Origin: an uncultured Candidatus Saccharibacteria bacterium | Lineage (GTDB): Bacteria > Patescibacteriota > Minisyncoccia > Phycocordibacterales > UBA9973 | Length of the DNA: 56,999 bases | Direction: 5' to 3' | Assembly (NCBI GenBank): GCA_964520225.1 | Contig: CAZFNV010000005.1 | Span: 1 to 56,999 of the forward strand | Part shown: positions 1 through 56,999 of the stretch, piece after piece | How positions within the stretch are numbered: position 1 is the stretch's first letter | Layout: every line of letters starts with the position of its first letter | Notes under the pieces: model-generated | The model's database searches: none | Seen by the model: only the letters and a program-made list of their open reading frames with translations | Told to the model about the DNA's origin: nothing | Program-made: the position numbers and the translations under genes

Positions 1-338
1 CATCGGTGGGGGTCAGGCTCTCACCTCCCCTAGACGTCATAGCCTTGGTAGTCCATTACACTACCAACTAGCTGATATCGCACAGGCCATTCCCAAAGCG
101 TTAAAACTTTCCTCTCGCGAGATATCGTGTATTAGTCCACCTTTCGGTGAATTATTCACGACTTTGGGGGATGTTCCTATGTATTACTACCTCGTTCGCC
201 ACTAATCAGTAACCCACATCCATACTTTCTTTGACTTGATGTAATCTCATCTCGGTCCGAATTTCAGTGGACTGATCCGTTCGACTTGCATGCCTTATCC
301 ACGCCGCCAGCGTTCATCCTGAGCTAGGATCAAACTCT
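1..338 (-). rRNA. rrs: 16S rRNA, 5' portion (gene continues off the left edge)
   Basis: Reverse complement of 318-338 is AGAGTTTGATCCTAGCTCAGG. It is followed by GATGAACGCTGGCGGCGTG...CATGCAAGTCGAACGG and GGCGAACGAGGTAGTAATAC, the canonical SSU 5' domain. Confidence 0.9.
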
Positions 339-609
339 AACTAAAAGTTAGCCTTTCGGCCGATCGTCAAAAGACGACCAGAACGAAACAAAACAAAAAA
401 CCCTAGCTCTAAATTATTATTTACTCAAGAAATAAATCGACTTGCATTTATGTTCTCAATTATTAATTCATAGAATTGTCAAAGAAACTCATCTCTCTCC
501 TTTGCGAGGAAAGAAAAACGCCTATCCCATACAGGAAAGCGCTGTGGAGCAGTCTAGCAAAATCTTAGATTCAAGTCAACCCCGTCGCTCGCGAGCGACA
601 GGGTCAAGC

Positions 610-640
610 GCAAAAAAGCCCCCAAAGGGGGCTTTTTTGC
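610..640. terminator. Bidirectional rho-independent terminator hairpin downstream of the SWIB gene
   Basis: gcAAAAAAGCCCCCaaaGGGGGCTTTTTTgc: a GC stem flanked by an A-run and a T-run. A second 16-nt palindrome, gtcgctcgcgagcgac, lies at 584-599. Confidence 0.7.
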
Positions 641-657
641 TATTACAACCCTTAAAT

Positions 658-915
658 TTAAGACAAATGCTTCGAGACCAGCTTGGTCATCTCAAACATA
701 TTGACCACGCCCTTACCCCCGAAAACTGCTTTCAGTTTATCGTCTGCATTTATATTGCGCTTATTGCTAGCATCTTGAAGACCATTCTTCTTGATATAAG
801 CCCATAGACCTTTCACTACTTCTGAGCGAGGCATAGGACCCTTACCCACCACAGCTTCTAGTTCAGAGCTTAGGTTCATTGGCTTCATAAATGCAGAATT
901 CTTTTTGTCTGGCAT
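658..915 (-). CDS. SWIB/MDM2 domain protein
   Basis: 85 aa; LSSELEAVVGKGPMPRSEVVKGLWAYIKKNGLQD...INADDKLKAVFG is the typical SWIB domain sequence. Confidence 0.8.
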   Translation of the reverse strand: MPDKKNSAFMKPMNLSSELEAVVGKGPMPRSEVVKGLWAYIKKNGLQDASNKRNINADDKLKAVFGGKGVVNMFEMTKLVSKHLS

Positions 916-980
916 AATTAAAAATAAATATTAGTAATACCTCTATTATACCATAGTCAAATATTTTAAGCTATAAGGTG

Positions 981-1103
981 TTAGATCCTGATTAGCCTAT
1001 TGACTAGTTCGAGAACGAAGGCCACCTCGAGCGCCACCCAGAAACTTGCCACACTTGCTCCCGGCAGAAAGTAAGCAACTACCCAGACAACAAGCGCGGA
1101 CAT
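981..1103 (-). CDS. Small hydrophobic peptide (40 aa), hypothetical
   Basis: Below the ORF-track cutoff. ATG at 1103 is preceded by AAGAGGTG. Product is MSALVVWVVAYFLPGASVASFWVALEVAFVLELVNRLIRI. The patch is locally GC-rich. Confidence 0.3.
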   Translation of the reverse strand: MSALVVWVVAYFLPGASVASFWVALEVAFVLELVNRLIRI

Positions 1104-1151
1104 TAGACACCTCTTTATAAAATTAATCATATATATTGAATTAATCTTTTT

Positions 1152-1556
1152 CTAATCAACCACCACCTGTGTGCAGTGTGCGCAGCGACGCGCAGATATC
1201 GGTATTTCACTTTCACACTCTCTGCACTTCTTAGTGGTGGGATCAGCTGGAGGCTCTTTACGCGAACGAACTACTAGCATATTCATCGGCTTCACCACCA
1301 AGAAGAATATAGAAGCGGAAACAAGTAAGAAGGATATCAAGGCGTTTAAGAAATGTCCGATTTTGAATTCGCTCTCGTTTACAGTGAACACAAGCCCGCT
1401 GAAATCAGGGACCCGAGCGATAGCCGCTATGAATGGAGTGATGATATCAGACACAAGCGCAGTCACAATCGCTCCGAAAGAAGCGCCCACCACTACACCG
1501 ACTGCGAGGTCAACCACATTACCACGCAGAAGAAATTGCTTGAATTCCTGAAGCAT
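1152..1556 (-). CDS. mscL: Large-conductance mechanosensitive channel MscL with a C-terminal CxxC...CxxC tail
   Basis: FLLRGNVVDLAVGVVVGASFGAIV is the MscL TM1 signature. The C-terminus is KKCRECESEIPISARRCAHCT. Confidence 0.85.
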   Translation of the reverse strand: MLQEFKQFLLRGNVVDLAVGVVVGASFGAIVTALVSDIITPFIAAIARVPDFSGLVFTVNESEFKIGHFLNALISFLLVSASIFFLVVKPMNMLVVRSRKEPPADPTTKKCRECESEIPISARRCAHCTQVVVD

Positions 1557-1560
1557 ATAA

Positions 1561-1971
1561 TTATTTCAATTTCATCCCGCACATTGCGCAAGATCCGCAA
1601 CCGCACATCTTGCCAGACACTGAATATGGTCCAGCACCATACCAAGCAACAGTGAGTGAAGAGACCAGTAGAAGTAGATCGAGTTCATAACCCCCAGATA
1701 GTCCTTTCGCGCCCTTAACTAAAACAATTGCAGACACCATAATCACCGCGAACAAGTACCCGACTACTCTGGTATATACGCCAAGAATCATTGCGATACC
1801 GCCCAAAAACTCTACCCAAGCCACTAGATACGCGAATATAGCCGGCATACCGAGAGAAGCAAAAAATCCAATGGTACCTTCCATACCTTGGAGCTTATCC
1901 CAGCCGTGGACCAAGAAAATAATACCCACGACTACGCGAAGTAGAAACATCCCACATACTTTATGATTCAT
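1561..1971 (-). CDS. DoxX family membrane protein with a Cys-rich tail
   Basis: LLRVVVGIIFLVHGWDKL and four TM segments. The C-terminus is GKMCGCGSCAMCGMKLK. Confidence 0.7.
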   Translation of the reverse strand: MNHKVCGMFLLRVVVGIIFLVHGWDKLQGMEGTIGFFASLGMPAIFAYLVAWVEFLGGIAMILGVYTRVVGYLFAVIMVSAIVLVKGAKGLSGGYELDLLLLVSSLTVAWYGAGPYSVSGKMCGCGSCAMCGMKLK

Positions 1972-2039
1972 AATCTATAAAAATTAAACTTGTAATCCGA
2001 CGTATATATTATATCAAACTTGTAGTAAAATATGTAAGT

Positions 2040-2711
2040 ATGCAAACTAAAATTATTTATTTTATCCGCCATGGCGAAACGCATCTAAATGCTAAAGGCA
2101 TCCGGCAAGGCAGAGATGGTGGGCTCACCGAGCGCGGGCGCGCTCAAGCGCTCGAAACAGCGAAAAGGTTTCCGAAGGAAACAGACCGCCCAGAAGTAAT
2201 AATCGCCAGCCCATATGAAAGGACAAAGGAAACCGCGAGCATCATCGCGAGCGAGCTCGATATGCAAGTAGAATATTCTGACCTTTTAGTAGAGAGACGT
2301 AATCCTTCCGAAATCATCGGACGCTCCGGAGAGGATAAAGAAGTAAAACACATTATCGACATAATAGATAAAAGTTTTCATGGGGACGATTTGCGCTACT
2401 CCGACGAAGAGAACTTTACCGACCTCAAAGAGCGCGCAAAGGAACTTTTAGAATACATAAAAACCCGCCCAGAATCACGGATAATAATGGTGACTCATTC
2501 TATCTTCCTGAAAATGGTCGCATCCTACATGCTTTTTGGCGAAGAACTGACTGCGTCGAAATACAATACCTTGAGTTACTTGAACCCTATCGACAACGGC
2601 GGTATCACTATCTGCTCATACACTAAACAAGAAAAAAGCTGGTTTAAAAAAGAAAAAGAGGAGTGGCAGATAATCACCTGGAACGACTTAATACAGGAAG
2701 AAACTATTTGA
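2040..2711 (+). CDS. Histidine phosphatase (phosphoglycerate mutase-like) family protein
   Basis: The N-terminal IYFIRHGETHLN carries the RHG catalytic motif. VTHS lies later in the protein. The gene ends in TGA. Confidence 0.8.
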   Translation: MQTKIIYFIRHGETHLNAKGIRQGRDGGLTERGRAQALETAKRFPKETDRPEVIIASPYERTKETASIIASELDMQVEYSDLLVERRNPSEIIGRSGEDKEVKHIIDIIDKSFHGDDLRYSDEENFTDLKERAKELLEYIKTRPESRIIMVTHSIFLKMVASYMLFGEELTASKYNTLSYLNPIDNGGITICSYTKQEKSWFKKEKEEWQIITWNDLIQEETI

Positions 2712-3705
2712 GAGATATTTCGTAGCGATCGAGTATTGCCTCGAATATGAGCGGAGCGACGATGGTTGCGTCGGATTCTATTACAAACATCGGCGTATCT
2801 ACGGTGAGTTTGTCCCAAGTTATTTTCTCATTCGGGGTCGCGCCAGAATATGAACCATAAGAGGTAGTGGAATCAGAAATCTGGCAGAAGTAGCCCCATG
2901 GGCGCACTTTTTTCTTGAGATCATATTTTATAGAAGGCACTACGCATATAGGAAAGTCTCCCGAGATTCCCCCGCCTATTTGGAAAAAGCCTAGCCCCGA
3001 ACCGTCTTTTGAAAGTTGCTCATACCAGTCATAAAGCTCCGTCATATATTCCACTCCGCTTTTCATCACGCTCGCCGACACAACACCCTCCTTCACATAA
3101 CCCGCGAAGATGTTGCCCAGCGTTGAATCTTCCCAACCCGGCACAACTATCGGCAAGTTTTTCTTCGCCGCTTCGAGCAACCAGCAGTGTTCCGGATTGC
3201 CTTCGTAATGATCTTTGAGTTCATCAGAAAGAAGTATCTGGTAAAAATATTGATGCGGGAAAAATCTCTCGCCCTTCTTTTCGGCTTCTTTCCACCTCTT
3301 GAGTATTATCGGCTCAACTACACGGAAAGCGTCCTCTTCTGGAATAGAAGTATCTGTCACTCGGCGCTCGCCTCGGTCTAGAATTGCCTGATCATCTTCT
3401 TTCGTGAAATATCTGTAGTCAGGATAGTCTTTATATTTAGTATGCGCGACTAGGCGAAAGACTGATTCTTCGAGATTCGCCCCAGTGCAAGATACGATGT
3501 GTATTTTATTATTTTTTATCATCGGCGCTAGCGTTACCCCGAGTTGCGCAGAAGACATAGCACCCCCCATAGCCAGCATCATCTTGCCCCCATCGTCTAG
3601 ATGTTTTTGGAAAGCCAAAGTAGCATCTTTCATCTGACGCGCGTTAAAATTATGGAATAATTTTTGGAATAAACCTAAAACTGAAGTTTTGTTAGACATA
3701 CTCAT
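2704..3705 (-). CDS. Deoxyhypusine synthase-like (homospermidine synthase-like) protein
   Basis: 333 aa; AMGGAMSSAQLG...IVSCTGANLEE...FFQIGGGISGDFPI match the DHS family pattern. Confidence 0.75.
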   Translation of the reverse strand: MSMSNKTSVLGLFQKLFHNFNARQMKDATLAFQKHLDDGGKMMLAMGGAMSSAQLGVTLAPMIKNNKIHIVSCTGANLEESVFRLVAHTKYKDYPDYRYFTKEDDQAILDRGERRVTDTSIPEEDAFRVVEPIILKRWKEAEKKGERFFPHQYFYQILLSDELKDHYEGNPEHCWLLEAAKKNLPIVVPGWEDSTLGNIFAGYVKEGVVSASVMKSGVEYMTELYDWYEQLSKDGSGLGFFQIGGGISGDFPICVVPSIKYDLKKKVRPWGYFCQISDSTTSYGSYSGATPNEKITWDKLTVDTPMFVIESDATIVAPLIFEAILDRYEISLK

Positions 3706-3778
3706 ATATTAGCATAGATGGAATAAAAGAAGGCAAGTTTGACTTGCTTTTAGCTGTTTATTGTGCAATAATAGATGT

Positions 3779-4012
3779 ATGAGTTTAGTTTCAGTTATAT
3801 TACCTTATGCGCAAATAATCTTTGCGGTCTTACTAATACTTTCTGTCTTACTTCAGCAAACCGGTGCTTCCGTAGGAGGTGCTTTGGGTGGAGGCGAAAA
3901 TATGAGCTTCCATCAAACCCGCCGAGGATTCGAGAAATTTCTTTTTTATCTTGCATTGATCTGCGGAGTGCTTTTTGCCTTATCCGCCCTTCTTGCTATA
4001 ATCATTAAATAA
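3779..4012 (+). CDS. secG: Preprotein translocase subunit SecG
   Basis: 77 aa with two TM segments. ILSVLLQQTGASVGGALGGG is the SecG signature. The ATG at 3779 is preferred over the TTG at 3761. Confidence 0.75.
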   Translation: MSLVSVILPYAQIIFAVLLILSVLLQQTGASVGGALGGGENMSFHQTRRGFEKFLFYLALICGVLFALSALLAIIIK

Positions 4013-4112
4013 GTAAGAAATGGTAAGTTCGCTTACTATTCTGAATGAACGCTTAGTTGTATTGTATTAGTTATATAATCATCAAATAGGATTTACCCTG
4101 TTTAAGTAATTA

Positions 4113-5876
4113 ATGGAAAACTTTCGAAATAGAATTCGCCAGTCGAGACTCGCTGGCACGCTACCTACCCGAGAGGAAATGAATGGCGCCCTAGCCTCTT
4201 TTTCTAAGCGCGAGTGGACTTTCTTTATAATATTTTTTGCCACACTTTGTGTCAGCACGTTACTGCTACTTAACACCATCAACCAATTCTTTATGGTGGA
4301 TACACCAGCGAGAGGCGGAAGCATTTCTGAAGGAATGGTAGGAACCCCTAGATTCGTCAATCCAATACTAGCAACTTCGCTTGCTGACCAGAGCGTAACC
4401 ACCTTGGTGTATTCTGGTCTTATGAGAAAAAATAGCGAGGGCGTGCTAGTGCCCGATCTGGCTGAGAAGTACGAAATCTCTGAAGATGGTCATATGTACA
4501 CCTTTACCTTAAAAGACAACTTGAAATTTCACGACGGCGAACCACTGACCACGAGCGACATATTATTTACTATAAACAAAGCTAAGGACCCCATAATCAA
4601 GAGCGCTCAGAAGCCCAACTGGGACACTGTGACAGTGGAATTAATTGACGACAAAAATATCGCCTTTACTCTCAAGCAAACCGGGGCTTCTTTTCTAGAG
4701 AACACCACACTAGGTATATTGCCTGAGCATATCTGGGGCGACTCCCCTGTCGAACTTCATGAACGCAACACTAATCCAGTAGGTTCTGGACCATACTTAA
4801 TTAAAAAAGTGGGCAAACATTCTTCTGGAACAATCGAAAGTTACGAACTCTCTGCTTTTGAAAATTTTGCGCTAGGAGAACCTTATATCACGAACATCAC
4901 TCTTCGTTTCTACCAAAATGAAGAAGAGCTGGTATCAGCATTTAGAGAAGGTAAGGTTCGACAGATAAGCTCCATTAGCCCAAAGAGCGCTGACGAACTC
5001 AAAGATGAAGGCGCACGCATAGAATATGCGATCTTACCTAGAGTGTTCGGATTATTTTTTAATCAAAATCACAATCAACTCTTTACAGACAAAGCAGTGG
5101 CCAAAGCTATCAGCCAGGCCGTAGACAAAGAAAGCATAGTTCGTGAAGTCTTGTCGGGTTATGGTGTGGCTATCGATGATCCGATACCTCCTAGTATGTT
5201 GGAATACCAGAAGATGGCACGACCAAACAATACAGACAGAAGCGAGCTCTTAGAGCAGATACTGTCCGACCTAGAAAAAGCTGGCTGGAAGAAAAATCAA
5301 GAGGGATTCCTAGAGAAAACTATCACCGATAAAAATAAGAAAAGTACAACCCCGCTCGAATTCTCCATCTTTACGAGCAACGCACCAGAGCTCGCGAAGA
5401 CTGCTGAGCTCATTCAGAAGAACTTGATGGACATAGGTATGCGCGTAGATGTGAAGACTTTCGAAGCAGGCAATCTGAACCAAAATGTAATCCGCCCTCG
5501 CGAATACGACGTGCTTTTGTTCGGCCAAATCATCAACCGCGAAAGCGACCTATATGTGTTCTGGCACTCATCTCAGCGCAAAGACCCAGGACTCAACATC
5601 GCGAGCTACACCAATGCTCGAGTAGATAAAATTCTAGAAGATGCATCTACTACCACCAATCCAGAAACTCGCCGAGAGAAATACATTCAGTTTGAACAAG
5701 AGATACGTAAAGATATGCCCGCAGTATTCCTCTATAGTCCTAAATTCATCTATGTTGTATCCCCTGAGGTAAGGAATGTATCACTTCTACACACCACGAA
5801 CCCAAGCGATAGATTTCTAAATATTCACTCTTGGTATCTTAATATAGAAAAGGTTTGGCAAATATTCGTCGACTAA
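4113..5876 (+). CDS. ABC transporter substrate-binding protein, family 5 (peptide/nickel type), N-terminal TM anchor
   Basis: 587 aa; YSGLMRKNSEGVLVPDLAEKYEISEDGHMYTFTLKDNLKFHDGEPLT is a typical SBP_bac_5 core. There is no adjacent permease. Confidence 0.8.
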   Translation: MENFRNRIRQSRLAGTLPTREEMNGALASFSKREWTFFIIFFATLCVSTLLLLNTINQFFMVDTPARGGSISEGMVGTPRFVNPILATSLADQSVTTLVYSGLMRKNSEGVLVPDLAEKYEISEDGHMYTFTLKDNLKFHDGEPLTTSDILFTINKAKDPIIKSAQKPNWDTVTVELIDDKNIAFTLKQTGASFLENTTLGILPEHIWGDSPVELHERNTNPVGSGPYLIKKVGKHSSGTIESYELSAFENFALGEPYITNITLRFYQNEEELVSAFREGKVRQISSISPKSADELKDEGARIEYAILPRVFGLFFNQNHNQLFTDKAVAKAISQAVDKESIVREVLSGYGVAIDDPIPPSMLEYQKMARPNNTDRSELLEQILSDLEKAGWKKNQEGFLEKTITDKNKKSTTPLEFSIFTSNAPELAKTAELIQKNLMDIGMRVDVKTFEAGNLNQNVIRPREYDVLLFGQIINRESDLYVFWHSSQRKDPGLNIASYTNARVDKILEDASTTTNPETRREKYIQFEQEIRKDMPAVFLYSPKFIYVVSPEVRNVSLLHTTNPSDRFLNIHSWYLNIEKVWQIFVD

Positions 5877-5893
5877 TTATTTAATTTAAAAAT

Positions 5894-7846
5894 ATGAAAA
5901 AGAAAAACAGGCTGTCCTTCAGCTCTATTAGCATCGAGTCAGATCAAGCAAATACTGGCAAAACTTCACACGCAGGTTCCCATACCACAGACAGGCATAA
6001 AACCAGCAGAAGTAGCACTCACACATCTCCCCGAAAGAGAACTTCGAAGAGTTCGACTTTCCAATACACCCAGAAAGGTTTCGGTGGCAAGCGCGGATCT
6101 TTCGGCAACAAAGGCGGAACTAAACTCCGAGAAGAATCCAAAATACCTCCAGTAGAGCCTGGAACTATACGCGTCATACCTCTCGGTGGCGTAGAAGAAG
6201 TTGGCCGTAACATGCTCCTGGTTGAATCCGAACATGACATCGTGGTGCTCGATGTGGGCTTTCACTTTATTGAAGAAGATGAAACCATGGGAGTAGATTT
6301 TACTCTGCCTAATTTCAAATATTTAGAAGAACGCAAAGAGAAAATCCGCGCTGTGGCCATAACTCACGGCCACCTCGATCACATCGGCGGTATTCCGTTC
6401 ATTATGGATCGTATTGGCAACCCTCCGATATACGCCCAGTATCTGACCACCCTCATGATCAAGAAGCGCCAGGATGAGTTCCCGGCTAACGCTCCGCTCA
6501 ATATCAATGTAGTCGATCCAGACAGCGTGATCCGCTTCAACGAGCTCGCCCTTGGGTTCTTCCCTGTGGTCCACTCTATTCCAGATTCGATGGGTGTGAA
6601 AATAATAACCCCTCTAGGCAACATACTTGTTTCAGGTGACATGAAGCTCGAGCACGAAGGCGCTCACGCCAGCGCAAGAGAGGAAAAGAAATGGACAGCT
6701 CTAGGTAAAGAAAAGCCTCTGCTCATGATTGCCGACTCTACTAGTTCAGAAATTCCCGGCTTTTCTATCGCCGAGAAAGAGGTGCAGAAAAACCTAGAGA
6801 ATATAATCCGCACCACCGAAGGGCGTCTGATAATCGGGACCTTTGCTTCTCAATTCGACCGCATGATCAGGATTGTGCAGATCTGCGAGCAATTTAATAA
6901 AAAAATAGTTCCCGAAGGGCGCAGCATCAAGAACAACTTGGAAATTGCAAAATTGGCTGGCCTCTTGAACGCTAAAGAAGAAACTTTCATTGAAGCCCAA
7001 GATGTCGAGAATTATCCTCCGAACAAAATAGTCATCATTGCTACCGGCGCCCAGGGTGAAGAATTCGCGGCGCTTATGCGTATGGCTACCAATAAACACA
7101 AATATCTGCGCCTTCACCCTACCGACACAGTAGTCTTGTCTTCTTCTGCTATCCCTGGCAACGAGCTCAATATCCAGAAGCTGAAAGACCATTTATATCG
7201 CCACGACTTGAAACTCATCCACTACGGTACAGCAGAAGTTCACTCCGGAGGTCATGCTCGCCAAGAAGATCTGGTCTTGATCAATAAAATGGTAAATCCG
7301 AAATTCTTCATGCCTGGATACGGCAACCACTTCATGCTCCGCATCCACGCCCAGCTCATCCAAACTCGCAACAACTTCCCTCGAGAGAATATAGTCGTAC
7401 CTGACAACGGTATGATAGTGGAGTTCTCAGATAACGGCAACAAAATGACCGTACGCAAAGAGCGTGCCCCTTCATCGCTCATGGTAGTAGATGGCTTAAA
7501 GATAGGCGATGTACAAGATGTAGTGGTACGTGACCGCGTGCTCCTCGCCCAAGACGGAATGTTTGTGATAGTTGCGCTTATCGACCAGAAAACAGGCAAG
7601 CTCAAAAAGTCTCCTGACTTGATCTCTCGCGGATTCGTGTATCTAAAAGAAAACCAGGAACTACTACATCAGGTAAGACTCATCATCAAGAAATCTGTAG
7701 AAGAAGCCCCGGTGAAGCGCGGTGGTGCACTCAACACAAATGACTTTGACCAGATCAAAGCCTCTCTCGGTGAGAATGTATCTAAATTCCTATTCCAAAA
7801 AACTGCCAAGCGTCCTCTGGTCATCCCAGTGATACTCAGTGTATAG
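5894..7846 (+). CDS. rnj: Ribonuclease J with a basic Ser/Thr/Lys-rich N-terminal extension of about 90 aa
   Basis: Metallo-beta-lactamase motif HGHLDHIGG, a beta-CASP region, 650 aa. Confidence 0.85.
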   Translation: MKKKNRLSFSSISIESDQANTGKTSHAGSHTTDRHKTSRSSTHTSPRKRTSKSSTFQYTQKGFGGKRGSFGNKGGTKLREESKIPPVEPGTIRVIPLGGVEEVGRNMLLVESEHDIVVLDVGFHFIEEDETMGVDFTLPNFKYLEERKEKIRAVAITHGHLDHIGGIPFIMDRIGNPPIYAQYLTTLMIKKRQDEFPANAPLNINVVDPDSVIRFNELALGFFPVVHSIPDSMGVKIITPLGNILVSGDMKLEHEGAHASAREEKKWTALGKEKPLLMIADSTSSEIPGFSIAEKEVQKNLENIIRTTEGRLIIGTFASQFDRMIRIVQICEQFNKKIVPEGRSIKNNLEIAKLAGLLNAKEETFIEAQDVENYPPNKIVIIATGAQGEEFAALMRMATNKHKYLRLHPTDTVVLSSSAIPGNELNIQKLKDHLYRHDLKLIHYGTAEVHSGGHARQEDLVLINKMVNPKFFMPGYGNHFMLRIHAQLIQTRNNFPRENIVVPDNGMIVEFSDNGNKMTVRKERAPSSLMVVDGLKIGDVQDVVVRDRVLLAQDGMFVIVALIDQKTGKLKKSPDLISRGFVYLKENQELLHQVRLIIKKSVEEAPVKRGGALNTNDFDQIKASLGENVSKFLFQKTAKRPLVIPVILSV

Positions 7847-7902
7847 CCCTCAGTAGTAGAATTTTTAAAAAATTTCACTACAGGGTATAATTGGGAATAC
7901 TG

Positions 7903-9051
7903 ATGAAAAATATCAATGTTATATATCTGGCCGGATTCCTGTTCTCATTCCCGATAGCTCTCGCCGCCTACATCAATTCGAGCTTCCTGGCTTCATTCAC
8001 TGGAGAAAAAATAGTTGGGATTGGTTACACCTTAGGATCTATTGTTTCTATCATATGCTTGTCGCTTGCGCCGAAGCTGTGGCGCAAGCTAGGTGGATAC
8101 ACCTTCCTGTCACTCGTCGCCCTGCTCGACATAGCTACATTTGCCACGCTTGCGTACACCACTCATGCCGAAGTGGCGATACCGGCCTTTGTGATAGGTA
8201 TTGCGCTCAATACTTTGATAATATTCTCACTAGACGAATTCATCGAGCTCTCAGCTGACAACGCCATCACCGGTAGAGTGCGTGGTAAATACCTTACCAT
8301 TGCGAGCTTTGCCTGGATTTTAGCCCAGCTCTCGATCGGAACAATATTCCAAAATCTGAATTTTCAGATGCTATACCTAGTGTGCGGAGTGGTGCTCACG
8401 ACATTCCTGCTCTTGGTTATAATTTATTTCAGGAACATTCAAACTTTTGAATACAAAAAACCGAACGTCTGGCACCTCCTTGGAGAATTCACTACTCATA
8501 AGAATCTAGTTCGCGCTTGTAAAATAAATTTCTTGCTCCAGTTCTTCTTTGCTTGGATGGTTATTTACACCCCGATATATCTGGGGGCACACTTAGGATT
8601 CACCTGGGCGGAGATCGGCAAGATATTCACGGTGATGCTCCTCCCTTTTATACTCATACCACTCCCGCTCGGCAAATATTCTGACAAAGTTGGCGAGCGG
8701 ACCATGCTAATGCTTGGATTCCTAGTTACATCCATTGCTACAATCTTAATATTTTTTATTAAAGTGCACAGCATACTTGTCTGGATGGTTATACTATTCC
8801 TTACTCGCGTTGGCGCTTCTACCGTAGAGACAATGAGTGATGTTTACTTCTTCAAACACATTGATCCGAAGAATGAAGAATATGTGAGCATATACCGTAG
8901 CGTCTCACCTGTCGCCTACATCACCGCTCCGATAGTTGCCCTATTCGTGCTCATCTACGTTCCCGCGTTTGAATATCTTTACTTGATACTAGGTTTAATT
9001 ATGCTCTCTGGAATATATCTGGCTTCACGTATTAGCAAACGAGATATTTAA
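7903..9051 (+). CDS. MFS transporter
   Basis: About 12 predicted TM segments. The ATG at 7903 lies 11 nt after TATAAT (7886-7891). Confidence 0.65.
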   Translation: MKNINVIYLAGFLFSFPIALAAYINSSFLASFTGEKIVGIGYTLGSIVSIICLSLAPKLWRKLGGYTFLSLVALLDIATFATLAYTTHAEVAIPAFVIGIALNTLIIFSLDEFIELSADNAITGRVRGKYLTIASFAWILAQLSIGTIFQNLNFQMLYLVCGVVLTTFLLLVIIYFRNIQTFEYKKPNVWHLLGEFTTHKNLVRACKINFLLQFFFAWMVIYTPIYLGAHLGFTWAEIGKIFTVMLLPFILIPLPLGKYSDKVGERTMLMLGFLVTSIATILIFFIKVHSILVWMVILFLTRVGASTVETMSDVYFFKHIDPKNEEYVSIYRSVSPVAYITAPIVALFVLIYVPAFEYLYLILGLIMLSGIYLASRISKRDI

Positions 9052-9474
9052 ATTACTTTTTTTGAGTAATTTGTTTTTGTAAATCCTAGGCTTATAAGCT
9101 TTCAGGCGTATTATCCGCACAGACAGCCCGAGCTTTTTCAAATCCTGTTTTAAGTTTTTCACATAAACCTTCTGATCGTAGCCGAGCGCTATGATATCGG
9201 GTTTAACTTTTAAAATATGAGGCAAATGTTTTGCGAGGCCAGACAGAACCACTTCATCTGCGAGGCCAGAACGTTTGATCATGTGCGCACGTTCCTTTTC
9301 ATTAAACTCTGGTCGCCTGCCTTTTATCCTTACCACATTTATATCTCGCGCCACCGACACGACCAAGCAAACATTCTCTGACAACTCTCTCGCCTGCTTG
9401 AATAAATTCAAGTGCCCAGGGTGCAGCCCGTCGAAAGTCCCGAACACCATTACTTTTTTCTTTAGTTTTTTCAT
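9025..9474 (-). CDS. Cytidylyltransferase-like nucleotidyltransferase (RibL/TagD-like)
   Basis: VMVFGTFDGLHPGHLNLFKQAREL carries the (T/H)xGH nucleotidyltransferase motif. Confidence 0.7.
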   Translation of the reverse strand: MKKLKKKVMVFGTFDGLHPGHLNLFKQARELSENVCLVVSVARDINVVRIKGRRPEFNEKERAHMIKRSGLADEVVLSGLAKHLPHILKVKPDIIALGYDQKVYVKNLKQDLKKLGLSVRIIRLKAYKPRIYKNKLLKKSNLNISFANT

Positions 9475-10094
9475 TTATACTCCACTATCTTCCCGGCTTT
9501 TATTTCCACCTTATCCGCCTTGCGCAACTTAACTTTTTTACCATCTACGCTATAGCGTAGATTGACAATTTCATAATGTTTCACTTTATCTAGCTCTTCA
9601 TCTATGCCCCACAGGTCGCCTGGAAGCACTTCCCAACCTTTTTCGAAATTATTTAAATTAAGTGGCGCCGAATACGCTCGCAGGGTTTTCACCCCGTTGT
9701 TTAGAAAATATTCGTGAAAGTATGACATCACGAGCTCACGAATATTTTTATACACCGGTTCACGATAGCGCAGTACGGCGTGGTTAGTTTTCGAAAGCGC
9801 GCCCCAATATCCGTTTATTCTAAAAGGAGCGATAACATGGTCGTAGTCTTCTTTAGTTGCTTGGAGATGCAATATCAAAGGTCGAAAGCCATGAATGGAT
9901 AATATGTACGCTCCCAACAGCGCTCCTTCGAAACAATGCGCCTCACCCGCGCGCAGAGCATAAAGTGGCGAACGCAGGGTCTCCCCCTTCCGCTCAAAAT
10001 TAAATCGCAAGCTATTCAAAAAATCTTGCACCTTGGCTGGAGTATTTAGCCTACGCAACAACCTTATTTCTGACTTAGTAAAGTTTGCGCTCAC
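9471..10094 (-). CDS. Hypothetical protein, possibly with a transglutaminase-like Cys/His/Asp fold
   Basis: [16 protein letters not shown] ... DYDHVIAPF. This is pattern resemblance only. Confidence 0.4.
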
Positions 10095-10741
10095 TTTAGA
10101 GTTACGCTCTCAATCACCACCGCCTCTACTGGCCTGTCGCCAGGAACCGTAGGCACGCCTTCGATCGCACGCACCACTTCCATCCCCGCTACCACCTTAC
10201 CAAACACAGTATGTTTAGTATCTAGAAAATTATTGTCTGCCGTATTGATAAAGAATTGGCTACCGTTAGTATTAGGCCCAGCGTTCGCCATTGATATCGT
10301 ACCTGTTAAATTTTTATTAGTTGGAGTTATCTCGTCGGCAAATTTATATCCTGGACCGCCAGTGCCCCAGTAGGCCATCTTAGAATCGTCCTTAGTCAGC
10401 GGATCTCCTCCTTGGATCATAAAGCCCTTTATGACGCGGTGAAATTTAACTCCGTTATAGAAGCCACCGCCGGCGAGCTTAGTGAAATTCGCCACCGTGT
10501 TTGGTGCCTCGCTTTCGAAGAACTCAATAGTAATGTCACCCATGTTTGTATGTAATGTTGCTTGCATAATTTTTACTGGTTCGTTAATAATTTCTTCCTT
10601 AGTATTATTGTTAATTACTTCTTCACCTTGACCATCTTCGAGAAGATTTTGCGACTCTGGCACTACATCTGGTGTCCGAGACAGCCAAAATCCTAACCCT
10701 ATCAACCCAACAACTATTATTATACTTAGATATTTATTCAT
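10091..10741 (-). CDS. ppiB: Peptidyl-prolyl cis-trans isomerase, cyclophilin type, membrane anchored
   Basis: [21 protein letters not shown] and [16 protein letters not shown]. Confidence 0.85.
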
Positions 10742-10756
10742 AGCGCTGGTTCAACA

Positions 10757-11302
10757 TTAATCTTCTTTCTTATAAAAGTGCGCTGTGAGCGCAGTTGCAA
10801 GTAGCGTTGTGTAAGTCATGAGCGAAAGCGATGGAAAAGATACCAACCCGCCAAATTCATGAACGAGCTGTTGATAACAAGAAATACCAGAAGCATCACA
10901 AGGAATATCGGCAGAATTACCAAAGTAGTAGAAGAAGCTCTGATATACCGCAAATACAAAGCCGACGGCAAGCAAAGGTAGGACATATTTCACGATCTTG
11001 CGATCCTTGTGCCATATAGCCGAGCCGAAGATAATAGGTAGCGGGAACAGGAATATTCTCTGATACCAGCACAGGTAGCAAGGCAGGAAGCCGACTATCT
11101 CAGAATACACCAGAGAAAAAAGTACCGCAGAAAGCGAAACAATGAATCCAATACTCAAGTAATGCTCATCAATGAACGCGAGATACGAATTCTTGCGAAC
11201 CCCTGCAAACAAAAGCACTAGTGCAATTATCGCCAAAGAAACCAAGCCTAGCGCCCCCGCACCCAAAAACATATTTAAGTATTGCACATTTTCAACATTC
11301 AT
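10757..11302 (-). CDS. Disulfide bond formation protein (DsbB/BdbC family)
   Basis: Four TM segments. CYLCWYQRIFLFP carries the CxxC, and a second Cys pair (PCDASGISC) follows. Confidence 0.7.
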   Translation of the reverse strand: MNVENVQYLNMFLGAGALGLVSLAIIALVLLFAGVRKNSYLAFIDEHYLSIGFIVSLSAVLFSLVYSEIVGFLPCYLCWYQRIFLFPLPIIFGSAIWHKDRKIVKYVLPLLAVGFVFAVYQSFFYYFGNSADIPCDASGISCYQQLVHEFGGLVSFPSLSLMTYTTLLATALTAHFYKKED

Positions 11303-11307
11303 GTTTT

Positions 11308-11718
11308 TTAAATATTTTCTGGAGGTAACTCACACCCAGTCTTTTCCGCTAAAGTTGCAACATCTGACTTACCTAGGCGTGACCCGTCCGCAAATTCCCA
11401 AGTCGGGTAACCCTCTATGCCTTTGACTCTACATTCTTCTAGCTGACCACGGCCGTCAAGCGTCGAACATTCTACATAAGGCAAAAGTTTCGCCGAAGAG
11501 CCAAACATTTTCTTTTGATCTTGGCAATGCGAACACCAGAAAGCCCCGTAGAAGACCGCCCCTTTTTCTGCCAGACATGTCGCCAGAGCATCGTATTTGC
11601 CGGGAACATCAGAGCTCTCACCACCATCCCCGCGCATTACTGCGAGTAAGATAACCACTAAGATCAAAACCGAAACCATTGATATAAAAATCTTTGCCTT
11701 TTTTTCCATGGGATTCAT
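11308..11718 (-). CDS. Membrane-anchored thioredoxin-like protein
   Basis: FYGAFWCSHCQDQKKMFG carries the CxxC. It resembles the Trx domain fused to VKOR proteins. Confidence 0.65.
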   Translation of the reverse strand: MNPMEKKAKIFISMVSVLILVVILLAVMRGDGGESSDVPGKYDALATCLAEKGAVFYGAFWCSHCQDQKKMFGSSAKLLPYVECSTLDGRGQLEECRVKGIEGYPTWEFADGSRLGKSDVATLAEKTGCELPPENI

Positions 11719-11748
11719 TCTATCATTTGCTCAAGTCTCGAGCAAGAA

Positions 11749-12897
11749 TTATTGATACTGTATGTATATCGGACGTGGGCGAAGTTTAAGTAGTTCCTCC
11801 GGCGTCATGAGCACAGTGCCCTCCTCCCACACATCATTCTTGTAGAAAAGTTTAAAACCCGTAAATTGCACTGGCTCTTTATACACGAACTGCTGGTAGG
11901 TATTACGTTTCTTAGCCGCCCCTCCCCAGCCATCCATATGCATCACTATCTGCACTTCTGGCAGTGGCACAATATTCTGATAGTTTGTAATCATATTTTG
12001 CGTATAGCGGTGTACCACTAGGACTTTCGGCGTGAGTTCATTCTCGCGCACTACTCGCGCCAGGAATTCTGTAGCATAATTAATATCCGTCGCGTCGAAA
12101 GTCCCCACCACCTTTCCTGGGCGGATGCCGTTCTTCATAGAAAATTCAGCGTCGATACCGAGGTGTACATTCGGCATTTTGAAATATTTTTCGAGCCTTG
12201 GCAGTTCTGCTTCAAGCGTCGAGAATCCAACCTGAATATCTAGGAATACTATCGCGCCGATTTTCTCAGCCATAGCGAGCACTTTATCTATCTCCGTATC
12301 CGGCATACGCGCGCGGTACATTCCGTCTGCCCCCGCGCCTGCTTGCGCCACCACAGCTATGTAGTGTAGCGCAGGTAGCGCCGGAGTCTCTGGGTCAGCA
12401 GTATTCCATTTGTCTACTTCCGTCTGCAAGCGCGCAAACATTTCCGCTTCGGGGTGTTCACCTAGCGCGCCCATTTTCTTGGAATACAGGTTACCGTAGT
12501 AGGCTATGATGCGCTTGAATGGCAGTATCGCCCCACCCTTCGGTAGCGCCGTTTCAGGAGGCCAGAGATGCACAACCGGCGCAGGCTCTTCAAGGATTAT
12601 TTTCTCTTCACCCGTCTCAGGATCTATTACTTTTTTCTCAACTGGCGGAGGTGGCGGTGGATTGTTGGCCAGTTCGTTTATTTTTCGCAGGTAAAGTTCT
12701 ACGTCGAGAGGTGGCACAACTTTTTTTGCTGGTGAAACCTGAGAACTTCCTTCCCCGCCATCCCGCACATACGTCACGCTCGTTTTGAAAAAATCGGGAA
12801 AGATAAAAAACATTGCGAAGAATCCTGCACACAAAGTCGAAAAGGCTACCAAGTGCCCCTTGTGGAATTTTAATTGCAATTTTTTCTTACCTTTCAT
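11749..12897 (-). CDS. Hypothetical secreted/anchored protein with a Pro-rich linker
   Basis: 382 aa with an N-terminal TM segment, a NNPPPPPPVEKK linker and a long clean ORF. No family was recognised. Confidence 0.5.
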   Translation of the reverse strand: MKGKKKLQLKFHKGHLVAFSTLCAGFFAMFFIFPDFFKTSVTYVRDGGEGSSQVSPAKKVVPPLDVELYLRKINELANNPPPPPPVEKKVIDPETGEEKIILEEPAPVVHLWPPETALPKGGAILPFKRIIAYYGNLYSKKMGALGEHPEAEMFARLQTEVDKWNTADPETPALPALHYIAVVAQAGAGADGMYRARMPDTEIDKVLAMAEKIGAIVFLDIQVGFSTLEAELPRLEKYFKMPNVHLGIDAEFSMKNGIRPGKVVGTFDATDINYATEFLARVVRENELTPKVLVVHRYTQNMITNYQNIVPLPEVQIVMHMDGWGGAAKKRNTYQQFVYKEPVQFTGFKLFYKNDVWEEGTVLMTPEELLKLRPRPIYIQYQ

Positions 12898-12915
12898 TGG
12901 CCGTCCACCCCGCTT

Positions 12916-13590
12916 CTACTTCAACAGAAATCGCAGGGTCGAGACCAAGCGTATCTTTTTGTATTCTGGAGAAGAAGGATCTTTGTCAGATATATCGAAT
13001 ACACCCTGGTTGCCACGGGAAACTTTACCCACACTAGAATTAGAATTCTCGGCAAAGTCGTCTGCCGTAGCCCGCGCGTTCTTTATAGCTTCCGCGAGCA
13101 TTTCCGGCTTGATGCTATTCAAATCAGAAAATTCAAAAGATATATAGTTGCCGTTTAGGACTACCCCGCTCTTGACCAGTAGTAGCGTGTCGTTCGAAGC
13201 CTGCTTCGCCAGGTCAACCTTCTTTGTATATACAGAGACTTGGTTGTTAGAGTTATATCTGAACAGCGCCTCCTTATATGTGTCTTGATAGATGTTTACT
13301 GGAGCCACGTTTATCTCACTCGCCTCGAAACCTTTGTCCATTAGGAATTTCTTTATAGCGCTATTATTCTTTTCAATATCCGCATACAGCGCCTCTACAC
13401 TGTTAGATTTCACCTCAAAACCGAGCGACCATATAGCTGTGTCCGCCTTCACTATCCTCTCCGATAAACCTTTAACTTCGATATATGAACCCTGCTTAGA
13501 GAAATCTCGCGCTGATAAAAAGAAAGCGATCGAGAATACCACCAACGCTGAGCTGATAACTAAAACCCCATTATTTTTTATTCGTTCCAT
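12916..13590 (-). CDS. SIMPL domain (DUF541) protein
   Basis: 224 aa with a signal anchor. Overall layout resembles 26-kDa periplasmic immunogenic protein/SIMPL family. Confidence 0.6.
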   Translation of the reverse strand: MERIKNNGVLVISSALVVFSIAFFLSARDFSKQGSYIEVKGLSERIVKADTAIWSLGFEVKSNSVEALYADIEKNNSAIKKFLMDKGFEASEINVAPVNIYQDTYKEALFRYNSNNQVSVYTKKVDLAKQASNDTLLLVKSGVVLNGNYISFEFSDLNSIKPEMLAEAIKNARATADDFAENSNSSVGKVSRGNQGVFDISDKDPSSPEYKKIRLVSTLRFLLK

Positions 13591-13626
13591 CCCGTAAGTA
13601 TACTATATGTAGAAAGAATTACCAAC

Positions 13627-14187
13627 CTAGTTGAGCATATTCTTCTCCACTAGTAGCGCCACGCAGACTCCGATGAAAGTAATAAGAATATATGCTGTCA
13701 TTATCGTCTGGTAACTCATACCGAAGCCGTCTGACATACCTAGGCCCAAAGCCGAAACCCACGACACCACCGACACAGCTCCAGAAGCGAATGCTACCCG
13801 CCTTACCGACCTCTCGCCTTTTGCAGTAAAGAATTTCTTTTTTAGTAAATGTGACCAAACATAAGTATTGAGTATATAGCCGTTCACAATAAGCACAGCT
13901 ATCACGCTCATCTTGGATAAAAATTTAGCCGAGGTCATGTACCCTGCCGGGTTAGACAGAAATATAAAAACGCCCGATAGAGCAATGATGAATAAACTGT
14001 AGAGAACAATCTTGGAAAATAATTCCAAAATTGTCATCTCTTTCTTGTTAAGGACCTTGTCTTTACTGAAAAAAGAAAAAAGCGCGTCTGACACTAACGC
14101 GCCACCCATGCCTACCACTACCGCGAGCACGTGCACCAGAGTCGCCTCCGCTTTCCAAGTATCAAAAAATTCTGTTATCTCCACCAA
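13627..14187 (-). CDS. Integral membrane protein, hypothetical
   Basis: 186 aa with about 5 TM segments. The start is uncertain (TTG/GTG right after a -10 box). Confidence 0.5.
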   Translation of the reverse strand: MVEITEFFDTWKAEATLVHVLAVVVGMGGALVSDALFSFFSKDKVLNKKEMTILELFSKIVLYSLFIIALSGVFIFLSNPAGYMTSAKFLSKMSVIAVLIVNGYILNTYVWSHLLKKKFFTAKGERSVRRVAFASGAVSVVSWVSALGLGMSDGFGMSYQTIMTAYILITFIGVCVALLVEKNMLN

Positions 14188-14271
14188 CTGATTTTACCCT
14201 GTAGTGAAACTTTTGCAAAGCTCCGTATTAAAAAAATTCTCCAGAAACGAAAGACACTGTGATTGTTTATA

Positions 14272-14607
14272 TCAAAGTTTATACAAATATTCTTTTATCC
14301 TATCTTTATCTTCATTTTCTTTTTCTCCTTTGAAATATACCTCTATGTACATAAATTTAATACTATTATTATGATACGCATAAATAAGACGGATTACTCG
14401 TGACCTTAATGATTCACAATGGACTCGTACTTTTATGATCGTTGTGTCACCTTCAATTTTAATTATAGTAAAATTCTTGCCGATTCCTGTAGGGCATTCA
14501 AGTAACACAGGCTTTATATCATCAATATCAGATAACAGTGTAGGATATTTCCTGGAAAGTTTTTTGAGTTCTTTTTCAAACTCAGGAAGCATAGAAAAAG
14601 TACTCAT
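14272..14607 (-). CDS. RelE/ParE-superfamily-like toxin (candidate PanT)
   Basis: 111 aa; FEKELKKLSRKYP...IIKVRVHCESLRSRVIRLIYAYH...IEVYFKGEKEN is the RelE/HigB-like pattern. It lies 5 nt downstream of the antitoxin gene. Confidence 0.5.
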   Translation of the reverse strand: MSTFSMLPEFEKELKKLSRKYPTLLSDIDDIKPVLLECPTGIGKNFTIIKIEGDTTIIKVRVHCESLRSRVIRLIYAYHNNSIKFMYIEVYFKGEKENEDKDRIKEYLYKL

Positions 14608-14612
14608 AGGAG

Positions 14613-15338
14613 TTAGTTGTCAGATACAGAAGTTTCGTCAGGGCGATAAAACACGTGTCTATAATTAAGTTCTTGCTTATCTTTTGCCACCCTCCAAGGT
14701 GTATCTTTGTGTGATAACTCAGACAATTCCTTCGCAGATTTTGAAGCCAAGCGAACAAGTTCGTCGTCAATATGTTTCAATTCTTGTGCAGACAACAAAG
14801 AAACATCTGGCTCTGATGTTACAAGATATTTCTTCTGATCATAATTAAAATGCTTGCTATTGACCTCAACCAGCTCACCCTCACTCTCCAAATCTCGAGC
14901 AATCTTCGCAAATGAAACCGGTGTAGGACCATACGTATTCCTAATATATTTTGCACCAATCAAATACCTTTGATATTTTTCATAATAATCAAAGTCTATA
15001 AAATAAAGGAGTTTATATAATGCGGTTTGCCCTATGTTTGGACGACTACCCACTTTACTAACAACATATAATAAAACTTGCTTGAAACGTTCAGTATTTT
15101 CTTTTGGAATTTCTTTTGGTTTAATTTCAAAATTCGTCTCCATATGAATATTTTCTTTCTCCGCTGTTTCTTTAGAAACACCGAAAATACTCGCCAAAAG
15201 CGCCTTTTGTTCTTCGGTTGGTTTGGACTCACCTTTTTCAAGCTTTATATACGTAGGACGAGAAATACCTAAAATCTTGGCGACTTCTGCTTGAGAAATA
15301 CCCGCCAATTTACGCTTTGTTTGTATCCAATTAGACAT
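14613..15338 (-). CDS. XRE-type HTH fused to a Panacea (DUF4065) antitoxin domain
   Basis: The N-terminal LAGISQAEVAKILGISRPTYIKLEKGE is the HTH. GQTALYKLLYFIDFDYYEKYQRYLIGAKYIRNTYGPTP is the DUF4065 signature. Confidence 0.75.
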   Translation of the reverse strand: MSNWIQTKRKLAGISQAEVAKILGISRPTYIKLEKGESKPTEEQKALLASIFGVSKETAEKENIHMETNFEIKPKEIPKENTERFKQVLLYVVSKVGSRPNIGQTALYKLLYFIDFDYYEKYQRYLIGAKYIRNTYGPTPVSFAKIARDLESEGELVEVNSKHFNYDQKKYLVTSEPDVSLLSAQELKHIDDELVRLASKSAKELSELSHKDTPWRVAKDKQELNYRHVFYRPDETSVSDN

Positions 15339-15375
15339 ATTAATATATTACCATAATATGCACATACTTATCAAC

Positions 15376-15395
15376 TTGACTGTGGATAATGTCAA
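15376..15395. promoter_or_regulatory. Inverted repeat in the XRE-Panacea promoter (candidate operator)
   Basis: TTGAC-N10-GTCAA lies upstream of TTGATA-N18-TAATAT-N6-ATG on the minus strand. Confidence 0.3.
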
Positions 15396-15549
15396 AATGT
15401 AAAATATGCGTATGGCAAAAATTAAAGGAAAATTAATACAAACAAATAACATTGGACCACTTCAGTATGTTAAAAGAAATAACTTGTCTGGTGATTTCTC
15501 GCATATTGTAAAAACTAAACAAATACCAAAAGGAAAGAAAAAGTCATAG

Positions 15550-15628
15550 CCCCCGCCTCAAAAATTTTCCGCCGAAAATTTTTAGGTGCAGTTTGCCTGC
15601 TTCTCCCATCCCGCCTACGGCGTGCTGG
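15550..15628. repeat. Repeat copy A: CCCCCG + A/T hairpin block, then a 41-bp block
   Basis: 15588-15628 (gcagtttgcctgcttctcccatcccgcctacggcgtgctgg) is identical 41/41 to 19187-19227. The hairpin block ctcAAAAATTTTCCGcCGAAAATTTTT is shared with 19084-19110 apart from one base. Confidence 0.85.
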
Positions 15629-15749
15629 CCTTGTGGCGCGAAGTTGGAACAATTGTAAGCCAATATCAAACATATGTCCATAAATAAACCAATTAAAAAA
15701 ACGGTCTGATTTTGTTGTATTTTTCCAGAAAAAGTATAATATCAACTAT

Positions 15750-16862
15750 ATGGAAAAGATCGAAAATACCACCACCTTACTTGACCCAATAAAGATCAAC
15801 TACTTCCACCCCGATAGCCTTCTTTTGGATGCTGAAAATCCTCGTTTTGCCGGCTTAATTGACTCAAAGGTTAGCAACAACGAACTCCTGAAAAAGCTCC
15901 GTAAGGAGATGTATTTGGACGAATTAATTGATTCTTTTCGAGAAAATGGTTATTACAATACCGAACCGCTTCTTGCCATAAAATCTAATAAGGATCCTAA
16001 AAAATTTATCATCATCGAAGGCAATAGAAGGCTCGCTGCTATTAAGTTGCTTTTGACTGACGAATTTAAAGGTAAAGTTGATAAGAAAATCATAAAGCAA
16101 CTTTCGACAGAAATTCCTGTTGCCGTATATCCAAGCAGAAAAACACTCTGGACTTATCTAGGTTTTAGACACATCAATGGGCCTAAAGAGTGGGATTCAT
16201 ACAGTAAAGCTGTATATGCACTGACGGTTCATGTTGAATATAAAATTCCCATAAAAGATATCGCTGACAAAATCGGCGACAAAAATCAAACTGTTGTAAA
16301 AATGTGTAATGGATTGAGATTATTACAACAAGCTGAAAAACAAGGTTATTTTTCTTCTGAAGATGTTGACTTAAAACGTTTTTATTTTTCTCACTTATAC
16401 ACTATTATTCAGAAAAATAACACTAAGAGTTTTTTAGGGCTTCCATCAAAGACGAATGAAGTATTCAAGGCAAATCCTGTATCCAAAAGTAAAATAAAAA
16501 ATTTACAACTTCTCTTAAACTTATTGTTTGGTAGCAAGGATGGTTCCGTAAAACCGGTTATTAAATCACAGAACCCAGATTTAAGAAACTTAGATGAAAT
16601 TATTGGAAATAAAAAAGCTTTAAAGTATCTTACTGAAAACAAGACAGAAAGTAATGTATTGGATAATGCTCTTAGTTTCACTGGAAGTGAAGAATCGGTC
16701 TTGGAAAGCCTTATGTTTAAATCTTTAAACACTCTAAGAAAAGCTAGCGGTATGCTATATAGTTACAAGGGGGATGATGAAACTTACAAAGAAGCCAAGG
16801 AAATAGAAACTGTTGCTAACTATATAGTTGCTCAGATGGAAATAAAGCGGAAGAAAAAATAA
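15750..16862 (+). CDS. ParB/Sulfiredoxin N-terminal-domain protein
   Basis: 370 aa; LLDAENPRF ... FIIIEGNRRLAAIKLL is the ParB-type GxRR box. TTGTTG-N17-TATAAT lies 9 nt upstream of the ATG. Confidence 0.6.
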   Translation: MEKIENTTTLLDPIKINYFHPDSLLLDAENPRFAGLIDSKVSNNELLKKLRKEMYLDELIDSFRENGYYNTEPLLAIKSNKDPKKFIIIEGNRRLAAIKLLLTDEFKGKVDKKIIKQLSTEIPVAVYPSRKTLWTYLGFRHINGPKEWDSYSKAVYALTVHVEYKIPIKDIADKIGDKNQTVVKMCNGLRLLQQAEKQGYFSSEDVDLKRFYFSHLYTIIQKNNTKSFLGLPSKTNEVFKANPVSKSKIKNLQLLLNLLFGSKDGSVKPVIKSQNPDLRNLDEIIGNKKALKYLTENKTESNVLDNALSFTGSEESVLESLMFKSLNTLRKASGMLYSYKGDDETYKEAKEIETVANYIVAQMEIKRKKK

Positions 16863-16863
16863 G

Positions 16864-17769
16864 ATGGCTGTTTTCATAGATTTACCTAAAATTCGTCAGA
16901 ATAATAAATTACAACTTTCTGACTGGATGGAAATAAGTGCTCTACTGGATAATTCCGATAATTCTTCCAGCCTTGAAGAGCTTATATCTCTTCTTAAGGT
17001 TTCTACTGATGATTCTGATGAGATCAGAGCGGATGTTTCTGCAGAGTTAATTTCTAGAACAAAAAAGCTTTCTACTGCATACCCTTTTTCGTTCAATGGA
17101 ATTATCCTCAAAGTAAAAAACCCTAAAGACTTTAGCAATCAATGGGCTTACATATTTTGTTTACTCATTTCTTATTTTGGTGTGAACAAGGGAGATTTAG
17201 GACTCTCACTCTGGAAACAAAAAGATGTTACTTCTTTATTTGAACACATTTCCACCATAGCAGCCAAACACTTTCTTTCCTCAAGTGAACATGAGGCAAA
17301 AGAGTTGAAATTTGGTTTTCCCAGAGATAGTTTAGATAAGAAATATAAATCTTTTAAAGCAGCACTAGAACTTTTAAAAAATGTAATTCAAGAAGGTACT
17401 CTTACTACTAATCCCAGCTATAGAAATCAAAAGGATGCTGGTCTTGATATTGTCGTCTGGAGAAATTTCCCTGATGGAAAAACAAATAAACTTTTACTAC
17501 TTGGTCAGTGTGCGGCTGGTAATGATTTTAAACAGAAAAGAAAAGATATACAAAAAATCGAAGGATTTTTCACTTTTCTCACAACCCCAATTAAAGGATT
17601 TTTTATTCCTCACGAGTTAGATGATGAAATATGGGGAGAACTTAGCTTTGATAGTTACATAGGAATTATATTTGATCGTAGTCGTATTGCATCTTACGCA
17701 AAAGCGTGGAATGGGCAAGGTTTTATATCGAATTTTGAGGCCATAAAGAACAAACTGAGGAAAAAATAA
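16864..17769 (+). CDS. Hypothetical protein, possible degenerate PD-(D/E)xK (Mrr-like) nuclease core
   Basis: 301 aa. It starts after a 1-nt gap from the ParB-like gene. DAGLDIVVW...LLLLGQCAAGNDFKQK resembles a D...QxK core, but the Lys position is Ala. Confidence 0.3.
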   Translation: MAVFIDLPKIRQNNKLQLSDWMEISALLDNSDNSSSLEELISLLKVSTDDSDEIRADVSAELISRTKKLSTAYPFSFNGIILKVKNPKDFSNQWAYIFCLLISYFGVNKGDLGLSLWKQKDVTSLFEHISTIAAKHFLSSSEHEAKELKFGFPRDSLDKKYKSFKAALELLKNVIQEGTLTTNPSYRNQKDAGLDIVVWRNFPDGKTNKLLLLGQCAAGNDFKQKRKDIQKIEGFFTFLTTPIKGFFIPHELDDEIWGELSFDSYIGIIFDRSRIASYAKAWNGQGFISNFEAIKNKLRKK

Positions 17770-17823
17770 TTGGCTGGCAATGGGTTGTGGCCATTTATAA
17801 TCTAATATGTTAAAATAAGCTTA

Positions 17824-18669
17824 ATGATTTATTCACCTCTGCGATATCCTGGAGGAAAAAATAAAGTCTCGAAGTTTATTCAAGATGAGGTTTTTAATGT
17901 TAACGATTTAAAGGGTGGTGTATATGTTGAGCCATACGCTGGAGGTGCTTCTGTTGCGTTAAATCTTTTGATAGAAAAAAAAGTATCAAAAATAATAATT
18001 AACGACTACGATAGATCGGTTTACGCTTTTTGGTATTCTGTTTTGAATGATACAGATGCATTTTGTGAAAAAATTAAAAAAGCACCCATTACAATAAAGA
18101 ATTGGAAAAAACAAAAAGAGGTACAAAAGCATAAAAAACAAGCTTCTCTTTTTGATCTTGGCTTTTCGACTTTTTTCTTAAATCGTACGAACCGATCAGG
18201 AGTGATCTCTGCTGGACCAATAGGTGGACTAAATCAGAAAGATAAGTGGAAAATTAATGCTAGGTTTAATAAAAAAAATCTTATTGAACGAATTAGATTA
18301 ATTGCTCAGCATAAAAATAATATAAAAATATATCAACTAGACGCGGTTAAACTTATTGAAAAGATTTCAAAAAAACTACCCGACAAAACACTTATATACT
18401 TTGATCCTCCTTACTATGTAAAAGGGCAAAAATTATACGTTAACTTTTATACGCATGAAGATCACATCTTAGTCGCAAATGCGGTAAAAGATATTAACGG
18501 TCCTAAGTGGATAGTTTCTTATGACAATGTAAAACCTATTGCTAATCTTTATACCAAATATAGAAAGAGAGTATATGACTTACCGTACAGTGTAATAAAT
18601 GGAACTACAGGAAAAGAAGTTATGTTTTTCAGTAAAAATCTAAAAATTAATTCTAAATTTCTTAGTTAA
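17824..18669 (+). CDS. DNA N6-adenine methyltransferase, D12 (Dam) class
   Basis: LRYPGGKNK, EPYAGGASVAL, FFLNRTNRSG and IYFDPPYY motifs. Confidence 0.85.
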   Translation: MIYSPLRYPGGKNKVSKFIQDEVFNVNDLKGGVYVEPYAGGASVALNLLIEKKVSKIIINDYDRSVYAFWYSVLNDTDAFCEKIKKAPITIKNWKKQKEVQKHKKQASLFDLGFSTFFLNRTNRSGVISAGPIGGLNQKDKWKINARFNKKNLIERIRLIAQHKNNIKIYQLDAVKLIEKISKKLPDKTLIYFDPPYYVKGQKLYVNFYTHEDHILVANAVKDINGPKWIVSYDNVKPIANLYTKYRKRVYDLPYSVINGTTGKEVMFFSKNLKINSKFLS

Positions 18670-18986
18670 TAGATGATACTTTTTTTAGCTACTTCTTTAA
18701 TTGCGTTAGCAATTTTTTCTAAATGAGTTTCGATTAACTGATTTGTAATTGATAGAGTATGGCATTTACTTTGGTCGGAATAATAAACACGGTTAAAGTC
18801 AAAAATAATTTGGAGTGGATTCGTGTAATGTTGTAAACCGTTAACTTCTATGTTCATAGGAACATCAGGGAGAAAAATATCTACATGCTTGTGCCCATCC
18901 CAGTATTCAAGCTGAGTTTTAATTCCTCGCTTATTTAATTCTTCAGCGAGTTTGAGAGTTTGTTTAGTTGAAATTATTTTTGGCAT
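18666..18986 (-). CDS. DUF559/Vsr-like small endonuclease-fold protein
   Basis: 106 aa; HVDIFLPDVPMNIEVNGLQH follows the DUF559 pattern (vDf...l.iEvDG..H). It overlaps the Dam gene's 3' end by 4 nt, convergently. Confidence 0.45.
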   Translation of the reverse strand: MPKIISTKQTLKLAEELNKRGIKTQLEYWDGHKHVDIFLPDVPMNIEVNGLQHYTNPLQIIFDFNRVYYSDQSKCHTLSITNQLIETHLEKIANAIKEVAKKSIIY

Positions 18987-19076
18987 AGACGCAAAAAGCC
19001 CATCACGGGTAGAGACCGAAGTCTCTCGTATTCGTTTCTAGATCTTGCTGGAACCCCAGGGCCCGCTCCGCATTCT

Positions 19077-19227
19077 CCCCCGTCTCAAAAATTTTCCGTC
19101 GAAAATTTTTGGACTGGGCACCTGCTCGTGGATTTTTATTGCTATAAAAATCACACTCCGCCGTTCTCGTCCTAGTCGCAGGCAAAGCAGTTTGCCTGCT
19201 TCTCCCATCCCGCCTACGGCGTGCTGG
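19077..19227. repeat. Repeat copy B: the same two blocks as copy A, split by a 76-nt GC-rich insert with extra hairpins
   Basis: 19077-19110 matches 15550-15583. 19187-19227 is identical to 15588-15628. The insert contains GTGGATTTTTAttgcTATAAAAATCAC and the palindrome gcaggcaaaGCAGtttgcctgc. Confidence 0.85.
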
Positions 19228-19281
19228 GTGTCTGGGATTGTATCCGAACGGAATTGTTGATAAATAAGGTTTAAAACTACT

Positions 19282-20385
19282 TTATACTCCAGACTTAGTT
19301 CGATTATCTTGTTTACATAACATCTGGCAATTTTCGGCTATAGTTTTTCCTCCTTCGTGCCATGGATTGATATGATCAGCTTCCATTTCTCCAATTGCAA
19401 ATTCCTTTTTACACACAGGACAAATACCATTTTGTCGTTCGTATGCTTCTCGCTTCATATTTGGTGTAAACGCTCGAATAGAGAGATATCTTTCTTTTCT
19501 AGTAAGCACATAAGGATAAATACCAGATTTTTTTGTTACATCTTCATTTTGCATTAATTCTTTAATTTCTTTTTCTAATTTTTTTGAATCAAGTTTTTTA
19601 TCCTTAAATGCATTGTAAAGTTCACCCCAATTTACACTAGACATCTCTTTTCTATAATTTGGAAAAGTTTCCCGCACCCAATGAATTACATTTTGAAAAT
19701 ATTTCCATAATGCGTCTGCGTTTTTATCATGCTGATGTTTTGCCATATAATCTTCTATCTTTTCATTATTTATCCACGATAAAGCAGTTTCTAGGTATTC
19801 TTGTCGAATAGGAGAACCTGTTATTAATTGTCCACCATCATTTGATAGTAAATATGCCACACAATTTGATTTACTAAATTTCAATTTTGCATCAGAAAGC
19901 CATGGGCCAGTATATACGGCATTTCTTAATTCTTGGTCAGTTAGTTTTTCACCAGCAATATTAATAATTTTAAACCAGTCAAGTTTTTCCTTATCGTTTC
20001 CTTCACAATGGTAAATCATAAGATCATAATTCATAATCTGATTTTGTTCTTCTTTGGTTAAATTATGAAACATTGCTATTCGTCCATTAAATTCAATAGA
20101 AAAATCTCCATTTACATATTGAGCGATACTGATTGTTCGTTGTTGTCCATCAAGCACTTCAAAATTACCATCTTCTTTCTTAACCCAATACATAACATTA
20201 AGCGGAAAACCATTTTTGATAGTATTTATCACTTCATCTCGTTGTTTTCCGCTATATACAAACTCTCTTTGGTATTTTGGGCGAATATCTAACTTACCAC
20301 CAAAAGCAGATACGCCTTCCTCGGCACTATCTTTATAGTTCTTAATAACTTCTGAAATTTTTATTTTATGTAAATTTATTTCCAT
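19282..20385 (-). CDS. DUF262 (ParB-like, GmrSD N-domain) fused to an HNH nuclease
   Basis: IRPKYQREFVY...FEVLDGQQRTISI is the DUF262 DGQQR box. The C-terminal CPVCKKEF...EADHINPWHEGGKTIAENCQMLCKQDNRTKS is the HNH. Confidence 0.8.
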   Translation of the reverse strand: MEINLHKIKISEVIKNYKDSAEEGVSAFGGKLDIRPKYQREFVYSGKQRDEVINTIKNGFPLNVMYWVKKEDGNFEVLDGQQRTISIAQYVNGDFSIEFNGRIAMFHNLTKEEQNQIMNYDLMIYHCEGNDKEKLDWFKIINIAGEKLTDQELRNAVYTGPWLSDAKLKFSKSNCVAYLLSNDGGQLITGSPIRQEYLETALSWINNEKIEDYMAKHQHDKNADALWKYFQNVIHWVRETFPNYRKEMSSVNWGELYNAFKDKKLDSKKLEKEIKELMQNEDVTKKSGIYPYVLTRKERYLSIRAFTPNMKREAYERQNGICPVCKKEFAIGEMEADHINPWHEGGKTIAENCQMLCKQDNRTKSGV

Positions 20386-20386
20386 A

Positions 20387-21556
20387 TTATTTTTGTGGTT
20401 TTTTATTTTTAATTAAAATTCTCATATAAACAACTTTTAATTCGCCATTTACATTAACAACTGGACCCCTATTAAGGTCATTATAATTTTTCGCATCTTC
20501 TATTGTATAAGTTTTTGTTCTTACACCTTCAGAGTTTTGTCTATCTGCTATCCAAATTATTTCAAACTGATCTGGGTTATATTTATCAAGAAAAGTAATT
20601 GGTACACCAATAACACCCTCATAATCCATTGGAATATCTGAAACTTTATTTACATTTATCGCTTCGTAGTTATCATACTTCGGATATTCTTTTGATGAAT
20701 ATTTTTTATAAAAAACCAAGTTTTCATGTCGCTTACCCGTATCAAGATTTGTATACCAATTTACTGCTGGAACTTTAACATACCCATCATTCGGGTTATA
20801 GCCTTTCCCTTTAACAAATTGCTTGTTGGCTTCAAGATCATTACTATAAGGAGTTTTATATACCATTGACATATTGAAACCATAACCAGACCATAATTTA
20901 TTTTCTTTTATCAATCTAAAAACTTCTTTATATGTAATTGCGTTCATATTTCCTAAAATTAAAAACTTCTTATTATATTCAATTAATTGAGCAACGTATT
21001 CTCTAAACAATGAAAATGGAGGATTGGTTACCACAATATCTGCTTGTTTTAAAAGCTCAACACTTTCTGGACTTCGAAAGTCTCCATCACCTTCCATTGG
21101 TGACCATTCGTTATTTTTATTTGATTTAAGTTGTTCAGCAATATCTCGCAAATCAAAAGCTCCATCGCCATCGAGATCATGAACTTCATTTATAATAAAT
21201 TTATTAGCATTCACTTTTGGGCGACCTTTTGGCGTACTAAGTGTTTTATTGTCACCAAATAATCCTAGTTGAGTATTAGCAATCGGTGATGGCTTGTAAC
21301 TCGTAGCGATAAGTTTCTTCAAACCTAAAGCATTAAAATTTGAGGCAAAATATTTAAAAAAATTACTTTCAAAAGGATCATCACAATTGCAATATACTAC
21401 CTTATTGCGAAACTGATCTTTGTAATGTTTTAACTCTTTTTCAATATCAACAAGCTGGGTATAAAACTCATCTTTTTTTGCTTGGTTAGCTTTGTGTAAG
21501 TTTTTGTTTGAAGATTTACTTTTCGTATTTTTAGCCATAAACCTATTATAACTCAA
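20387..21556 (-). CDS. N6-adenine DNA methyltransferase, M.EcoRI family
   Basis: As I recall M.EcoRI, the match runs along the length: KKDEFYTQLVDIEKEL, VVYCNCDDPFESNFFKYF, GDGDFRSPES, IVVTNPPFSLFREY, YPKYDNYEAINVNK, GVPITFLDKYNPDQFEI. Confidence 0.8.
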   Translation of the reverse strand: MSYNRFMAKNTKSKSSNKNLHKANQAKKDEFYTQLVDIEKELKHYKDQFRNKVVYCNCDDPFESNFFKYFASNFNALGLKKLIATSYKPSPIANTQLGLFGDNKTLSTPKGRPKVNANKFIINEVHDLDGDGAFDLRDIAEQLKSNKNNEWSPMEGDGDFRSPESVELLKQADIVVTNPPFSLFREYVAQLIEYNKKFLILGNMNAITYKEVFRLIKENKLWSGYGFNMSMVYKTPYSNDLEANKQFVKGKGYNPNDGYVKVPAVNWYTNLDTGKRHENLVFYKKYSSKEYPKYDNYEAINVNKVSDIPMDYEGVIGVPITFLDKYNPDQFEIIWIADRQNSEGVRTKTYTIEDAKNYNDLNRGPVVNVNGELKVVYMRILIKNKKPQK

Positions 21557-21582
21557 AAGGATATATAAAACTAAAGAAGAAT

Positions 21583-23022
21583 TTATTTATTAATTCCTAA
21601 CGTTTTCTTTGCTTTTTGTATAAAAATACTCATTTCTTTATCGTTTTCATAAGTATCTATAAAATCTTTTAAGATTATACTCCCTTTTTGCTTATCTTTT
21701 TTAAGGTATGTTACGAACCCTTCAATAAATATGAGATAAGGGTAAAAATTGGTTTTTTTTCTTCGCTCAATAAACTCAAAAACAGAATCAATTGATCCTT
21801 TTGACAATGAACCTCTTCTTAAAGCCTCATCATACAATTCAATTCCAGACTGAAATTTTTTATCTCGTTCAATTTTAAGAAATGCCTTACTTAATTTAAA
21901 GGATGCATCTTGTGGGTAGCGAGAAGCTTCTTCTAGGTGAGAATCAACTTTTTGTTCATACCCAGCACCTTTTAGGTAATAGTGGTGTGCTAAACTTAAG
22001 TTAGCATAATAATAATTCGGTTTGAATTCTAATGATTTCTCTTGATATTTTATGGCTTCATCAATATTGCCTTGACTGTAATAAAAACCGCCTATTAAAT
22101 TATTTTCTATTGCTAATAATTCTTTAGTTCTTGATAAGAGAGTTTTAAGATAGTATTCAGTTATACACCTAGGCTCTAATATTTGTAATAATCTTTCATG
22201 GTATTTCATAGCAACACCAACTTGTCCTGATACATATGCGGAAGAACCAAGAGAAAATAATATATTTTCTCTTATATTATCAGTAACTACTTCTAGTGCT
22301 CTCATCTCTTCTGCTACTGGGAAATCCCAAGGTTGAGTAATTAAAAAACTTGTAAATTCTTTACCCAAGTCTTCGCTAGTTTTTATATTGATTGGTTTGT
22401 GTTTTACGACATAATTAGGCTCTAGTTTGTAAAATTCCTTACCACCCTTGGATGATTTTTTTACTGATCCAAATAAAATAAAATTCCATTTTATTTTATC
22501 CATATTGACTTTCCATCTAGATTTTTTAAAGAGAGGATTCCAGAATTTATCTTTTTCCCTAATAATCTTTCTACTTTTATATTCATCCAACGATATAACA
22601 TGGAAAATATCTCCAAATCCTACATTACTAAGTGTGTCATCAATTTCTTTATAAATTTTAAAAATAAAAGATTTTGATTCCTTGTCCTCATATTTATTTG
22701 ATATCCCTATGTATACACCGACTTTATTTTTTGGGGTTTTTGGATATTTTATTTTTTGAAAAATTATTAAAAATAATAATAACCATATTAATGAAATTCC
22801 CCATAAATAAGTAAAGGTAATGTTGCTAGAAATATTACTTTGCAAAAAAATTTTATTTATCGTTACTGCTTCATGAAAAGTGGCTATAAAAGGAATAGAA
22901 AGTATACTTGTAAGTAAAATCACACCTAATGGTTTTTGCCAGTTATCTAAAAGCCATTGTTTTACATAAGTAAAAACAAAATCTTCTGCTTCTTTTTCTG
23001 TTCTCTTAAATATTCCGATCAT
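21583..23022 (-). CDS. Membrane-anchored TPR-repeat protein, function unknown
   Basis: 479 aa with two N-terminal TM segments and an unassigned central domain. The C-terminal repeats are TPR-like (GGFYYSQGNIDEAIKYQEKSLEFKPNYYYANLSLAHHYY). Confidence 0.55.
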   Translation of the reverse strand: MIGIFKRTEKEAEDFVFTYVKQWLLDNWQKPLGVILLTSILSIPFIATFHEAVTINKIFLQSNISSNITFTYLWGISLIWLLLFLIIFQKIKYPKTPKNKVGVYIGISNKYEDKESKSFIFKIYKEIDDTLSNVGFGDIFHVISLDEYKSRKIIREKDKFWNPLFKKSRWKVNMDKIKWNFILFGSVKKSSKGGKEFYKLEPNYVVKHKPINIKTSEDLGKEFTSFLITQPWDFPVAEEMRALEVVTDNIRENILFSLGSSAYVSGQVGVAMKYHERLLQILEPRCITEYYLKTLLSRTKELLAIENNLIGGFYYSQGNIDEAIKYQEKSLEFKPNYYYANLSLAHHYYLKGAGYEQKVDSHLEEASRYPQDASFKLSKAFLKIERDKKFQSGIELYDEALRRGSLSKGSIDSVFEFIERRKKTNFYPYLIFIEGFVTYLKKDKQKGSIILKDFIDTYENDKEMSIFIQKAKKTLGINK

Positions 23023-23051
23023 GTAATAATTTTTACTTTTTTACATTAATT

Positions 23052-24131
23052 TTAATCTTTTTCTTCTTTTTTCTTTTCATTTTTTCTTTCAGCTTTTAAT
23101 TTAAGTTTCATACCAGAAATTTCTAATACTTGAGATGCAGAAATAAATGCGGGATTATTCATCATTTTTAAACCTTCCACAAAACCTTTTGATTGTTCTT
23201 GGGTCGGCTCTCCTTTAACGATAGGATCAAGAAGGGTTTTTGTTATAGAAAATGTGTCATAAAAAAATGAGATGAAAGGATCGTGCCTTGCATCTTTAAA
23301 AGCATCCTCTGTAAAATACTTAACTGCTTCATCAAGACCCAAGAAAAGAATCTTGTCATTGTGATTATTTAAAATCTTAATTCCTTTTTTCTCAAAACTA
23401 GAGATGTAATTGGGTACATTTTGATTAATGTAATTTATGATATACCAACCCCAATCTTCCAATAAAATTTCATTTATTATTCCTGTGTCAGTAATGTAGA
23501 CTTTTTTACTTAACATACTTAAAGTTTTACCCATGTTCGTTTCATTTTCTGGTTCAGAAAAAATTTTAAAAACACCAATAGCCATACAAGTAAGTAATAG
23601 TTTCGGTTGAATGGTATTCAGTTTACTGAATTGTTCTTGAAATTCTTTAACATCTTCTTTCGGAATTTTATCTGATATTTCAATCTCGGCTTTAATCACA
23701 TCAATTGTATTATCTAAAATGTCTCCTTGTATAACCATAGTTCCCCAATCTTCTTCGTCTATGATTTTGTGCAATACGCTTTTATAAAGATTGGCAATAA
23801 ATAAATTATTACTTTCATTATCTTTTAAACCAAACTTAACTGCATATCTAGAAAAATTTCTTTCAATATTTTCTTTTTTGATTTGTGGTTCTTTTTTACC
23901 ACACTCACCCCTACAATCTAAATCACAACGATAATTTCTGTCTGAAACTCTAAGATAATGTTTTGATGAAGCAAATCTCAAAACACCCTTTTTAAAGAAG
24001 GGCGGTTTTGTTATTTCGTATGGTATTGTTTTTGGTTCTTTTTTCATTCCGCAAATAATATCCTTATTTTTTAAGGTTTTTGAAATTTTTCCTAAATTTC
24101 CGTCAAACCCCTCTTGGTATCGTATTCGCAT
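23052..24131 (-). CDS. Hypothetical protein (359 aa), Cys cluster near the N-terminus
   Basis: Long clean ORF containing CDLDCRGEC. No family was recognised. The true start may be the ATG at 24047 (MKKEPK), because the ATG at 24131 overlaps the divergent ATG at 24130. Confidence 0.45.
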   Translation of the reverse strand: MRIRYQEGFDGNLGKISKTLKNKDIICGMKKEPKTIPYEITKPPFFKKGVLRFASSKHYLRVSDRNYRCDLDCRGECGKKEPQIKKENIERNFSRYAVKFGLKDNESNNLFIANLYKSVLHKIIDEEDWGTMVIQGDILDNTIDVIKAEIEISDKIPKEDVKEFQEQFSKLNTIQPKLLLTCMAIGVFKIFSEPENETNMGKTLSMLSKKVYITDTGIINEILLEDWGWYIINYINQNVPNYISSFEKKGIKILNNHNDKILFLGLDEAVKYFTEDAFKDARHDPFISFFYDTFSITKTLLDPIVKGEPTQEQSKGFVEGLKMMNNPAFISASQVLEISGMKLKLKAERKNEKKKEEKD

Positions 24132-24275
24132 GTTATCGTTTAGTCAATTATTAGTCGAACGTATCCAAAAGTATTTCAAAAGGAAATATAACTTGGATAT
24201 TTCTGATGAAACAGCAAATGAATACCTGCATACGTTGGGCGGTATGTTTGCTGTATTTGCTGAAAGTGAGGGAAA

Positions 24276-24313
24276 GCCCCCGCCCGATTCCCTTTATGGG
24301 GACGGGCGGGGGC
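24276..24313. other. 11-bp GC hairpin, candidate replication origin / nick-site hairpin for the adjacent Rep
   Basis: GCCCCCGCCCG-attccctttatgggga-CGGGCGGGGGC, about 80 nt upstream of the Rep start. It is the only GC-rich patch in this AT-rich stretch. Confidence 0.4.
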
Positions 24314-24391
24314 AACCTCCACGCTCTCCCTGACTTGATAGTTGCCTTATATTAGACGACTAAGAATTATAAGACTTAATACTAAAGTTTT

Positions 24392-25309
24392 ATGGGCTAT
24401 AACAAATTTATTAGAAGTGGTAACCAATTAGAATTATATGAATATGAAAAAGATTTACCAATACGACGAACTCAACGAAAACGAAAGATTTTTCGTGGAC
24501 AATCAGTCGGAACTAGAACCTTCATTGGAAGATCAGAAGAAGGCACAGATACGCTTAGAGAAATTCTTGGCGGAGGAAGGATTCAAGACGAAAGAGAAAC
24601 AATTTCTTCCAGAGAAAGGGATATACATAGTGAGAATATTTCTTCTAGCGGAACAGATACACTTCAACTTCAACAATTTGCACAAAAGAAACAGCAGAAA
24701 CGCAGAGATAACGCACAACGCTCTGGAATGGCTTTTAGAAGAATCGTCTGTTCTAACCTTGAACCAACTGAAAACCCTTTACTCATTACTCTTACCCACA
24801 AAGAAAATCTCGGAGATATTTCCGAAAGCAACAGATTGTTTAAACTTTTTATCCAGCGTGCGAGAATTAAATACGGTAGAACGTTCCGCTACATTGCCGT
24901 ACCGGAATTTCAACGACGTGGTGCTGTTCATTATCACGCTTTGTTCTGGGGGCTACCTATTGAACTATACTATCGAGAACGGCAAACTCGTGAACTTGCT
25001 AACATCTGGGGAAACGGATTTACCGACATTGTTTTAACTGATGGAAATGAAAAACTTTCTTCTTACTTAGCAAAATATATGATTAAAAATTTACAAGATG
25101 AACGTTTATGGAATCAGAAAGTATATTTTTGTTCTCGTAATATTAAACGTCCAGTAATAGTAAGCGGTTTTGAGACTTTTAGGTTTATCGAGAAAGACTA
25201 TAATTTAGAAGCTCTTACTCCCGTTTTGGAGAGAAAATATGATACTCAATGGCTAGGCGAAGGTCGATATAGATTATTTGATGCTTCCAATTTAAAAAAT
25301 TTAGAGTAA
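24392..25309 (+). CDS. rep: HUH rolling-circle replication initiator (Rep_1/pC194-like)
   Basis: Motif 1 LLITLTHKEN, motif 2 GAVHYHALFWG (HUH), motif 3 SSYLAKYMIKN (catalytic Tyr), in the canonical order. Confidence 0.7.
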   Translation: MGYNKFIRSGNQLELYEYEKDLPIRRTQRKRKIFRGQSVGTRTFIGRSEEGTDTLREILGGGRIQDERETISSRERDIHSENISSSGTDTLQLQQFAQKKQQKRRDNAQRSGMAFRRIVCSNLEPTENPLLITLTHKENLGDISESNRLFKLFIQRARIKYGRTFRYIAVPEFQRRGAVHYHALFWGLPIELYYRERQTRELANIWGNGFTDIVLTDGNEKLSSYLAKYMIKNLQDERLWNQKVYFCSRNIKRPVIVSGFETFRFIEKDYNLEALTPVLERKYDTQWLGEGRYRLFDASNLKNLE

Positions 25310-25323
25310 TATCTTTAGTAATT

Positions 25324-26790
25324 ATGAAATACATTATTTACTGCCGAAAATCACAAGAAAACGAAGATAGACAAGTAATGTCTTTGGAATCTCAAGAATC
25401 TGAAATGTTGCAAATTGCTAAGAAAAATAATTTGGAAGTTTTAGAAATTCTCCACGAAAGCAAATCAGCAAAATCTTTAGGTCGTCCCGTTTTTGCTAAA
25501 ATGATGGACACAATTAAAAAAGGAAAAGCTCAAGGAATTATTTGTTGGAAACTTGATCGTCTCGCAAGAAATTTTATTGATGGTGGTTTAATTATTGATT
25601 CTCTACAAAAAGGAATTATTAAAGAAATTCGCACTTATGAATCCGTCCATTTTCCAAATGAAACTGTTTTTCTTTTGGCTATGCAATTCGGAATGGCTAA
25701 TCAGTACAGCCGAGATTTATCTACAAATGTTAAACGCGGAAATCGGGCAAAATTAGAAAAGGGTGAATGGCCTAATCATGTTCCACTTGGATATTTGAAT
25801 GACAAAGCTACTAAGACAGCCAAGATAGATAAAAAGTTTGCCCCGTATGTTGTGCGTGCGTATGAACTATATTTAACTGGTGGTTATACTCTTCCTCAAA
25901 TTTCACAAATTTTATATGACGAAGGTTTAAGAACTAAAACAGGTGGTATGTGTCGCTCGAATCAAATTCATAGATTTTTTATAAATCGTTTTTATTGCGG
26001 AATGATGGAACGAGACGGAAAAGTTTATAACGGAAATCATAAAGCCATTGTTTCTATTTCTCAATTTAATCAAGCTCAAGAAATTTTACATAATAGACAA
26101 CACCCACACCCTAAGAAATATTTTTACTCTGCTCAAGGATTTTTAAAATGTGAAAATTGTGGTTGTTCTTTAACTGTTGATACAAGGAAAGGACATCAAT
26201 ATTATTATTGCACTAACGGCAAAGGTAACTGCGAAGAACATAGATCTTATATGCGATCTGAATATGTAGATGAGATTTTATCTGAAATGTTTAAAGTCCT
26301 TGCATTTGATAAGGAAATTATTGAAATTTCATACCAAGCATATAAAGAGTTAAATATGCAGAAAGCGGACTACGTGGATACCAGTAAAGATAACCTCTTA
26401 AACGAGCTAAATGGGCTTCTAGACAAGGAATCTCTCCTTGTAGATAGTTATACTTCCCAAGTGCTTAGGAAAGAATTATACGAGCAAAAAATGCTTGAGA
26501 TTGATAATAGGCGAACTGAATTAAATAAACAATTGAAAGAAATTGAACTGAAGGGTGCTTTATCTGAATCTACTCTCGAACAGATCAAAAAGGTATTTTT
26601 AGATGGAAATACAGCGTCAGAAAAGTATTTGACGTTAAATGATTATGAAAAGAGAAAGATGCTAGAAAAGTTACTCTCGAACGCAACATTCAAAAGTAAA
26701 AATATTGTTAATTATCAATTCAAAAAGTTGTTTTCTCCTATGGCAAATACACCTAAAAATTGTGATTTGCCGACTCTGCTGGGAGACTAG
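25324..26790 (+). CDS. Large serine recombinase (integrase)
   Basis: The N-terminal resolvase domain is YCRKSQENEDRQVMSLESQ...DRLARN. It is followed by a recombinase domain, a Cys zinc ribbon (CENCGCSL...YYCTNGKGNCEEH) and a coiled-coil tail. Confidence 0.9.
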   Translation: MKYIIYCRKSQENEDRQVMSLESQESEMLQIAKKNNLEVLEILHESKSAKSLGRPVFAKMMDTIKKGKAQGIICWKLDRLARNFIDGGLIIDSLQKGIIKEIRTYESVHFPNETVFLLAMQFGMANQYSRDLSTNVKRGNRAKLEKGEWPNHVPLGYLNDKATKTAKIDKKFAPYVVRAYELYLTGGYTLPQISQILYDEGLRTKTGGMCRSNQIHRFFINRFYCGMMERDGKVYNGNHKAIVSISQFNQAQEILHNRQHPHPKKYFYSAQGFLKCENCGCSLTVDTRKGHQYYYCTNGKGNCEEHRSYMRSEYVDEILSEMFKVLAFDKEIIEISYQAYKELNMQKADYVDTSKDNLLNELNGLLDKESLLVDSYTSQVLRKELYEQKMLEIDNRRTELNKQLKEIELKGALSESTLEQIKKVFLDGNTASEKYLTLNDYEKRKMLEKLLSNATFKSKNIVNYQFKKLFSPMANTPKNCDLPTLLGD

Positions 26791-34796: not shown

Positions 34797-35465
34797 CTAT
34801 TTATCGCCTTTCGTGTCGCGCACTATTTTCCCATTCTCCATAGTGATGACTCTCTTCCCCACAGAATCGATAACTCCCCGGTTGTGAGTGGTAAGCACAA
34901 CTGTAGTGCCGAGATCATTTATTTTTTTCAATATCTGCACGACTTCATGTGTGTTCACTGGGTCGAGGTTACCAGTAGGCTCGTCGGCTATGATAAGCTC
35001 AGGCTGGTTGATGATGGCGCGAGCGATAGCTAGGCGTTGTTGCTCGCCACCCGACATCTGGCGCGGAAAGTGCGAAAGCTTGTGGCCGAGGTCTACTAAG
35101 TCGAGCACATGAGGTACATCTATTTCTATCTCCTCATCAGTCTTGCCAGCAGCCTCCATAGCGAAAGCTATGTTTTCATAAGCAGTTTTGTTCTGCAGAA
35201 GTTTAAAATCCTGAAATACCACACCTATTCGCCGGCGGAGCTTGTTGAGTTCTTTACCATATAGCTTATGAACATTGATAGACTCAAAGAAAACAGTTCC
35301 TCCGGTCGGCTCGTCGTCTGCTAAAATCATTTTCGTTAAAGTGGTCTTACCGGCGCCAGAGTGTCCAACAATAGAGACAAATTCACCTGCGGTAATAGTG
35401 AGAGTGACATCATCGAGAGCCACTTGATTGTCATATTTTTTGGTTACATTATTGAAATAAATCAT
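34797..35465 (-). CDS. ftsE: Cell division ATP-binding protein FtsE
   Basis: Walker [13 protein letters not shown] signature [14 protein letters not shown], Walker [13 protein letters not shown]. Confidence 0.9.
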
Positions 35466-35491
35466 TTTGCCTAAATATTATAGCACAGTGT

Positions 35492-36376
35492 TTACAAATT
35501 CTTCTCAGCTTCGATAAATTCATCTATATTCCCATCTAAAACATCGTCGATTTTGGCAGTTTCAACGTCGGTGCGGTGGTCTTTGACCATTTTGTACGGG
35601 TGCAAAACGTAAGAACGGATCTGATTGCCCCATTCTATCTCGGTATTTTTGAGTTTCATTGCTTCTTCAGTACTTTTCTTCTCTTCTTCGGCACGTTTGA
35701 AGATTTTAGCTCGCAGAATCGCGAGTGCTCGCTCGCGATTCTGCTCTTGACTGCGCTCACCGGAGGCATGCACCGCTATACCCGTAGGTATGTGCACGAC
35801 TCGCACAGCCGTCTCGCGCTTGTTCACATTCTGCCCGCCCGGACCACCTGCTCGTGAGAATTCTATTTTGAGATCAGCCGGCGGTATCACAAAATCTCGC
35901 TCTTCAAGTTTAGAGAATTTTGGCAAAACTTCTACCAATACAAATGAAGTATGGCGAAGTTTCTTGGCATCAAATGGCGACACTCGCACCAACCTATGAA
36001 CCCCAGATTCTTTTTTGAGGACCCCGTAAGAATTCTTACCAGATATTTCTATAGAAACATTTCGGAATCCGTTGTGGTCATTTTTATTCTCATGGATTAG
36101 TGTCGACTGCCAGCCCCGCCTCCCTGCATATTTGAGATACATATTAAAAAGCATCCCTGCAAAATCTTCCGCATCGTCTCCACCAGCTCCAGCAATAATA
36201 GTGAGTATGGCGTTACCCCTGTCGTATTTACCCAAGCCTTCTTTTTTGTTTTTTAAATCTGCAAGTTCTCGGAGTACCGCCTGAGCCCGCACTTTATTTT
36301 CCCAAAAATTCCCTTGCGCCATCTCCTCCTCGAGCTTGCTGATCTCTCCATCAATATCATTTACATCTTCCAGCAT
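35492..36376 (-). CDS. prfB: Peptide chain release factor 2 (short N-terminal domain, no frameshift site)
   Basis: RVSPFD (SPF tripeptide) and GPGGQNVNK (GGQ). The ATG at 36376 lies 6 nt after TGtTATAAT. Confidence 0.85.
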
Positions 36377-36404
36377 TCTGACATTATAACATAACAAAAT
36401 TTAA

Positions 36405-36436
36405 GGCCGGCGGCACCCTGAAGGGCACCACCGGCC
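36405..36436 (-). terminator. Strong GC hairpin terminator after the small GC-rich ORF
   Basis: Minus strand reads GGCCGGTGGTGCCC-ttca-GGGTGCCGCCGGCC, then TTAAATTTTGTT. Confidence 0.65.
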
Positions 36437-36457
36437 TGATCGTGCTCCCTCGTCAAA

Positions 36458-36634
36458 CTACGACAAGGAAAGCCTGTACTCGAAAATTGCGCCTGAGCCA
36501 AGACCTCTGGCTTCTTCCTTGGCCTCCTCTTCCGTCTTGGCCCGGAGGACCACCGGCAGACGCATGGACGCTGGAAGTTCACCCTTGCCAAAGAAACTGG
36601 CCATGGGCATGAACACAAACACTGGATACAGCAT
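36458..36634 (-). CDS. SD-led small ORF (58 aa) in a GC-rich islet, hypothetical
   Basis: GGAGGTGTAT precedes the ATG at 36634. Product is MLYPVFVFMPMASFFGKGELPASMRLPVVLRAKTEEEAKEEARGLGSGAIFEYRLSLS. A terminator follows. Confidence 0.3.
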   Translation of the reverse strand: MLYPVFVFMPMASFFGKGELPASMRLPVVLRAKTEEEAKEEARGLGSGAIFEYRLSLS

Positions 36635-36705
36635 ATACACCTCCACACTCCAAAATACCAAACTCTTCCAGTTTGTTTTACTTTCTCCGGATTTATAAAG
36701 TTTTT

Positions 36706-37518
36706 CTAACTTTTTGTTAAATTTATAACACCAGTAAAAACTGCCTCTGCCGGCCCGCGCATAATTATTTCCCCTTCTTCATTTTCTGACATTACTAGCC
36801 TACCACCCGGAAAATCTATGTTCACTTCTGGCTCTGCCTCACCGATATCACGCACCAACCGATACACCGCGCAAGCTCCAGACCCACACGCCAGAGTCTC
36901 GCCACAGCCACGCTCCCAGACTCGCACTTTGAATTCTTTTGAATTTACCTTTTCTACTAATTCCATATTTATCCTTTTTTTAAAAACCTGATTATTCTCC
37001 ACCGCCCGCCCCATGCTTGCAAAAGCATCGTATGACATTTCACGTATCCCGGAAGCGAAAGCTATAGCAAAAGGATTACCTAATGCTACAAAATGAAATT
37101 TTAAATTGTTGAATTCAAAATTTTCCGCCGGAAAATCTGGATGCTCTAAAGAAGCCCGCCCCATGTTCACAGCAAAAAGACCGCCCCCTTGACGAACTTC
37201 TTTTACTCCAGCTCTTGTCTCTATGTTGATAATATCTTTTTTAAAACCTAAATTTTCTAATGCAAATTTAGCCGTACAGCGCACACCATTACCACATATC
37301 TCAGCCAGCGTGCCATCTGCATTGTAATAATTCATAAAACAATCCGCTCGCTCGCTCGGTTCCACTAATATAACCCCATCGGCGCCTATACCTTTGTGCC
37401 TGTCACACAAAGCTTTTATCTGATCCTGCGAGAGCTCTATGCGGTCACGCACATCCATGTTATTGATCACAATAAAATCGTTGCCAATGCCATGCATTTT
37501 CGTAAATTCAAGATTCAT
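36706..37518 (-). CDS. dapF: Diaminopimelate epimerase
   Basis: FTKMHGIGNDF and the catalytic Cys motifs ICGNGVRC and ACGSGACA. Confidence 0.85.
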   Translation of the reverse strand: MNLEFTKMHGIGNDFIVINNMDVRDRIELSQDQIKALCDRHKGIGADGVILVEPSERADCFMNYYNADGTLAEICGNGVRCTAKFALENLGFKKDIINIETRAGVKEVRQGGGLFAVNMGRASLEHPDFPAENFEFNNLKFHFVALGNPFAIAFASGIREMSYDAFASMGRAVENNQVFKKRINMELVEKVNSKEFKVRVWERGCGETLACGSGACAVYRLVRDIGEAEPEVNIDFPGGRLVMSENEEGEIIMRGPAEAVFTGVINLTKS

Positions 37519-37612
37519 ATTATGAATTTTAACAACCCAAACCACCGCCTTTAAGTTTTCTTATATTAATGTTGTATTTGAAACTTTTTGTTAAATTTGC
37601 TAGAATCACGGG

Positions 37613-38281
37613 ATGATCAAAATACAGAGTGTAGTGCGGGATATTGTGCTTAGTGAGTTCGAGGCTTACTCGGCGCTCACGCTCGGCTTCATGAATATGT
37701 CGAGCTACGCGCACAAAATCCGCTCGCGAGTAGAAGCACTTTCTAAAAAGCAGGTTACTGTAGCCAGCCTCGTCGTTTCCCTCTCCCGCTTGCGCAAGGA
37801 GTTTAAAAAAGAAAAACCTTTAATCCGCGAAGTCCCGATACAAAACATCACCACCAAGCTTCCGATTACAGAGATAGCATATGAAAATGAAAATAAATTC
37901 TTAAAAGAATTGGAATCACTGAACAAAAAAATAAAAGTCTCACAGGAAGACTTCTTTACCATAACCCGTGGAACCAAAGAGGTGGACATAATTTGCTCGG
38001 CAAATTTAGAACAGAAAGTTTTGAAACATTTCAGTATGAAGCCGAAGTGGATAAACCGCAACCTAGCTGCGATAGGTATTTCTTATGGCGAGGAAGTTTT
38101 CGGCACGCCTAATGTATTCTTCTCCCTATTATCAGTCACCGCTCGCGCCCGCATAAACATAGAAGAACTAGTTTCCACTCCTACCGAACTCATATTTATA
38201 GTCGCCGAGCGCGACTTCGGGAAAACAGTTGCACTATTTTCTGATCTTCATCGGCAAGCGGAAAGCAAAACACGCTCTTGA
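37613..38281 (+). CDS. Hypothetical protein
   Basis: 222-aa clean ORF. TAGAAT lies 6 nt before the ATG. No family was recognised. Confidence 0.45.
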   Translation: MIKIQSVVRDIVLSEFEAYSALTLGFMNMSSYAHKIRSRVEALSKKQVTVASLVVSLSRLRKEFKKEKPLIREVPIQNITTKLPITEIAYENENKFLKELESLNKKIKVSQEDFFTITRGTKEVDIICSANLEQKVLKHFSMKPKWINRNLAAIGISYGEEVFGTPNVFFSLLSVTARARINIEELVSTPTELIFIVAERDFGKTVALFSDLHRQAESKTRS

Positions 38282-38353
38282 GCCGAAGGTGAGGATTGAA
38301 CTCACGACCCCGTCTTTACGAAAGACGTGCTCTACCAACTGAGCTACTTCGGC
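38281..38353 (-). tRNA. tRNA-Thr(CGU)
   Basis: Reverse complement is GCCGAAG TA GCTC AGTTGGTA GAGC A CGTCT TTCGTAA AGACG GGGTC GTGAG TTCAATC CTCAC CTTCGGC T. Confidence 0.85.
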
Positions 38354-38428
38354 ATTCCTGCATTCTAAACTAAACACCACTCGAAAGGAATGGTCTTTTC
38401 TTTTAGTTTAGTTTATAATATTACATAA

Positions 38429-38938
38429 ATGAGCTTAGGCAAATACATAGGTGATATGGTCTACGGGGCAAATGATGGCATCATTACAACTTTTGCTGTT
38501 GTCGCCGGAGTAGCTGGAGCAAATCTCTCGCCAAATGTGATTATTATTTTAGGATTTTCCAACCTCATCGCCGACGGCTTCTCTATGGCTTCCAGCAACT
38601 ACCTGGCCCGCACTTCGGAGAATGATTACAACAAAACTCTCGAAGGCCAGAGCGAGGTCACTCTGCATGAGAATCCTATTTACAACTCGCTCGCCACTTT
38701 CATTTCTTTCGTTATAGCTGGGGCAATACCACTCATCCCCTACACACTAAATACAGAAATCGACAGCCTGACTCTAGCCGTTATCTCAACTTCAGTAGCA
38801 CTTTTTGTCGTAGGTAGCTTGCGTTCGCTCGTTACAAAAGTCCGGTGGTTCATCGGAGGAGTAGAAATGTTTGCGATAGGCGCCTTCGCCGCCGGAGTAG
38901 CCTACTACATCGGCCACATTTTAGGCAAAATGGTTTAG
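38429..38938 (+). CDS. VIT1/CCC1 family iron/manganese transporter
   Basis: YGANDGIITTFAVVAGVAGA and a C-terminal TM bundle. Confidence 0.8.
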   Translation: MSLGKYIGDMVYGANDGIITTFAVVAGVAGANLSPNVIIILGFSNLIADGFSMASSNYLARTSENDYNKTLEGQSEVTLHENPIYNSLATFISFVIAGAIPLIPYTLNTEIDSLTLAVISTSVALFVVGSLRSLVTKVRWFIGGVEMFAIGAFAAGVAYYIGHILGKMV

Positions 38939-38947
38939 AATAAACTG

Positions 38948-39020
38948 AGCCGTTGCGCAGGATTGAACTGCGGACCTCGTCATTACCAATGACGTGCTCT
39001 ACCAACTGAGCTACAACGGC
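38948..39020 (-). tRNA. tRNA-Thr(GGU)
   Basis: Reverse complement is GCCGTTG TA GCTC AGTTGGTA GAGC A CGTCA TTGGTAA TGACG AGGTC CGCAG TTCAATC CTGCG CAACGGC T. TTGCAA-N17-TAGTAT lies upstream. Confidence 0.85.
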
Positions 39021-39067
39021 AAACACAAAATAATACTAGTTCATTTTGTGTTTTTTTGCAAAAGATT

Positions 39068-39811
39068 TTACTCAAGTAATGTAAGTGCAAGCATAAGCCC
39101 CACACCCACCAAGACTGCAATAAATTGCAGTATTGAGTTCTTTGCTTCTGTAGTTTTCTGCATTTCTGGTATCAAGTCCGCCACCGCTACGTAGATGAAT
39201 CCTCCCGCCGCTATCGGTAGCGACCAGACAACCAAGCCTTCACCTGCTCCACCGAGCGCAAATGCGACAAGAGTGCCGAGCACAGCCATTAAAGCAGACA
39301 GAAAGTTTAGAAAAATAGCACGTGCTCGTGAATACCCAGCGTGCAGAAGCACAGCAAAGTCACCTATCTCTTGTGGTATTTCATGAAGCAAAACTGCCAG
39401 GGTGGTGGCAACACCGACAGGCACGCTAACAAGAAAACTAACTCCAATAATGAATCCATCGATGAAGTTATGAAACCCATCCGAGAATAGAACTAGTTTA
39501 CCGACAGGGTGCACATGCCCTTCTCCTGCATCGTCGCTATGATGGTGCCAGTGTAGGAACTTTTCAAAGATCATAAAAGTGAATATGCCAGCCATAATCA
39601 GTAACCCAACGTTTGTCCCATTACCTATCTCCTCGAAAGATTCCGGAATAAGGTGGATGAATGCGTCTCCCAGGAGCGCCCCGACAGCTAAACTCACAAA
39701 AACGAAAATATATTTTCGAATGAAATCTTCTCGAGCTGAGAGTGTCGTAACCCCCACCAGAGAAACCAAACTAACAACGAATGTAGCTAAAAGCCCGTAT
39801 GCGTATAACAT
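39068..39811 (-). CDS. ZIP family zinc transporter (ZupT-like)
   Basis: HNFIDGFIIG, LHEIPQEIGDFAVL and a His-rich loop, HWHHHSDDAGEGHVH. Confidence 0.85.
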   Translation of the reverse strand: MLYAYGLLATFVVSLVSLVGVTTLSAREDFIRKYIFVFVSLAVGALLGDAFIHLIPESFEEIGNGTNVGLLIMAGIFTFMIFEKFLHWHHHSDDAGEGHVHPVGKLVLFSDGFHNFIDGFIIGVSFLVSVPVGVATTLAVLLHEIPQEIGDFAVLLHAGYSRARAIFLNFLSALMAVLGTLVAFALGGAGEGLVVWSLPIAAGGFIYVAVADLIPEMQKTTEAKNSILQFIAVLVGVGLMLALTLLE

Positions 39812-39820
39812 AATATTAAT

Positions 39821-40231
39821 TTATGAACATTTCTTACAGAACCCAAAAAGTTCTAAAGAATGATCTTGTATTTTAGTAAATGACGAGGAGTTACGTATTA
39901 CCCCGTGTAAAGCTTTCTCCACTAAACCATTAGCAAAGTCCTCCATAGCACCACAAGAAACACAAGTAATATGATGATGGTGCTCATGGCAAAGCTCGAA
40001 ATAAACTGAATCCTTACGGAGGTCTATGCGACGCAAAATACCCGCCTTAGTAAAAGATAGTAGCGTGCGATAAACAGTAGCTTCGTTTATGCCCGCATAT
40101 TTTTTATGTCGGCTGATGACTTGAAACACCCCTTCTGCGCTCAGTGGCTTTCGAGCCACCTGGAAGGTGTTCAAGATAGCCAGCCGCGCAGGAGTAACTT
40201 TCAAGCCTTTTGCACGCAATAAATCCTCCAT
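39821..40231 (-). CDS. Fur family regulator (Zur-like)
   Basis: Winged helix followed by CHEHHHHITCVSCG ... FGFCKKCS. Confidence 0.85.
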   Translation of the reverse strand: MEDLLRAKGLKVTPARLAILNTFQVARKPLSAEGVFQVISRHKKYAGINEATVYRTLLSFTKAGILRRIDLRKDSVYFELCHEHHHHITCVSCGAMEDFANGLVEKALHGVIRNSSSFTKIQDHSLELFGFCKKCS

Positions 40232-40250
40232 TTAGGGAGTATATACTAAA

Positions 40251-40265
40251 TGCAAATCATTTGCA
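40251..40265. promoter_or_regulatory. Candidate Fur/Zur box in the zur promoter
   Basis: Perfect 7-1-7 palindrome TGCAAAT-c-ATTTGCA, 20 nt upstream of the zur ATG and next to TATATACT. Confidence 0.5.
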
Positions 40266-40274
40266 AGTGGATAA

Positions 40275-41378
40275 CTAGGCGCTCTGCTTGGTGTGGAGCA
40301 CATAAACCGCAAGCAGTGTGGTTATCGGCACGGTTAAAATAAGCCCGATACTGCCCACCACTGTTCGGATTATTTCCGTGGCAAATATTTCTTGGTTGAT
40401 AATATTACCTATCGAAGTATCGGAGAATTGAAAGAGTAGAAGTATAGGCAGAGCCGCACCAGTGTAAGCCAGAGCGAGAGTGTTGATCAGTGCGCCTATG
40501 TGATCCCGCCCTACACTCAGCGCTTTCTTGTATACATCGGTGCGTGATAAATGTGACGCAGAATCATAGATCTCTCGCACGACGGCGACTTGAGTTACAG
40601 CTATGTCGTCAAGTACACCCAAGACTCCGATCATCATCCCACCGAGCAGAAGCCCTGTGAAGTCTAGAGCCCCCTGTGTGCTCAAATTCAGATAAAAAGC
40701 TTCTTCGCTTATAAGGCCACTGAGCCGAGCAAGCCCAACACCAGCATACGCCAACACCCCGGTCATACACACTGCAACCGTTGTCCCCAGAAAAGCAACA
40801 GTAGTAGTTCGGCTGAAACCATGCGACAAATAAATAGCTAAAAATAAAATTACTATCGAAACGAGAATGCTAGTAGCAACTGGTGGGTAGCCGGCGAGTA
40901 ACCCAGGAATAAGGACGTACAGAATTACAAAAAAGCTACCGAATAGAGCGAGTAACGACCGCAGACCTTGCGCACCAGAGAAAATCAAAACAACTACAAT
41001 AAAAAGGCCGATGAAAAATAAAATCACCGACAAACGATCAACGTCTTTCACCGCATACACCTCCCTACCACTGAAAATATCGACACTATGATAAAGGAAA
41101 AATTTATCTCCCGCTTCGAGCGCTACATAGTCATTCTCCATCTCTACCACTTCCCCATTCCGCTCACCCTCAATTATCCGGACAGAGATAGTTTGGGAAC
41201 TGTGCTCTATATCTGTGCCTGGTATATTGCCTTTCGTCTCATTTAGAACCTCGAGCACCTCGGCCCGCAGTATTTCCACCTTGTCTGGCACGATCTCCTG
41301 CGCCAGAGAAAAAGCTGGCACAAAAAATAGAGCCAAAAAATATGCAATAAGAAATTTGCCGAAAAATTTAATTACCAT
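40275..41378 (-). CDS. YibE/F family membrane protein
   Basis: An N-terminal extracytoplasmic domain followed by about 7 TM segments. The ATG at 41378 is preferred over the TTG at 41393. Confidence 0.6.
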   Translation of the reverse strand: MVIKFFGKFLIAYFLALFFVPAFSLAQEIVPDKVEILRAEVLEVLNETKGNIPGTDIEHSSQTISVRIIEGERNGEVVEMENDYVALEAGDKFFLYHSVDIFSGREVYAVKDVDRLSVILFFIGLFIVVVLIFSGAQGLRSLLALFGSFFVILYVLIPGLLAGYPPVATSILVSIVILFLAIYLSHGFSRTTTVAFLGTTVAVCMTGVLAYAGVGLARLSGLISEEAFYLNLSTQGALDFTGLLLGGMMIGVLGVLDDIAVTQVAVVREIYDSASHLSRTDVYKKALSVGRDHIGALINTLALAYTGAALPILLLFQFSDTSIGNIINQEIFATEIIRTVVGSIGLILTVPITTLLAVYVLHTKQSA

Positions 41379-41407
41379 AATATTCACCCGCAACCTAAAC
41401 AGAAAAT

Positions 41408-41770
41408 TTATTTCTGGGATTTGTAGAAATAGTACAAAGCAAGAGGCGCAGCCCAGTTAGCAAATCTTTCGATGAAGTCCCATATTGGCATGCCCACTAG
41501 TGGCCTTACAAGAGCTGTCCAAAAACCCCAAAAAGCCATCCACAATAGAACAGGTCTTACTGGCTTAACTAAGACTAAAACTGCTAATAAAATATCCACT
41601 ACCCCAACCGCTAATATAAAAGTTGTAGCTGTTGCGGTATCGAGCCCAGTCAGTTGTTCAACCCATCTTATCCAATCAGCTTTCCCTAAAAGAGCGAAAA
41701 CTCCATGTCCTAAAAACTCGCCAGCAACACCAATTCTCAAAACCCATTCTAATTTTTTTGAATTAGTCAT
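41408..41770 (-). CDS. Small membrane protein (DoxX-like)
   Basis: 120 aa with four TM segments. Confidence 0.45.
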   Translation of the reverse strand: MTNSKKLEWVLRIGVAGEFLGHGVFALLGKADWIRWVEQLTGLDTATATTFILAVGVVDILLAVLVLVKPVRPVLLWMAFWGFWTALVRPLVGMPIWDFIERFANWAAPLALYYFYKSQK

Positions 41771-41868
41771 AAAAATAAATAATTAATAATTCCTATTAAT
41801 TATACTACTTTTTATTAAACTACCTAGCGCGACTTAGTGGATGGTGTTAGAACTAGTTTAATCCCCAC

Positions 41869-42294
41869 TTAGCGTACTTCTCCCAGGAAACGGTTATAAG
41901 TCTCTTGTTTATAAATATTTTGCTCCCCCTGTTCTTTTTGATATTCCGCATCATAAAAATAAAAAAAGGTTTCAGAAAAGATACTCTCGTTTGTAACAGC
42001 ATCAAAGATTACTTTTGTAATAGTATAACCATTACCAGCTGGATTACTCTCATATCCATTCCAAAGAACAACGCAACTACCTCTTTTTTTACTATAAAAA
42101 ATTTCATCGGGGTAAACATTGTCTATATCCCCGCTTGTGTAATAAGTACGTATACGCTCTGATGCTTGATTTTTAAATTCAGCACAGAATGCATTATTTT
42201 TTAATGAAGCACCCGAGAAAAACAATAAGAATACATTTAGGGATAGAGAAATAACGAGGACAATTGGCAACGAATCCCATAGTTTTTTATTCAT
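41869..42294 (-). CDS. Hypothetical anchored protein
   Basis: 141 aa with an N-terminal TM segment, in AT-rich DNA. Confidence 0.45.
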   Translation of the reverse strand: MNKKLWDSLPIVLVISLSLNVFLLFFSGASLKNNAFCAEFKNQASERIRTYYTSGDIDNVYPDEIFYSKKRGSCVVLWNGYESNPAGNGYTITKVIFDAVTNESIFSETFFYFYDAEYQKEQGEQNIYKQETYNRFLGEVR

Positions 42295-42485
42295 AGTTAG
42301 AGTTTAACAGACGGGGGTCATCAAGTCGAGTTTTCCAACGTTATAGAGATATGACATTTTCGCACATACTAAATGGTTAAAAACGTTAATAAACGGCAGA
42401 AATCATGGAAAATGGTGGATGACTCCCCTGATAAACAGGGCAATCACAGGGGATGGTCTAGGCTGAAGAACAGCATAGATAACAG

Positions 42486-42632
42486 CTAGGGCTTCTTTTT
42501 TATCACATCAAAATAATCTTCCAAAGAAAACTCTGCGAACTCATATAAGTAAGTCCTAATTTCTTCAATTTCCTTATCGGAATACTTTTCGCCACCACTC
42601 AACAATTCCCTACATTTATTGATCGATATCAT
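42486..42632 (-). CDS. Small ORF (48 aa), hypothetical
   Basis: MISINKCRELLSGGEKYSDKEIEEIRTYLYEFAEFSLEDYFDVIKKKP. It shows weak resemblance to the ORF at 24130-24333. Confidence 0.2.
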   Translation of the reverse strand: MISINKCRELLSGGEKYSDKEIEEIRTYLYEFAEFSLEDYFDVIKKKP

Positions 42633-42717
42633 GCTGTTTTATCAGTATGTTAATCTTCATATCCATATTTTCCAACATACTCAGGGTATTTTTTCTCGAA
42701 TTGACTCTCAAGTCAAA

Positions 42718-43380
42718 CTATTGTGCCTCTGGAAACATACTTTCAGGACTATCTGTTGATAAAACATTTCGAACTATCAGCACAGCCCAAACCTCTTCAG
42801 ATTGTTCGAAACCCTCGTTATCTTTGTTTTTATAGTAATTTTGAATCTCTTCTTTAAATACGCGGTCAATATACTCAATTATACGTTCCTTTTGGGAACC
42901 AGATAAACTAACTGCCCCGTTTCCACTTTGCCACACTGACGATACAGCTGCTCCTAATATTTTCTCTCTTCCTTCTTTTAATTTTACGATAAATCTACCC
43001 ACTCCTTGATCTGTGGGATGTTCAATGATACTAAAAAGGGATTCGTTAGCCGCCTTAAGATCTGATAAGCCTATATTAAACTCTTCAACACTTTCTTTGA
43101 TGTAGTCTCGAGTGTTGCCACCCCAACTTCCTATAATTCGTGATGCATTATCGATATGCTCCTTCATGGAATATGCCCCTTCATAATAGTTATCGGTAGA
43201 GATAATATTAGTCTCCCTAGTAGCACTAATCTCATTTAATACTTTAATTACATCAAAAACGAACTTCTCGTTTTCTGCTCGCCTTGAACTAATAGTAGAA
43301 AAGTAGATTCCACCAATAATTAACAACAAGATTAGCGGACCAGATATTCTGGAATACGTTTTAAAATTAAAATTATTCAT
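42718..43380 (-). CDS. Hypothetical anchored protein
   Basis: 220 aa with an N-terminal TM segment, in AT-rich DNA. Confidence 0.45.
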   Translation of the reverse strand: MNNFNFKTYSRISGPLILLLIIGGIYFSTISSRRAENEKFVFDVIKVLNEISATRETNIISTDNYYEGAYSMKEHIDNASRIIGSWGGNTRDYIKESVEEFNIGLSDLKAANESLFSIIEHPTDQGVGRFIVKLKEGREKILGAAVSSVWQSGNGAVSLSGSQKERIIEYIDRVFKEEIQNYYKNKDNEGFEQSEEVWAVLIVRNVLSTDSPESMFPEAQ

Positions 43381-43428
43381 AATGTCTGTCTTTTAAAAAA
43401 CTTTTTAACCTCTATTAATTAAGCAAAT

Positions 43429-43938
43429 TTACTCGACAACTTTTGCTTTTTCTTTAATGGCGTCTTCCTCTTTTGGATACTTAGTAGTAATCCAATACCC
43501 CAAAGCCCTTACTCCGTAAATCATTGCTAAGTTTAAAACAATCATCAGAGCCGCCATTATTCCCCCGTTAAACAAAGCAACCAAGAAAGCTGTAAAAAAT
43601 ACCCCTAGTCCTAGGAAAATTATACCTACCAGAATTCCTATTATTCCCCAATACTGGTAAGTAATACCTAAGCAAAGCAACCAAAACAATGCTCCCCATA
43701 TATAGGTTAAATAATGAATACCGAGACCTGTATATATTCTCATCTTTGGCACCACAGAAATAAATACTAATAACAAAATTAGGCCAAACACCCATGTGTT
43801 TATCGCCGCAAAGAGATCAAAAAGATTTAAGAGGACCCAAAAACTTCCTTTCACGAAGAGAATAATACCCGCGAATACAAAAACCATAAGTATTAGGCCC
43901 GAACCTATTCCCCCTATTTCTTTAATTCTCTCAAGCAT
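43429..43938 (-). CDS. Polytopic membrane protein, hypothetical
   Basis: 169 aa with about 5 TM segments. Confidence 0.45.
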   Translation of the reverse strand: MLERIKEIGGIGSGLILMVFVFAGIILFVKGSFWVLLNLFDLFAAINTWVFGLILLLVFISVVPKMRIYTGLGIHYLTYIWGALFWLLCLGITYQYWGIIGILVGIIFLGLGVFFTAFLVALFNGGIMAALMIVLNLAMIYGVRALGYWITTKYPKEEDAIKEKAKVVE

Positions 43939-43950
43939 TATTATGTATCT

Positions 43951-44337
43951 TTACCAAAGCCAATTAAAAAACCTACTGATCCAGCCTTTCTTTTCTGCTT
44001 GAATGGTGGGTATTAAAGTTGTATTTATCGTTTGTCTGCTTACATTACTAACTGGAGTTTTATATTCAGGCGCTGGAGAAGTATATCCTGTGCCATTAGC
44101 ACCATATGTACTCTTTATCGGTTCTTTAGCCTGCGGAATCCCTTTAGACCTGTGGTAGTGGTACTCCCCAGTAGAAAGACCCCAATTCGCACAATTTGTA
44201 CGACAAGTATGCCCTCCCGAAGAATCTGTTCGACCAGGATGTGCAGATGAGATGTTCGGAGCTAAAAAAGTAAATACAATAACAATTGTGATTGATAATA
44301 ATCTATTTATTGTAATATTTCCCGTGATCTTATTCAT
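43951..44337 (-). CDS. YHYH-motif secreted protein
   Basis: AHPGRTDSSGGHTCRTNCANWGLSTGEYHYHR. Confidence 0.55.
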   Translation of the reverse strand: MNKITGNITINRLLSITIVIVFTFLAPNISSAHPGRTDSSGGHTCRTNCANWGLSTGEYHYHRSKGIPQAKEPIKSTYGANGTGYTSPAPEYKTPVSNVSRQTINTTLIPTIQAEKKGWISRFFNWLW

Positions 44338-45082
44338 TAAAGAAATCTTTATATCCCTGTATTAATACGGCAACTGCATATCTACTTCCTGTTTCTTCAT
44401 AGAATTTTTCATTATCAGCCAAAATACCTCCAAACAATCTCTGTATTGTAGATAGGAAATAATTTTTTACATCTTCTTTAATAATGTTCTCCTCTCCTTC
44501 CTCGCTAAATTCTACGGTCACCATGGGAAGCAACACAGCTGTTTCGACTAGCCTAAGGTAAATATCGTGGGTAGAACTTTGGAATGTAGCTACCTGATAT
44601 TGAAATTCGGCTAAGTCTATACCTGCAACAACGTCAACATCTCTTAGGTATTCAATCCAGTTTGAATAAGCGTCCTGAAGTAAAAGGGCAGACACGCGAA
44701 TAGACATTCCTGTTGTAGCTATAACCTTGTTTCCTGAGTTAGGTAAATCTTCGGTTTTATCTATCACTCCTTGTAGTTTTTTAAAATCATTCATCGATTC
44801 TATTAACTCATCAACGATGACATTATTTGGATCGGTTGTTGTTTTGTCGATCACAGAGATATAATGTAAATCCATCAAAGCCAACAGGGTTTGCTCGAGC
44901 TGAGTTTTTATTTCCTCGTCGTTCAAAGTGTTTATTGGCTCAAAATCTTCTTCGGAAACAAGAGAATTAATCCCCTGCGCAGAATCATTGCCATCTTTAT
45001 TCAACAAAAAATACCCGCCGAGTAGAATGATTACTATTAGGATTATTCCTGTTAGATTGTCTTTATTCATATTAATTTTCAT
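44330..45082 (-). CDS. Hypothetical anchored protein
   Basis: 250 aa with an N-terminal TM segment, in AT-rich DNA. Confidence 0.45.
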   Translation of the reverse strand: MKINMNKDNLTGIILIVIILLGGYFLLNKDGNDSAQGINSLVSEEDFEPINTLNDEEIKTQLEQTLLALMDLHYISVIDKTTTDPNNVIVDELIESMNDFKKLQGVIDKTEDLPNSGNKVIATTGMSIRVSALLLQDAYSNWIEYLRDVDVVAGIDLAEFQYQVATFQSSTHDIYLRLVETAVLLPMVTVEFSEEGEENIIKEDVKNYFLSTIQRLFGGILADNEKFYEETGSRYAVAVLIQGYKDFFNE

Positions 45083-45214
45083 TTAACGCCCCGAGAAACA
45101 AGAATAAAATTACTACTCAAACATATTGAAATTCTACAATAAAATGTTAGAATTGGCTAGTAAGAGTGTTTATAAATAAAAAGGCATAGCCAAAGCTATC
45201 CCTTTTTTCCTCTG

Positions 45215-45502
45215 CGCGAGCGAGCGGATTTGAACCGCCGACCTCTTCCGTGCACGTAATCCCTTATTTTCATAAAGGCGTGGACTATATCTTCACCATA
45301 AACTTTCGCTTTTAGGTGCTTTGGTATCTAGTCTCTACGGCGCCCCCGATACAAAATCGGGGTTCCCTCGGTATTCGCATACTCCGACCCTTGGTCGAAG
45401 GTTAGCCTTCACCGATATCCCAAAGAGTTTCAATCCGCCATTTCGGCGGAAAGCTGCAGTAAATCTACAGGGAAGCGCTCTAACCAGCTGAGCTACGCCC
45501 GC
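45215..45502 (-). tRNA. tRNA-Asp(GUC) interrupted by a group I intron in the anticodon loop
   Basis: Exon 1 (45502-45467) is GCGGGCG TA GCTC AGCTGGTTA GAGC G CTTCC CTGT. Exon 2 (45252-45215) is CAC GGAAG AGGTC GGCGG TTCAAAT CCGCT CGCTCGC G. Spliced, the loop is CUGUCAC and the discriminator is G73. Confidence 0.75.
45253..45466 (-). ncRNA. Group I intron (IC3-like, ORF-less, about 214 nt)
   Basis: P1 is CUGU|AG-auuua-CUGCAG, with a U.G pair at the 5' splice site. P2 is CCGCC-gaaau-GGCGG. P3 pairs CUUUGG with CCAAAG. The core CCGUAGAGACUAGAUACCAAAGCACCUAAAAGCGAAAGUUUAUGG closely parallels the Azoarcus tRNA-Ile intron core as I recall it (GUAGAGACUAGACGGCACCCACCUAAGGCAAACGCUAUGG). The intron ends in G. 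Confidence 0.75.
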
Positions 45503-46148
45503 GTATTTTTATATACTTTTCAAACTTTTCCTTCTTTCTCTCAAGAAATAAGGAACATCTACTATTATACATAATTTTGTATAAAATCAAAGAGTCTCCT
45601 GTACTGTATTTTAGGTCAAAACCTCCTTTCTTTTTTATTAGAGAACCACCTGCAATACCCATCCTCATCAATCTATCTTTAAGAGTGGCTAAAAATTTTT
45701 CACTCCCGGATGTAAAATAAGCACTCAACGTGAATGTTCGGCCTTTATTTTTGCAACCAGCCCAAACTCCCCCATCGCCATCAAAATATCCCCGAATAAA
45801 ATTCGATAAGAATTTGTCTGGAATCTTAGGTAATAATACTGTTTTACTTTTTCTCTCAGTCATACCGAGCCTCAGTAAATCTTCACACATTTCTTTACTT
45901 CCTATCTGTAGCCTATAAGAGGTTTTCCATTTTCCACTTCTTTTTCTTTTAGAAATAACGTGAGTAGAACTCACAGCAGTCTTAATCTTTTCCAATATAT
46001 CCTTGTCATTTATCTGCAAAGACCAAAACCATGTATCTCTCTTAGTATGAATCAAATTTCCATCTGCTATCAAAAAACCAAAAATATAGGCCATAACACA
46101 TGTCCATTGCTTGAAGAAATTTTTATTTATTTTTCGGTGTATAGGCAC
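45480..46148 (-). CDS. LAGLIDADG homing endonuclease (double-motif, free-standing)
   Basis: It carries two dodecapeptide motifs, YIFGFLIADGNL and IRGYFDGDGGVW. The 3' end runs 23 nt into tRNA-Asp exon 1. The start is either the GTG at 46148 or the ATG at 46094. Confidence 0.85.
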   Translation of the reverse strand: MPIHRKINKNFFKQWTCVMAYIFGFLIADGNLIHTKRDTWFWSLQINDKDILEKIKTAVSSTHVISKRKRSGKWKTSYRLQIGSKEMCEDLLRLGMTERKSKTVLLPKIPDKFLSNFIRGYFDGDGGVWAGCKNKGRTFTLSAYFTSGSEKFLATLKDRLMRMGIAGGSLIKKKGGFDLKYSTGDSLILYKIMYNSRCSLFLERKKEKFEKYIKIRGRSSAG

Positions 46149-46202
46149 ACTTATATTATACCTCGTGACAGGACAATATACTAACCACTATAATAGAATA
46201 TA

Positions 46203-46278
46203 TGGTGTCGGCGGGAAGACTTGCACTTCCGACACTGGGCTTATGAGTCCCATGCTCTACTACCTGAGCTACGCCGAC
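46203..46278 (-). tRNA. tRNA with CAU anticodon (elongator Met or Ile2), CCA encoded
   Basis: Reverse complement is GTCGGCG TA GCTC AGGTAGTA GAGC A TGGGA CTCATAA GCCCA GTGTC GGAAG TGCAAGT CTTCC CGCCGAC A CCA. The T-loop is unusual (UGCAAGU) and there is an A31/G39 mismatch. Confidence 0.75.
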
Positions 46279-46304
46279 ATAAAGCAAACTGCTTTACTTT
46301 ATTA

Positions 46305-46387
46305 GGGTGGCGTTACCACCGACTAAAAGCATGAGGACGGTGCGAGGCCGTAAGGCCGAGCCGTCCTTTCTACCAAGGCAAACACCC
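46305..46387. other. 83-nt GC-rich three-stem element of unknown class between divergent tRNA genes
   Basis: A closing stem pairs GGGTG with CACCC. Inside are hairpin GGTGG-cgtta-CCACC and hairpin GGACGG-tgcga-GGCC-gtaa-GGCC-gag-CCGTCC, which has a GNRA loop. Confidence 0.25.
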
Positions 46388-46406
46388 AAGAAATATATCA
46401 GAAAAC

Positions 46407-46435
46407 TTGAAAAAATCCAAGTTTTGATATATAAT
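46407..46435 (+). promoter_or_regulatory. Near-consensus sigma70-type promoter for the plus-strand CAU tRNA
   Basis: TTGAAA-N17-TATAAT. The -10 box ends 6 nt before tRNA position 1 (46442). Confidence 0.6.
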
Positions 46436-46441
46436 ACGGAT

Positions 46442-46512
46442 AGCGGGATAGAGAAGAGGCATCTCGTAAGGCTCATAACCTTAAGACCCACGTTCGATTC
46501 GTGGTCCCGCAA
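46442..46512 (+). tRNA. tRNA with CAU anticodon and an A1xA72 mismatch (initiator-like acceptor end)
   Basis: AGCGGGA TA GAGA AGAGGCA TCTC G TAAGG CTCATAA CCTTA AGAC CCACG TTCGATT CGTGG TCCCGCA A. The 3' end ...CCCGCAA parallels that of E. coli tRNA-fMet. Confidence 0.7.
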
Positions 46513-46527
46513 CAAGTTTAAGCTAAT

Positions 46528-47199
46528 CTATATATACCCGTAATTGCGAAAAATCTGCTCATATAGAGCTATGATCCTTTTAGCTTCGTGGTGTGAAAGC
46601 TCAAACGAAAGACCTTCATGGGCTATGCGGTTACGAACTGTATGCGCCTCCCAAGCGAGGCTGAGCCCACGCAATGTATCCTGATTCGCCATCTTGAGCC
46701 TGTCCCCCAGTGAATCCCCTTTAAACCCGAGGTCAACGGTCAAGTCTTCAAGCATCGAGTCAGCTTCGATGATAGCTAGCTTCCAATCGCTCGAACTCTG
46801 AGAAAAAAGATAAGTTAAGGTTTTATTCCAACGCTCGTTCTTGGACACTCCGTGCTCCTTCCTTAATTCTTCTTCTTGCTTACGTTTGTGCGCATACTCC
46901 ATCATTTCATGATGCAGGTGCTCGTGCTCCTTCTTCCTGATCTCAAACATCCGAACTGCGCAGTAGAAAATAATAGATATAAAAAATATAGACAAAATGG
47001 TCAACACTGTCTTGTAAAGTGAATATACCTCAGGGGTGGCTATGCGCATATAAACACCCTGGATAAAGCCAAGCCCTTGTCCGAAAAGGTAGTCAGGGTT
47101 CAGTAGATCAGATTTTAAAAAAGAAGCCCCTGACACAAAAACAAACAAAAAGAGTATAACCGCAAGTACTGATAGTTCAAAGGAAAATTCTTTTAGCAT
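46528..47199 (-). CDS. Hypothetical membrane protein
   Basis: 223 aa with two TM segments followed by a soluble helical domain. Confidence 0.45.
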   Translation of the reverse strand: MLKEFSFELSVLAVILFLFVFVSGASFLKSDLLNPDYLFGQGLGFIQGVYMRIATPEVYSLYKTVLTILSIFFISIIFYCAVRMFEIRKKEHEHLHHEMMEYAHKRKQEEELRKEHGVSKNERWNKTLTYLFSQSSSDWKLAIIEADSMLEDLTVDLGFKGDSLGDRLKMANQDTLRGLSLAWEAHTVRNRIAHEGLSFELSHHEAKRIIALYEQIFRNYGYI

Positions 47200-47224
47200 T
47201 TATTTATTTTAAAATAAACCAAAA

Positions 47225-48655
47225 TTAATGTATAGCTCTTTCAAAGTCTTTCCCTACTTCAAAAAGCGCGTCTTCGTGAAAATGCGGCGCCATGAACTGG
47301 ATTGAGAAAGGTAGCCCTTCTTTTGACATTCCTGATGGCAAGGCAATAGATGGCACTCCAGAGAGATTCGCTGGCGCTGAGAAAATGTCACACAGATACA
47401 TAGCCACAGGATCGTCCATCTTCTCACCTATTTTAAATGGCAAGACTGGTACGGTGGGAGTGAGTATCAAGTCCACTTCTTTAAAAGCATTCATTACCTC
47501 CTCGCGAACTTTCTCTCGAACTTTGAGGGCCTTGTTGTAGTACGCATCATGGTGCCCATGCGAAAGCACATAGCTACCGAGGAGTATCCTTCTGCGCGCT
47601 TCGCGCCCGAAGCCTTGACCCCGACTCTTTTTATAAACTTCAGTAAGGTTCGCACCCGGGGCGCTATAGCCATAACGTATACCATCAAAACGCGACAGGT
47701 TGGTAGAAACTTCAGCCGGCATTATCACATAGTAAACGGCTAGAGAATACTCAGCATGCGGAAGTTTGATATCCACTATTTCATACCCGGCTTTTTTCAA
47801 AAGCTCTAGAGAGTTTTTAAAATTTTCCATTATCTCTGGCTCGACACCTTTTTCGAAGAGATGCCACGGCACGCCCACCTTCTTGGGCTTTGAACTCTTG
47901 GAGCTAGGCCCTAGTTTTTTACGCAATTCCTCTGGCGCAGAGGTACTGTCTTCTTTATCATACCTAGAAAGTGTATTGAAAATTATCTCCGCGTCCCGCA
48001 CACATTTACCAAATGGTGACACCTGGTCTAGTGAGTTACCCATAGCTATGATTCCGTGCCGAGAAAGTGCACCATATGTCGGCTTGAGTCCAACAAGCGA
48101 ACAAAAGGCTGCTGGCTCACGCACAGAACCACATGTTTCCGTGCCGAGGGTAAGCAGCGCCATATCCCCCGCCAGCGCTGCCGCTGAACCTCCAGAAGAG
48201 CCCCCGGGTACTCGAGTAGGATCAATAGGGTTCCGTGCAACACCGTATGCGGAAGTCTGGTTAGAAGAGCCCATAGCAAATTCATCCATGTTTGTCCGAC
48301 CCAAGAACACGACACCCGCGTCCTTAAGACTTCGCACCACTGTAGCGTCATAAGTCGCCACATAATTTTCTAAGATCTTTGAACCAGCAGAGGCCTTGCG
48401 CCCTTCGATCAAAATATTATCTTTGAGCGCCGTTGGTATACCAGTGAGGATTGTGGCACTTCCATCAACAAACTTTTTCTGCGCGATTTCTGCTTGTGCA
48501 AGGACATCATCGAAAACTTCCAGATACGCATTAAGCTCAGGATTCTTCTCTTTAATCACTGTTAAATATGTCTGCGCTAATTCTACGCAAGTGTATTTAC
48601 CAGCTTTTAAGTCCTCATGCGCCTTTTCTATTGTTAATTCTTTAAGATTTATCAT
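47225..48655 (-). CDS. gatA: Asp/Glu-tRNA amidotransferase subunit A
   Basis: Amidase signature GGSSGGSAAALAG, 476 aa. Confidence 0.9.
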   Translation of the reverse strand: MINLKELTIEKAHEDLKAGKYTCVELAQTYLTVIKEKNPELNAYLEVFDDVLAQAEIAQKKFVDGSATILTGIPTALKDNILIEGRKASAGSKILENYVATYDATVVRSLKDAGVVFLGRTNMDEFAMGSSNQTSAYGVARNPIDPTRVPGGSSGGSAAALAGDMALLTLGTETCGSVREPAAFCSLVGLKPTYGALSRHGIIAMGNSLDQVSPFGKCVRDAEIIFNTLSRYDKEDSTSAPEELRKKLGPSSKSSKPKKVGVPWHLFEKGVEPEIMENFKNSLELLKKAGYEIVDIKLPHAEYSLAVYYVIMPAEVSTNLSRFDGIRYGYSAPGANLTEVYKKSRGQGFGREARRRILLGSYVLSHGHHDAYYNKALKVREKVREEVMNAFKEVDLILTPTVPVLPFKIGEKMDDPVAMYLCDIFSAPANLSGVPSIALPSGMSKEGLPFSIQFMAPHFHEDALFEVGKDFERAIH

Positions 48656-48927
48656 TACAGAATTTTTTTAACTTTCAAAAATCCGTCTTTCTGCGCAGGA
48701 AATTGCTCAACAATAGAATCTCGGGAGAAATTCCTATCCATAGGCAGGTCTTCGCGCCACACATTATATACATCAAGATTTGTATTAACATCCCCAACTT
48801 CCACAGATTCTATCTGCTTTACATAGCTAAGTATCCCCTCCATATCGTGAAGGAGTGATTCTTTTTCTTCATTACTCAAATCGAGCTTGGCCATCTCTGC
48901 CAACTTCTCAACATCTTGTATCTGCAT
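48655..48927 (-). CDS. gatC: Asp/Glu-tRNA amidotransferase subunit C
   Basis: 90 aa, overlapping the gatA start by 1 nt. LAEMAKLDLSNEEKE is typical of GatC. Confidence 0.8.
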   Translation of the reverse strand: MQIQDVEKLAEMAKLDLSNEEKESLLHDMEGILSYVKQIESVEVGDVNTNLDVYNVWREDLPMDRNFSRDSIVEQFPAQKDGFLKVKKIL

Positions 48928-48951
48928 AAGATGAGTATAGCAAAAATGAGT

Positions 48952-49842
48952 CTACCCTACCAGCGCCTTAATACGCTCTTCGGTAGGTGGATGTGTGGCA
49001 AAAAGGCCTGATACTTTCTGGCTAAAACTTTTTTTCTCACTGCCTGTTGGGTCGGAAATATATAAGTGCGCAATAGCTTTCGACTGGCGATGCATAGGCT
49101 GGCTATACTCAGATATTTTACGTAGCGCATTTGCCAAACCTTCTGGATAACGAGTGAGTAATGCACCAGATGCGTCGGCTAAAAATTCTCGCTTGCGCGA
49201 AATAGCGAGCTGGATAAGTGTCGCGAAAATTGGCGCAAGAATAGAAAGAATTATACCGATAAGAAAAATGACTCCGTGAGCCTTGTTATCGTTGTCTCGC
49301 CCGCCCCACATCAGATTGCGAGTAAAAACATCCGCTATAATAGAGACAAAACCCACCAAAACCACCACCACAGTGGAGAGTAGCATATCTCGGTTACCTA
49401 TATGAGAAAGTTCGTGCGCCATCACACCCTCGAGCTCCGCCTTGTTTAAAATCGCGAGGAGTCCCGTGGTAGACGCCACAACTGCATGGTCTTTGTCTCG
49501 CCCTGTGGCAAAAGCGTTTGGCGCAGGGTCATCGATTACGTAAACCTTCGGCATCGGAAGCCCGGCTGTGATTGCTAGATTCTCTACGCTAGTATAAAAA
49601 TCAAAATACTCTTCCCTTTTTGCCTCTTTAGCACCAGCCAGCTTGAGAACTATTTTATCTGAAAACCAATACGAGAAAAAGTTCATCAACACACTAAAGA
49701 CAATAAAGAAATAAAGAATTATTGGATCATTATAGTAAGCGCTGAAAGTCCAGCCGAGCGCTATCACCACTCCGAAAAACGTAGCCATCAAAGCCCATGT
49801 TTTCCAAACATTTTCAGACTGATGAGTATAAAGGTTAGACAT
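48952..49842 (-). CDS. htpX: M48 family zinc protease HtpX
   Basis: VMAHELSHIGNRD carries the HExxH motif. Four TM segments. Confidence 0.85.
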   Translation of the reverse strand: MSNLYTHQSENVWKTWALMATFFGVVIALGWTFSAYYNDPIILYFFIVFSVLMNFFSYWFSDKIVLKLAGAKEAKREEYFDFYTSVENLAITAGLPMPKVYVIDDPAPNAFATGRDKDHAVVASTTGLLAILNKAELEGVMAHELSHIGNRDMLLSTVVVVLVGFVSIIADVFTRNLMWGGRDNDNKAHGVIFLIGIILSILAPIFATLIQLAISRKREFLADASGALLTRYPEGLANALRKISEYSQPMHRQSKAIAHLYISDPTGSEKKSFSQKVSGLFATHPPTEERIKALVG

Positions 49843-50393
49843 TAGAACTTCACTTCTACGTTTTGTTGCGCAGCATCGTTGTCAGCAAGGTCAAAGAATT
49901 CCATCTTCGCAAAGCCGAACATAGAAGCTATCAGGTTTGAAGGAAAAGATTCTACTTTTATACCAAGGTCGCGCACATTTGTGTTATAAAATCTGCGGGC
50001 AGCCTGGATCTTGTTCTCGGTATCAGAAAGCTCGCGCTGGAGCTCCAAGAAATTCGTGTTCGCTTTCAAATCTGGATACGCCTCTGACACTGCGAATAGT
50101 GACTTGAGCGCGCCAGTGAGCATATTCTCGGCTTGCGCATGCGCAGCGGTCGGGCCAGATGCACTCATAGCCATATTGCGTGCTTCCGTAACTTTCTCAA
50201 AAGTGCCGGACTCGTGTGTTGCATAACCTTTAACCGTGTTTACCAGGTTAGGGATAAGGTCATACCTGCGCTTGAGTTGAACCTCAATATCTGCCCAAGC
50301 TTCCTTGGCACGATTAACTAAACTGACAAAGCTATTGTAAATAGACACCGCCCAAACTGCGAAAACCACAACTAGAATAATTAAATACATCAT
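49842..50393 (-). CDS. lemA: LemA family protein
   Basis: RYDLIPNLVNTVKGYA...AYPDLKAN...ARRFYN. Confidence 0.85.
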   Translation of the reverse strand: MMYLIILVVVFAVWAVSIYNSFVSLVNRAKEAWADIEVQLKRRYDLIPNLVNTVKGYATHESGTFEKVTEARNMAMSASGPTAAHAQAENMLTGALKSLFAVSEAYPDLKANTNFLELQRELSDTENKIQAARRFYNTNVRDLGIKVESFPSNLIASMFGFAKMEFFDLADNDAAQQNVEVKF

Positions 50394-50425
50394 TTTCGCA
50401 TTATAGCACAAAAACGAGAGTCAAG

Positions 50426-51328
50426 CTATTCTGCCTTTTGCCTTTCTGCTAGTGTCACCAAGAGTGGTGATGCAAGGAATAGCGAGGAATATGTACCAAA
50501 GAACATACCGGCTGAGAGCATAATAGCAAAATATTTTGTAGATAGAGGGCCGAAGAATACCAGAGCCATCAGTACAAGTAACACGGTGAGTGATGTGCTG
50601 ATAGAGCGCACGAAAGACTGATCCAAACTCCTGCCCACCACTTCGGCAAAATCTATTTTGTGCAAATTTACTTCTGCTTTTAAATTCTCACGAATGCGGT
50701 CAAAGATAACTATAGTGTCGGAAACCGAAAGCCCGAGTATAGTGAGTATTGCCACCACGAAAAGAGTATCGACTTCTGCACCGGTAAAGTGTGAAAGCAC
50801 TGAGAATATACCGACAGGTATGATTATATCGTGAAGTAGCGCGACTACAGCTATTAACCCATAACGCCAAGACGATACTGGCTCTGATACTCTACGAAAA
50901 GCAAACGCAATGAAGCATATGATCGCGAACGCCACAAGAATTATGGAGATAATGGCTTTGCGCGTTAGTTCTTTACCCACTGAAGGTCCGATAGAATTAA
51001 AAGATTTTTCTTGTAAAACATTTTCACCTCCATTCGAGAGCGCAGAAATCAGTGCATCATGCTCTGCGTCAGTTAGATCGCGCGACTTCACTATATAGCC
51101 CAGTTCCCCTATCGGCTGAAGTAAAACTGAACCAAAACCAAGTTCTTCTATTGAAGTATATAAGCTTTCTTGAGTCGGACGCTCTACTCCGTACTCGACT
51201 TCGGTAAGTGCGCCACCTTTGAAATCAATACCGATATTAAGCCCTAAAAACAGCACCGACAAAATAGCTAGTGACACTAGTGCCACAGATATACCGATAA
51301 ATATTTTTTTGTGTTTGATAATAAACAT
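50426..51328 (-). CDS. secF: Protein translocase subunit SecF
   Basis: GIDFKGG near the N-terminus, 6 TM segments, directly downstream of secD. Confidence 0.85.
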   Translation of the reverse strand: MFIIKHKKIFIGISVALVSLAILSVLFLGLNIGIDFKGGALTEVEYGVERPTQESLYTSIEELGFGSVLLQPIGELGYIVKSRDLTDAEHDALISALSNGGENVLQEKSFNSIGPSVGKELTRKAIISIILVAFAIICFIAFAFRRVSEPVSSWRYGLIAVVALLHDIIIPVGIFSVLSHFTGAEVDTLFVVAILTILGLSVSDTIVIFDRIRENLKAEVNLHKIDFAEVVGRSLDQSFVRSISTSLTVLLVLMALVFFGPLSTKYFAIMLSAGMFFGTYSSLFLASPLLVTLAERQKAE

Positions 51329-51331
51329 AAT

Positions 51332-52696
51332 TTATTTAGACACACCGCTACTCCATAAAAATCTAGTTACTTTATTTTCCCCTAGTCCGACTAAGAGCGA
51401 CAACAGTATTCTCGTAACGAAAAAGGCAGAAAGTATAGACACAGAAACTCCTATACCCAGAGTAAGAGCAAAACCTTTGATAAGCGGAGTTCCGAAAGAA
51501 AAAAGAATAGTCGCCGCCAATAGATTTGCAATACTTGAATCTCTGATAGCAAGCCAGGCACGTTCAAAACCAAAGGTAAAAGCATCCGCGACAACCTTGC
51601 CACTTCTTAATTCTTCTTTTATTCTTTCGAAAATTAACACATTCGCATCAACTGCAATACCTAAAGATATTATGAATCCAGCAATACCTGTCGCTGTTAG
51701 CGTAACTGGAATAATTTTAAAGATAGACAATACTGTAACAACGAAAACGCAAAGCGCAAGCGATGCCACCAAGCCCGGCAAACGATACCAGAATATCAAA
51801 TACGCCACCACCAAGATAAAACCTATCAAAGCTGCATACACTCCTTCATGGAGAGCCTTGTCGCCTAAAATAGCACCAATAGTTTGAGTAGAAACAAGTT
51901 CGATAGGCACAGGAAGTGCTCCAGAGTTGAGCCTGCCTACCAGGGTTCTCGCCTCGGCTGGATTAAAACCGCCAGATATAACAGCTTGCCCATTTGGAAT
52001 CTCCTCACGAACTACAGGTGAAGAAATTATCGAGCCATCTAGATATATTGCCACCATTCTACCTATGTTTTGTTTAGTAATTGTTGAGAAAAGTTTCGTG
52101 CCGGTATCGTCGAACTGCAGGCTGACTACTGGCTCGCGAGTATTTGGGTCAAACTCGAGTGTCGCCCTTTTTAGATACCTCCCTGTAAGTTCTGTAGATT
52201 TGAAATTGCTATCGATCACTCCGAGATCAATGTTGCCGTTGGCATCAGGCACAACCACCTTCTGCTCACCTTCTGGCACTTCTACTTTGAATTCTAAAAG
52301 TGGAGTCTGTCCTATCATTTCTATCGCTTCTGTCACATCTGTCACTCCCGGCAAGTCAACAATGAGTTGCTCTTCTTCGCCGGACACAAAACCAGCGCGC
52401 TTCACTTGCACTATAGGCTCTGACACGCCGAATAGATTGACTCTGCGTTCGATGACGTCACGAAGCGCATCCATAGACTCACCCACATCCACCTCACCGA
52501 GTGCGCTGACATCGGCCTTGTACACCAAATGCGTTCCCCCAGAAAGGTCAAGGCCTAAACGAAAAGGATAATCTTGGAAAAATGAAGACTCGTTCGCAAA
52601 GTTAGCATTTAGCCGAGGCTCGCTTTTATACACAAAAAACCCGAGGACGCCCCCCAGAATTACAAGTAGTAGTGCGGATGCTAATTTCTGCCTCAT
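51332..52696 (-). CDS. secD: Protein translocase subunit SecD
   Basis: LGLDLSGGTHLVY and the C-terminal RND-like TM bundle. Confidence 0.85.
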   Translation of the reverse strand: MRQKLASALLLVILGGVLGFFVYKSEPRLNANFANESSFFQDYPFRLGLDLSGGTHLVYKADVSALGEVDVGESMDALRDVIERRVNLFGVSEPIVQVKRAGFVSGEEEQLIVDLPGVTDVTEAIEMIGQTPLLEFKVEVPEGEQKVVVPDANGNIDLGVIDSNFKSTELTGRYLKRATLEFDPNTREPVVSLQFDDTGTKLFSTITKQNIGRMVAIYLDGSIISSPVVREEIPNGQAVISGGFNPAEARTLVGRLNSGALPVPIELVSTQTIGAILGDKALHEGVYAALIGFILVVAYLIFWYRLPGLVASLALCVFVVTVLSIFKIIPVTLTATGIAGFIISLGIAVDANVLIFERIKEELRSGKVVADAFTFGFERAWLAIRDSSIANLLAATILFSFGTPLIKGFALTLGIGVSVSILSAFFVTRILLSLLVGLGENKVTRFLWSSGVSK

Positions 52697-52698
52697 AA

Positions 52699-53232
52699 CT
52701 ACACCATTCTATACATTTTAACAAAATAAGCAACCAGAGCTCCAAGCACAAAACCACCTAAAATATCCATGGGAAAATGCACTCCGGCAGAAATTCGGGC
52801 CAAGCCTATAATCACAGCCGAGAATATAAACCACCGCCCGATTTTTTTATGTAAAAGATATATTGAAACAGCAAGCGCCATAAATAGTGTAGAGTGCCCA
52901 GATGGAAAAGCAAATCCTGTTTCAGGGATGAGAGAGGTCACTCCCGGTAAAGAAATAAATGGCCTTTCAATATGTATTAAAAGTTTTAATATCGCGCCCA
53001 AAACCCAAGCAAAGCCGGCTGTTATAAACACTAGCAGTATTTCCTTTTTCTTATGCAAGAAAACTTGATAGGGGTTTTCCGCCCGAAAAACTTCATGGTG
53101 AAAAAGAAGGAATAGCCCCGCCAGAATGACAACTAAATAAGGCCAATAAACTGCCAAAAAAACAATGACCCCATCGATAATGGAATTCTGGTGTGCGAAA
53201 TTATAGAAAAAATAAAATATGGCTTCGTTCAT
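52699..53232 (-). CDS. PAP2 family phosphatase (undecaprenyl-diphosphatase-like)
   Basis: KLLIHIERPF, PSGHS and SAGVHFPMD motifs. Confidence 0.75.
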   Translation of the reverse strand: MNEAIFYFFYNFAHQNSIIDGVIVFLAVYWPYLVVILAGLFLLFHHEVFRAENPYQVFLHKKKEILLVFITAGFAWVLGAILKLLIHIERPFISLPGVTSLIPETGFAFPSGHSTLFMALAVSIYLLHKKIGRWFIFSAVIIGLARISAGVHFPMDILGGFVLGALVAYFVKMYRMV

Positions 53233-53246
53233 ATTAATACATTATC

Positions 53247-54080
53247 TCACTGAATCCGCCCCTGCGCCACTTGGAGTACATTCTTAAAGAGCATCGCCAC
53301 AGTAATCGGCCCAACGCCACCTGGAGTCGGTGTAATAAAACTTGCTTTATCTTTTATAGATTCCATATCTACATCTCCCACTATCGAACCATTTTCTTCT
53401 GAGGTTCCGGCATCTATGATCACCGCCCCATCTTTTATCATGTCGCCGTTTATATACTTACCTTGGCCCAGACCCGAGATTATAACATCAGCAGATTTTA
53501 GAAGCTCATTTTTGTTCTCGGTCGCTCGAGTTACTACATCGAGAGACAGACCCCTAAATTTGAGCAATGCGCTCACGGGAGAACCCACCAGAACCCCCTG
53601 CCCCAGAATAAGTATTTTTTTATTTTGCAACTCAAGTCCGAGTGAATCTAGGGCATGAGCACAGGCAAGCGCTGTAGGATAACCGATTTGATTTTCATTA
53701 TCGTAGAACTTACCACTCGCCACACTGCCTAAACAGTCTACATCGAGCTCGGGCAGAATAGCATCGAGCACCTTCTGCCTATCTAAATGCGCAGGTAGTG
53801 GCAACTGGACTATGATACCGCACATGTTCTCCACCTTGTTAAGCTTTTGTATCTCCGCCACCAGCTCATCAGTAGTGATTGTTTCTGGAAATTGAGCGCG
53901 ATGAAATTTAAAACCCAGAGATTCCGCTGTCCGAGCTTTTATATTCACATATTGCACCGATGCGGGATCGTTGCCCACCAAGACATCACAAAAAACTGGC
54001 ACAAATGGCAAGCCGGCCACTTGAGCTTTTACTGATTCCAAAATTTCTTTACCTATTTTCCGTCCATCTATAATTTGCAT
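53247..54080 (-). CDS. folD: Bifunctional methylenetetrahydrofolate dehydrogenase/cyclohydrolase
   Basis: MQIIDGRKI..., VQLPLP, GRS-type Rossmann region and TPTPGGVGPITVAML. Confidence 0.9.
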   Translation of the reverse strand: MQIIDGRKIGKEILESVKAQVAGLPFVPVFCDVLVGNDPASVQYVNIKARTAESLGFKFHRAQFPETITTDELVAEIQKLNKVENMCGIIVQLPLPAHLDRQKVLDAILPELDVDCLGSVASGKFYDNENQIGYPTALACAHALDSLGLELQNKKILILGQGVLVGSPVSALLKFRGLSLDVVTRATENKNELLKSADVIISGLGQGKYINGDMIKDGAVIIDAGTSEENGSIVGDVDMESIKDKASFITPTPGGVGPITVAMLFKNVLQVAQGRIQ

Positions 54081-54121
54081 TTTACTTTATGAACTTTGTA
54101 ACCTTATAACTTTACACTTTT

Positions 54122-55279
54122 TTATATTCCTAAAAATTCATTTTTCATATCATCACGATGTGCCGACCTGCTATATCTCTTCATGCTCATAAGTATTCCT
54201 AAGCCCATGAACTCAGCGAGCAAGTGCGAACCTCCGTAGCTCATAAATGGTAATGGAATACCCGTGATAGGCAACATCCCCAAGTTCATACCCACATTGA
54301 CGAATATATGGCTCATGAAGAATATAGCCATACCCATCCCGAAGAGCATCTCGAAATTCGAAGCGCCGAGTGACGCTATCTCTAGAATACGAGAAATGAC
54401 TAGAAAGTAAAGTATAAGGATGATGAGTGACCCTATCATGCCCCACTCTTCTGCAAAAGCCGCAAAAATAAAGTCTGACTGTGGCTCTGGTAGAAATTTT
54501 AATCGCGACTGTGTGCCGAAGCCGAGGCCCTTACCCAGAGCTTGCCCGCTTCCTACAGCAACAGTGGACTGAAACGCGTTATAACCAGAACCGTGAATAT
54601 CAGCAAGAGGGTTTAAGAAGTTGATGATTCTCGCCTTTTGATACGGAGCGAATACGAACAGCCACAGCATCAGAAAAGCCACTGCCCCAGCCAAGAAAAC
54701 TAGAGCAAGATGTTTTTTAGAAATTCCAGACACCAGCACCATGCCGAGCCATATGCAAAATATTATTATGGTCGAGCCGAAGTCTGGCTGGAGTAGCACC
54801 AGGACTAACGGCACCAGCGCATAGAAAAAAGATATAAAGATATGTTTGACATCCCGTATCTCCACGTGCCGGCGTGAAAAATATTTCGCAAGAATTAGCA
54901 CCAGCGCAAGCTTCATCATATCAGCCGGCTGAAATGAGAAAAACCCTAGGTCAAACCAGCTCTGCGCGCCGTGAGAAATTTTACCGACCACAAATAGTAA
55001 AAGTAATATGAGGGAGAGCGTAGAGAAAATAAAAACCAAGACATATGTATTCTTCAGAAACCCAAAATCAATAAAAGAAAATATAAAAAATACAGCGAAA
55101 CATATAGCGACCCAGATGATTTGACGCTCAGCAAAGTCCGCCTGCCCTTCTGTACCCGTAAAAGACTTCATAGTTACTAGCCCCGCGCTCACGATAGGAA
55201 TAATGTATAGCACTAGCAACCAGTCGGTCGTGAAGCGTAGTTTCTTTATAAAATCCACGAATGAGTGAACCAGAGTCAT
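54122..55279 (-). CDS. SEDS family protein FtsW/RodA
   Basis: 385 aa with about 10 TM segments; SGYNAFQSTVAVGSGQALGKGLGFG. Confidence 0.85.
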   Translation of the reverse strand: MTLVHSFVDFIKKLRFTTDWLLVLYIIPIVSAGLVTMKSFTGTEGQADFAERQIIWVAICFAVFFIFSFIDFGFLKNTYVLVFIFSTLSLILLLLFVVGKISHGAQSWFDLGFFSFQPADMMKLALVLILAKYFSRRHVEIRDVKHIFISFFYALVPLVLVLLQPDFGSTIIIFCIWLGMVLVSGISKKHLALVFLAGAVAFLMLWLFVFAPYQKARIINFLNPLADIHGSGYNAFQSTVAVGSGQALGKGLGFGTQSRLKFLPEPQSDFIFAAFAEEWGMIGSLIILILYFLVISRILEIASLGASNFEMLFGMGMAIFFMSHIFVNVGMNLGMLPITGIPLPFMSYGGSHLLAEFMGLGILMSMKRYSRSAHRDDMKNEFLGI

Positions 55280-56061
55280 TACTTTAGCTTAGCGTCAAAT
55301 ACATTGAAGAGAGGAATTATTTCTTTCGTAACCACTTCACCCTGAAAGCCGAGTGGCCAAGTGAATGACACCACCCGCGCCTCTTCACCGGAAAAATTCT
55401 CGATGTATGTTTGGCTTGTGCCTATAGCGTTACCCAGGCTGTCATAGAGTATGGCTACTACATTTACATTTGGAATATTGAAAAGTGAAGCATTCTTTAG
55501 AGTAGCAGAGAGACGTGGCTTGTCTGCCTCGCCCTCGAGCATTACACTTGAAGTGAGTATTTTGAGTTGATTGATCTTGTCTGACGACACCTTTACCCAG
55601 TCCGGCGTACTAGTAAATTCAAAAGTTGTATATACTGGCACCGAGTTTCCTAGATCTATAGCTGGCTCAAATACGGCGAAGTTGCCCGAAGGTGGAATAA
55701 ATGTTACACCCTCGCGCTTGCCTATGTATATATTGTTGCTATCGGCAAAACGGAAACGGTATGAAATTTTATTAACCGCAGAATCTTGGTTGTGATTCTC
55801 GAGATACGCGACTGCGTTGTAGCGCCCCGGAACAACCTCGAATGCGCGCGACCAGAGTATTGACACGGGATCCGTCTCAGCGATGCAAGCCCGCGGGCAA
55901 ACACCGCCACAGTCTACCCCCGTTTCAGTGCCATTCTGCACACGGTCAGCGCAGGTAGGCTCACGATTCAAATATGGATAAGCAATTAAAAAACCTAGTC
56001 CAGAAATTACAATCAAAAGTATAAATAAATCCAAAATCTGCCGTTTAAAAGCCCAAGTCAT
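55279..56061 (-). CDS. Hypothetical anchored protein with a Cys-rich segment
   Basis: The ATG at 56061 (MTWAFKRQ) is preferred. Contains CADRVQNGTETGVDCGGVCPRAC. Confidence 0.45.
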   Translation of the reverse strand: MTWAFKRQILDLFILLIVISGLGFLIAYPYLNREPTCADRVQNGTETGVDCGGVCPRACIAETDPVSILWSRAFEVVPGRYNAVAYLENHNQDSAVNKISYRFRFADSNNIYIGKREGVTFIPPSGNFAVFEPAIDLGNSVPVYTTFEFTSTPDWVKVSSDKINQLKILTSSVMLEGEADKPRLSATLKNASLFNIPNVNVVAILYDSLGNAIGTSQTYIENFSGEEARVVSFTWPLGFQGEVVTKEIIPLFNVFDAKLK

Positions 56062-56100
56062 GTAGGTAGTATAGCAGAAATTTTCGCCCAGAAATAGTGT

Positions 56101-56129
56101 GAGGCCGGGTCCCGAAGGACTCCGGCCTC
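56101..56129 (-). terminator. GC hairpin after the small GC-rich ORF
   Basis: GAGGCCGGGTCC-cgaa-GGACTCCGGCCTC, with one mismatch. Confidence 0.45.
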
Positions 56130-56173
56130 TGGCCACACTCTACGCCTTAGGCGGAACGTGACAGCTGATCTTG

Positions 56174-56431
56174 CTAGTGGAGGTGCGCGCGACGTTCGCG
56201 CGCCGCCACCCGAATTTCTCGGATCTCATCGGGTGGCAAGACTTGTCTCGCCTTCCTCTTTCTTTCCTCATCCCGCCGAGACTTCCGACGGGCGCGCTGG
56301 TCGCGGGCCCACAGGATGAACCTCTCCCATGGGTCGATGCCGGTCAAAAACAACACCAGCATCCTAACCCAGACCAGAGCTAGGCCCACCACCACCAACC
56401 AGAACGCAACCACCATGCGGTCAAACAACAT
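56174..56431 (-). CDS. SD-led small membrane protein (85 aa) in a GC-rich islet
   Basis: AAGGAGGTGGGTCCA precedes the ATG at 56431. The product has one or two TM segments (MLFDRMVVAFWLVVVGLALVWVRMLVLFLTG) and then an Arg/Lys/Glu-rich tail. Confidence 0.4.
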   Translation of the reverse strand: MLFDRMVVAFWLVVVGLALVWVRMLVLFLTGIDPWERFILWARDQRARRKSRRDEERKRKARQVLPPDEIREIRVAARERRAHLH

Positions 56432-56454
56432 TGGACCCACCTCCTTCTGTTTAT

Positions 56455-56483
56455 ATTATATACCAAATAAAACAAAAAGTCAA
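56455..56483 (-). promoter_or_regulatory. Consensus sigma70-type promoter for the 56431 ORF
   Basis: On the minus strand: TTGACT-N17-TATAAT. The -35 box is embedded in the 18-nt perfect palindrome GTCAAGCTTAAGCTTGAC (56479-56496). Confidence 0.6.
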
Positions 56484-56485
56484 GC

Positions 56486-56746
56486 TTAAGCTTGACGGCG
56501 GATTTGTTCCTTTTTTATTGTTTCTATCAAGTCTATGGTGGTCAGGTATTCTTTGGCTATTCGTTCCCTATCGCTAGAGAGCGATATATTGTCCAGACGT
56601 TCTTTGAATATCAGATCATTTTCCTGCCTCACCAGTAGGTCGCGCAAGTCTTCTGCCTTACGAAGTGTTTTCTGCAATTCTTCGCTATCCATTTCCTGGA
56701 GCGCCTTTTGGCGATCCAGAGAATTGTCAGCTTGTTTTGCTTTCAT
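56486..56746 (-). CDS. Hypothetical coiled-coil protein
   Basis: 86 aa from the ATG at 56746, charged and helical. Confidence 0.4.
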   Translation of the reverse strand: MKAKQADNSLDRQKALQEMDSEELQKTLRKAEDLRDLLVRQENDLIFKERLDNISLSSDRERIAKEYLTTIDLIETIKKEQIRRQA

Positions 56747-56811
56747 AAAATTAACCTCACCTAGGCCTACCAATAAATAATACCGTGCTCACACTAGGTG
56801 TCAATCCCCCG

Positions 56812-56834
56812 CTGACAAGGCTAAACCTTGTCAG
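56812..56834. terminator. Terminator hairpin
   Basis: CTGACAAGG-ctaaa-CCTTGTCAG, overlapping the stop codon of the partial upstream ORF. Confidence 0.5.
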
Positions 56835-56999
56835 TTACTTTGGATCTCGCAATGATTGCTAAGCTAGCCAGAACATAGAGCACGCTCACCCACTTGAACA
56901 CCTGCTCTGGGTAAGGAGAAAATAGATCTCCTGCCCCAGGCTCGGGATAAAAAATAAAAAGTAGAGTTGCGATAGGAATAAACCATTTTGCAAATTTTT
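56821..56999 (-). CDS. 3' end of a membrane-protein gene running off the right edge
   Basis: Open frame ...KFAKWFIPIATLLFIFYPEPGAGDLFSPYPEQVFKWVSVLYVLASLAIIARSKVTDKV*, with no start inside the window. Confidence 0.35.
   Translation of the reverse strand, partial: KFAKWFIPIATLLFIFYPEPGAGDLFSPYPEQVFKWVSVLYVLASLAIIARSKVTDKV

Follow-up and report, generated by a model that had tools for sequence, protein, structure and literature searches.

Ccr large serine recombinases assemble the SCC-type cassette arrays that occupy the 3' end of rlmH. The att sites of large serine recombinases are about 40-50 bp long, contain a central crossover dinucleotide, and are recombined by the cognate enzyme. Integron attC sites lie close to attI and to the tyrosine integrase IntI, and carry R'/R'' cores of the form GTTRRRY. 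REP sequences and MITEs are dispersed over a genome in large numbers; they have terminal inverted repeats and lack coding capacity.

We analyzed a pair of direct repeats in a 57-kb window (56,999 nucleotides of contig CAZFNV010000005.1 from an uncultured Candidatus Saccharibacteria bacterium). As in islands at tRNA/tmRNA 3' ends, a low-GC island reaches up to an intact tRNA-Gln, a recombinase gene overlaps the tRNA 3' end, sequence apparently derived from this end is present at internal and distal borders, and defence genes form the cargo. However, the exact tRNA repeat is just 6 bp, most of the 41-bp repeat belongs to the tail of a distinct structured element, and the enzyme is one of the large serine recombinases and not of the tyrosine integrases. 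SCC arrays share this type of recombinase, the stacking of cassettes at a conserved gene's 3' end with short direct repeats between them, and the presence of a cassette without recombinase. The best NCBIfam matches of the recombinase were indeed CcrA/CcrC/XisF, but they were weak (77 bits against a cutoff of 700). In contrast to SCC arrays, the target is a tRNA, a 190-nt structured element separates the cassettes, and the mobility is a predicted one.

The 41-mer GCAGTTTGCCTGCTTCTCCCATCCCGCCTACGGCGTGCTGG was found exactly as initially annotated, at two plus-strand sites 3599 bp apart (Table 1). A third copy was not present in the window, even with up to 3 mismatches allowed, and none of 100 shuffled sequences contained the 41-mer. 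Each copy is preceded by a hairpin-forming 34-mer, CCCCCG(C/T)CTCAAAAATTTTCCG(C/T)CGAAAATTTTT (15550-15583 and 19077-19110), with 94% identity between the copies and no other occurrence in the window. Both repeat regions, referred to as copies A and B, stand out as GC-rich (about 0.65 over windows of 60 nt) within DNA of about 31% GC, also in agreement with the initial annotation. What Logan contigs of SRR15237813 showed was limited to graph breaks, placed precisely at the points at which a k=31 graph has to be interrupted by a repeat of 41 bp, which indicates that the repeat is present in an independent assembly. One of these contigs (L002) extends over exactly 15599-19216.

Table 1. Features of the repeat copies, the two cassettes and the adjoining tRNA gene.
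Feature	Position	Strand	Basis or description
Copy A, fragment 1	15550..15587	+	P2 hairpin AAAAATTTTC-CGCC-GAAAATTTTT, basal stem GCC/GGU; 5' arm missing
Copy A, fragment 2 (41-mer A)	15588..15628	+	Comparison with tRNA-Gln sequence
Cassette E2	15629..19045	.	Bracketed by TGCTGG; without recombinase gene
ParB-like protein	15750..16862	+	PADLOC PD-Lambda-5_A / PDC-M38A, E 6.8e-17 and 1.2e-20
301-aa protein	16864..17769	+	Between ParB-like and methylase genes
Dam-type N6-adenine DNA methyltransferase (PD-Lambda-5_B)	17824..18669	+	PF02086 8.9e-23; PADLOC PD-Lambda-5_B 1.5e-120
106-aa ORF (initially 'DUF559')	18666..18986	-	ORF listing
Copy B, whole	about 19046-19227	+	Near-complete member of ~190-nt structured element family
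Copy B 5' arm	19046..19076	+	TGCTGG and degenerate antisense copy of tRNA-Gln 3' end
Copy B core	19071..19188	+	R1 match 98.5 bits, E 4.8e-26, full model length; homologue alignments
GC hairpin GCAGGCAAA-GCAG-TTTGCCTGC	19178..19199	+	Between T-stem copy and acceptor copy
41-mer B	19187..19227	+	Exact repeat; tRNA-Gln comparison
Element E1	19228..26776	.	7.5 kb; type II R-M system, Rep gene, large serine recombinase
GmrSD_N-HNH	19282-20385	-	Pfam
EcoRI-like methylase	20387-21556	-	Pfam
TPR protein	21583-23022	-	Pfam
ORF without assigned family	23052-24131	-	
Rolling-circle Rep	24392-25309	+	Pfam
Large serine recombinase, 488 aa	25324-26790	+	Resolvase, Recombinase and Zn_ribbon_recom domains
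tRNA-Gln(CTG)	26778-26849	-	ARAGORN; Rfam 60.7 bits; intact, at island boundary

The core of copy B consists of the P2 hairpin (19087-19110), the junction GGACUGGGCACCUGCUCG, the P3 hairpin (about 19131-19152), CUCCGCCG, and a T-loop/T-stem copy GTTCTCGTCCTAGTC (19163-19177). The GC hairpin that follows was found also in five homologous loci (L006, L013, L021, L027, L058). 41-mer B begins within this hairpin and comprises its loop and 3' half (19187-19199), a T (19200), TCTCCCA (19201-19207), TCCCGCCTACGGCG (19208-19221), and TGCTGG (19222-19227). TCTCCCA repeats the 3' strand of the tRNA-Gln acceptor in sense orientation. The 3' arm of copy B is identical to tRNA-Gln at 13/15 (T-loop/T-stem copy) and 7/7 positions. 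For the 5' arm, TGCTGGAACCCCAGGGCCCG aligned to TGCTGGGAGACTAGGACTCG of tRNA-Gln with a score of 8, short of the 95th percentile for mismatched controls, which suggests that the arm has decayed and makes its assignment tentative.

Covariance model R1 detected two copies in the 57-kb window, copy B at full length and copy A at model positions 12-43 only (P2, 26 bits). On direct reading of the sequence, the P2 basal stem is GUC/GAC in B and GCC/GGU in A, a compensatory change. 41-mer A contains the GC-hairpin loop and 3' half, TCTCCCA, a CCCGCC-TAC-GGCG palindrome, and TGCTGG (15623-15628). Copy A is thus a remnant, reduced to the P2 hairpin and the 3' tail. Taken by itself, the 41-mer is a composite of half a GC hairpin, the acceptor strand of tRNA-Gln in sense orientation, a small palindrome, and TGCTGG. 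Between 34-mer and 41-mer lie 4 nt in copy A and 76 nt in copy B, and the initial annotation had regarded the additional nucleotides of copy B as an insert. Comparison with about 60 homologues reverses this polarity: the ancestral layout is that of copy B, and copy A has an internal deletion (net 72 nt).

Pattern scans identified 43 loci in metagenome contigs and 24 loci in GTDB genomes, of which about 60 were true homologues of copy B. All named homologues were from Patescibacteria, and the family overall is essentially confined to this group. In the alignment, 93% of cells were paired, compared to 66% after shuffling and about 50% with the partners slid, and double (compensatory) changes supported 25/27 modelled base pairs. 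An Rfam 15 covariance search of the window at gathering score detected no family at the element, and relaxed cut-offs gave none on 18900-19350 (E<=10) and none in 8 homologous loci (E<=1). ARAGORN and the Rfam models placed no tRNA or tmRNA over the element core, either in the window or in the scanned loci. The family is previously unannotated and absent from Rfam 15. In other genomes, a stretch of 4 kb can contain 5 or more copies, and a MAG several. Most copies were without cargo and without a nearby recombinase, and no recombinase family recurred beside the cargo-free copies.

A convergent tRNA or tmRNA gene was located within a few hundred nucleotides after P2, usually 100-150 nt, in 28/39 metagenome loci and in most genome loci; the neighbours comprised 15 tRNA amino-acid types or tmRNA. 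Elements are arranged tail-to-tail with this gene, and both outer arms copy its 3' end. Mean alignment scores of the two arms were 12.7 and 11.0 with their own tRNA and 6.1 and 6.4 with other tRNAs, and at 24/31 and 22/31 loci the arms exceeded the 95th percentile of mismatched pairs. The complete element starts with a 5' arm, the reverse complement of the adjoining tRNA's 3' end, and continues with the covarying P2 and P3 hairpins, a 3' arm holding a sense T-loop/T-stem copy, the inserted GC hairpin, and the acceptor 3' strand. Where no insert intervenes, the tRNA 3' tip comes directly after it.

The closure of a non-tRNA body by an acceptor and T-stem helix identical to that of a real tRNA is reminiscent of tRNA-like domains such as the tmRNA TLD and viral tRNA-like structures. 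However, the mimicked tRNA varies from copy to copy, and the element obtains no score from ARAGORN or the Rfam tRNA/tmRNA models. With REP/BIME sequences and MITEs, the element shares multiple copies, intergenic and palindromic character, proximity to terminators, tandem clusters, and the lack of a transposase in cis. Unlike these, it is much larger and branched, lies strictly at tRNA/tmRNA 3' ends, has arms tailored to each tRNA, and is represented by only two copies in the window. The arms are inverted copies of tRNA sequence, and no neighbouring enzyme recurs. The initial annotation held that occurrence of the 41-mer at many unrelated loci would make it a generic REP/MITE; the 41-mer itself is unique, whereas the element family is multi-copy and widespread.

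The island has a GC content of 0.27-0.37 across 14-27 kb, compared to about 0.44 in the flanks. The low-GC region, the Rep gene and the recombinase gene all end at tRNA-Gln, with the recombinase stop codon inside the T-stem. Island cargo includes R-M, PD-lambda-5-like, and toxin-antitoxin genes. For the R-M system of E1, PADLOC reported REase_II (3.9e-136) and MTase_II (1.5e-122). In E2, the only matches of the ORF initially labelled ParB were those in PADLOC and a weak one in NCBIfam (TIGR00180 parB_part, 2.5e-8, under the family cutoff), with none in Pfam. No family of Pfam, PADLOC or NCBIfam matched the 301-aa protein; a D...(E/Q)xK-like motif recognized by eye hints at a possible nuclease role. 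The same three collections gave no match to the 106-aa ORF, initially labelled DUF559. No recombinase remnant was present in E2, and no tyrosine recombinase, and thus no IntI-type integrase, among the island ORFs. The ends of E2 and E1 had no detectable similarity to each other, and left and right ends were unlike. The left end of E2, CCTTGTGGCG-CGAAGTTGGAAC, carries a motif that other Patescibacteria have in inserts located at the 3' ends of tRNAs; as GCTGG-N10-CGAAGTTGGAAC, it was found also in L014/L043, L065, L071, and L073.

TGCTGG, the 3' tip of tRNA-Gln on the plus strand (26777-26782), also occurs at 15623, 19046, and 19222, in these cases followed by tRNA-like but decayed sequence. 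The exact tRNA-derived repeat at the cassette borders amounts to just these 6 bp, and with 36 occurrences of the hexamer in the window, the copy at 19046 could be due to chance (about 1% coincidence for that position). In other species, the junction of element and tRNA-Gln was uninterrupted (L033, L049, L047). L065 carries a 1.3-kb insert at GCTG|, the equivalent place, and in L014 the insert lies 2 nt into a tRNA-Ser-like acceptor stem. A relative lacking the cassette was not found, and relatives identified via the right-flank gene had no synteny.

We consider it on balance probable that the repeats are the remains of two tRNA-Gln-specific element copies, located in an island that grew by tandem accretion at an integration hot spot next to tRNA-Gln. 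The 41-mer equals the element 3' tail together with TGCTGG, the 6 nt with which the antisense tRNA-Gln tip begins, and hence marks the old boundary between element and tRNA. Mobile DNA would have entered this boundary at least twice, first as the recombinase-less, PD-lambda-5-like defence cassette E2 and then as E1, which still abuts the live tRNA-Gln. With two insertions at one boundary, the repeats would be reiterated left arms of a single hot spot. Copy B would have retained the whole element, and copy A would have lost the 5' arm and 72 internal nt. Insertion at TGCTGG was presumably site-specific and probably mediated by serine recombinases, and the order of events given here is likewise the one we infer. 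The initial comparison with attL/attR junctions is in substance supported by the TGCTGG ends of the 41-mer, which recur at 19046 and at the live tRNA, and by the recombinase gene that closes the island with its stop codon inside the tRNA. However, the repeat as such is no dedicated att core; it is the 3' tail of a much more widespread structured element. A role as a hot spot for cassette exchange is plausible, and recombination between the 41-bp repeats could delete the cassette.

More tentatively, the elements may constitute a new class of (semi-)mobile structured elements of Patescibacteria that mimic tRNA ends, with a P2/P3 core and 'programmable' arms. Folded as RNA or single-stranded DNA, such an element would recreate the acceptor/T-stem duplex and could serve as a portable landing pad or decoy for tRNA-integrating elements. 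If so, it would organise defence-cassette arrays in tiny Patescibacteria genomes.

Repeated insertion at the tRNA-Gln boundary has to be weighed against a Campbell-type event, which we regard as unlikely. A circular cassette with its own element would have recombined with the resident copy, homologously or at an internal site, and duplicated the shared segment; copy A would later have lost 72 nt and the 5' arm. This would account for the perfect identity over 41 bp with sharp bounds, one at the deletion endpoint and the other at the cassette edge, and for the fact that copy B, 5' arm included, is located at the cassette's right end. In addition, neighbouring E1 encodes a rolling-circle Rep, which makes circular and single-stranded forms plausible in the island. 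However, no circular or extrachromosomal copy was found (0 matches in viral contigs, phages, and plasmids), and the 5 differences between the P2 regions, including a compensatory pair, exceed the expectation for one recent event. The contrast between 0/41 differences in the 41-mer and 5/~38 in the P2 region fits recent gene conversion or homologous (Campbell-type) integration as well as independent insertions.

It is less probable still that the element itself is the recombination site, at which a recombinase acting in trans captures and exchanges cassettes beside the tRNA. Integron attC and folded single-strand sites such as CTX phage attP similarly keep structure while sequence varies, lie between cassettes in arrays, and provide a duplex mimic of the target site through their folded arms. 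Here, too, the fold is kept while the sequence covaries, tandem arrays are present at tRNAs (L009, L012, L030), cargo is bracketed in the window, and pairing of both outer arms would rebuild the tRNA acceptor/T-stem duplex. G.U and A.C counts are balanced, so that the data favour neither RNA nor DNA. The element differs from attC in lacking an IntI or Xer context, in being mostly cargo-free, and in arms that copy the neighbouring tRNA; by sequence reading, the 41-mer and the element borders contain no GTTRRRY cores. The absence of an IntI-type integrase, the majority of copies without cargo or nearby recombinase, the requirement of serine recombinases for duplex sites, and the L071 site, which has the left-end motif with no element beside it, all argue against this explanation.

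Slightly lower again we place a host small-RNA gene or structured tRNA trailer that was locally duplicated, with incidental adjacency to the cassette. The slot between tRNA-Leu(tag) and tRNA-Lys(ctt) is occupied by the element in divergent lineages, with compensatory changes (L007 vs L011), which suggests long vertical retention and selection on the fold. Moreover, the tRNA-sense strand folds better in 38/40 cores, and its unpaired bases are purine-rich. On the other hand, terminator-like palindromes on both sides leave no space for an external promoter (L017, L042), and this explanation would not account for the precise termination of both copies at TGCTGG, after which foreign low-GC DNA begins. 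The structured RNA gene copies proposed initially are recognizable in copy B, a nearly complete representative of a family with strong covariation, but not in copy A, which is without most of the fold; the fold may act either as RNA or as single-stranded DNA. A protein-coding origin, in which the repeat would be a small ORF or the conserved 3' end of a gene that was duplicated, is hardly credible despite minus-strand ORFs of 56 aa over B and 76 aa over A and an in-frame length difference of 72 nt, since homologues change in a compensatory manner in stems and not at third codon positions, P3 length varies by non-multiples of three, and palindromes open frames on both strands by construction.

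The initial annotation had described a 41-bp perfect direct repeat bracketing a ParB-like/Dam cassette, and this observation was borne out. The 41-mer is present in exactly two copies in the window, both on the + strand (see table); no third copy was found there at up to three mismatches, and shuffled sequence contained none. The 34-nt A/T-hairpin segments that precede the repeats are 94% identical, and both units, hereafter copies A and B, are GC-rich patches within a low-GC stretch. In the independent Logan assembly of SRR15237813, one contig stops at 15617 and another covers exactly 15599-19216. This is the break pattern that a 41-bp repeat forces on a k=31 graph, indicating that the repeat is real in the data; the contigs of this assembly carry no information on cassette polymorphism. 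The contigs returned by exact-protein look-ups all came from one sample and had breaks at the repeat and at the tRNA. Another Logan contig from the same sample (L077, window 21425-26850) starts inside the gene for an EcoRI-like methylase and stops precisely at the tRNA-Gln 5' end; its end points suggest strain variants or k-mers in common at both places. Neither the exact 41-mer nor its sub-strings matched GTDB genomes, IMG/VR or JGI metagenomes. The underlying object is larger than a 41-bp repeat.

Pattern searches placed both copies in a family of structured elements of about 190 nt. The pattern CAAAAATTTTCCGNCGAAAATTTTT matched in one Saccharibacteria MAG, the shorter pattern AAAATTTTCCGNCGAAAATTTT in 43 metagenome contigs, and AAAATTTTCCGNCGAAAATTTT with T fixed in the loop in 24 GTDB contigs. 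With the exception of six chance matches, the flanks of all matches aligned with copy B well past the hairpin. The named genomes with the element all belong to Patescibacteria (Saccharibacteria, Paceibacterota, Zambryski-, Taylor- and Nomurabacteria, Minisyncoccia, Parcubacteria). The hairpin pattern had no match in viral contigs, and in phage and plasmid collections BLAST with copy B as query yielded chance 33-nt matches or nothing. One full-text literature search turned up no account of an element of this type.

The shared core consists of a long hairpin, P2, with an A/T stem and a CGUC loop at its tip, and a second hairpin, P3, between conserved GCUCG and CUCCGYYGUUCGA. RNAalifold and pair counting revealed strong covariation in this core. 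In an alignment including copies with different P2 sequences, 93% of the pairing cells were paired, compared with 66% in shuffles and about 50% with partners slid, and 25 of 27 modelled pairs had changes on both sides; the alignment was fitted to the model, so the 93% and the 25 of 27 are somewhat inflated. The earlier suggestion of a structured RNA was partly upheld, with respect to a covarying fold. No family in Rfam 15 matches the element, at the gathering score or at permissive thresholds. A coding remnant was rejected on the covariation evidence; the palindrome alone makes the six-frame translations of the two strands resemble each other.

A covariance model built from 28 members picked up further copies with variant hairpins. 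At least five copies, some in tandem, lie in one 4-kb stretch of a single locus (L009). In the window, the model recognized copy B at full length (98.5 bits) and only P2 of copy A (26 bits). What had been taken for a 76-nt insert in copy B is therefore the ancestral layout, and copy A is the one that lost 72 nt (P3, junction strands, T-loop copy and 5' half of the GC hairpin), together with the 5' arm. The two tRNA-Thr and the two tRNA-Met genes of the window have no element beside them.

A tRNA or tmRNA gene on the opposite strand was present near the element at 28 of 39 metagenome loci and at most genome loci. Its 3' end points at the element, usually 100-150 nt beyond P2, and the neighbour varies across loci (15 different tRNA amino-acid types, or tmRNA). 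Immediately 5' of P2, the element repeats the 3' end of the neighbouring tRNA in reverse complement (flank, acceptor 3' strand and T-stem 3' strand); 9-22 nt of this copy are exact. Downstream of P3, the T-loop and T-stem 3' strand are copied in sense orientation, followed by a GC hairpin and then by the acceptor 3' strand with the discriminator base; this 3' arm often continues into a palindromic terminator common to element and tRNA. Alignment scores of the arms were 12.7 and 11.0 for the own tRNA versus 6.1 and 6.4 for other tRNAs, and the arms exceeded the 95th percentile of mismatched pairs at 24 and 22 of 31 loci. Since the arms are specific to their own tRNA, the self-folded element closes with a duplex that reproduces the tRNA acceptor and T stems. 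The 3' arm of copy B reads GTTCTCGTCCTAGTC [GCAGGCAAA-GCAG-TTTGCCTGC] T TCTCCCA, for comparison with GTTCGAGTCCTAGTC TCCCAGCA at the 3' end of tRNA-Gln. Its 5' arm is decayed and did not align to tRNA-Gln above controls.

A second, unrelated family of mini-inserts (150-300 nt; L012:10700-11000, L023:830-1100, also L067) follows the same flanking logic, with a reverse-complement tRNA 3' end, an insert containing ...CCCAATTGGAT...ATCTCAATCGGGC, and TTCGAnTCC. At tRNA-Leu and tRNA-Arg, these mini-inserts and the element stand in tandem.

The 41-mer opens with the first loop base of the GC hairpin. The acceptor copy follows, then a small palindrome, CCCGCC-TAC-GGCG, and finally TGCTGG. This terminal hexamer is antisense to the last acceptor bases, the discriminator base and the first trailer bases of tRNA-Gln. 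The resulting order is remnant A - TGCTGG / E2 / TGCTGG - element B - TGCTGG / E1 / TGCTGG - tRNA-Gln, where E2 is the ParB-like/Dam cassette and E1 a 7.5-kb element with a serine recombinase. The recombinase ORF reaches 13 nt into the tRNA-Gln gene, and its last codons and stop are the antisense of the tRNA 3' end. To the left of the E1 Rep gene, a GmrSD_N-HNH enzyme and the EcoRI-like methylase score as a type II R-M pair.

Features of the low-GC island and its surroundings in the window
Feature	Position	Remark
16S rRNA gene, 5' end	1-345	- strand
Low-GC stretch	about 14.2-26.8 kb	ends at tRNA-Gln(CTG)
Left edge of antitoxin-like gene pair	14188-14271	no element or tRNA fragment seen
HTH_3 + SocA_Panacea antitoxin-like gene and 111-aa partner	14272-15338	left of copy A, in low-GC stretch
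34-nt A/T-hairpin segment, copy A	15550-15583
Covariance model match, copy A	15556-15587	P2
41-mer, copy A	15588-15628	+ strand
E2 ORF 1, ParB-like protein		resembles PD-Lambda-5_A
E2 ORF 2, 301-aa protein		no family match
E2 ORF 3, Dam methylase		PD-Lambda-5_B at 1.5e-120
E2 ORF 4, small ORF		no family match
TGCTGG	19046-19051	immediately left of decayed 5' arm of copy B
Covariance model match, copy B	19071-19188	full length
34-nt A/T-hairpin segment, copy B	19077-19110
41-mer, copy B	19187-19227	+ strand
Rolling-circle Rep gene	24392-25309	near serine recombinase
Large serine recombinase	25324-26790	adjoins tRNA-Gln; stop codon within T-stem
TGCTGG	26777-26782	in live tRNA-Gln
tRNA-Gln(CTG)	26778-26849	- strand
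Second low-GC stretch	41000-46300	GC 0.35-0.38
LAGLIDADG_3 ORF	45480-46148	- strand; free-standing
tRNA-Met	46203-46278	- strand

The boundary between element and tRNA-Gln would, in our reading, be a repeated insertion site for circular DNA, with the recombinase-bearing E1 as its latest occupant and the ParB-Dam cassette as an earlier or a non-autonomous one. The two 41-mers would then be the reiterated left side of the insertion site. The family, its fold, the tRNA-matched arms, the gene content and the places at which the hexamer recurs are directly shown, whereas site-specific insertion at TGCTGG, the enzyme that carried it out and the sequence of steps are inferred. The proposal that the repeats are att-like junctions is partly supported: the TGCTGG borders, tRNA-Gln and the recombinase speak for it, but the exact tRNA-derived repeat is 6 bp only (TGCTGG occurs 36 times in the window) and the ends of E1 and E2 are not alike. 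No recombinase remnant was found in E2. The 41-mers of copies A and B differ at 0 of 41 positions versus 5 of about 38 in the P2 region, a compensatory pair included; this contrast may point to gene conversion, or to a circle with its own element copy that integrated in Campbell fashion. On geometry alone, homologous recombination between the direct repeats could remove the cassette and bring the HNH/methylase genes up against the toxin-antitoxin genes, as pointed out in the initial annotation.

In three other loci (L033, L049, L047), the element directly abuts tRNA-Gln with nothing between. A close relative with an empty site was not found, the right-flank gene leading only to relatives at 55-74% identity and without synteny. 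Occupied sites were also present. In L065, the element/tRNA-Gln arrangement has a 1.3-kb insert with 15-bp terminal inverted repeats after GCTG, two bases into the acceptor, and in L014/L043 an insert lies two bases into a tRNA-Ser-like acceptor. The left end of E2, GCTGG-N10-CGAAGTTGGAAC, has motif and spacing in common with these inserts. The motif occupies the position of the T-loop (TCGAAC) in the tRNA itself, as if an arm of the incoming element imitated the target. It was also seen in two loci fetched for an unrelated reason, as GCTGG-N10-13-CGA..T.GAAC without an adjacent structured element (L071:9393-9425; L073, - strand, about 5960) and, in L073, without a detectable tRNA-Gln nearby. 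Both sites may be relics of junctions with inserts of this type.

We found no enzyme family recurring beside the element, and no serine recombinase or Rep homologue near cargo-free copies; neighbouring protein families were not recurrent except for housekeeping genes and an occasional LAGLIDADG ORF. By MFE, 38 of 40 cores are more stable when the tRNA-sense strand (the - strand of the window) is folded, and the loops of that strand are purine-rich. Folding energy and loop composition lean towards this strand, though they may just reflect G-richness. A strand call from wobble pairs was abandoned: the U.G/G.U signal first seen at one pair did not hold up in the wider alignment, whose stems are balanced (25 G.U versus 24 A.C). 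In L017 and L042, the element was seen to lie between terminator-like palindromes, with no space left for an external promoter. Divergent lineages carry the element in the slot between tRNA-Leu and tRNA-Lys, with compensatory changes, which argues for long-term maintenance by selection on the fold. The tandem arrays and the variety of tRNA partners point to mobility. In L009 (600-1960), an IS110-family transposase gene (DEDD_Tnp_IS110 + Transposase_20) lies inside the TTCGA T-loop copy of one element, with TCGA at both junctions and subterminal inverted repeats CTATAGAACCCCTG / CAGGGTTCTATGAG, indicating that element copies can be targets for T-loop-seeking elements. T-loop-like strings at the non-coding end of this transposon (TTCGAC, ATCGAATCC) are possible guide segments.

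The overall picture of the window is a variant of tRNA-targeted island accretion. Its closest resemblance is to SCC-type cassette stacking by Ccr serine recombinases; the best NCBIfam matches of the window's recombinase are CcrA, CcrC and XisF, all far below cutoff. In contrast to SCC and tRNA islands, the window adds a structured, tRNA-end-mimicking spacer element that is absent from Rfam. REP and MITE repeats have only general features in common with it. An integron attC site was ruled out (no IntI, no GTTRRRY core), as was a tRNA or tmRNA identity. If our reading is right, the repeat is the visible seam of defence-cassette stacking at one tRNA gene in ultra-small Patescibacteria genomes. 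It exposes a widespread, strongly covarying, unannotated structured element linked to tRNA/tmRNA 3' ends, which would serve annotators of MAGs as a marker of integration hot spots, sites of frequent contig breaks. The element is open to tests of expression, of processing by tRNA enzymes, and of recombination by serine recombinases or IS110-type transposase.

The second low-GC stretch of the window ends at a tRNA-Met, and the LAGLIDADG_3 ORF lies just downstream of this tRNA. LAGLIDADG-like ORFs are also found beside the element-neighbouring tRNA in L007, L031, L059 and L062. Insertions near helix 6 of 16S rRNA are common in Patescibacteria, and the 16S rRNA gene at the start of the window has one of this kind, about 60 nt long when compared with the Rfam bacterial SSU model.

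Follow-up and report, generated by a model that had tools for sequence, protein, structure and literature searches.

The window analyzed here, a stretch of 56,999 nucleotides, carries a three-gene module encoding a ParB/Noc/KorB-like protein (A), an unnamed protein that models with a restriction endonuclease fold (B), and a D12-class N6-adenine DNA methyltransferase (M). The explanation we favor, and to which we give roughly even confidence, is that A and B form the two subunits of an NTP-gated restriction module and that M is its protective methylase. M would methylate host adenines and thus mark self, and the methylation would probably be protective. A and B would act as a complex that serves as the restriction component, wherein A would bind DNA and then close or slide on it in a manner dependent on CTP or another NTP. 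B would be the catalytic subunit, a putative DNA-cleaving enzyme of the Mrr/MspJI 'D...QxK' type with its lysine located in the next helix. A would recruit or license B to cut DNA that lacks the methyl mark, and the module would be expected to stop phage.

The cassette and its genomic setting

The features of the region are as follows, with window coordinates and strand.

15550–15628, no strand: left copy of a direct repeat bracketing the cassette; holds the 24-bp palindrome AAAAATTTTCCGCCGAAAATTTTT
15750–16862, + strand: gene A, ParB/Noc/KorB-like protein of 370 aa (AF2 model, Foldseek, PADLOC)
15834–15845, + strand: 'ENPR' motif of A, residues 29–32; D27, N30, and R32 do not vary in alignments A3 and A4
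16017–16040, + strand: 'EGNRRLAA' of A, residues 90–97; GxxRxxA arginine patch, ParB box II or P-motif
16272–16295, + strand: 'IGDKNQTV' of A, in the predicted HTH (secondary structure and a weak profile alignment to the ParB/Noc HTH segment)
16864–17769, + strand: gene B, unnamed protein of 301 aa (AF2 model, Foldseek, BFVD)
17239–17247, + strand: F126-E127 of B, in the first core helix (119–138); E127 in 240 of 248 sequences, otherwise Q or D
17434–17448, + strand: D191-AGL-D195 of B, at the start of strand 196–201; D191 in 248 and D195 in 247 of 248 sequences
17503–17538, + strand: G214-Q215-C216-A217...K225 of B; the QxK lysine is lost (A217) and a lysine lies at 225 in the next helix
17671–17685, + strand: 'FDRSR' of B, with R272 and R274, each in 247 of 248 sequences
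17774–17801, + strand: promoter-like site CTGGCA-16-TATAAT in the B–M spacer (consensus scan only, 10 of 12 matches)
17824–18669, + strand: gene M, D12-class N6-adenine DNA methyltransferase of 281 aa (PF02086, 8.9e-23)
19077–19227, no strand: right copy of the direct repeat; two matching segments, of 34 nt (94% identity) and 41 nt (100%), with a 72-nt insert between them

The open reading frames, gaps, and motif patches described in an earlier note on this DNA are all present in the sequence. The stop codon of A (TAA, 16860–16862) is followed by a single base and then by the ATG of B, and 54 nt separate B from M. The cassette resides on an integrative island of low GC content that has tRNA-Gln and a serine recombinase at its boundaries, where it adjoins a further R-M pair as well as a Panacea toxin-antitoxin pair. 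This setting fits a role in defense.

There is no sign that the flanking direct repeat is a dispersed element, as neither the rest of the window nor 93 loci nor two metagenome scans yielded another copy, and the predicted RNA fold of the repeat is not unusual (z-score of −1.47). A search of Rfam with the region from 13 to 28 kb returned no match except tRNA-Gln. A 106-aa convergent ORF was rejected as a fourth component because it is missing from all other loci, and it has no Pfam match at an E-value of 1 or below.

We examined 80 genome loci that were found through A, with one genome per species. B lies immediately 3′ of A in 77 of the 78 assessable loci, and the spacing from stop to start is mostly between −4 and +12 nt; A and B are thus an obligate pair with spacing typical of translational coupling. 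A methylase gene is located no more than 500 bp away in 64 loci, and a limit of 3 kb adds five more, giving 69 of 73 assessable loci (about 95%), and the co-occurrence of the trio on which the earlier note had made its proposal conditional therefore holds. Apart from methylases, no gene family recurs in more than three of the loci. The same gene order is found in dozens of phyla and in phages, and the arrangement A–B–methylase is far beyond chance. There are at least 554 loci among bacteria and archaea sampled at one genome per species, and the B family comprises 3,240 clusters at 50% identity. Relatives in E. coli and Pseudomonas are among the accessory genes of P2-like (Peduoviridae) phages, and in Wphi the genes lie beside replication gene A. 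The Wphi-type trio is present in P2-like prophages of 140 of 5,426 complete E. coli genomes, wherein B is annotated as "hypothetical protein."

M itself is readily classified. It matches the D12 family, as the earlier note had proposed, with motif I (EPYAGGAS) at residues 36–43 and motif IV (DPPY) at residues 194–197. The nearest solved structure is 7m6b (4.4e-13), and among PADLOC models M matches both PD-Lambda-5_B (1.5e-120; residues 2–277 on profile positions 4–277 of 291) and MTase_II (6.3e-100). The class of methylase accompanying A and B is interchangeable across loci: D12 enzymes are found in 42 loci and N6_N4 enzymes in 27, and a C5 enzyme is present in the P2-like phages Wphi and vB_PaeM-D14A and in a metagenomic contig (locus L094). 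The nearest neighbor of a given protein shares its methylase class in 61 of 70 cases for A and 65 of 70 for B, compared with an expectation of 48%. Such tracking of class by lineage is what cognate restriction and modification genes would be expected to show.

Predicted architecture of A and B

A models as a protein with an NTP-binding N-terminal domain, a central HTH (helices 150–163, 168–174, and 181–197), and an additional helical C-terminal part (AF2, pLDDT 87.1). The closest structures identified by Foldseek in the PDB are the CTP-dependent DNA clamps Noc (7nfu, 1.6e-5), KorB (8qa9), and ParB in CTP- or CDP-bound form (7bnk, 6t1f, and 6sdk), with 210 to 280 columns aligned, and these matches bear out the ParB-fold reading of the earlier note and count in favor of our preferred explanation. 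Pfam returned no match for A, and the NCBIfam ParB partition domain matched below its family cut-off (2.5e-08). PADLOC models gave stronger matches, with PDC-M38A at 1.2e-20 and PD-Lambda-5_A at 6.8e-17, the latter to the N-terminal part only (residues 22–117).

There are 43 invariant columns among 46 homologs of A, and E90, G91, N92, R93, and R94, which open the segment EGNRRLAAIKLL (residues 90–101), are invariant in the homolog alignments; this conservation of the phosphate-binding motif likewise speaks for the preferred explanation. An HMM alignment places EGNRRLAA on the GERRxRA of Caulobacter ParB and of Noc, and by this sequence correspondence the GxxRxxA patch is the predicted site of NTP phosphate binding. 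The 'ENPR' segment probably corresponds in position to ParB box I, judging from known ParB motifs. In the HTH, G176 and D177 are invariant in alignment A4, and two phage copies carry serine at 177. A thus combines the two hallmarks looked for, a ParB N-domain with GxxRxxA and an HTH. It differs from ParB, Noc, and KorB in that its partners are a nuclease-fold protein and a methylase rather than ParA, and in that a C-terminal helical region of about 130 aa takes the place of the canonical dimerization domain.

The confident AF2 model of B (pLDDT 88.9, pTM 0.90) has its first 90 or so residues in a helix/strand domain, possibly of the winged-helix type, followed by a C-terminal PD-(D/E)xK nuclease domain, and this modeled fold favors the restriction reading. 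All matches to known structures are weak. The best Foldseek match in the PDB is the MspJI nuclease domain (4f0p, E-value of 2.4e-3, TM of 0.31), followed by NgoMIV, Ecl18kI, Card1/Can2, Bse634I, and BamHI; BFVD matches are to Mrr-domain, PD-(D/E)XK, UL24, and RPB5 folds. A TM of about 0.3 to known nucleases counts against our explanation. B matched nothing in Pfam, in NCBIfam, or in PADLOC up to a maximum E-value of 10, and a profile search against PDB sequences returned nothing relevant. By these searches B falls outside the known restriction families and Pfam domains, and the alternative raised by the earlier note, that B might be a known Type II enzyme, is not borne out; its statement that no recognizable classical restriction endonuclease accompanies M agrees with the finding that no PADLOC restriction endonuclease model matches B.

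The sequence of B carries 'DAGLDIVVWR...LLLLGQCAAG' (D191, D195, and Q215-C216-A217). The earlier note had seen here a patch that resembles an Mrr-type nuclease core but lacks the lysine, and had raised the question of whether the protein is degenerate. The patch stands, but the degeneracy does not, since the lysine is found at position 225. Among 248 unique family sequences, 221, including the B protein of the window, carry only K225, 26 carry only K217, none carries both, and one carries neither. This exchange of lysine between the canonical QxK position and position 225, together with the invariant acidic residues, argues for a working active site with a relocated lysine and argues against an inactive nuclease. 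The D191/D195 segment is the candidate for the 'D' of the D...QxK motif, and E127 is a candidate metal-site glutamate. E23, R65, Y96, and D191 are fully conserved, C216 is present in 241 of 248 sequences, and R272 and R274 may participate in DNA binding.

Relationship to known systems

The closest characterized relative is PD-lambda-5 (Vassallo et al. 2022), which protected E. coli against nine of ten phages tested and whose cloning needed a host without mrr (PMC9519451). M corresponds over its full length to PD-Lambda-5_B, and the N terminus of A is homologous to that of PD-Lambda-5_A, over residues 22–117 with the best model, to residue 176 with others, and to about residue 250 in relatives. 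Both systems place a ParB-like protein and a methylase on mobile elements. Judged by sequence, our module is a sister of this tested anti-phage system, and this kinship of M and the N-terminal part of A supports the preferred explanation.

The module is, however, not PD-lambda-5 proper, because the window holds no full-length, HEPN-bearing PD-Lambda-5_A and because three genes are conserved rather than two. PD-Lambda-5_A is a single protein of 430 to 600 aa whose C-terminal half is reported to be HEPN, and a HEPN fusion to the ParB-like N-domain is stated for Saro_3948 (PMC3710099). A instead has another helical C terminus, and the separate PD-(D/E)xK protein B is added. Whereas true members align to PD-Lambda-5_A models end to end (1e-133 to 1e-157), A aligns only to approximately profile positions 10–176, and no other ORF in the window matches an HMM built from four PD-Lambda-5_A proteins. 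B is not a homolog of the C-terminal half of PD-Lambda-5_A (hhalign probability of 0.3%), and a 265-aa Vibrio phage protein considered as a B homolog proved to be a split C-terminal half of PD-Lambda-5_A. Bona fide PD-lambda-5 pairs directly adjoin A and B in loci L025, L059, L067, and L092.

The module resembles Type II R-M systems in that a stand-alone methylase with intact motifs lies beside a protein with a predicted restriction fold, and in that the methylase class swaps between relatives while the lineage of B tracks that class. It differs in the obligate ParB-like, NTP-binding partner of B and in the lack of any matching restriction endonuclease family model. To our knowledge, classical Type II enzymes have no nucleotide requirement; the obligate ParB-like partner suggests that A and B do. 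ParB-fold proteins bind CTP, ATP, or GTP (PMC12704722). Pfam detects no helicase domain in A or B, nor does Foldseek in A, and thus the Res component of a Type III system was not found.

B shares with MspJI and Mrr a D-x19-QxK-type motif that is canonical in 26 of 248 family members, but it lacks an SRA-like reader domain and its lysine has migrated in most members. GmrSD and SspE also couple a ParB-superfamily nucleotide-binding module to a DNA nuclease in modification-based defense. These are single polypeptides with DUF262 and an HNH-type DUF1524 nuclease, in contrast with the two proteins, PD-(D/E)xK fold, and canonical ParB-like domain found here; GmrSD is described as ParB plus HNH (PMC12839542).

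Alternative explanations and implications

A more specific version of the preferred explanation, which we advance tentatively, is that A and B represent a novel class of restriction enzyme. In this version, a ParB-type nucleotide switch clamp, perhaps using CTP, would load at unmethylated sites, slide, and carry or activate an Mrr-like nuclease. Licensing of cleavage would then fall to the clamp, in contrast to Types I and III, in which it falls to a helicase motor, and to Type II, in which simple site binding suffices. HEPN RNases in PD-lambda-5 and ABC ATPases in PDC-M38 would be coupled to the same clamp module.

Three sets of observations are less easily accommodated by the preferred explanation. 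First, four of 73 assessable loci hold A and B with no methylase within 6 kb; these copies look intact, retain the key residues, and have housekeeping neighbors, which is uncomfortable for a classical restriction enzyme unless a methylase is encoded elsewhere in the genome. Second, the adjacent D12 methylase already has a partner in some loci, which is a NotI-family endonuclease in L072, L085, and L088 and a full PD-Lambda-5_A in the four loci named above, and there A and B look like an add-on. Third, neither a hypervariable target-recognition region nor methylase-class-specific positions were detected in A or B at strict thresholds, with phylogeny as a confounder, and the lack of a target-reading region counts against the explanation.

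It is possible, although we consider it unlikely, that the module is an ordinary Type II R-M system, wherein B alone is the endonuclease and A is a KorB-like, NTP-dependent repressor that plays the role of a C protein and holds back expression of B for as long as methylation of the genome by M is incomplete. In known C-controlled systems the C gene is located upstream of the R gene, and A is likewise directly upstream of B and translationally coupled to it. The HTH of A also speaks for a repressor, as does the presence of KorB, which represses as a CTP-dependent clamp, among the closest structures to A. The promoter-like site in the B–M spacer may give M its own promoter, as this explanation would favor; the number of such sites across the region is not above that of shuffled sequences in the same type of scan. 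The 24-bp palindrome lies 190 nt upstream of A and could be an operator, but it is private to the window, and no operator- or parS-like palindrome upstream of A is common to the 14 loci compared (the window and 13 related loci). Also against a controller, A is 370 aa long, its NTP-motif residues are invariant, and it is more conserved than B (median nearest-neighbor identity of 62% versus 54%). Moreover, relatives of its N-domain are fused to effectors, HEPN in PD-Lambda-5_A and ABC ATPase in PDC-M38A, which indicates a role in an effector complex.

We likewise give little credence to an "RM+Abi" arrangement, in which A and B would be a toxic nuclease pair restrained while M or host methylation is intact, and freed by a phage block of methylation or a flood of unmethylated DNA to cause cell death or arrest. 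The loci in which A and B stand beside a full PD-Lambda-5_A with its D12 methylase, or beside a complete NotI-like R-M pair, are those expected of a guard, as is the missing sequence-reading region. However, 64 of 77 loci have no recurrent genes other than A, B, and a single methylase within 500 bp, and A and B therefore occupy the place of the restriction enzyme. The simplest R-M system possible is also just a DNA nuclease paired with a methylase, and no sensor domain for phage proteins was found.

Quite improbable is a modification-dependent, Type IV-like system, a split analogue of GmrSD or SspE with A as the NTPase and B as the nuclease, that attacks modified foreign DNA or is activated by a host mark. 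The coupling of a ParB-clan NTPase domain to a nuclease is what defines GmrSD, and SspE is a sensor of host modification; these precedents, the position of MspJI as the best structural match of B, and the Mrr-type D...QxK motif are in its favor. The earlier note had left this option open, but it is disfavored because the same A and B pair accompanies three chemically different methylase classes (m6A D12, N6_N4, and m5C), which a reader of one modified base is unlikely to tolerate, and a Type IV enzyme encoded next to a methylase would put its own genome at risk of attack. In addition, A has no GmrSD_N/DUF262 match in Pfam, unlike a neighboring gene (19282–20385; 5.7e-19), B has the PD-(D/E)xK fold, and about 95% of loci have a linked methylase.

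Least probable, to a degree that we regard as slight, is that the module has no role in defense and serves mobile elements for maintenance or addiction, such as through a partition or silencing ParB-like protein, or is a DNA-repair pair traveling with methylases. The kinship of A to ParB, its HTH, and the location of the genes on integrative elements and prophages are in favor of this reading, but ParA is not a recurrent neighbor in the loci examined, the partner has a nuclease fold, the linkage to methylases is strong, and relatives lie among P2-like phage accessory genes while the tested relative PD-lambda-5 defends against phages.

The module is widespread, yet it is undescribed in the literature searched, as a full-text search found no description of the trio. 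B has no family model and is annotated as hypothetical, and current defense finders would therefore report only an orphan methylase or miss the system. The findings also give context for PD-lambda-5: the four-gene loci with A, B, a methylase, and a ParB-HEPN protein look like the uncompacted "RM+Abi" ancestor to which its discoverers alluded. With the Wphi version in E. coli, the question can be addressed directly in a common laboratory host. If A and B are a nucleotide-gated restriction complex, they would constitute a mechanistically distinct branch of R-M systems and would give ParB/CTP-switch biology a role in immunity. If clamp-licensed restriction is true, bacterial immunity would use ParB-like clamps generally to sense methylation state.

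Gene organization and genomic setting

The trio comprises a ParB/Noc/KorB-like protein (A), an unnamed protein of predicted PD-(D/E)xK fold (B), and a D12 adenine methylase (M). All three ORFs lie where the earlier note had placed them, with 1 base between the A stop and the B start and 54 bases between B and M, as it had also reported. The motif EGNRRLAAIKLL was recovered at A residues 90–101 and the patch DAGLD...GQCAAG at B residues 191–219, and the assignment of M to the D12-class adenine methyltransferases was borne out by PF02086 (8.9e-23), with motif I and DPPY intact. A Pfam search returned no family for either A or B, and B matched nothing in NCBIfam or PADLOC, even at an E-value of 10.

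Features of the trio and of the low-GC element that holds it
14272–15338, − strand: HTH_3 + SocA/Panacea-domain antitoxin (241 aa; PF13274, 1.2e-15) and 111-aa ORF
15750–16862, + strand: A ORF, 370 aa
16864–17769, + strand: B ORF, 301 aa
17824–18669, + strand: M ORF, 281 aa
19282–21556, − strand: second R-M pair, DUF262+HNH protein and EcoRI-like adenine methylase
21583–23022: 479-aa TPR protein
23052–24131: 359-aa protein with no family
24392–25309: rolling-circle Rep protein
25324–26790: large serine recombinase
26778–26849: tRNA-Gln, end of the low-GC integrative element

The trio is contained in a region extending roughly from 14 to 27 kb (about 14200–26850) with a GC content of ~0.27–0.39, compared with ~0.44 elsewhere. 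Because this region has low-GC mobile and defence content, whereas the remaining contig is an ordinary bacterial chromosome (RNase J, CTP synthase, GatA, SecD, RodA), the trio is cargo of an integrative defence island. At the island edge, the Panacea antitoxin and the 111-aa ORF, which has no family match, probably form a toxin-antitoxin pair. The DUF262+HNH protein (GmrSD_N, ParB clan) scored 3.9e-136 against a Type II REase model of PADLOC. Its gene lies 1 nt from that of the EcoRI-like adenine methylase (PF13651, 1.3e-141). With this pair beside A-B-M, two different ParB-superfamily-based restriction modules stand side by side.

A GC-rich direct repeat (15550–15628 and 19077–19227) flanks a cassette consisting of A, B, M and a 106-aa ORF. 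Its segments are 34 nt at 94% identity and 41 nt at 100%, a 72-nt insert interrupts the right copy, and the 24-bp palindrome AAAAATTTTCCGCCGAAAATTTTT lies inside each copy. No further copies were found in the window, in 93 loci or in two metagenome scans, and the repeat could be a cassette-insertion boundary or a protein-binding site. The 106-aa ORF (18666–18986, − strand) is convergent to M, with a 4-nt overlap at the stop codon of M. This ORF matches no family and is absent from every other A+B locus; its 'DIF...NIEVNGLQH' stretch is, we presume, reminiscent of DUF559/Vsr-like small endonucleases. A second lower-GC stretch (0.35–0.39) lies at ~41000–46500 of the window, beside tRNA-Met genes (46203–46278 and 46442–46513).

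Folds of A and B and a predicted nuclease site

Confident models give the folds of both proteins, and their conserved motifs are established. An AlphaFold model of A, computed with 46 homologs as input, is confident (pLDDT 87.1), and its best PDB neighbours are Noc (7nfu, 1.6e-5), KorB (8qa9) and ParB (7bnk, 6t1f, 6sdk). These CTP-dependent DNA clamps align to A over 210–280 columns, a span that takes in the N-domain and the HTH; the match to sulfiredoxin is confined to the N-domain. Residues ~240–370 of the model form an extra helical region, and the truncated ParB structures contain nothing equivalent to it. Alignment of the 46 homologs revealed 43 invariant columns, including D27, N30, R32, E90–R94, R140, H141, W148 and K153, and the invariant GNRR of the A family falls on the GERR of ParB and Noc in a profile alignment. 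Among PADLOC models, the ParB-like half of PDC-M38A was matched at 1.2e-20, and PD-Lambda-5_A matched only the N-terminal part of A (residues 22–117, best 6.8e-17).

The model of B is likewise confident (pLDDT 88.9, pTM 0.90). Residues 1 to ~90 form a small helix/strand domain that may tentatively be called a winged helix, based on a few very weak forkhead/winged-helix matches (E 1.5 or worse), and in the remainder the elements run alpha-beta-beta-beta-alpha-beta, as in a PD-(D/E)xK nuclease. The top Foldseek relative, itself weak, is MspJI (E 2.4e-3, probability 1.0, TM 0.31), and other weak relatives are NgoMIV, Ecl18kI, Card1/Can2 nuclease domains, Bse634I, BamHI and NucS; although individually weak, these matches to the model are mutually consistent. 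Weak BFVD matches included an Mrr-domain protein, PD-(D/E)XK proteins, UL24 and RPB5. By exhaustive profile search the B family comprises 3,240 clusters at 50% identity, whereas an initial word-indexed search had given only 29 proteins and thus a misleadingly rare picture. The top 150 hits of that search are stand-alone proteins, nearly all of 280–350 aa.

We then considered an alignment of 248 unique full-length family members, in which E23, R65, Y96 and D191 occur in 248/248 sequences, D195, R272 and R274 in 247 each, C216 in 241 and E127 in 240. The earlier note had described an Mrr-like D...GQC patch that lacks the Lys; position 217, the K of QxK, is indeed not Lys, but a Lys is present at 225 in the next helix. 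These two positions are mutually exclusive across the 248 sequences (K225 alone in 221, K217 alone in 26, both in 0, neither in 1), a tally of sequences rather than of independent events, given that the K217 set may be one clade. In the PD-(D/E)xK superfamily, catalytic lysines are well known to shift to an adjacent structural element. The exclusivity of the two Lys positions, taken with the conservation pattern, is an argument for B as an active nuclease, whose predicted site comprises E127, D191/D195, Q215 and K225.

Co-occurrence of A and B with methylases

A scan with two conserved A peptides against 185,579 genomes, one per species, yielded at least 554 confirmed A loci in Acidobacteriota, Chloroflexota, Planctomycetota, Verrucomicrobiota, Bacteroidota, Pseudomonadota, Nitrospirota, Patescibacteria and other phyla. 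The 80 loci that were fetched are the best query matches among these, not a random sample, and were analysed with ORF calls and HMMs made for this study. Many are metagenome-assembled genomes, and no conclusion rests on L024, L026, L063, L071 and L089, where split genes may be assembly errors.

Obligate A-B pairing is established by these best 80 of at least 554 loci: B is directly downstream of A in 77, mostly with −4 to +12 nt between the A stop and the B start. Two of the three exceptions are contig ends; at the third, L040, the genes after A encode a C5 methylase and a HATPase_c_3 protein scoring in PADLOC as a Type II REase. Linkage to interchangeable methylases is also established. Within the same best 80, and with classes assigned by custom HMMs from Pfam-annotated seeds rather than by Pfam itself, a methylase lies within 500 bp of A+B in 64 loci (37 D12, 27 N6_N4) and 0.5–3 kb away, with one gene between, in 5 further; contig ends cut off 4. 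Four others (L051, L054, L055, L056) lie among housekeeping genes and lack a methylase up to 6 kb away, and their A and B retain all key residues. The nearest sequence neighbour carries the same methylase class for 61/70 A and 65/70 B proteins (expected 48%). When neighbouring ORFs were clustered all against all, no other family recurred in more than 3 loci. Look-ups that started from B gave the same picture as the A-centred scan, with a D12 methylase in L001 and L006 and N6_N4 in L003 and L005; L095 has a D12 methylase upstream, and L094, the most divergent B, is found with a C5 methylase.

At three loci (L072, 5795–7589; L085, 8420–10244; L088, 8137–10041) a NotI-family endonuclease and a D12-class methylase are convergent to A+B. 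The endonucleases of L072 and L085 match PF12183 at ~1e-47, and that of L088 was placed in the family by clustering only. The methylase there already has a classical partner.

By using tblastn against phage genomes, we found A homologs in P2-like phages. In Wphi, A-like gp98 and B-like gp96 (hhalign probability 98.7%, E 2.3e-16) adjoin mth, a convergent C5 methylase, and Pseudomonas phage vB_PaeM-D14A has the same arrangement, with a B-like protein at E 2.6e-18. The Wphi trio, labelled in RefSeq as 'ParB N-terminal domain-containing protein', 'hypothetical protein' and 'DNA cytosine methyltransferase', occurs in 140/5,426 complete E. coli genomes, 104 of which match it over ≥80% of its length with ≥99% identity. 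Separately, a Streptococcus phage (L007, 2211–4846) and Citrobacter phage phiNP (L008, 2122–4810) encode close M relatives (48–50% identity) whose partner, instead of A+B, is a ~575–595-aa AAA/ABC ATPase of the AriA/PtuA/AbiL type; the PDC-M38A model has its ParB-like half fused to such an ATPase.

Relation to PD-lambda-5 and proposed function

PD-lambda-5 is an anti-phage system that gave protection against 9/10 phages (Vassallo et al., PMC9519451). The match between M and PD-Lambda-5_B extends over the full length (1.5e-120). The C-terminal half of PD-Lambda-5_A is unrelated to B. PD-lambda-5 has been reported with a HEPN domain, and ParB-HEPN fusions have been catalogued (PMC3710099); from these two sources we infer that the HEPN domain is in that C-terminal half. 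A itself was ruled out as a PD-Lambda-5_A, true members of which have 446–453 aa and end-to-end matches of 1e-133 to 1e-157.

True PD-Lambda-5_A with a D12 methylase adjoins A+B in L025 (3663–5944), L059 (8143–10403) and L067 (3763–5982). A PD-lambda-5 pair is also beside A+B in L092 (8969–11209), which is more closely related to the window than any other locus (79% identity in B); its 457-aa neighbour shares 25% identity with a PD-Lambda-5_A (E 2e-21). These four are four-gene composites that share one methylase, with PD-Lambda-5_A of 446–457 aa, and they look like an uncompacted form; compared with them, the window has the 'RM' part only.

An R-M-like module is the simplest reading to accommodate all the data. 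In it, M would put a mark on self DNA, B would act as a nuclease, and A would partner B as a DNA-binding NTP switch that gates or delivers it. We infer an A-B complex, and cleavage by B, methylation-based protection and phage defence would belong to the same reading. The nucleotide bound by A is left general because ParB-fold proteins can take CTP, ATP or GTP (PMC12704722). However, the four methylase-less loci and those whose methylase already has another effector do not fit neatly, and the absence of a visible target-recognition region in A or B sits awkwardly with this reading. For these reasons three serious rivals are retained. In the first, a plain Type II enzyme is controlled by A in a KorB-like manner; in the second, A+B serves as a guard or Abi module coupled to the methylase. 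The third, in which A+B cuts in a modification-dependent way, is disfavoured, since m6A, N6_N4 and m5C methylases are all accepted by the pair.

ParB-like proteins near methylases are already known in outline. No description of the A+B+methylase trio was found in the literature searched, and the accessible part of a 2025 survey of the ParB-CTPase fold (PMC12704722) does not mention the A+B pair. We class the trio as an R-M-like defence, sister to PD-lambda-5, and there is a realistic chance that its mechanism is new.

Follow-up and report, generated by a model that had tools for sequence, protein, structure and literature searches.

Two convergent gene modules, each combining a ParB-superfamily domain, a nuclease and an N6-adenine methylase, occupy positions 15750-21556 of the 56,999-nucleotide stretch of DNA analyzed here (the window). 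Do they exemplify a single recurrent class of defence system, as proposed in a preliminary description of the locus, or are they separate systems that have become neighbours? The data presented below are best explained by two unrelated restriction-modification-type defence cassettes, arranged tail to tail on a mobile island.

Organization of the locus

All six ORFs of the region (P1 to P6) were found at the coordinates and with the domains initially described, the domain of P4 being supported indirectly (see below). The domain logic common to the two modules was likewise borne out, as was their lack of homology: the nucleases are unrelated, with a PD-(D/E)xK-like fold in P2 vs an HNH domain in P5. 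Both cassettes lie on a low-GC island (GC ~0.27-0.39 over roughly 14000-27000 vs mostly 0.41-0.49 elsewhere) whose right edge (25324..26849) is formed by a gene for a large serine recombinase (25324-26790, plus strand; Resolvase, Recombinase and Zn_ribbon_recom domains) and an abutting tRNA-Gln gene (26778-26849, minus strand). Base composition, recombinase and tRNA gene together support the island reading. A replication initiator is present on the island together with the recombinase.

The convergent cassettes are separated by P4 (18666-18986, minus strand), a small DUF559/Vsr-like protein with EVNG replacing EVDG. P4 itself has no direct Pfam match, DUF559 being absent even at E<10; its assignment is supported through a homologue (L140:5547-6173; 2.4e-34) that matches DUF559 at 1.6e-6, and also DUF3850. 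This homologue sits downstream of a P5 homologue; none was found in the other 79 P5 loci (within L087-L166) or in the P1 loci (L001-L086), and P4 is probably outside both systems. The repeat element reported between the modules is real (19077..19227, between P4 and P5) and has a second, shorter copy, previously overlooked, upstream of P1 (15550..15628; direct repeat families D1 and D5). The two copies of this structured repeat, which bracket the plus-strand cassette, carry an identical 41-mer that occurs just twice in the window and was matched in none of the shuffled versions of it. RNA folding of the segment containing the right copy (19060-19260) gave a z-score of -4.9; the copy has no match in Rfam.

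The minus-strand cassette

P5 (19282-20385, minus strand) is a fusion of a DUF262 domain (GmrSD_N/DUF262 PF03235, 5.7e-19; DGQQR motif at 20137-20151), a member of the ParB superfamily, to a zinc-finger HNH nuclease (PF01844, 1.2e-11; EADHIN motif at 19366-19383). P6 (20387-21556, minus strand), whose stop lies 1 nt before the P5 start, is an EcoRI-class N6-adenine methylase (EcoRI_methylase PF13651, 1.3e-141; NPPF motif at 21014-21025). Over its full length, P5 matches the REase_II model PDLC03418 of PADLOC (3.9e-136) and is thus predicted to be a type II restriction enzyme, "type II" being here the name of the model and not that of a characterized enzyme. P6, which matches MTase_II PDLC03297 (1.5e-122), is its cognate methylase: a P6 homologue is found upstream of the P5 homologue in 59 of the 62 metagenome loci with room for it. 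P5 has >8000 homologues; the best 120 are 78-91% identical to it, and the named ones among them belong to candidate-phyla-radiation (CPR) bacteria. Comparison with type II pairs containing an HNH enzyme (PDLC03418 plus PDLC03297) revealed full-length matches, adjacency on the same strand and tight linkage in relatives, and no difference was detected. The minus-strand cassette is an unremarkable and very common pair of type II genes, and the existing model for P5 speaks against a new class.

P5 also resembles GmrSD, BrxU and SspE (type IV or phosphorothioate-sensing enzymes), which have an N-terminal DUF262 domain, nucleotide-binding in those proteins and equipped with a DGQQR-type motif, and a C-terminal ββα-metal (His-Me) nuclease. 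However, these enzymes target modified DNA and lack a methylase of their own, whereas P5 is methylase-linked and its HNH is of the classical PF01844 type, not DUF1524.

The plus-strand cassette

P1 (15750-16862, plus strand; 370 aa) consists of an N-terminal domain with the ParB-CTPase fold, a helix-turn-helix (HTH) and a helical C-terminal domain. It has no Pfam match above threshold and matches TIGR00180 parB below the cut-off (2.5e-8), but is related to phrog_3694 (2.2e-71), to PDC-M38A (1.2e-20) and, through its N-terminus, to the PD-Lambda-5_A models of PADLOC (best 6.8e-17). Alignment of P1 with PD-λ-5 protein A by hhalign (probability 99.65%, E 4e-25, ~250 residues) identifies P1 as a paralogue of protein A, with homology covering the first ~250 residues. 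Foldseek searches with the AF2 model of P1 (pLDDT 87) yielded structures of Noc, ParB and KorB (E 2.5e-5, probability 1.0). With these CTP-dependent clamps the predicted structure shares an N-terminal domain of the CTPase fold followed by an HTH, and P1 has conserved Box I-like ENPR (15834-15845) and Box II-like EGNRR (16017-16031) motifs; residues E90, G91, N92, R93 and R94 are invariant (100%) across 83 homologues. Unlike them, P1 has a different C-terminal domain, a nuclease gene as obligate neighbour and no ParA partner or partition context. One P1 homologue is named "ParB-like nuclease domain" in its JGI source.

P2 (16864-17769, plus strand; 301 aa), which starts 1 nt past the P1 stop, is a previously unannotated, predicted PD-(D/E)xK-like nuclease. 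It has no family match in Pfam, NCBIfam or PADLOC, but is similar to phrog_14650 (2.4e-36) and belongs to a family of 3240 clusters. The AF2 model (pLDDT 88.9) was matched by Foldseek to MspJI, NgoMIV, Ecl18kI, Bse634I and BamHI; although the best match is modest (E 2.4e-3, probability 1.0, TM about 0.3), it points to a restriction-endonuclease-like fold. Residues E127 (17242-17244), D191 and D195 (17434-17448) are at least 99% conserved in 76 homologues. The canonical lysine of the QxK motif is present in 31 of the 76 and is missing from P2 itself, which has QCA at this position (Q215-C216-A217; 17506-17514). Positions 217 and 225 covary (41/41 vs 4/31), with a lysine at one or the other covarying perfectly, suggesting that K225 (17536-17538) compensates for the missing residue. 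The active site would be intact, with its lysine moved to another position, and the conservation of these residues argues that it works. MspJI, the top structural match, and Mrr-type enzymes share with P2 a D...QxK-type motif, but differ in the N-terminal domain and in the position of the lysine, and show no detectable sequence similarity; moreover, MspJI is modification-dependent whereas P2 is methylase-linked.

P3 (17824-18669, plus strand; DPPY motif at 18403-18414) is a D12 (Dam-class) N6-adenine DNA methylase (PF02086, 8.9e-23; MTase_II, 6.3e-100) of the PD-λ-5 B family (PD-Lambda-5_B, 1.5e-120). The PD-λ-5 system of E. coli, whose two genes are prophage-borne, has been validated as a defence (Vassallo et al. 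2022, PMC9519451). It was characterized as a compacted form of RM+Abi, and its cloning needed a host deleted for the mrr-containing region (PMC9519451). P1 and P3 are homologous to the two PD-λ-5 proteins, respectively, with P1 matching the ParB-like domain and HTH of protein A, which speaks against an entirely new class for the plus-strand module as well. Like PD-λ-5, it rides a mobile element. It differs in that the C-terminal half of protein A is missing from P1, in that nothing in PD-λ-5 corresponds to the third gene, P2 (hhalign probability 0.5%; no PADLOC match), and in that many relatives of the trio have an N6_N4-family methylase instead.

Linkage of the plus-strand genes in relatives

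P1 has at least 555 relatives, of which the 80 closest, in genomes from many phyla, were surveyed for gene neighbourhood. A P2 homologue lies directly downstream of the P1 homologue in 75 of the 80 loci, mostly in chromosomal contexts, and the same order is found in all 5 viral contigs identified. In 66 of the 80, a D12 (Dam-class) or N6_N4 methylase gene occurs within 300 nt, against a background of 3 methylase matches in 530 kb of the same flanking DNA. Although P1 does resemble ParB/KorB-type proteins, its tight linkage to the nuclease and a methylase goes against both refuting outcomes named in the preliminary description. While the P1-P2 pair is constant, the methylase varies in family, side and strand, as would a modification gene that can be exchanged; the use of the same slot by two methylase families fits a functional need for methylation as such.

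Discussion

Could the two cassettes still be versions of one class, in which a nuclease is controlled by a putative NTP switch of the ParB fold and self-protection comes from adenine methylation? Each has a nuclease and an N6-adenine methylase, and both P1 (EGNRR) and P5 (DGQQR) keep the residues of their nucleotide motifs. NTP stimulation is a property of BrxU and GmrSD, among other DUF262 enzymes (reviewed in PMC12707154); CTP, ATP or GTP serves as ligand of ParB-fold proteins, and fusions of this fold to HNH are on record (PMC12704722). On the other hand, there is no profile-level similarity between the ParB-type domains of P1 and P5 (hhalign probability 1%), and the juxtaposition is not conserved: P1, P2 and P3 homologues are found in 0/80 P5 loci, and fragments resembling P5 and P6 in only one of the 80 P1 loci (L048). 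Furthermore, P5 is already covered by a type II model, and P1 and P3 by PD-λ-5. The shared logic may be that of restriction-modification in general combined with a common sensor fold already discussed in PMC12065111; previous surveys have covered ParB and DUF262 domains that sense DNA or NTPs in defence (PMC12065111, PMC12704722). P5 matches NsnA of Menshen at 9.8e-27, and this and other ParB-DUF262 sensor modules (PMC12065111) likewise pair a ParB-type and a DNA-binding domain, acting as DNA sensor, with a separate effector. Yet the effectors of Menshen are an ABC ATPase and an inPIN nuclease, there is no dedicated methylase, and the domain of P1 is of the classical ParB type, not DUF262. Hence, of the recurrent class originally envisaged, the domain logic stands, but both modules are members or relatives of kinds already known and their side-by-side placement does not recur; a single class is possible but doubtful.

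An unlikely alternative would make P1-P2 an abortive-infection or modification-dependent module, unrestrained by the neighbouring methylase, which would instead act for a different partner (such as PD-λ-5_A) or shield the element from the attack of further restriction systems. Among the 80 loci, six with intact P1-P2 have no DNA methylase <=1.5 kb away (L018, L038, L041, L042, L065, L084), an unusual arrangement if the restriction enzyme is lethal, unless a methylase sits elsewhere in the genome. In six loci (L014, L047, L060, L075, L077 and the closest relative, L085), a true PD-λ-5_A gene and P1-P2 surround one common methylase; the RM+Abi description of PD-λ-5 and the modification dependence of MspJI also agree with this scheme. 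Against it, PD-λ-5_A is missing from most of the 66 loci with a nearby methylase, two methylase families take the same slot, and in the window P3 follows P1-P2 on the same strand with no A gene.

It is still less probable that P1 itself is the nuclease, in keeping with the old "ParB-like nuclease" reading, and P2 a subunit without catalytic activity, conferring specificity or acting as an adaptor, whose nuclease fold has degenerated. The QCA sequence of P2 could be taken in this sense, and some ParB-superfamily proteins are annotated as nucleases, including the P1 homologue from JGI, but the three acidic residues and the covarying lysine are conserved over the 76 P2 homologues, and the structures nearest to that of P1 are those of DNA-clamp CTPases, not of nucleases. 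Finally, the view of P1 as a partition or KorB-type regulator of the island, functionally unlinked to P2 and P3, agrees with the ParB/Noc/KorB-like fold and with the replication initiator and recombinase on the island, but is close to refuted by the linkage data, in many phyla. In addition, ParA is absent from the window region and from the 25 commonest neighbour families listed.

The best explanation as a whole, to which we assign a probability of roughly 0.65, is that of two independent cassettes, a PD-λ-5-like trio and a type II pair, on a low-GC integrative island adjoining tRNA-Gln; the genome probably belongs to a CPR bacterium. Each gene set stays linked in dozens of unrelated contigs, more than expected by chance; the two sets would owe their proximity to the clustering of defence genes on mobile islands and not to a joint function. 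In the type II pair, P6 would mark host adenines and P5 would cut DNA devoid of these marks. In the trio, P3 would mark host DNA, while P1, with its intact Box II arginine motif and its HTH, would bind an NTP and read unmodified DNA, leaving cleavage to P2 as a separate PD-(D/E)xK-type nuclease; P1 and P2 together, presumably as a complex, would form the methylation-sensitive restriction half, active against phages. The plus-strand cassette is therefore best viewed as a widespread, so far nameless three-gene relative of PD-λ-5, in which a ParB-like protein and a nuclease are combined with an interchangeable methylase.

Gene Content of a Low-GC Island

GC content falls to about 0.27-0.39 over roughly 14000-27000, compared with mostly 0.41-0.49 in the rest of the window. 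A toxin-antitoxin-like pair with HTH_3 and SocA/Panacea antitoxin domains occupies 14272-14607 and 14613-15338. It is followed on the plus strand by the ParB-like P1 (15750-16862, 370 aa), the predicted nuclease P2 (16864-17769, 301 aa) and the Dam-class methylase P3 (17824-18669, 281 aa). The minus strand carries the small DUF559-like P4 (18666-18986, 106 aa), the DUF262-HNH protein P5 (19282-20385, 367 aa) and the EcoRI-class methylase P6 (20387-21556, 389 aa). ORF calls and domain searches place the six genes, with their domains, where the preliminary description had them, and so confirm that observation. Further right lie genes for a membrane/TPR protein (21583-23022), a 359-aa protein of no assigned family (23052-24131), a rolling-circle replication initiator, Rep, at the right end of the low-GC stretch (24392-25309), and a large serine recombinase (25324-26790) whose end overlaps a tRNA-Gln gene (26778-26849). 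The presence in a low-GC stretch of Rep and of a serine recombinase abutting tRNA-Gln therefore identifies an integrative mobile island (about 14000-26850). The closest source-named relatives of P1, P2 and P5 belong to Parcubacteria, Sungbacteria, Nomurabacteria and other candidate-phyla-radiation (CPR) bacteria.

The repeat element reported between the two modules is real (19077-19227) and has a further copy, 72 nt shorter, upstream of P1 (15550-15628). This GC-rich, strongly structured direct repeat (RNA fold z-score, -4.9) occurs only twice in the window, the two copies bracketing P1-P4; Rfam and tRNA scans of it gave no match. The copies may mark the edges at which insertion or recombination of the plus-strand cassette took place. 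P4 itself does not match DUF559 (PF04480) at E<10. Its sole clear homologue (2.4e-34), at 5547-6173 in L140, one of the loci of P5 relatives, does so with 28.4 bits against a cut-off of 20.6 (1.6e-6). P4 reads EVNG where the homologue has the DUF559-type EVDG; the latter protein also contains a fused DUF3850 (PUA-like) domain and, like P4, is encoded downstream of a P5 family member.

Linkage of P1, P2 and an Adenine Methylase

A profile search with P1, limited to one genome per species, returned at least 555 stretches with a P1 relative, and the neighbourhoods of the best 80 of these (32-61% identity, many phyla) were analysed, P2 being detected with a profile built from 29 homologues. In 75 of the 80 loci, the P2 gene begins only a few bases from the P1 stop codon. 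Among the five lacking an adjoining P2, one ends at a contig edge and two have a C5 methylase instead. In these two loci (L028 and L049), the P1 homologue is followed by the C5 cytosine methylase gene; therefore, the ParB-like protein can pair with other partners.

A D12 or N6_N4 methylase gene is found no more than 300 nt from P1-P2 in 66/80 loci and no more than 1.5 kb away in 69/80, against a background of 3 such matches in 530 kb of more distant flank from the same loci. The survey proposed at the outset thus bears out the association of the ParB-type gene with both nuclease and methylase. D12 genes lie upstream of P1-P2 on the same strand in 25 loci and on the opposite strand in 1, and downstream on the same strand in 9 and on the opposite strand in 5. 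N6_N4 genes are downstream (24 loci) or upstream (2 loci), always on the same strand. A Spirochaete relative with 35% identity has P1-P2 followed by an N6_N4 methylase. The methylase thus varies in family and place while P1-P2 stays constant. An exchangeable methylase beside a constant effector pair is what marks a restriction-modification unit, and the plus-strand trio is a conserved unit. P1-P2 is also carried by five IMG/VR viral contigs; in four of these a D12 methylase follows the pair, which is the window's order too.

The main alternative is that P1-P2 is not under control of the methylase at all. It draws support from six loci (L018, L038, L041, L042, L065 and L084) in which P1-P2 is intact with no DNA methylase within 1.5 kb, the neighbours being housekeeping genes such as those for aconitase X, isopropylmalate synthase and PriA, and from the similarity of P2 to MspJI described below. 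The weight on the other side is the linkage to a methylase in most of the loci surveyed.

P1 Resembles ParB-Type Nucleotide Switches

Nothing in Pfam matches P1 above threshold. In PADLOC, the protein matches the N-termini of many PD-Lambda-5_A models (best 6.8e-17) and the candidate model PDC-M38A (1.2e-20); it also matches phrog_3694 (2.2e-71). A literature search found no mention of PDC-M38 in papers. With no match in PADLOC or Pfam at E<10, P2 could not be linked to that candidate system. Sequence searches of the PDB with P1, P2 and P5 yielded nothing useful. An AlphaFold2 model of P1 (pLDDT 87), when submitted to Foldseek, aligned with Noc, ParB and KorB over the CTPase-type N-domain and the HTH domain (E 2.5e-5, probability 1.0), with sulfiredoxin as a weaker match; probabilities for the four ranged from 0.96 to 1.0. 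The model thereby assigns P1 a predicted ParB/Srx N-terminal fold. A Box II-like sequence, E90-G91-N92-R93-R94, which includes the P-motif arginine, is 100% conserved among 83 homologues, and a Box I-like ENPR is 97-98% conserved. From these motifs we infer that P1 may bind an NTP and act as a nucleotide switch. According to a 2025 survey, ParB-fold proteins bind CTP, ATP or GTP, and neither sequence nor AlphaFold3 predicts which (PMC12704722). A role in partition appears improbable: ParABS includes a ParA ATPase, and no ParA gene occurs among P1's neighbours in the window or among the 25 commonest neighbour families listed for P1 loci.

P2 Is a Predicted PD-(D/E)xK Nuclease

P2 has no match in Pfam or PADLOC at E<10, or in NCBIfam. 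Its AlphaFold2 model (pLDDT 88.9, pTM 0.90) gave MspJI, NgoMIV, Ecl18kI, Bse634I, BamHI and the Can2/Card1 nucleases as top Foldseek matches, pointing, with modest scores (best E 2.4e-3, TM about 0.3), to a PD-(D/E)xK fold with the restriction-endonuclease-like αβββαβ core. Across 76 homologues, E127, D191 and D195 are at least 99% conserved, the wider set of these residues plus D204, R272 and R274 at least 96%, and C216 96%; in the model, the conserved residues fall on the helix-strand-strand elements expected of such a core. Position 217, where the canonical QxK lysine would lie, is Lys in 31 of the 76 homologues and Ala in 41. Position 225 is K/R in all 41 Ala-217 forms as opposed to 4 of the 31 Lys-217 forms. 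The window's P2 combines A217 with K225. Such covariation is what relocation of the catalytic lysine would produce and, together with residue conservation, makes a good, though indirect, case for predicting that P2 is an active enzyme. With E<=1e-3 as threshold, the family falls into about 3240 clusters at 50% identity, and no P1-P2 fusion occurs among the 150 best relatives, which are all stand-alone proteins of about 235-365 aa. A tblastn search of phage and plasmid records with P2 produced five weak matches, none usefully annotated.

The Trio Is Related to PD-λ-5

P3, which contains the motif DPPY, falls in the D12/Dam class of methylases (PF02086, 8.9e-23), and the PD-Lambda-5_B model PDLC04018 covers residues 2-277 of its 281 (1.5e-120). 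It is therefore of the D12 class that characterizes protein B of PD-λ-5, a two-gene (A + B) prophage defence. An experimental selection in E. coli yielded PD-λ-5, which has been described as a compacted RM+Abi system and protects against almost every phage tried; the host used for cloning lacked the region that includes mrr (PMC9519451). The resemblance of P1 to protein A is partial. In PADLOC, P1 (370 aa) aligns only with PD-Lambda-5_A profile positions from about 10 to 106-176, and profile comparison (hhalign) extends the homology to the first ~250 residues (probability 99.65%, E 4e-25). PD-λ-5 A, in contrast, is a full-length protein of about 430-500 aa, and genuine A proteins of related loci match the PD-Lambda-5_A models full length (1e-133 to 1e-183). 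By hhalign, the C-terminal half of PD-Lambda-5_A has no counterpart in P1 or P2. The system also has two genes, whereas the window has three, with P2 unrelated to A. The idea that P1 and P2 are a split PD-λ-5_A fails, as hhalign of PD-λ-5_A with P2 shows no relation.

A methylase of the same family and a paralogous ParB-like sensor half, joined to a different and separately encoded effector, make the window's trio a sister arrangement of PD-λ-5. In five loci (L014, L047, L060, L075 and L077) a full-length A gene adjoins the same D12 methylase as P1-P2, and in L085, the window's closest relative, P1-P2 is convergent with a complete A-B pair; in these six loci two different ParB-type effectors appear to share one methylase. 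In the literature searched, no paper describes the trio or connects PD-λ-5 with ParB at the level of mechanism. The trio is a variant related to PD-λ-5 that contains a large nuclease family named in none of the libraries searched (Pfam, NCBIfam and PADLOC).

P5-P6 as a Type II Pair

P5 combines DUF262/GmrSD_N (5.7e-19) with HNH (PF01844, 1.2e-11), with DGQQR as a motif and zinc ligands in the pattern CxxC...CxxxC. P6 belongs to the EcoRI class of methylases (PF13651, 1.3e-141) and contains the motif NPPF. In PADLOC, residues 1-365 of P5 match positions 1-370 of the 372 in the REase_II profile PDLC03418 (3.9e-136), and P6 matches an MTase_II model (1.5e-122); a literature search did not identify the REBASE enzyme underlying the REase_II model. 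The P5 family has at least 8000 homologues, the best 120 of which are 78-91% identical to P5. Among 80 related metagenome loci, an EcoRI-class methylase gene lies upstream of the P5 homologue, on the same strand, in 59 of the 62 with room for it. DUF262 is common to P5 and the type IV enzymes GmrSD, BrxU and SspE. GmrSD-type proteins, however, combine it with a DUF1524 C-domain, attack modified DNA and have no cognate methylase, whereas P5 has the PF01844 HNH and the methylase linkage. A classical HNH domain with a tightly linked methylase suggests that P5 is best read as a methylation-blocked restriction enzyme, and judging from sequence the P5-P6 pair is an ordinary type II system of an already known kind.

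Inspection of seven loci (L095, L097, L098, L100, L102, L110 and L112) showed that a gap of ~610 nt between methylase and restriction genes holds a 201-aa T5orf172/GIY-YIG-like gene. The same junction, apparently a hotspot for insertion, is occupied in L099, L103, L120 and L143 by a Fic, Bro-N or AAA_15 ATPase gene.

Palindrome avoidance in the window (GAATTC, AATT, GATC) gave no guide to methylase specificity. The most depleted 4-base palindrome over the whole window is GTAC (72 observed versus 142 expected, z = -5.9), its depletion extending to host part and island alike and being assignable to neither system.

Do the Two Modules Represent One System Class?

The preliminary description regarded the convergent modules as non-homologous solutions to a common logic, and suggested that this architecture might deserve to be recognized as a system class. 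This interpretation is partly supported. Domain searches find a ParB-type domain, a nuclease and an N6A methylase in both modules. Their lack of relationship at the sequence level also stands, in that hhalign detects no relation between the P5 and P1 families, a weak negative given the low diversity of the P5 alignment. What did not hold is recurrence of the side-by-side pairing: P1, P2 or P3 occurs in 0/80 P5 loci, and among P1 loci it is only in L048 that there are fragments similar to P6 and to the HNH end of P5. Both modules, moreover, belong or relate to kinds already catalogued. The role of ParB/DUF262 domains as sensors in defence has already been discussed, as has the thought that, next to methylases, they may target unmodified DNA (PMC12065111).

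In L048 (Phycisphaerae, 4671-8498), the order is an N-terminal EcoRI-class methylase fragment, 50% identical to P6 residues 13-144, then a D12 methylase, P1, P2 and a small HNH protein similar to the end of P5, an arrangement suggestive of insertion of the trio into a P6/P5-type pair.

A Possible Mechanism and Its Implications

From the parts list, linkage and residue conservation, which are observed, we infer the remainder of a mechanism for the trio. P3 would methylate adenines in a host motif. P1 would read unmodified DNA via its HTH domain and, on binding NTP, change state, perhaps closing into a clamp as ParB, Noc and KorB do. P1 would then recruit or activate P2, which would cut. It seems conceivable, with a probability of about 0.3, that the trio is a widespread, unnamed kind of restriction-modification system in which a ParB-type, NTP-gated clamp reads unmodified DNA, possibly slides, and passes it to a separate PD-(D/E)xK nuclease. 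The trio's compactness (three genes, under 3 kb) makes this idea directly testable.

If true, the trio would be the first case of a restriction enzyme based on the ParB CTPase switch, and the same idea would explain how PD-λ-5 works. The scale is considerable, with at least 555 stretches harbouring a P1 relative and a nuclease family of about 3240 clusters. This family is absent from Pfam, NCBIfam and PADLOC; therefore, current defence annotation would miss the trio or mislabel it as a partial PD-λ-5. The trio also bears on the evolution of PD-λ-5, the sensor half of protein A being found here as a stand-alone protein with a different effector. Should the ParB-type domain prove to be a nucleotide switch, the recently expanded field of ParB CTPases would be linked to restriction enzymes.

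Follow-up and report, generated by a model that had tools for sequence, protein, structure and literature searches.

A signature backbone gene with a putative resemblance to the integrase zinc ribbon and a membrane-anchored TPR cargo gene in a tRNA-Gln integrative element of CPR bacteria

Elements combining a tRNA-targeting integrase, a rolling-circle type replication protein (Rep) and cargo are known from actinomycetes as pSAM2-type AICEs, and a small island integrated by a large serine recombinase (LSR) and bearing a defence-related payload has been described in Vibrio cholerae as PLE (PMC6002521). LSRs contain a zinc β-ribbon (PF13408; e.g. in the integrase of Listeria phage A118, PDB 4KIS), and directionality factors (RDFs) such as phiC31 gp3, Bxb1 gp47, SPbeta SprB and A118 Gp44 are encoded with their integrase. 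RDFs share no fold and act at the zinc domain and coiled-coil of the integrase (PMC11795197, PMC5814800, PMC11722253). Large serine integrases serve as tools of genome engineering, and their use in the excision direction is limited because these factors are hard to find and have no fold in common (PMC11795197, PMC12286644).

Here, we analyse a window of 56,999 nucleotides, i.e. the whole stretch of DNA under study, from contig CAZFNV010000005.1 of an uncultured Candidatus Saccharibacteria bacterium (assembly GCA_964520225.1). To our knowledge, little has been described of the mobile elements found in CPR/Patescibacteria. Two ORFs of the window, referred to as gene A and gene B, head a string of methyltransferase and nuclease genes, and a preliminary description proposed them as candidates for a new sensor/effector pair or for accessory components of the downstream system. 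Our main reading, to which we assign a probability of about 0.6, is that A and B are real genes of different standing in one mobile element and do not form a functional pair.

A low-GC integrative element at tRNA-Gln

The features of the locus are collected in Table 1. Gene A and gene B are both present on the minus strand as first described, with a gap of 29 nt between them and of 26 nt between gene B and the TTG start of the methyltransferase (MTase) ORF; the true start of the MTase may be an ATG 18 nt downstream of this TTG. No terminator-like site was found between gene A and gene B, nor between gene B and the MTase. Local GC content across the two genes is 27-31%. Stop codons are frequent in low-GC DNA, and because both ORFs are nevertheless long and have full-length homologues (35-54% identity), we consider both genes real. 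Also borne out are the M.EcoRI-like nature of the gene after gene B, which matches the EcoRI-family model PF13651, the observation that neither A nor B belongs to a recognised family (scans of the Pfam, PADLOC, PHROG and NCBIfam models gave no match save for the TPRs of gene B), and the defence-type surroundings, R-M, PD-Lambda-5-like and toxin-antitoxin-like genes lying around A and B in a low-GC island. The nuclease gene following the MTase encodes a DUF262-HNH protein which PADLOC REase_II PDLC03418 covers over its full length. Taken as a whole, the preliminary interpretation stands as regards novel genes in a defence-loaded mobile island; the sensor/effector pair does not, as discussed below.

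Table 1 Features of the locus (positions in the window)
Feature	Position	Strand	Remarks
Low-GC integrative island, approximate extent	14200..26790		GC 0.27-0.39 inside vs ~0.43-0.49 outside
HTH_3 + SocA/Panacea antitoxin-like gene	14272..15338	-	PF13274 E 1e-15, PF01381 E 7e-13
PD-Lambda-5-like defence module	15750..18669	+	PADLOC PD-Lambda-5_A E 7e-17, PD-Lambda-5_B E 1.5e-120; phrog_14650
DUF262 (GmrSD_N) + HNH nuclease, type II REase partner of MTase	19282..20385	-	PADLOC REase_II PDLC03418 E 4e-136
EcoRI-family N6-adenine DNA methyltransferase	20387..21556	-	PF13651 E 1e-141; PADLOC MTase_II E 1.5e-122
Gene B	21583..23022	-	479 aa, ATG start; membrane-anchored TPR protein, element cargo
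Gene B, predicted C-terminal TPR superhelix	21586..22275	-	residues ~250-479; AF2 pLDDT about 66-94
Gene B, predicted central α/β domain	22288..22740	-	residues ~95-245; low AF2 confidence
Gene B, predicted TM hairpin	22759..22932	-	TM1 ~31-52, TM2 ~70-88; hydropathy scan of all family members
Gene A ORF, full length	23052..24131	-	359 aa, ATG start
Gene A, probable true extent	23052..24047	-	331 aa, ATG 24047; backbone gene of integrative element family
Gene A, putative degenerate LSR-type zinc β-ribbon, then helix	23808..24008	-	residues ~14-80, 331-aa numbering
Conserved small ORF between gene A and Rep	24130..24333	+	67 aa; divergent from gene A
GC-rich inverted repeat upstream of rep (perfect, 11 bp, with 16-nt loop)	24276..24313		candidate origin (dso) or terminator
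Rolling-circle replication initiator (Rep)	24392..25309	+	PF23343 REP_ORF2-G2P E 6e-18; phrog_3419 E 7e-29
Large serine recombinase (LSR, integrase)	25324..26790	+	Resolvase + Recombinase + Zn_ribbon_recom domains
tRNA-Gln(CTG)	26778..26849	-	integration target, right end of element

The element measures ~12.6 kb and its integration site is the 3' end of tRNA-Gln(CTG), which the stop codon of the LSR overlaps. Its LSR is 94% identical to that of an element in a Candidatus Nomurabacteria MAG. Related elements likewise adjoin tRNA-Gln or tRNA-Pro, the tRNA gene lying beside the LSR and overlapping its stop codon in most loci (in one, L034, it is ~380 nt away). A search for a long direct repeat of the tRNA end found none, and the assembled contigs contain no excision junction. 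The backbone of the element is made of the LSR, the rolling-circle Rep, the GC-rich hairpin, the 67-aa ORF and gene A. Rep shows weak RepSA matches besides PF23343; the hairpin recurs at the equivalent position in 6 of 7 related elements; and the 67-aa ORF has a near-identical 72-aa counterpart in L001 and a 55-aa one in L034, with which it has a weak DUF2164 match in common. The cargo consists of gene B, the MTase/DUF262-HNH cassette, the PD-Lambda-5-like module (a ParB/DUF262-like A protein, a 301-aa protein and a D12 adenine MTase) and, at the left end of the island, a toxin-antitoxin-like pair in which the antitoxin-like gene has a 111-aa partner. A filamentous or ssDNA prophage was considered and rejected: an ORF2/G2P-type Rep is present, but no scanned island ORF of at least 100 aa gave a structural or Zot-type match, and IMG/VR yielded no relatives of A or B.

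Compared with pSAM2-type AICEs, the element has the same broad composition, but its integrase is a serine and not a tyrosine recombinase, its hosts are CPR bacteria, its scanned ORFs include no FtsK-like transfer gene, and its cargo is largely R-M/defence. Gene A has no counterpart there: tblastn searches of 72,556 plasmids and 50,697 phages gave no match to either gene A or gene B. With PLE, the likeness lies in the general layout, a small LSR-integrated island with a defence-related payload; the sequences are unrelated, and we saw no sign of phage-induced excision or satellite behaviour. No description of an element family defined by a tRNA-Gln LSR, a rolling-circle Rep and gene A was found in the literature searched. 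The family is a compact one, in which a tRNA-Gln-specific LSR and a rolling-circle Rep are accompanied by a signature orphan gene, and it repeatedly moves defence cargo, R-M genes included, from one ultra-small bacterium to another.

Gene A, a backbone gene with a putative integrase-like N-terminus

Because all homologues of gene A begin at the Met29 of the window gene, and because the divergent 67-aa ORF begins at 24130, gene A probably starts 28 codons inside the 359-aa ORF and encodes 331 residues. The 359-aa Cys-cluster protein of the preliminary description therefore needs amending: the cluster is there (C69, C73 and C77 plus H58, in 359-aa numbering), but the protein is probably shorter and fewer of these residues are invariant family-wide, H30 and C41 alone (331-aa numbering) being so in the wider family and C49 nearly so. 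This family comprises about 90 clusters at 50% identity, mostly of 300-340 aa, with 5 close clusters. Among the known and candidate defence models of PADLOC-DB v2, no family matched either gene A or gene B at E <= 0.1. AF2 models of both proteins are mediocre (pLDDT 68-69).

In each of the 11 independent related loci whose flanks are long enough, gene A lies head-to-head with a replication gene and an LSR, and within about 3 kb of the latter. The order LSR, Rep, divergent gene A is found in L001-L007, L014-L016, L022, L027-L031 and L034, and the cargo downstream differs each time. Where Rep has been exchanged for an HTH_36-type protein, gene A is still found beside the LSR and tRNA-Gln, and in every element it opens the transcription unit that runs leftward on the cargo side. 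Together, these results show that gene A is a signature backbone gene of a family of elements found in MAGs of two CPR groups, Nomurabacteria and Saccharibacteria. The first unfamiliar gene of a string of defence genes can therefore belong to the backbone of a mobile element and not to defence.

As judged from sequence comparison, the N-terminal ~70 residues of gene A appear to resemble the zinc-ribbon DNA-binding domain of LSRs, a similarity that is weak in each single test. The two regions are collinear and have a common pattern, G-x-L ... G-[C/H]-x-L-T ... Y-Y-x-C ... K-G-x-C followed by a helix, but of the four cysteines of the PF13408 ribbon the second pair alone is conserved (2 of the 4 zinc ligands). 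Gene A keeps H30, C41, C45 and C49; F25 and S28 stand in place of the first CxxC, and the invariant His replaces a neighbouring Cys. When an HMM of the LSR zinc-ribbon region was used, 36 members of the gene A family scored above the best reversed decoy, all of them mapping to the N-terminus. In hhalign, residues 16-76 of gene A align with residues 270-332 of the LSR (E 1e-3, probability 21%). PF13408 itself matches 4 of 62 family members, below threshold. In the reverse direction, the gene A family HMM matches a genuine, unrelated LSR zinc ribbon with an E of 8.9e-6 (PF13408 matches that ribbon at E 5.5e-10). With Foldseek, the best BFVD match of gene A is a serine recombinase (E 0.049, prob 0.80), and 4kis_C is found at rank 37 with a non-significant E of 4.5. 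The remainder of the protein, ~250 residues with long helices, has no detectable counterpart. The only similarity detectable for gene A is thus to the integrase zinc ribbon, i.e. to the machinery of mobile elements. That gene A is itself an LSR was rejected, as the PF00239 catalytic resolvase domain is absent from gene A and from all 62 family members and no PF07508 recombinase domain was matched. PF00239 is carried by the adjacent LSR.

Since RDFs have no common fold, an element-specific orphan gene strictly linked to an LSR is a legitimate RDF candidate, and gene A, like the known RDFs, shares its element with the integrase. General searches (PDB sequence and fold searches and Pfam, PHROG and NCBIfam scans, as distinct from one-by-one comparison) gave no significant match between gene A and known RDFs. 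As an RDF/Xis candidate, the 67-aa ORF is just as good. We infer that gene A is an element-maintenance factor, RDF-like or regulatory, and not a defence sensor. It would bind DNA, either at the att sites or in the hairpin/origin region, and/or the C-terminal domain of the integrase, and would thereby control excision and integration in the manner of an RDF, or else the expression or replication of the element.

The evolution of gene A bears on this reading. It is the fastest-evolving gene of the backbone, with 28-59% identity across the eight elements compared and, between the window and L001, 54% where the LSR is at 94%; its divergence tracks that of the LSR weakly (rho 0.33, p 0.09) and that of Rep not at all. 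Such fast divergence and weak tracking do not fit a tightly co-adapted partner of the integrase, and would be expected just as well of a regulator, of an immunity factor or of a conflict gene. It is conceivable, though we think it rather improbable, that gene A is a fast-evolving gene of conflict between element and host or between elements (an immunity repressor, a superinfection-exclusion or an anti-defence gene) with a borrowed zinc-ribbon module: its divergence, the absence of significant co-variation with LSR or Rep and its place at the head of the cargo-side unit would all suit such a gene, but its strict co-location with the LSR even where Rep has been exchanged and its uniform length and architecture over the roughly 90 clusters do not, and the searches revealed neither an HTH nor a known repressor fold in it.

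A more far-reaching extension of the element-maintenance reading, offered tentatively and with considerable doubt, is that gene A represents a new class of serine-integrase cofactor derived from the zinc ribbon and, separately, that B-type proteins represent a new defence- or R-M-associated membrane module. Gene A would then act as a catalytically dead "decoy C-terminal domain", binding the zinc-ribbon motifs of att sites or the integrase C-terminal region and setting recombination direction or target choice in tRNA-Gln-specific CPR elements, while 2TM-α/β-TPR proteins of the gene B type would possibly form a new membrane-linked defence or R-M-associated module. We know of no RDF that derives from the zinc ribbon of the integrase itself; if true, a cofactor of this origin would open a new route to directionality factors.

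Gene B, a membrane-anchored TPR protein

The architecture first proposed for gene B, two N-terminal TM helices, a central domain and C-terminal TPRs, is confirmed, the TM helices by hydropathy and AF2 and the TPRs by AF2 and Foldseek. AF2 places helices at residues 31-59 and 65-91 of the TM region, and a Lys-rich stretch just after TM2 (6 K/R vs 0 D/E) suggests an N-in/C-in topology. In the C-terminal half, the AF2 model shows, with high pLDDT, 10 helices between residues 292 and 475, each 11-25 residues long, and Foldseek searches of the PDB return consensus TPR, the OGT TPR domain and IFIT1/IFIT5 at E values from 2e-5 to 1e-3 (prob 1.00 for consensus TPR and OGT). At the sequence level one TPR is visible, with sub-threshold matches to Pfam TPR_2/TPR_8. 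Based on the model, we are confident in predicting a TPR superhelix for residues ~250-479. The likeness to TPR sensor and adaptor proteins is one that the repeat fold confers in general; gene B differs from them by the addition of the 2-TM hairpin and α/β domain, and from TPR-containing defence proteins in having no NTPase or nuclease domain. Searches of its central domain against the Pfam, PADLOC, PHROG and NCBIfam models and against PDB sequences gave no match, and a profile search brought up no further relatives. SLATT-type Pfam models matched none of the 7 gene B family members at E <= 1.

Relatives of gene B are few: 6 other clusters among 5.8 billion, at 44-49% identity. Close homologues were found in four other contexts, all devoid of gene A and each with mobile or defence-type genes alongside: beside a HicA toxin gene (L008), beside two D12 MTases and an LSR fragment, beside DUF6879 and a nucleotidyltransferase, and beside Vsr. 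The copy in L024 is frameshifted. One of the homologues, P0009 in L008, lies between GAPDH and pentose-phosphate genes in a stretch conserved across many samples. This otherwise housekeeping setting, together with weak NCBIfam matches to the TPR regions of PilW and MamA, raised the question of whether gene B is a housekeeping envelope or scaffold TPR adaptor of CPR bacteria (LapB/YciM-like or pilus-assembly-like) that was merely picked up by the element. We find this unlikely, as the rarity of the family does not fit a core function, the L008 copy abuts a toxin gene, one copy is frameshifted, and the other copies are in mobile or defence-type contexts.

We infer instead that gene B is an independent accessory gene, most plausibly related to defence, which tends to travel with R-M cassettes and is not a component of them. 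In such a protein, sensing would fall to the TPRs through protein binding, and the membrane hairpin would be the anchor or effector. R-M and toxin-antitoxin genes are common in variable regions, and since the contexts are few (5-6), the association of gene B with such genes is suggestive only. A stand-alone accessory or defence gene is plausible, and gene B is a reasonable, low-priority candidate for a stand-alone defence gene.

Relation of the two genes to each other and to the R-M cassette

The EcoRI-family MTase and the DUF262-HNH nuclease form a two-gene cassette that plasmids of Bacillota, Pseudomonadota and Bacteroidota also carry. The REase is present in 50 plasmid records, and in the two examples inspected there is the MTase and REase pair alone. 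Because the cassette is self-contained on these plasmids, where no relative of A or B was found, neither gene is an obligate accessory of it, and the proposal that they are accessory components of the downstream system is not supported. In a narrower form, gene B could be an accessory subunit or regulator of the cassette, for example a membrane tether or a restriction gate. Its position 26 nt from the co-oriented MTase without an intervening terminator-like site, the L027 B-like protein that also precedes an MTase and REase, and the homologues adjoining D12 MTases or Vsr are consistent with this; the stand-alone plasmid cassettes, the R-M type that varies by case (EcoRI-type/HNH, N6_N4/EcoO109I or D12) and the homologues in L008 and L020, which have no R-M neighbour, argue against it and make it, in our view, improbable.

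The idea that gene A and gene B together constitute a new two-gene sensor/effector defence system had in its favour the common strand, the 29-nt gap without a terminator-like site and the location inside a defence-rich island. It has not withstood comparison with other loci, and we consider it very unlikely. What gene A stays with is the LSR/replication module, whereas the cargo varies, at least 9 other element lineages carry it without any B-like gene, and close homologues of gene B occur four times without gene A. The conservation of the pair across genomes, suggested earlier as a check, is not seen either: none of the 11 independent gene A loci carries a close gene B homologue. PADLOC matched neither gene. 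As regards the further expectation that the pair should recur near defence genes, R-M-type genes do repeatedly adjoin gene B and a distantly related B-like protein, but the cargo of gene A is unrelated between loci. Homology to replication, partition or structural proteins of plasmids or phages had been named in advance as evidence against the proposal; the putative resemblance of the N-terminus of gene A to the integrase ribbon, the sole homology detectable, is in the spirit of such evidence. We therefore favour the reading of A and B as a backbone gene and a cargo gene of one element.

One divergent element, L027, stands apart. Here, a distant relative of gene B with the same architecture is flanked by gene A on one side and by an N6_N4 MTase plus EcoO109I REase on the other, so that the order gene A, B-like gene, MTase, REase recurs in this element. 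This order speaks for the two-gene system as far as it goes, and it implies that gene A may be functionally linked to B-type proteins in a subset of elements.

Gene calls and the element around the two genes

Two long minus-strand ORFs of unrecognised family, gene A (359 aa, 23052..24131) and the downstream gene B (479 aa), had been described as lying 29 nt apart and 26 nt ahead of an M.EcoRI-like gene. Positions, strand and both spacings were reproduced, and the third ORF does encode an adenine methyltransferase of the EcoRI family (see Table). Genes A and B are real, because the ORFs are long for a stretch of 27-31% GC, where stop codons are frequent, and because both proteins have full-length homologues at 35-54% identity. 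From sequence comparison, gene A most likely is shorter than the ORF, with 331 aa, since Met29 of the 359-aa version is the first residue in every homologue and a divergent, conserved 67-aa ORF begins at 24130; residue numbers of gene A follow the 331-aa version. A promoter/terminator scan was uninformative on co-transcription, since it found sites no commoner than in shuffled sequence.

Both genes lie within a low-GC island of ~12.6 kb (roughly 14.2-26.8 kb; GC 0.27-0.39 inside versus ~0.43-0.49 outside). At its right end is a large serine recombinase (LSR) gene, the stop codon of which overlaps a tRNA-Gln gene, and which is adjoined by the gene for a rolling-circle replication initiator (Rep). 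Leftward from gene A, which is read in the direction opposite to the LSR, Rep and 67-aa ORF, are found gene B, a restriction-modification (R-M) cassette composed of the EcoRI-family methyltransferase and a DUF262-HNH endonuclease, a 106-aa ORF, a PD-Lambda-5-like module and a toxin-antitoxin-like pair, the 111-aa member of which matched no family. The region, called a defence-type island in the preliminary description, is indeed an integrative mobile element with defence cargo, and probably a replicative one. No duplicated tRNA 3' end or other long direct repeat was found at the left island end, as is expected for a serine recombinase; the left boundary is only approximate because no such repeat marks it. 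In contigs assembled from public runs, island depth equals flank depth and no excision or circular junction was seen. A filamentous or ssDNA prophage was considered and rejected, as neither structural or morphogenesis genes, among the scanned island ORFs of at least 100 aa, nor viral relatives were found.

Features of the element in the window, and of hairpins and small ORFs in related elements (loci L001 to L034 on other contigs)
Feature	Sequence	Position	Strand	Remarks
Toxin-antitoxin-like pair	window	14272..15338	-	HTH_3 + SocA/Panacea protein (241 aa) and 111-aa partner; left island end
PD-Lambda-5-like module	window	15750..18669	+	PADLOC
106-aa ORF	window	18666-18986	-	between Dam-type methyltransferase and endonuclease genes; weak PHROG HNH/homing-endonuclease matches, E ~3e-3
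DUF262/GmrSD_N + HNH protein	window	19282..20385	-	PADLOC type II endonuclease model, whole length, E 4e-136
EcoRI-family adenine methyltransferase	window	20387..21556	-	PF13651, E 1e-141
Gene B	window	21583..23022	-	ORF, 479 aa
Gene A	window	23052..24047	-	ORF; most likely start, from homologues
Small ORF, 67 aa	window	24130-24333	+	between Rep and gene A; weak DUF2164/HTH_33 matches
GC-rich hairpin	window	24276-24313		perfect 11-bp GC-rich inverted repeat between Rep and gene A
Rolling-circle Rep	window	24392..25309	+	PF23343, phrog_3419; adjoins LSR
LSR	window	25324..26790	+	Resolvase, Recombinase and Zn_ribbon_recom domains; right island end
tRNA-Gln(CTG)	window	26778..26849	-	3' end overlapped by LSR stop codon
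GC-rich hairpin	L001	9734-9770
GC-rich hairpin	L016	3485-3514
GC-rich hairpin	L022	9725-9780
GC-rich hairpin	L027	7716-7772
GC-rich hairpin	L029	7716-7757
Small ORF	L001	9701-9919
Small ORF	L034	8707-8874

Several smaller features were observed in the window. A perfect 41-nt direct repeat (15588-15628 and 19187-19227) and a 34-nt one of 94% identity (15550-15583 and 19077-19110), both GC-rich and non-coding, bracket the PD-Lambda-5-like module together with the 106-aa ORF; contigs of a public assembly end exactly at these repeats, and Rfam gave no match for them (15550-15628 and 19077-19227). The bracketed stretch may have arisen as a nested insertion or by the swapping of a cassette through recombination. 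The 106-aa ORF bears, by eye, some likeness to a DUF559/Vsr-like endonuclease core. Within rep, a 199-aa ORF in an alternative frame (24438-25037, +) may represent a gene overlapping rep, a Rep with a frameshift or an ORF that arose by chance; in the related element L014 the matching stretch (2331-2777) is called as its own gene of 148 aa, next to a short Rep (171 aa). The ~470 nt between the tRNA-Gln gene and the next gene (26850-27320) hold only an implausible 201-aa ORF and no Rfam match, and the first positions of the window (1-345, -) fall inside the start of a 16S rRNA gene (first ~315 model positions).

Gene A in a family of compact LSR/Rep elements

The chief outcome of the analysis is that CPR bacteria harbour a family of compact LSR/Rep elements which target tRNA-Gln. 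These elements have as their marker an orphan protein (gene A) with what is probably a degenerate integrase zinc ribbon, and they repeatedly carry R-M cargo. No earlier description of this family was found in the literature searched.

For gene A, a word-seeded search returned five homologue clusters, one of them from a Candidatus Nomurabacteria MAG, and an exhaustive profile search returned 90 clusters at 50% identity, mostly of 300-340 aa and without fused domains; phage, plasmid and IMG/VR collections yielded no relatives. Related loci were sought with a 6-sequence gene A alignment as seed, and genomic context was obtained for 11 independent lineages, down to ~21% identity (L001-L003, L004-L007, L014/15, L016, L022, which is a Saccharibacteria MAG, L027/28, L029-31 and L034). 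In 11 out of 11, gene A and a replication gene stand head-to-head, and beyond the replication gene comes that of a serine recombinase. Wherever the flank is available, a tRNA gene adjoins the recombinase gene, overlapping its stop codon in most loci; it is tRNA-Gln (TTG or CTG) at seven loci and tRNA-Pro at one. What follows gene A varies by locus, i.e. a PD-(D/E)xK-like 159-aa protein, DUF4352/DUF6864 proteins, a ResIII + N6_N4-MTase R-M system, a type III methyltransferase, DUF3761/NYN-S51 proteins, Fic, or proteins of no known family.

At L034, an HTH_36 protein takes the place of the rolling-circle Rep, while the serine recombinase, tRNA-Gln (here ~380 nt from the recombinase gene), the small ORF and gene A are kept. 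Since gene A persists despite this exchange, it is tied to the recombinase module and not to a particular Rep. The L034 recombinase itself (7162-8244) has just 360 aa, ending soon after the zinc ribbon and devoid of the long C-terminal region; this LSR is either short by nature or has decayed.

Between the replication gene and gene A, a GC-rich hairpin is present in six of the seven elements examined, and a small ORF of 55-72 aa is conserved. The window and L001 have identical hairpin cores even though their Reps are only 52% identical, which is odd for a Rep-specific origin.

A zinc-ribbon-like N-terminus and the possible role of gene A

The lack of family assignment reported for both proteins was confirmed against Pfam, PADLOC, PHROGs and NCBIfam: gene A matched nothing and gene B gave sub-threshold TPRs alone. 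Gene A has no TM segment, and profile searches against PDB sequences gave no meaningful match. Its AF2 model (pLDDT 69, pTM 0.65) has beta-hairpins at its N-terminus (22-41), followed by long helices, with another, small beta-hairpin at 180-196. In the structure comparison proposed in the preliminary description, Foldseek found nothing below E 0.4 in the PDB for gene A, and for gene B it returned generic TPR matches alone.

Five independent weak signals nevertheless point to the zinc beta-ribbon domain of LSRs. Firstly, 4 of 62 gene A family members match PF13408 (best E 0.0036). Secondly, hhalign of the family against six cognate LSRs places residues 16-76 on LSR 270-332 (E 1e-3 for the single comparison, probability 21%). 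Thirdly, when an HMM of LSR region 270-332 was searched against 93 gene A members plus reversed sequences, 36 true members ranked above the first reversed decoy (best E 2.8e-5), and all matches mapped to gene A residues ~8-85. Fourthly, the gene A family HMM, run over all ORFs of the retrieved loci, recovered one non-family ORF (E 8.9e-6), a C-terminal fragment of an unrelated serine recombinase that itself matches PF13408 (E 5.5e-10). Fifthly, Foldseek against BFVD ranks a serine recombinase from a phage first (E 0.049, prob 0.80). A full-length gene A HMM did not discriminate the six cognate LSRs from reversed decoys, because the helical, low-complexity parts dominate its score; the N-terminal signal came solely from the zinc-ribbon-restricted test and from the match on a different LSR. 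In the alignment, invariant C41 and near-invariant C49 fall on the second ribbon Cys pair (YYxC...KGxC), F25/S28 occupy the positions of the first CxxC pair, and invariant H30 stands in place of a neighbouring Cys. We put the probability that the N-terminal ~70 residues are homologous to the LSR zinc ribbon at about 0.75; the remaining ~250 residues have no family assignment.

In LSRs, recognition of the outer att-site motifs falls to the zinc domain, which also bears the directionality-setting coiled-coil; known recombination directionality factors (RDFs), which have no fold in common, act at this domain (PMC5814800, PMC11795197, PMC11722253). Gene A would be a protein without catalytic activity, with a head resembling a zinc ribbon and in strict linkage with an LSR. 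It might bind the same att DNA or the integrase C-terminal region, biasing excision against integration, or it might regulate, by binding DNA, the divergent int/rep unit or the origin. The rate at which gene A evolves, well above that of the LSR, speaks against tight co-adaptation of the two: in the comparison of the window with L001, identity is 54% for gene A, 52% for Rep and 94% for the LSR, and gene A divergence shows a weak correlation with LSR divergence (Spearman 0.33, p 0.09) and none with Rep divergence (Spearman -0.17). An immunity or conflict gene would fit this pattern equally well, and the RDF/Xis role may instead belong to the conserved small ORF, a candidate excisionase/RDF or regulator. 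On any of these readings, gene A belongs to the integration/replication backbone of the element, and we infer that it is part of the mobile-element machinery and no sensor for defence.

Gene B, a rare membrane-TPR protein

The proposed layout of gene B, two TM segments followed by an unassigned middle and C-terminal TPRs, was recovered. A charged N-terminal helix precedes TM segments at ~31-52 and ~70-88; TM2 is followed by six Lys/Arg and by no acidic residue, from which the topology is predicted to be N-in/C-in with the soluble part cytoplasmic. Residues ~95-245 form a conserved alpha/beta region which is poorly modelled, matched no model and had no PDB sequence match in profile searches; a TIR-like reading of its beta-alpha-beta centre was dropped, as it came from the sequence pattern alone and no model supported it. 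Residues ~250-479 form a confident TPR superhelix, with Foldseek matches to consensus TPR, OGT and IFIT (E down to 2e-5). The family is very small: six other homologue clusters were found among 5.8 billion, with 44-49% identity and lengths of 470-477 aa, one of them being frameshifted. No further members came from a profile search or from metagenome and IMG/VR scans, which recovered known contigs or nothing; phage and plasmid collections gave no match, and a profile of the central domain found no new relatives and, oddly, just one known member.

Four other contexts hold a close homologue of gene B but no gene A. In one, the homologue is flanked by GAPDH and a 96-aa/HicA pair, within a stretch of otherwise housekeeping genes; in another, it lies ahead of a 462-aa protein of no known family, two D12 methyltransferases and an LSR fragment (L017); in a third, it stands between DUF6879 and a nucleotidyltransferase; and in the fourth, its start overlaps the end of the gene for a Vsr mismatch endonuclease (L024). 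The idea of a sensor/effector pair did not hold up, gene A being part of the element backbone and the two genes not being kept together, save for one distant arrangement in the divergent element L027. There, gene A is directly followed by a 455-aa protein of the same layout (2TM, alpha/beta, TPR), related to gene B by hmmsearch (E 9e-9, C-terminal half) and hhalign (E 9e-5) at 17% identity end to end, and then by an N6_N4 methyltransferase, an EcoO109I-type endonuclease and an SLFN/AlbA_2 protein. Given how rare the family is, its twofold presence in the same slot before different R-M pairs is unlikely to be coincidence. The R-M cassette of the window, however, is found as a self-contained two-gene unit on Bacillota, Pseudomonadota and Bacteroidota plasmids (54-61% identity). 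Our tentative preference, held at less than even odds, is for an accessory gene that stands on its own and often accompanies R-M or TA-type genes; its product would plausibly be a defence protein, or one of abortive-infection type, that works as a single gene, in which the TPRs would sense and the membrane hairpin would anchor the protein or act as effector. The rival readings are an R-M accessory and a scaffold. The earlier interpretation thus finds support in part: the context of a defence-type island stands, as does the novelty of the two proteins, and gene B remains to some extent a candidate for defence.

Two further proteins were tested as B-like and found not to be so, the 462-aa protein of L017 and a 468-aa DUF8370/8371 protein of L014. 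In L024, the gene B homologue (1069-2479) is frameshifted into ORFs of 314 and 166 aa and is likely a pseudogene. Finally, L017 carries an unusual SOS-type regulator/methyltransferase (4516-6015), in which a LexA DNA-binding domain and S24 peptidase are fused to a D12 adenine methyltransferase, beside the second D12 methyltransferase.

Follow-up and report, generated by a model that had tools for sequence, protein, structure and literature searches.

A probable group I intron in the anticodon loop of a Saccharibacteria tRNA-Asp(GUC) gene, and a LAGLIDADG endonuclease gene that overlaps the same tRNA

The window (the whole stretch of 56,999 nt that was analysed) contains, on its minus strand, a tRNA-Met gene, a gene for a free-standing homing endonuclease, and a tRNA-Asp(GUC) gene, in that order. 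The tRNA-Asp gene (45502..45215) is split between U35 and C36 by what is very probably a 214-nt group I intron. The endonuclease gene ends inside the tRNA: the 5' exon supplies its final seven codons and the TAG stop (45482..45480). The genes and their parts are:

46203..46278, minus strand: tRNA-Met(CAU), the upstream member of the trio (ARAGORN, Rfam)
45480..46148, minus strand: free-standing LAGLIDADG homing-endonuclease gene, 222 amino acids, GTG start (Pfam LAGLIDADG_3)
45467..45502, minus strand: tRNA-Asp 5' exon, 36 nt, with the acceptor strand, the D arm, the 5' strand of the anticodon stem, and C32-U33-G34-U35 (ARAGORN with introns allowed; the stems covary in 28 species)
45253..45466, minus strand: probable group I intron, 214 nt, no ORF, first nucleotide A45466, omega-G G45253 (Rfam RF00028, ARAGORN, covariation)
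45215..45252, minus strand: tRNA-Asp 3' exon, with C36-A37-C38, the 3' strand of the anticodon stem, the variable loop, the T arm, the acceptor strand, and G73 (ARAGORN with introns allowed)

With introns allowed, ARAGORN places tRNA-Asp(gtc) at c[45214..45502], interrupted by an intron of 214 nt with the junction cctgt-intron-cacgg. The 5' exon (45502..45467) reads GCGGGCG-UA-GCUC-AGCUGGUUA-GAGC-G-CUUCC-CUGU and is the 5' half of a tRNA, ending in U35. The 3' exon (45252..45215) reads CAC-GGAAG-AGGUC-GGCGG-UUCAAAU-CCGCU-CGCUCGC-G and supplies the 3' half, from C36 to G73 (45215); CCA is not encoded. Splicing would yield the anticodon loop CUGUCAC, and a loop of 7 nt is possible with G45253 alone as the terminal G of the intron. 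The cloverleaf that ARAGORN draws after splicing has the anticodon GUC and the identity bases G73, C38, and G10 (the identity set of E. coli tRNA-Asp).

The gene is reported neither by ARAGORN without introns nor, as tRNA or as intron, by a search of the whole window with Rfam at the gathering threshold and default filters. As default tRNA finders and default Rfam filters both overlook it, the genome would be wrongly scored as being without tRNA-Asp. No second tRNA-Asp was called within the 57-kb window (ARAGORN, Rfam), and the window has no further group I matches. The exact 3' exon (35 nt) had 0 matches in the collection of species-representative genomes. The visible tRNA-Asp is likely to be the sole copy, because there is no other in the window and because intron-bearing tRNAs are needed in closed CPR genomes (Lui et al., 2021, PMC8172020). 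A scan for promoters and terminators gave no convincing minus-strand promoter for the tRNA or for the endonuclease gene. A GatA protein is also encoded in the neighbourhood.

The Rfam model Intron_gpI (RF00028) matches 45476..45261 on the minus strand over its full length (positions 1-253), with 50.6 bits against a gathering score of 50, a margin of 0.6 bits (E = 5.3e-12 for the local stretch and 5.8e-10 for the whole window). Helices were assigned with the guidance of the Rfam alignment and of the seed alignment of Williams (2020, bioRxiv 10.1101/2020.01.27.920355). From the 5' to the 3' end of the intron, they are:

45454..45470, minus strand: P1, CUGU|AG / CUGCAG, with the U35.G wobble at the 5' splice site and the internal guide GCAG
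45434..45450, minus strand: P2, UCCGCC/GGCGGA, capped by GAAAU; compensatory changes in 6/6 pairs
45420..45425, minus strand: P3, 5' strand CUUUGG, partner at 45319..45324; 4/6 pairs covary and 100% of cells are paired
45368..45415, minus strand: P4 (UCGGU/ACCGA), P5 with a CUAA/UAUG receptor-like motif, and the P5a hairpin
45339..45367, minus strand: P6 (GG/CC), invariant, and P6a (CCCCGAU/AUCGGGG), in which 6/7 pairs covary
45329..45335, minus strand: P7, 5' strand G-A-GACUA, within GUAGAGACUAGA; invariant in 28/28 and identical to the Azoarcus seed string
45319..45324, minus strand: P3, 3' strand CCAAAG (covariation alignment)
45294..45318, minus strand: P8, CACC-UAA...UAU-GGUG, with a CCUAA/UAUGG receptor-like motif and a GAAA tetraloop; 3/4 outer pairs covary
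45282..45287, minus strand: P7, 3' strand UAGUCC, preceded by J8/7 AAGAUA; invariant, and the Rfam alignment agrees
45253..45281, minus strand: P9.0 (AC/GU, directly before omega-G), P9 (CCUUUAU-GAAA-AUAAGGG), and omega-G

This fold was compared with an alignment (A1) of 28 sequences, namely the window's intron and those of 27 other species with the identical junction CCUGU|AG...G|CACGG. Under the P1-P9.0 model plus the cloverleaf, 94.5% of cells were paired, versus 38-44% when the partners were slid by 1-3 columns, and compensatory (both-side) changes were present in 53 of the 86 proposed pairs. The covariation score was 0.431, versus 0.167 for shuffled alignments, and 0 of 500 shuffles attained the observed values. 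RNAalifold, which was not given the model structure as input, recovered all of the model's helices except for P7, which is a pseudoknot and thus cannot be predicted by RNAalifold. Compensatory changes are found in P2, P3, P4, P5, P5a, P6a, P8, and P9. (The first pair of P4 is U-A in 15 sequences versus A-U in 13, P5a covaries at 8/8 pairs, 6/7 pairs of P9 covary, and one pair of P9.0 is C-G in 19 sequences, U-A in 5, and U-G in 3. In P5, a G-C and a C-G pair lie on either side of the CUAA/UAUG motif, followed by the P5a hairpin.) P1, P6, and P7 do not vary among the 28 sequences, so covariation neither supports nor tests these helices; the two strands of P7 are able to pair, which would form a pseudoknot with P3. 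The U.G pair, omega-G, the strings of the catalytic core, and the GAAA loops L2 and L9 are invariant or nearly so, and the inner five pairs of P1, including U.G, are identical in 28/28 homologues. No P10 pairing with the 3' exon is apparent.

Introns of the IC3 subgroup have a compact P1-P9, GNRA-capped P2 and P9, receptor motifs within both P5 and P8, and an Azoarcus-like or Anabaena-like core sequence. The window's intron has GAAA loops in L2 and L9, CCUAA/UAUGG-type motifs, and 75% identity to the Azoarcus intron, but its J3/4 deviates (GAU versus AAA in the classical IC3 seeds). We are confident, if short of certain, that this tRNA-Asp(GUC) gene is interrupted at U35|C36 by a compact ORF-less group I ribozyme of the bacterial tRNA-intron kind (IC3-like, Azoarcus-type). 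The covariation together with the invariant core points to a ribozyme under selection rather than to a decaying insert, and the intron is probably real and functional.

The first-pass annotation of this DNA had arrived at much of this picture, and it has stood up well. Its group I intron splitting tRNA-Asp(GUC) at U35|C36 is upheld by the covariance model, by ARAGORN, and by covariation in 28 species. (It had named a search with the Intron_gpI model, which came out above the gathering score, and an intron-aware tRNA search, which called tRNA-Asp(gtc), as ways of checking this.) Its P1 with U.G at the splice site, its P2 and P3, and its 3' extension with a GAAA-capped hairpin and a terminal G (now P9 and omega-G) all recur in our fold. 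The core strings that it named as Azoarcus-like (GUAGAGACUAGA, CACCUAA, and UAUGG) are all present both in the Azoarcus seed (Williams, 2020) and in the window. It was also right that no second tRNA-Asp is visible in the window, and its predicted splicing product, the loop CUGUCAC with G73, agrees at the level of sequence with ARAGORN's cloverleaf.

One of its expectations, that an Asp(GUC) host would be unusual and all the more so in a CPR-type genome, was mistaken. The four classical intron-bearing bacterial tRNAs have been expanded to 21 cases, and among the seeds aligned for these are Wba81.Asp.4Ug, inserted at the very site seen in the window, and also Mba143.Tyr.4Ug, Pam37.Asn.4Ug, and Pgr210.Thr.2Ug (Williams, 2020). 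Closed CPR genomes hold tRNAs with group I introns that are difficult to detect, and these intron-bearing tRNAs are required for the 20-amino-acid set (Lui et al., 2021). The window's intron has a tRNA-Asp host, lies after position 4 of the loop, and has U at -1 and G at omega, as in the definition of Asp.4Ug. It is a further member of that published class, and since Wba81.Asp.4Ug occupies the identical site, neither host nor site is new. The intron itself thus brings little biological gain beyond another member of a catalogued class.

What the survey of relatives adds is a view of the range of hosts. With the 18-mer CCGTAGAGACTAGATACC, which covers J6/7, P7, and the first part of P3', a scan of a single genome from each species found at least 120 loci, nearly all in metagenome-assembled genomes of Patescibacteria (CPR). 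At least 27 of the loci listed have the identical junction CCUGU|AG...G|CACGG in tRNA-Asp, and the nearest intron among the matches listed (L013, "Patescibacteria group bacterium") is 86% identical. ARAGORN labelled the hosts of the 120 loci listed as Asp (31), "Thr(tgt)" (24), Tyr (10), Asn (9), "Ser(tga)" (7), and others. We rejected the "Thr" and "Ser" hosts because ARAGORN's splice site is two bases too early in these genes (U-1 would fall in a Watson-Crick pair inside P1); they are really Asn(GUU) and Tyr(GUA). Also, the tRNA bodies labelled "Thr" have UCCG...CGGA and G73, identical to the bodies that ARAGORN itself labelled Asn. ("His" hosts from our rule-based calls were discarded as artefacts of the search for the 3' splice site.) With splicing at CUGU|, which gives the U.G wobble, the 120 loci listed comprise 34 Asp, 24 Asn, and 23 Tyr hosts, with the remainder unresolved.

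Among the matches listed, no tRNA of Patescibacteria hosts this intron subclass more often than tRNA-Asp does; at least about 34 Patescibacteria species have this type of intron in tRNA-Asp (species-representative genomes). The subclass is inserted after C32-U33-G34-U35 in the tRNA-Asp, tRNA-Asn, and tRNA-Tyr of Patescibacteria. As the guide GCAG reads only C32-U35, which the three tRNAs have in common, a single type of intron could have spread among them. That one subclass colonised the tRNAs that share these four bases fits a four-base guide and is a lead in itself. For annotators, the lesson is that intron-aware callers mislabel the sister genes, with Asn called as Thr and Tyr called as Ser.

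The endonuclease gene, which is absent from the first-pass annotation, matches Pfam LAGLIDADG_3 with 53.2 bits (cut-off 22.5; E = 3.7e-14) in two stretches, and its ORF is intact. Across 19 homologues the motifs FLIADG and YFDGDG are invariant (D29/G30 and D123-G-D125-G126), so both catalytic aspartates are conserved. A search of the PDB with the single sequence gave a best E of 0.2; with a profile, the nearest structure was 2DCH (E = 2.3e-8), and I-HjeMI and, weakly, I-AniI also matched. NCBIfam gave matches to intein-bearing proteins alone, well under their cut-offs.

A search from the protein side of the species-representative genomes found at least 499 relatives, mostly in Patescibacteria, and 71 of the best 79 lie directly upstream of tRNA-Asp. 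In these best 79 loci, the tRNA-Asp bears an intron in 27 cases and is intron-less in 44, and the endonuclease looks intact in 24/27 and 40/44 of these, respectively; tRNA-Met lies upstream of the endonuclease gene on the same strand in 55 of the 79. The relatives in viruses reach just 29-40% identity, and 0 of the 46 adjoin tRNA-Asp. Seen from the introns, 16 of the 34 Asp-intron loci listed have a full-length homologue (38-67% identity) that terminates at the 5' end of tRNA-Asp, and 8 more have fragments (24/34 in total), versus 0 of the 24 listed loci with an Asn-hosted intron. The stop codon lies inside tRNA-Asp in 11 of the 16 resolved homologues, most often at U8-A9-G10. Some copies are decayed or truncated (L021, L024, L028, L030, L072, L112, and L117). 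Where only a remnant is left, the spacer is about 105-140 nt, and empty sites consist of tRNA-Met, 41-77 nt, and tRNA-Asp, so that intact, decayed, and absent copies are all found at one conserved genomic site, which lends indirect support to site-specific cleavage and homing by the enzyme.

As the gene is found beside both intron-bearing and intron-less tRNA-Asp, with remnants and empty sites, its distribution suggests that it is a separate selfish element that resides in the tRNA-Met/tRNA-Asp spacer. We found no paper on a LAGLIDADG gene at tRNA-Met/tRNA-Asp or on this gene order. The fusion of an endonuclease to a tRNA is a less expected feature than the intron and is apparently undescribed, although widespread. 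Processing of the tRNA by RNase P might cut the stop codon from the endonuclease's mRNA and so keep its expression low.

Are the intron and the endonuclease linked? A generic pattern for the 5' exon of tRNA-Asp was of no use as a Patescibacteria baseline (it hit mostly Alphaproteobacteria, all intron-less), and the sample was instead drawn with a pattern that fits a single Patescibacteria type of tRNA-Asp sequence, picked without regard to intron or endonuclease. This sample has 109 intron-less and 9 intron-bearing loci (about 8% with an intron). About 4 of the 8 assessable intron-bearing loci, versus about 5 of about 95 assessable intron-less ones, contain the motif that encodes GYFDGDG (P about 0.002, hypergeometric test, calculated by hand and ignoring phylogeny). 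These numbers are approximate, as we compiled the table manually from counts of pattern matches and assessed by eye those loci that lie at the end of a contig. Remnants of the endonuclease are present in 2 further intron-bearing loci of the sample. The association fits either shared descent or co-conversion during homing of the endonuclease.

For the intron, the most likely function, judging from the sequence and by analogy, would be guanosine-initiated self-splicing that restores the only visible tRNA-Asp. We infer each step from the sequence and the covariation, and the chemistry is that established for the Azoarcus pre-tRNA-Ile. The tRNA-Asp is probably co-transcribed with the upstream tRNA-Met and the LAGLIDADG ORF. 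P1, with its U35.G wobble, would form when the guide GCAG in the intron pairs with C32-U35 in the anticodon loop, and an external guanosine, bound in P7, would attack 3' of U35. The omega-G (45253), placed by P9.0, would then take over the guanosine site, and the freed 3'-OH of U35 would attack before C36. Ligation would give back a normal cloverleaf that has G73 and the loop CUGUCAC. The exons would be kept together by the anticodon stem, as described for pre-tRNA introns (Zaug et al., 1993, as cited in PMC3984707). The LAGLIDADG gene would be a separate selfish element in the spacer, with or without the intron.

A further possibility, which would supplement self-splicing rather than replace it, is that the intron hitch-hikes on the endonuclease (homing in trans). 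The endonuclease would cut tRNA-Met/tRNA-Asp loci that lack its gene, and repair would copy the gene, the 5' exon, and the passenger intron, so that the endonuclease gene, the 5' exon, and the ORF-less intron 36 bp downstream would make up a composite mobile unit. In its favour are the fusion to the tRNA, whose 5' exon holds the stop codon in the window as it does in 11 of the 16 resolved homologues; the homologues at 24 of 34 Asp-hosted but 0 of 24 Asn-hosted introns among the loci listed; and the excess of the motif in intron-bearing loci of the sample (about 4/8 versus about 5/95, P about 0.002). Decayed and truncated copies are expected of a selfish homing cycle, and trans or collaborative homing is established in phages (PMC3984707, PMC2790892). 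However, 44 of the 71 resolved endonuclease loci (best 79) are intron-less and the endonuclease looks equally intact in both groups, and as the test ignores phylogeny, shared descent in a few clades could yield the same association. We lean against hitch-hiking while taking it seriously. If it is true, the composite unit would be a case of trans homing in a cellular genome and a natural intermediate stage in the acquisition of endonuclease genes by introns. Through the statistical link, the question of how mobile introns arise could become open to testing in cellular genomes, and the endonuclease-tRNA fusion with its link to the intron is the part that seems worth pursuing.

The intact endonucleases beside intron-less tRNA-Asp also imply that the intron is neither required for protection of the host nor always co-transferred. 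A strict model, with the intron as the host's shield against its own endonuclease, was rejected on this indirect evidence (40 of 44 intact beside intron-less tRNA-Asp).

Another idea is that the tRNA-Asp intron depends on the LAGLIDADG protein as a maturase for its folding and splicing. LAGLIDADG maturases are known, such as I-AniI. The intron and the gene are adjacent and probably co-transcribed, and I-AniI is the weak match to the endonuclease profile in the PDB. But we consider this very unlikely and have rejected it, mainly because 44 of 71 homologues (best 79) lie beside intron-less tRNA-Asp and because members of the subclass that are hosted by tRNA-Asn lack this neighbour (0/24 of the loci listed). 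Also, some intron loci have just a remnant of the endonuclease or none (L024, L030, L060, L061, and L064), the conservation of both catalytic acidic residues fits a nuclease, and the complete, compact core resembles that of the self-splicing Azoarcus intron.

It is more improbable still that the intron is dead and lies in a tRNA pseudogene, with tRNA-Asp supplied by a gene outside the window. The window covers only part of the genome, the Rfam score is close to its threshold, and self-splicing is itself a reading of sequence, all of which leave some room for this. On the other hand, all of the core elements are intact in the window's copy, the intron family is under strong structural selection across species, and the exons form a canonical cloverleaf with the identity bases for Asp. 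CPR genomes usually depend on intron-bearing tRNAs for a complete set of tRNAs as well. Finally, chance resemblance (two tRNA-like halves that flank a structured spacer) has a negligible probability and is ruled out: the borderline bit score is all that speaks for it, against the window-wide E of 5.8e-10, the identical junction in at least 27 other species, and the 53 compensatory pairs.

Self-splicing of an Asp.4Ug intron, as we propose, can be set against individual known introns. Over aligned positions, the window's intron is 78% identical to Mba143.Tyr.4Ug (the closest published seed), 75% to the Azoarcus intron, 75% to Pgr210, and 69% to Wba81.Asp.4Ug. Wba81.Asp.4Ug is also from a metagenome-assembled genome and also lies in tRNA-Asp GUC after U35, with U at -1, G at omega, and no ORF, but its P1 is CUGUC/GGCAG. 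As it shares 69% of aligned positions versus 78% for the Tyr.4Ug intron, this Asp site is home to at least two lineages of intron. The adjacent endonuclease gene goes unmentioned in the preprint (Williams, 2020). Mba143.Tyr.4Ug and the Asn- and Tyr-hosted members share with the window's intron the P3 strands CUUUGG/CCAAAG, GAUA(A/U)CGGUGAA, CCGUAGAGACUAGAUACC, and AAGAUAUAGUCC, as well as the P1 CUGU|N...N'GCAG and the position after U35. In the Asn- and Tyr-hosted members, N36 is A or U instead of C, and the Asn hosts are without a LAGLIDADG neighbour.

The intron of the Azoarcus pre-tRNA-Ile (205 nt) lies in the anticodon loop and self-splices in vitro (PMC13168695). It is similarly compact (205 versus 214 nt) and shares GUAGAGACUAGA, the P8 CACCUAA...UAUGGUG, and the GAAA loops of P2 and P9. 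It differs in its position (after position 36 of a CAU anticodon, versus after U35 of GUC), in J3/4 (AAA versus GAU), and in the J8/7-P7 region (AAGGCAUAGUCC versus AAGAUAUAGUCC). In the 2004 crystal structure of the Azoarcus intron by Adams and colleagues, L2 is said to dock into P8 and L9 into P5 by tetraloop-receptor contacts. The window's intron has loops and receptor-like motifs that match both contacts.

The introns of cyanobacterial and plastid tRNA-Leu(UAA) and of tRNA-fMet (I-Ssp6803I) are likewise group I introns in the anticodon loop with U at -1, but they are in other host tRNAs and at other positions. I-Ssp6803I belongs to another enzyme family than LAGLIDADG and is encoded within its intron, whereas the gene in the window is outside the intron and upstream of the 5' exon. 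The tRNA-fMet case (listed among the references of PMC3984707) illustrates that homing endonucleases can target the anticodon regions of tRNA genes.

The nearest precedents for an intron that travels with a neighbour's endonuclease are cases of collaborative or trans homing in phages, namely F-CphI with the psbA intron (PMC3984707) and mobE of T4 with I-TevIII (PMC2790892). As in the window, a free-standing endonuclease gene lies by a gene that has an ORF-less or defunct intron. However, these are phage genomes and other families of endonuclease, and the target of the endonuclease is the insertion site of the intron. In contrast, the window is from a cellular genome, its LAGLIDADG gene is fused to the 5' end of a tRNA, and intact copies are common beside intron-less alleles, which argues against a mechanism identical to the collaborative homing of phages.

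The group I introns that carry the core sequence CCGUAGAGACUAGAUACC are inserted almost exclusively after C32-U33-G34-U35 of the anticodon loop (120 loci listed, L001-L120), and their hosts among these 120 loci include tRNA-Asp (34 loci), tRNA-Asn (24), and tRNA-Tyr (23). The intron guide GCAG is constant, a pattern suggesting that the subclass has moved between tRNAs that have C32-U33-G34-U35 in common.

Automated isotype calls for these hosts can mislead. In its intron mode, ARAGORN gives the label "Thr(tgt)" to tRNA-Asn(GUU) genes that carry the intron and "Ser(tga)" to such tRNA-Tyr(GUA) genes (loci L007, L009, L017, L022, L039-L041, L075, and others), because the arrangement CU-GU...UG-UAA permits two splice registers. 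Two features, the U.G wobble of P1 and the body of each tRNA (UCC...GGA, G73), speak for Asn and Tyr rather than Thr and Ser. The "Thr.2Ug" class in a catalogue of bacterial tRNA group I introns (Williams 2020, bioRxiv 10.1101/2020.01.27.920355) may have an identical register ambiguity, judging from the P1 of its seed Pgr210 (cuguc/GGCAG).

The split tRNA-Asp has the following neighbours, and a partial rRNA gene lies at the edge of the window:

45180..45213, minus strand: hairpin GGGAUAGC-UUUG-GCUAUGCC with one mismatch, then a U-rich run, directly 3' of tRNA-Asp
45480..46148, minus strand: intact LAGLIDADG homing-endonuclease gene with two motifs, between tRNA-Met and the split tRNA-Asp
46203..46278, minus strand: tRNA with anticodon CAU
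46279..46400, minus strand: G+C-rich stretch of nested hairpins, between the divergent tRNA-Met(CAU) genes
46442..46513, plus strand: tRNA with anticodon CAU
1..345, minus strand: partial 16S rRNA gene (5' end), truncated at the window boundary

The stop codon of the endonuclease gene lies within the 5' exon of tRNA-Asp. Related Patescibacteria loci that we examined have a recurring order of tRNA-Met, endonuclease gene, and tRNA-Asp, with the intron present or absent. The endonuclease has at least 499 relatives, and in 71 of the best 79 loci, for which we examined the neighbourhood, the gene is directly 5' of tRNA-Asp. (A literature search found no paper on this arrangement.) At L024, L028, L030, L072, L112, L117, and L021, degenerate copies of the endonuclease gene adjoin an intact intron-bearing tRNA-Asp. 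Some of these copies are frameshifted or split, and others keep just the C-terminal 33-101 amino acids. The spacer between tRNA-Met and tRNA-Asp at these decayed loci tends to retain roughly the last 100 nt of the gene.

Two CAU tRNAs also lie upstream of the endonuclease gene in many related loci. In the window they are back to back, and each may be an initiator, an elongator, or a lysidine-modified tRNA-Ile2. The stretch between them (46279..46400) is predicted to form the hairpins GGACGG...CCGUCC, GGUGG-UAAC-GCCACC, and AAAGCA...UGCUUU (minimum free energy −40.1 kcal/mol, z-score −2.4), and it has no match in Rfam. On the other side of the module, the hairpin 3' of tRNA-Asp looks like a terminator and accounts for weak plus-strand Rfam matches around it; a terminator scan did not call it. 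In the Rfam alignment of the 16S rRNA gene, a 60-nt stretch replaces 10 model positions (near positions 80-90).

Finally, the same 18-nt intron core occurs on seven IMG/VR contigs of 60-485 kb that are classed as viral (L428-L434), with other tRNA genes nearby in five of the seven. They could be either large phages whose tRNA genes contain introns or CPR contigs that were wrongly classified as viral. L428 also has a tRNA-Met roughly 0.9 kb upstream, an arrangement like that of the cellular tRNA-Met/endonuclease/tRNA-Asp module.
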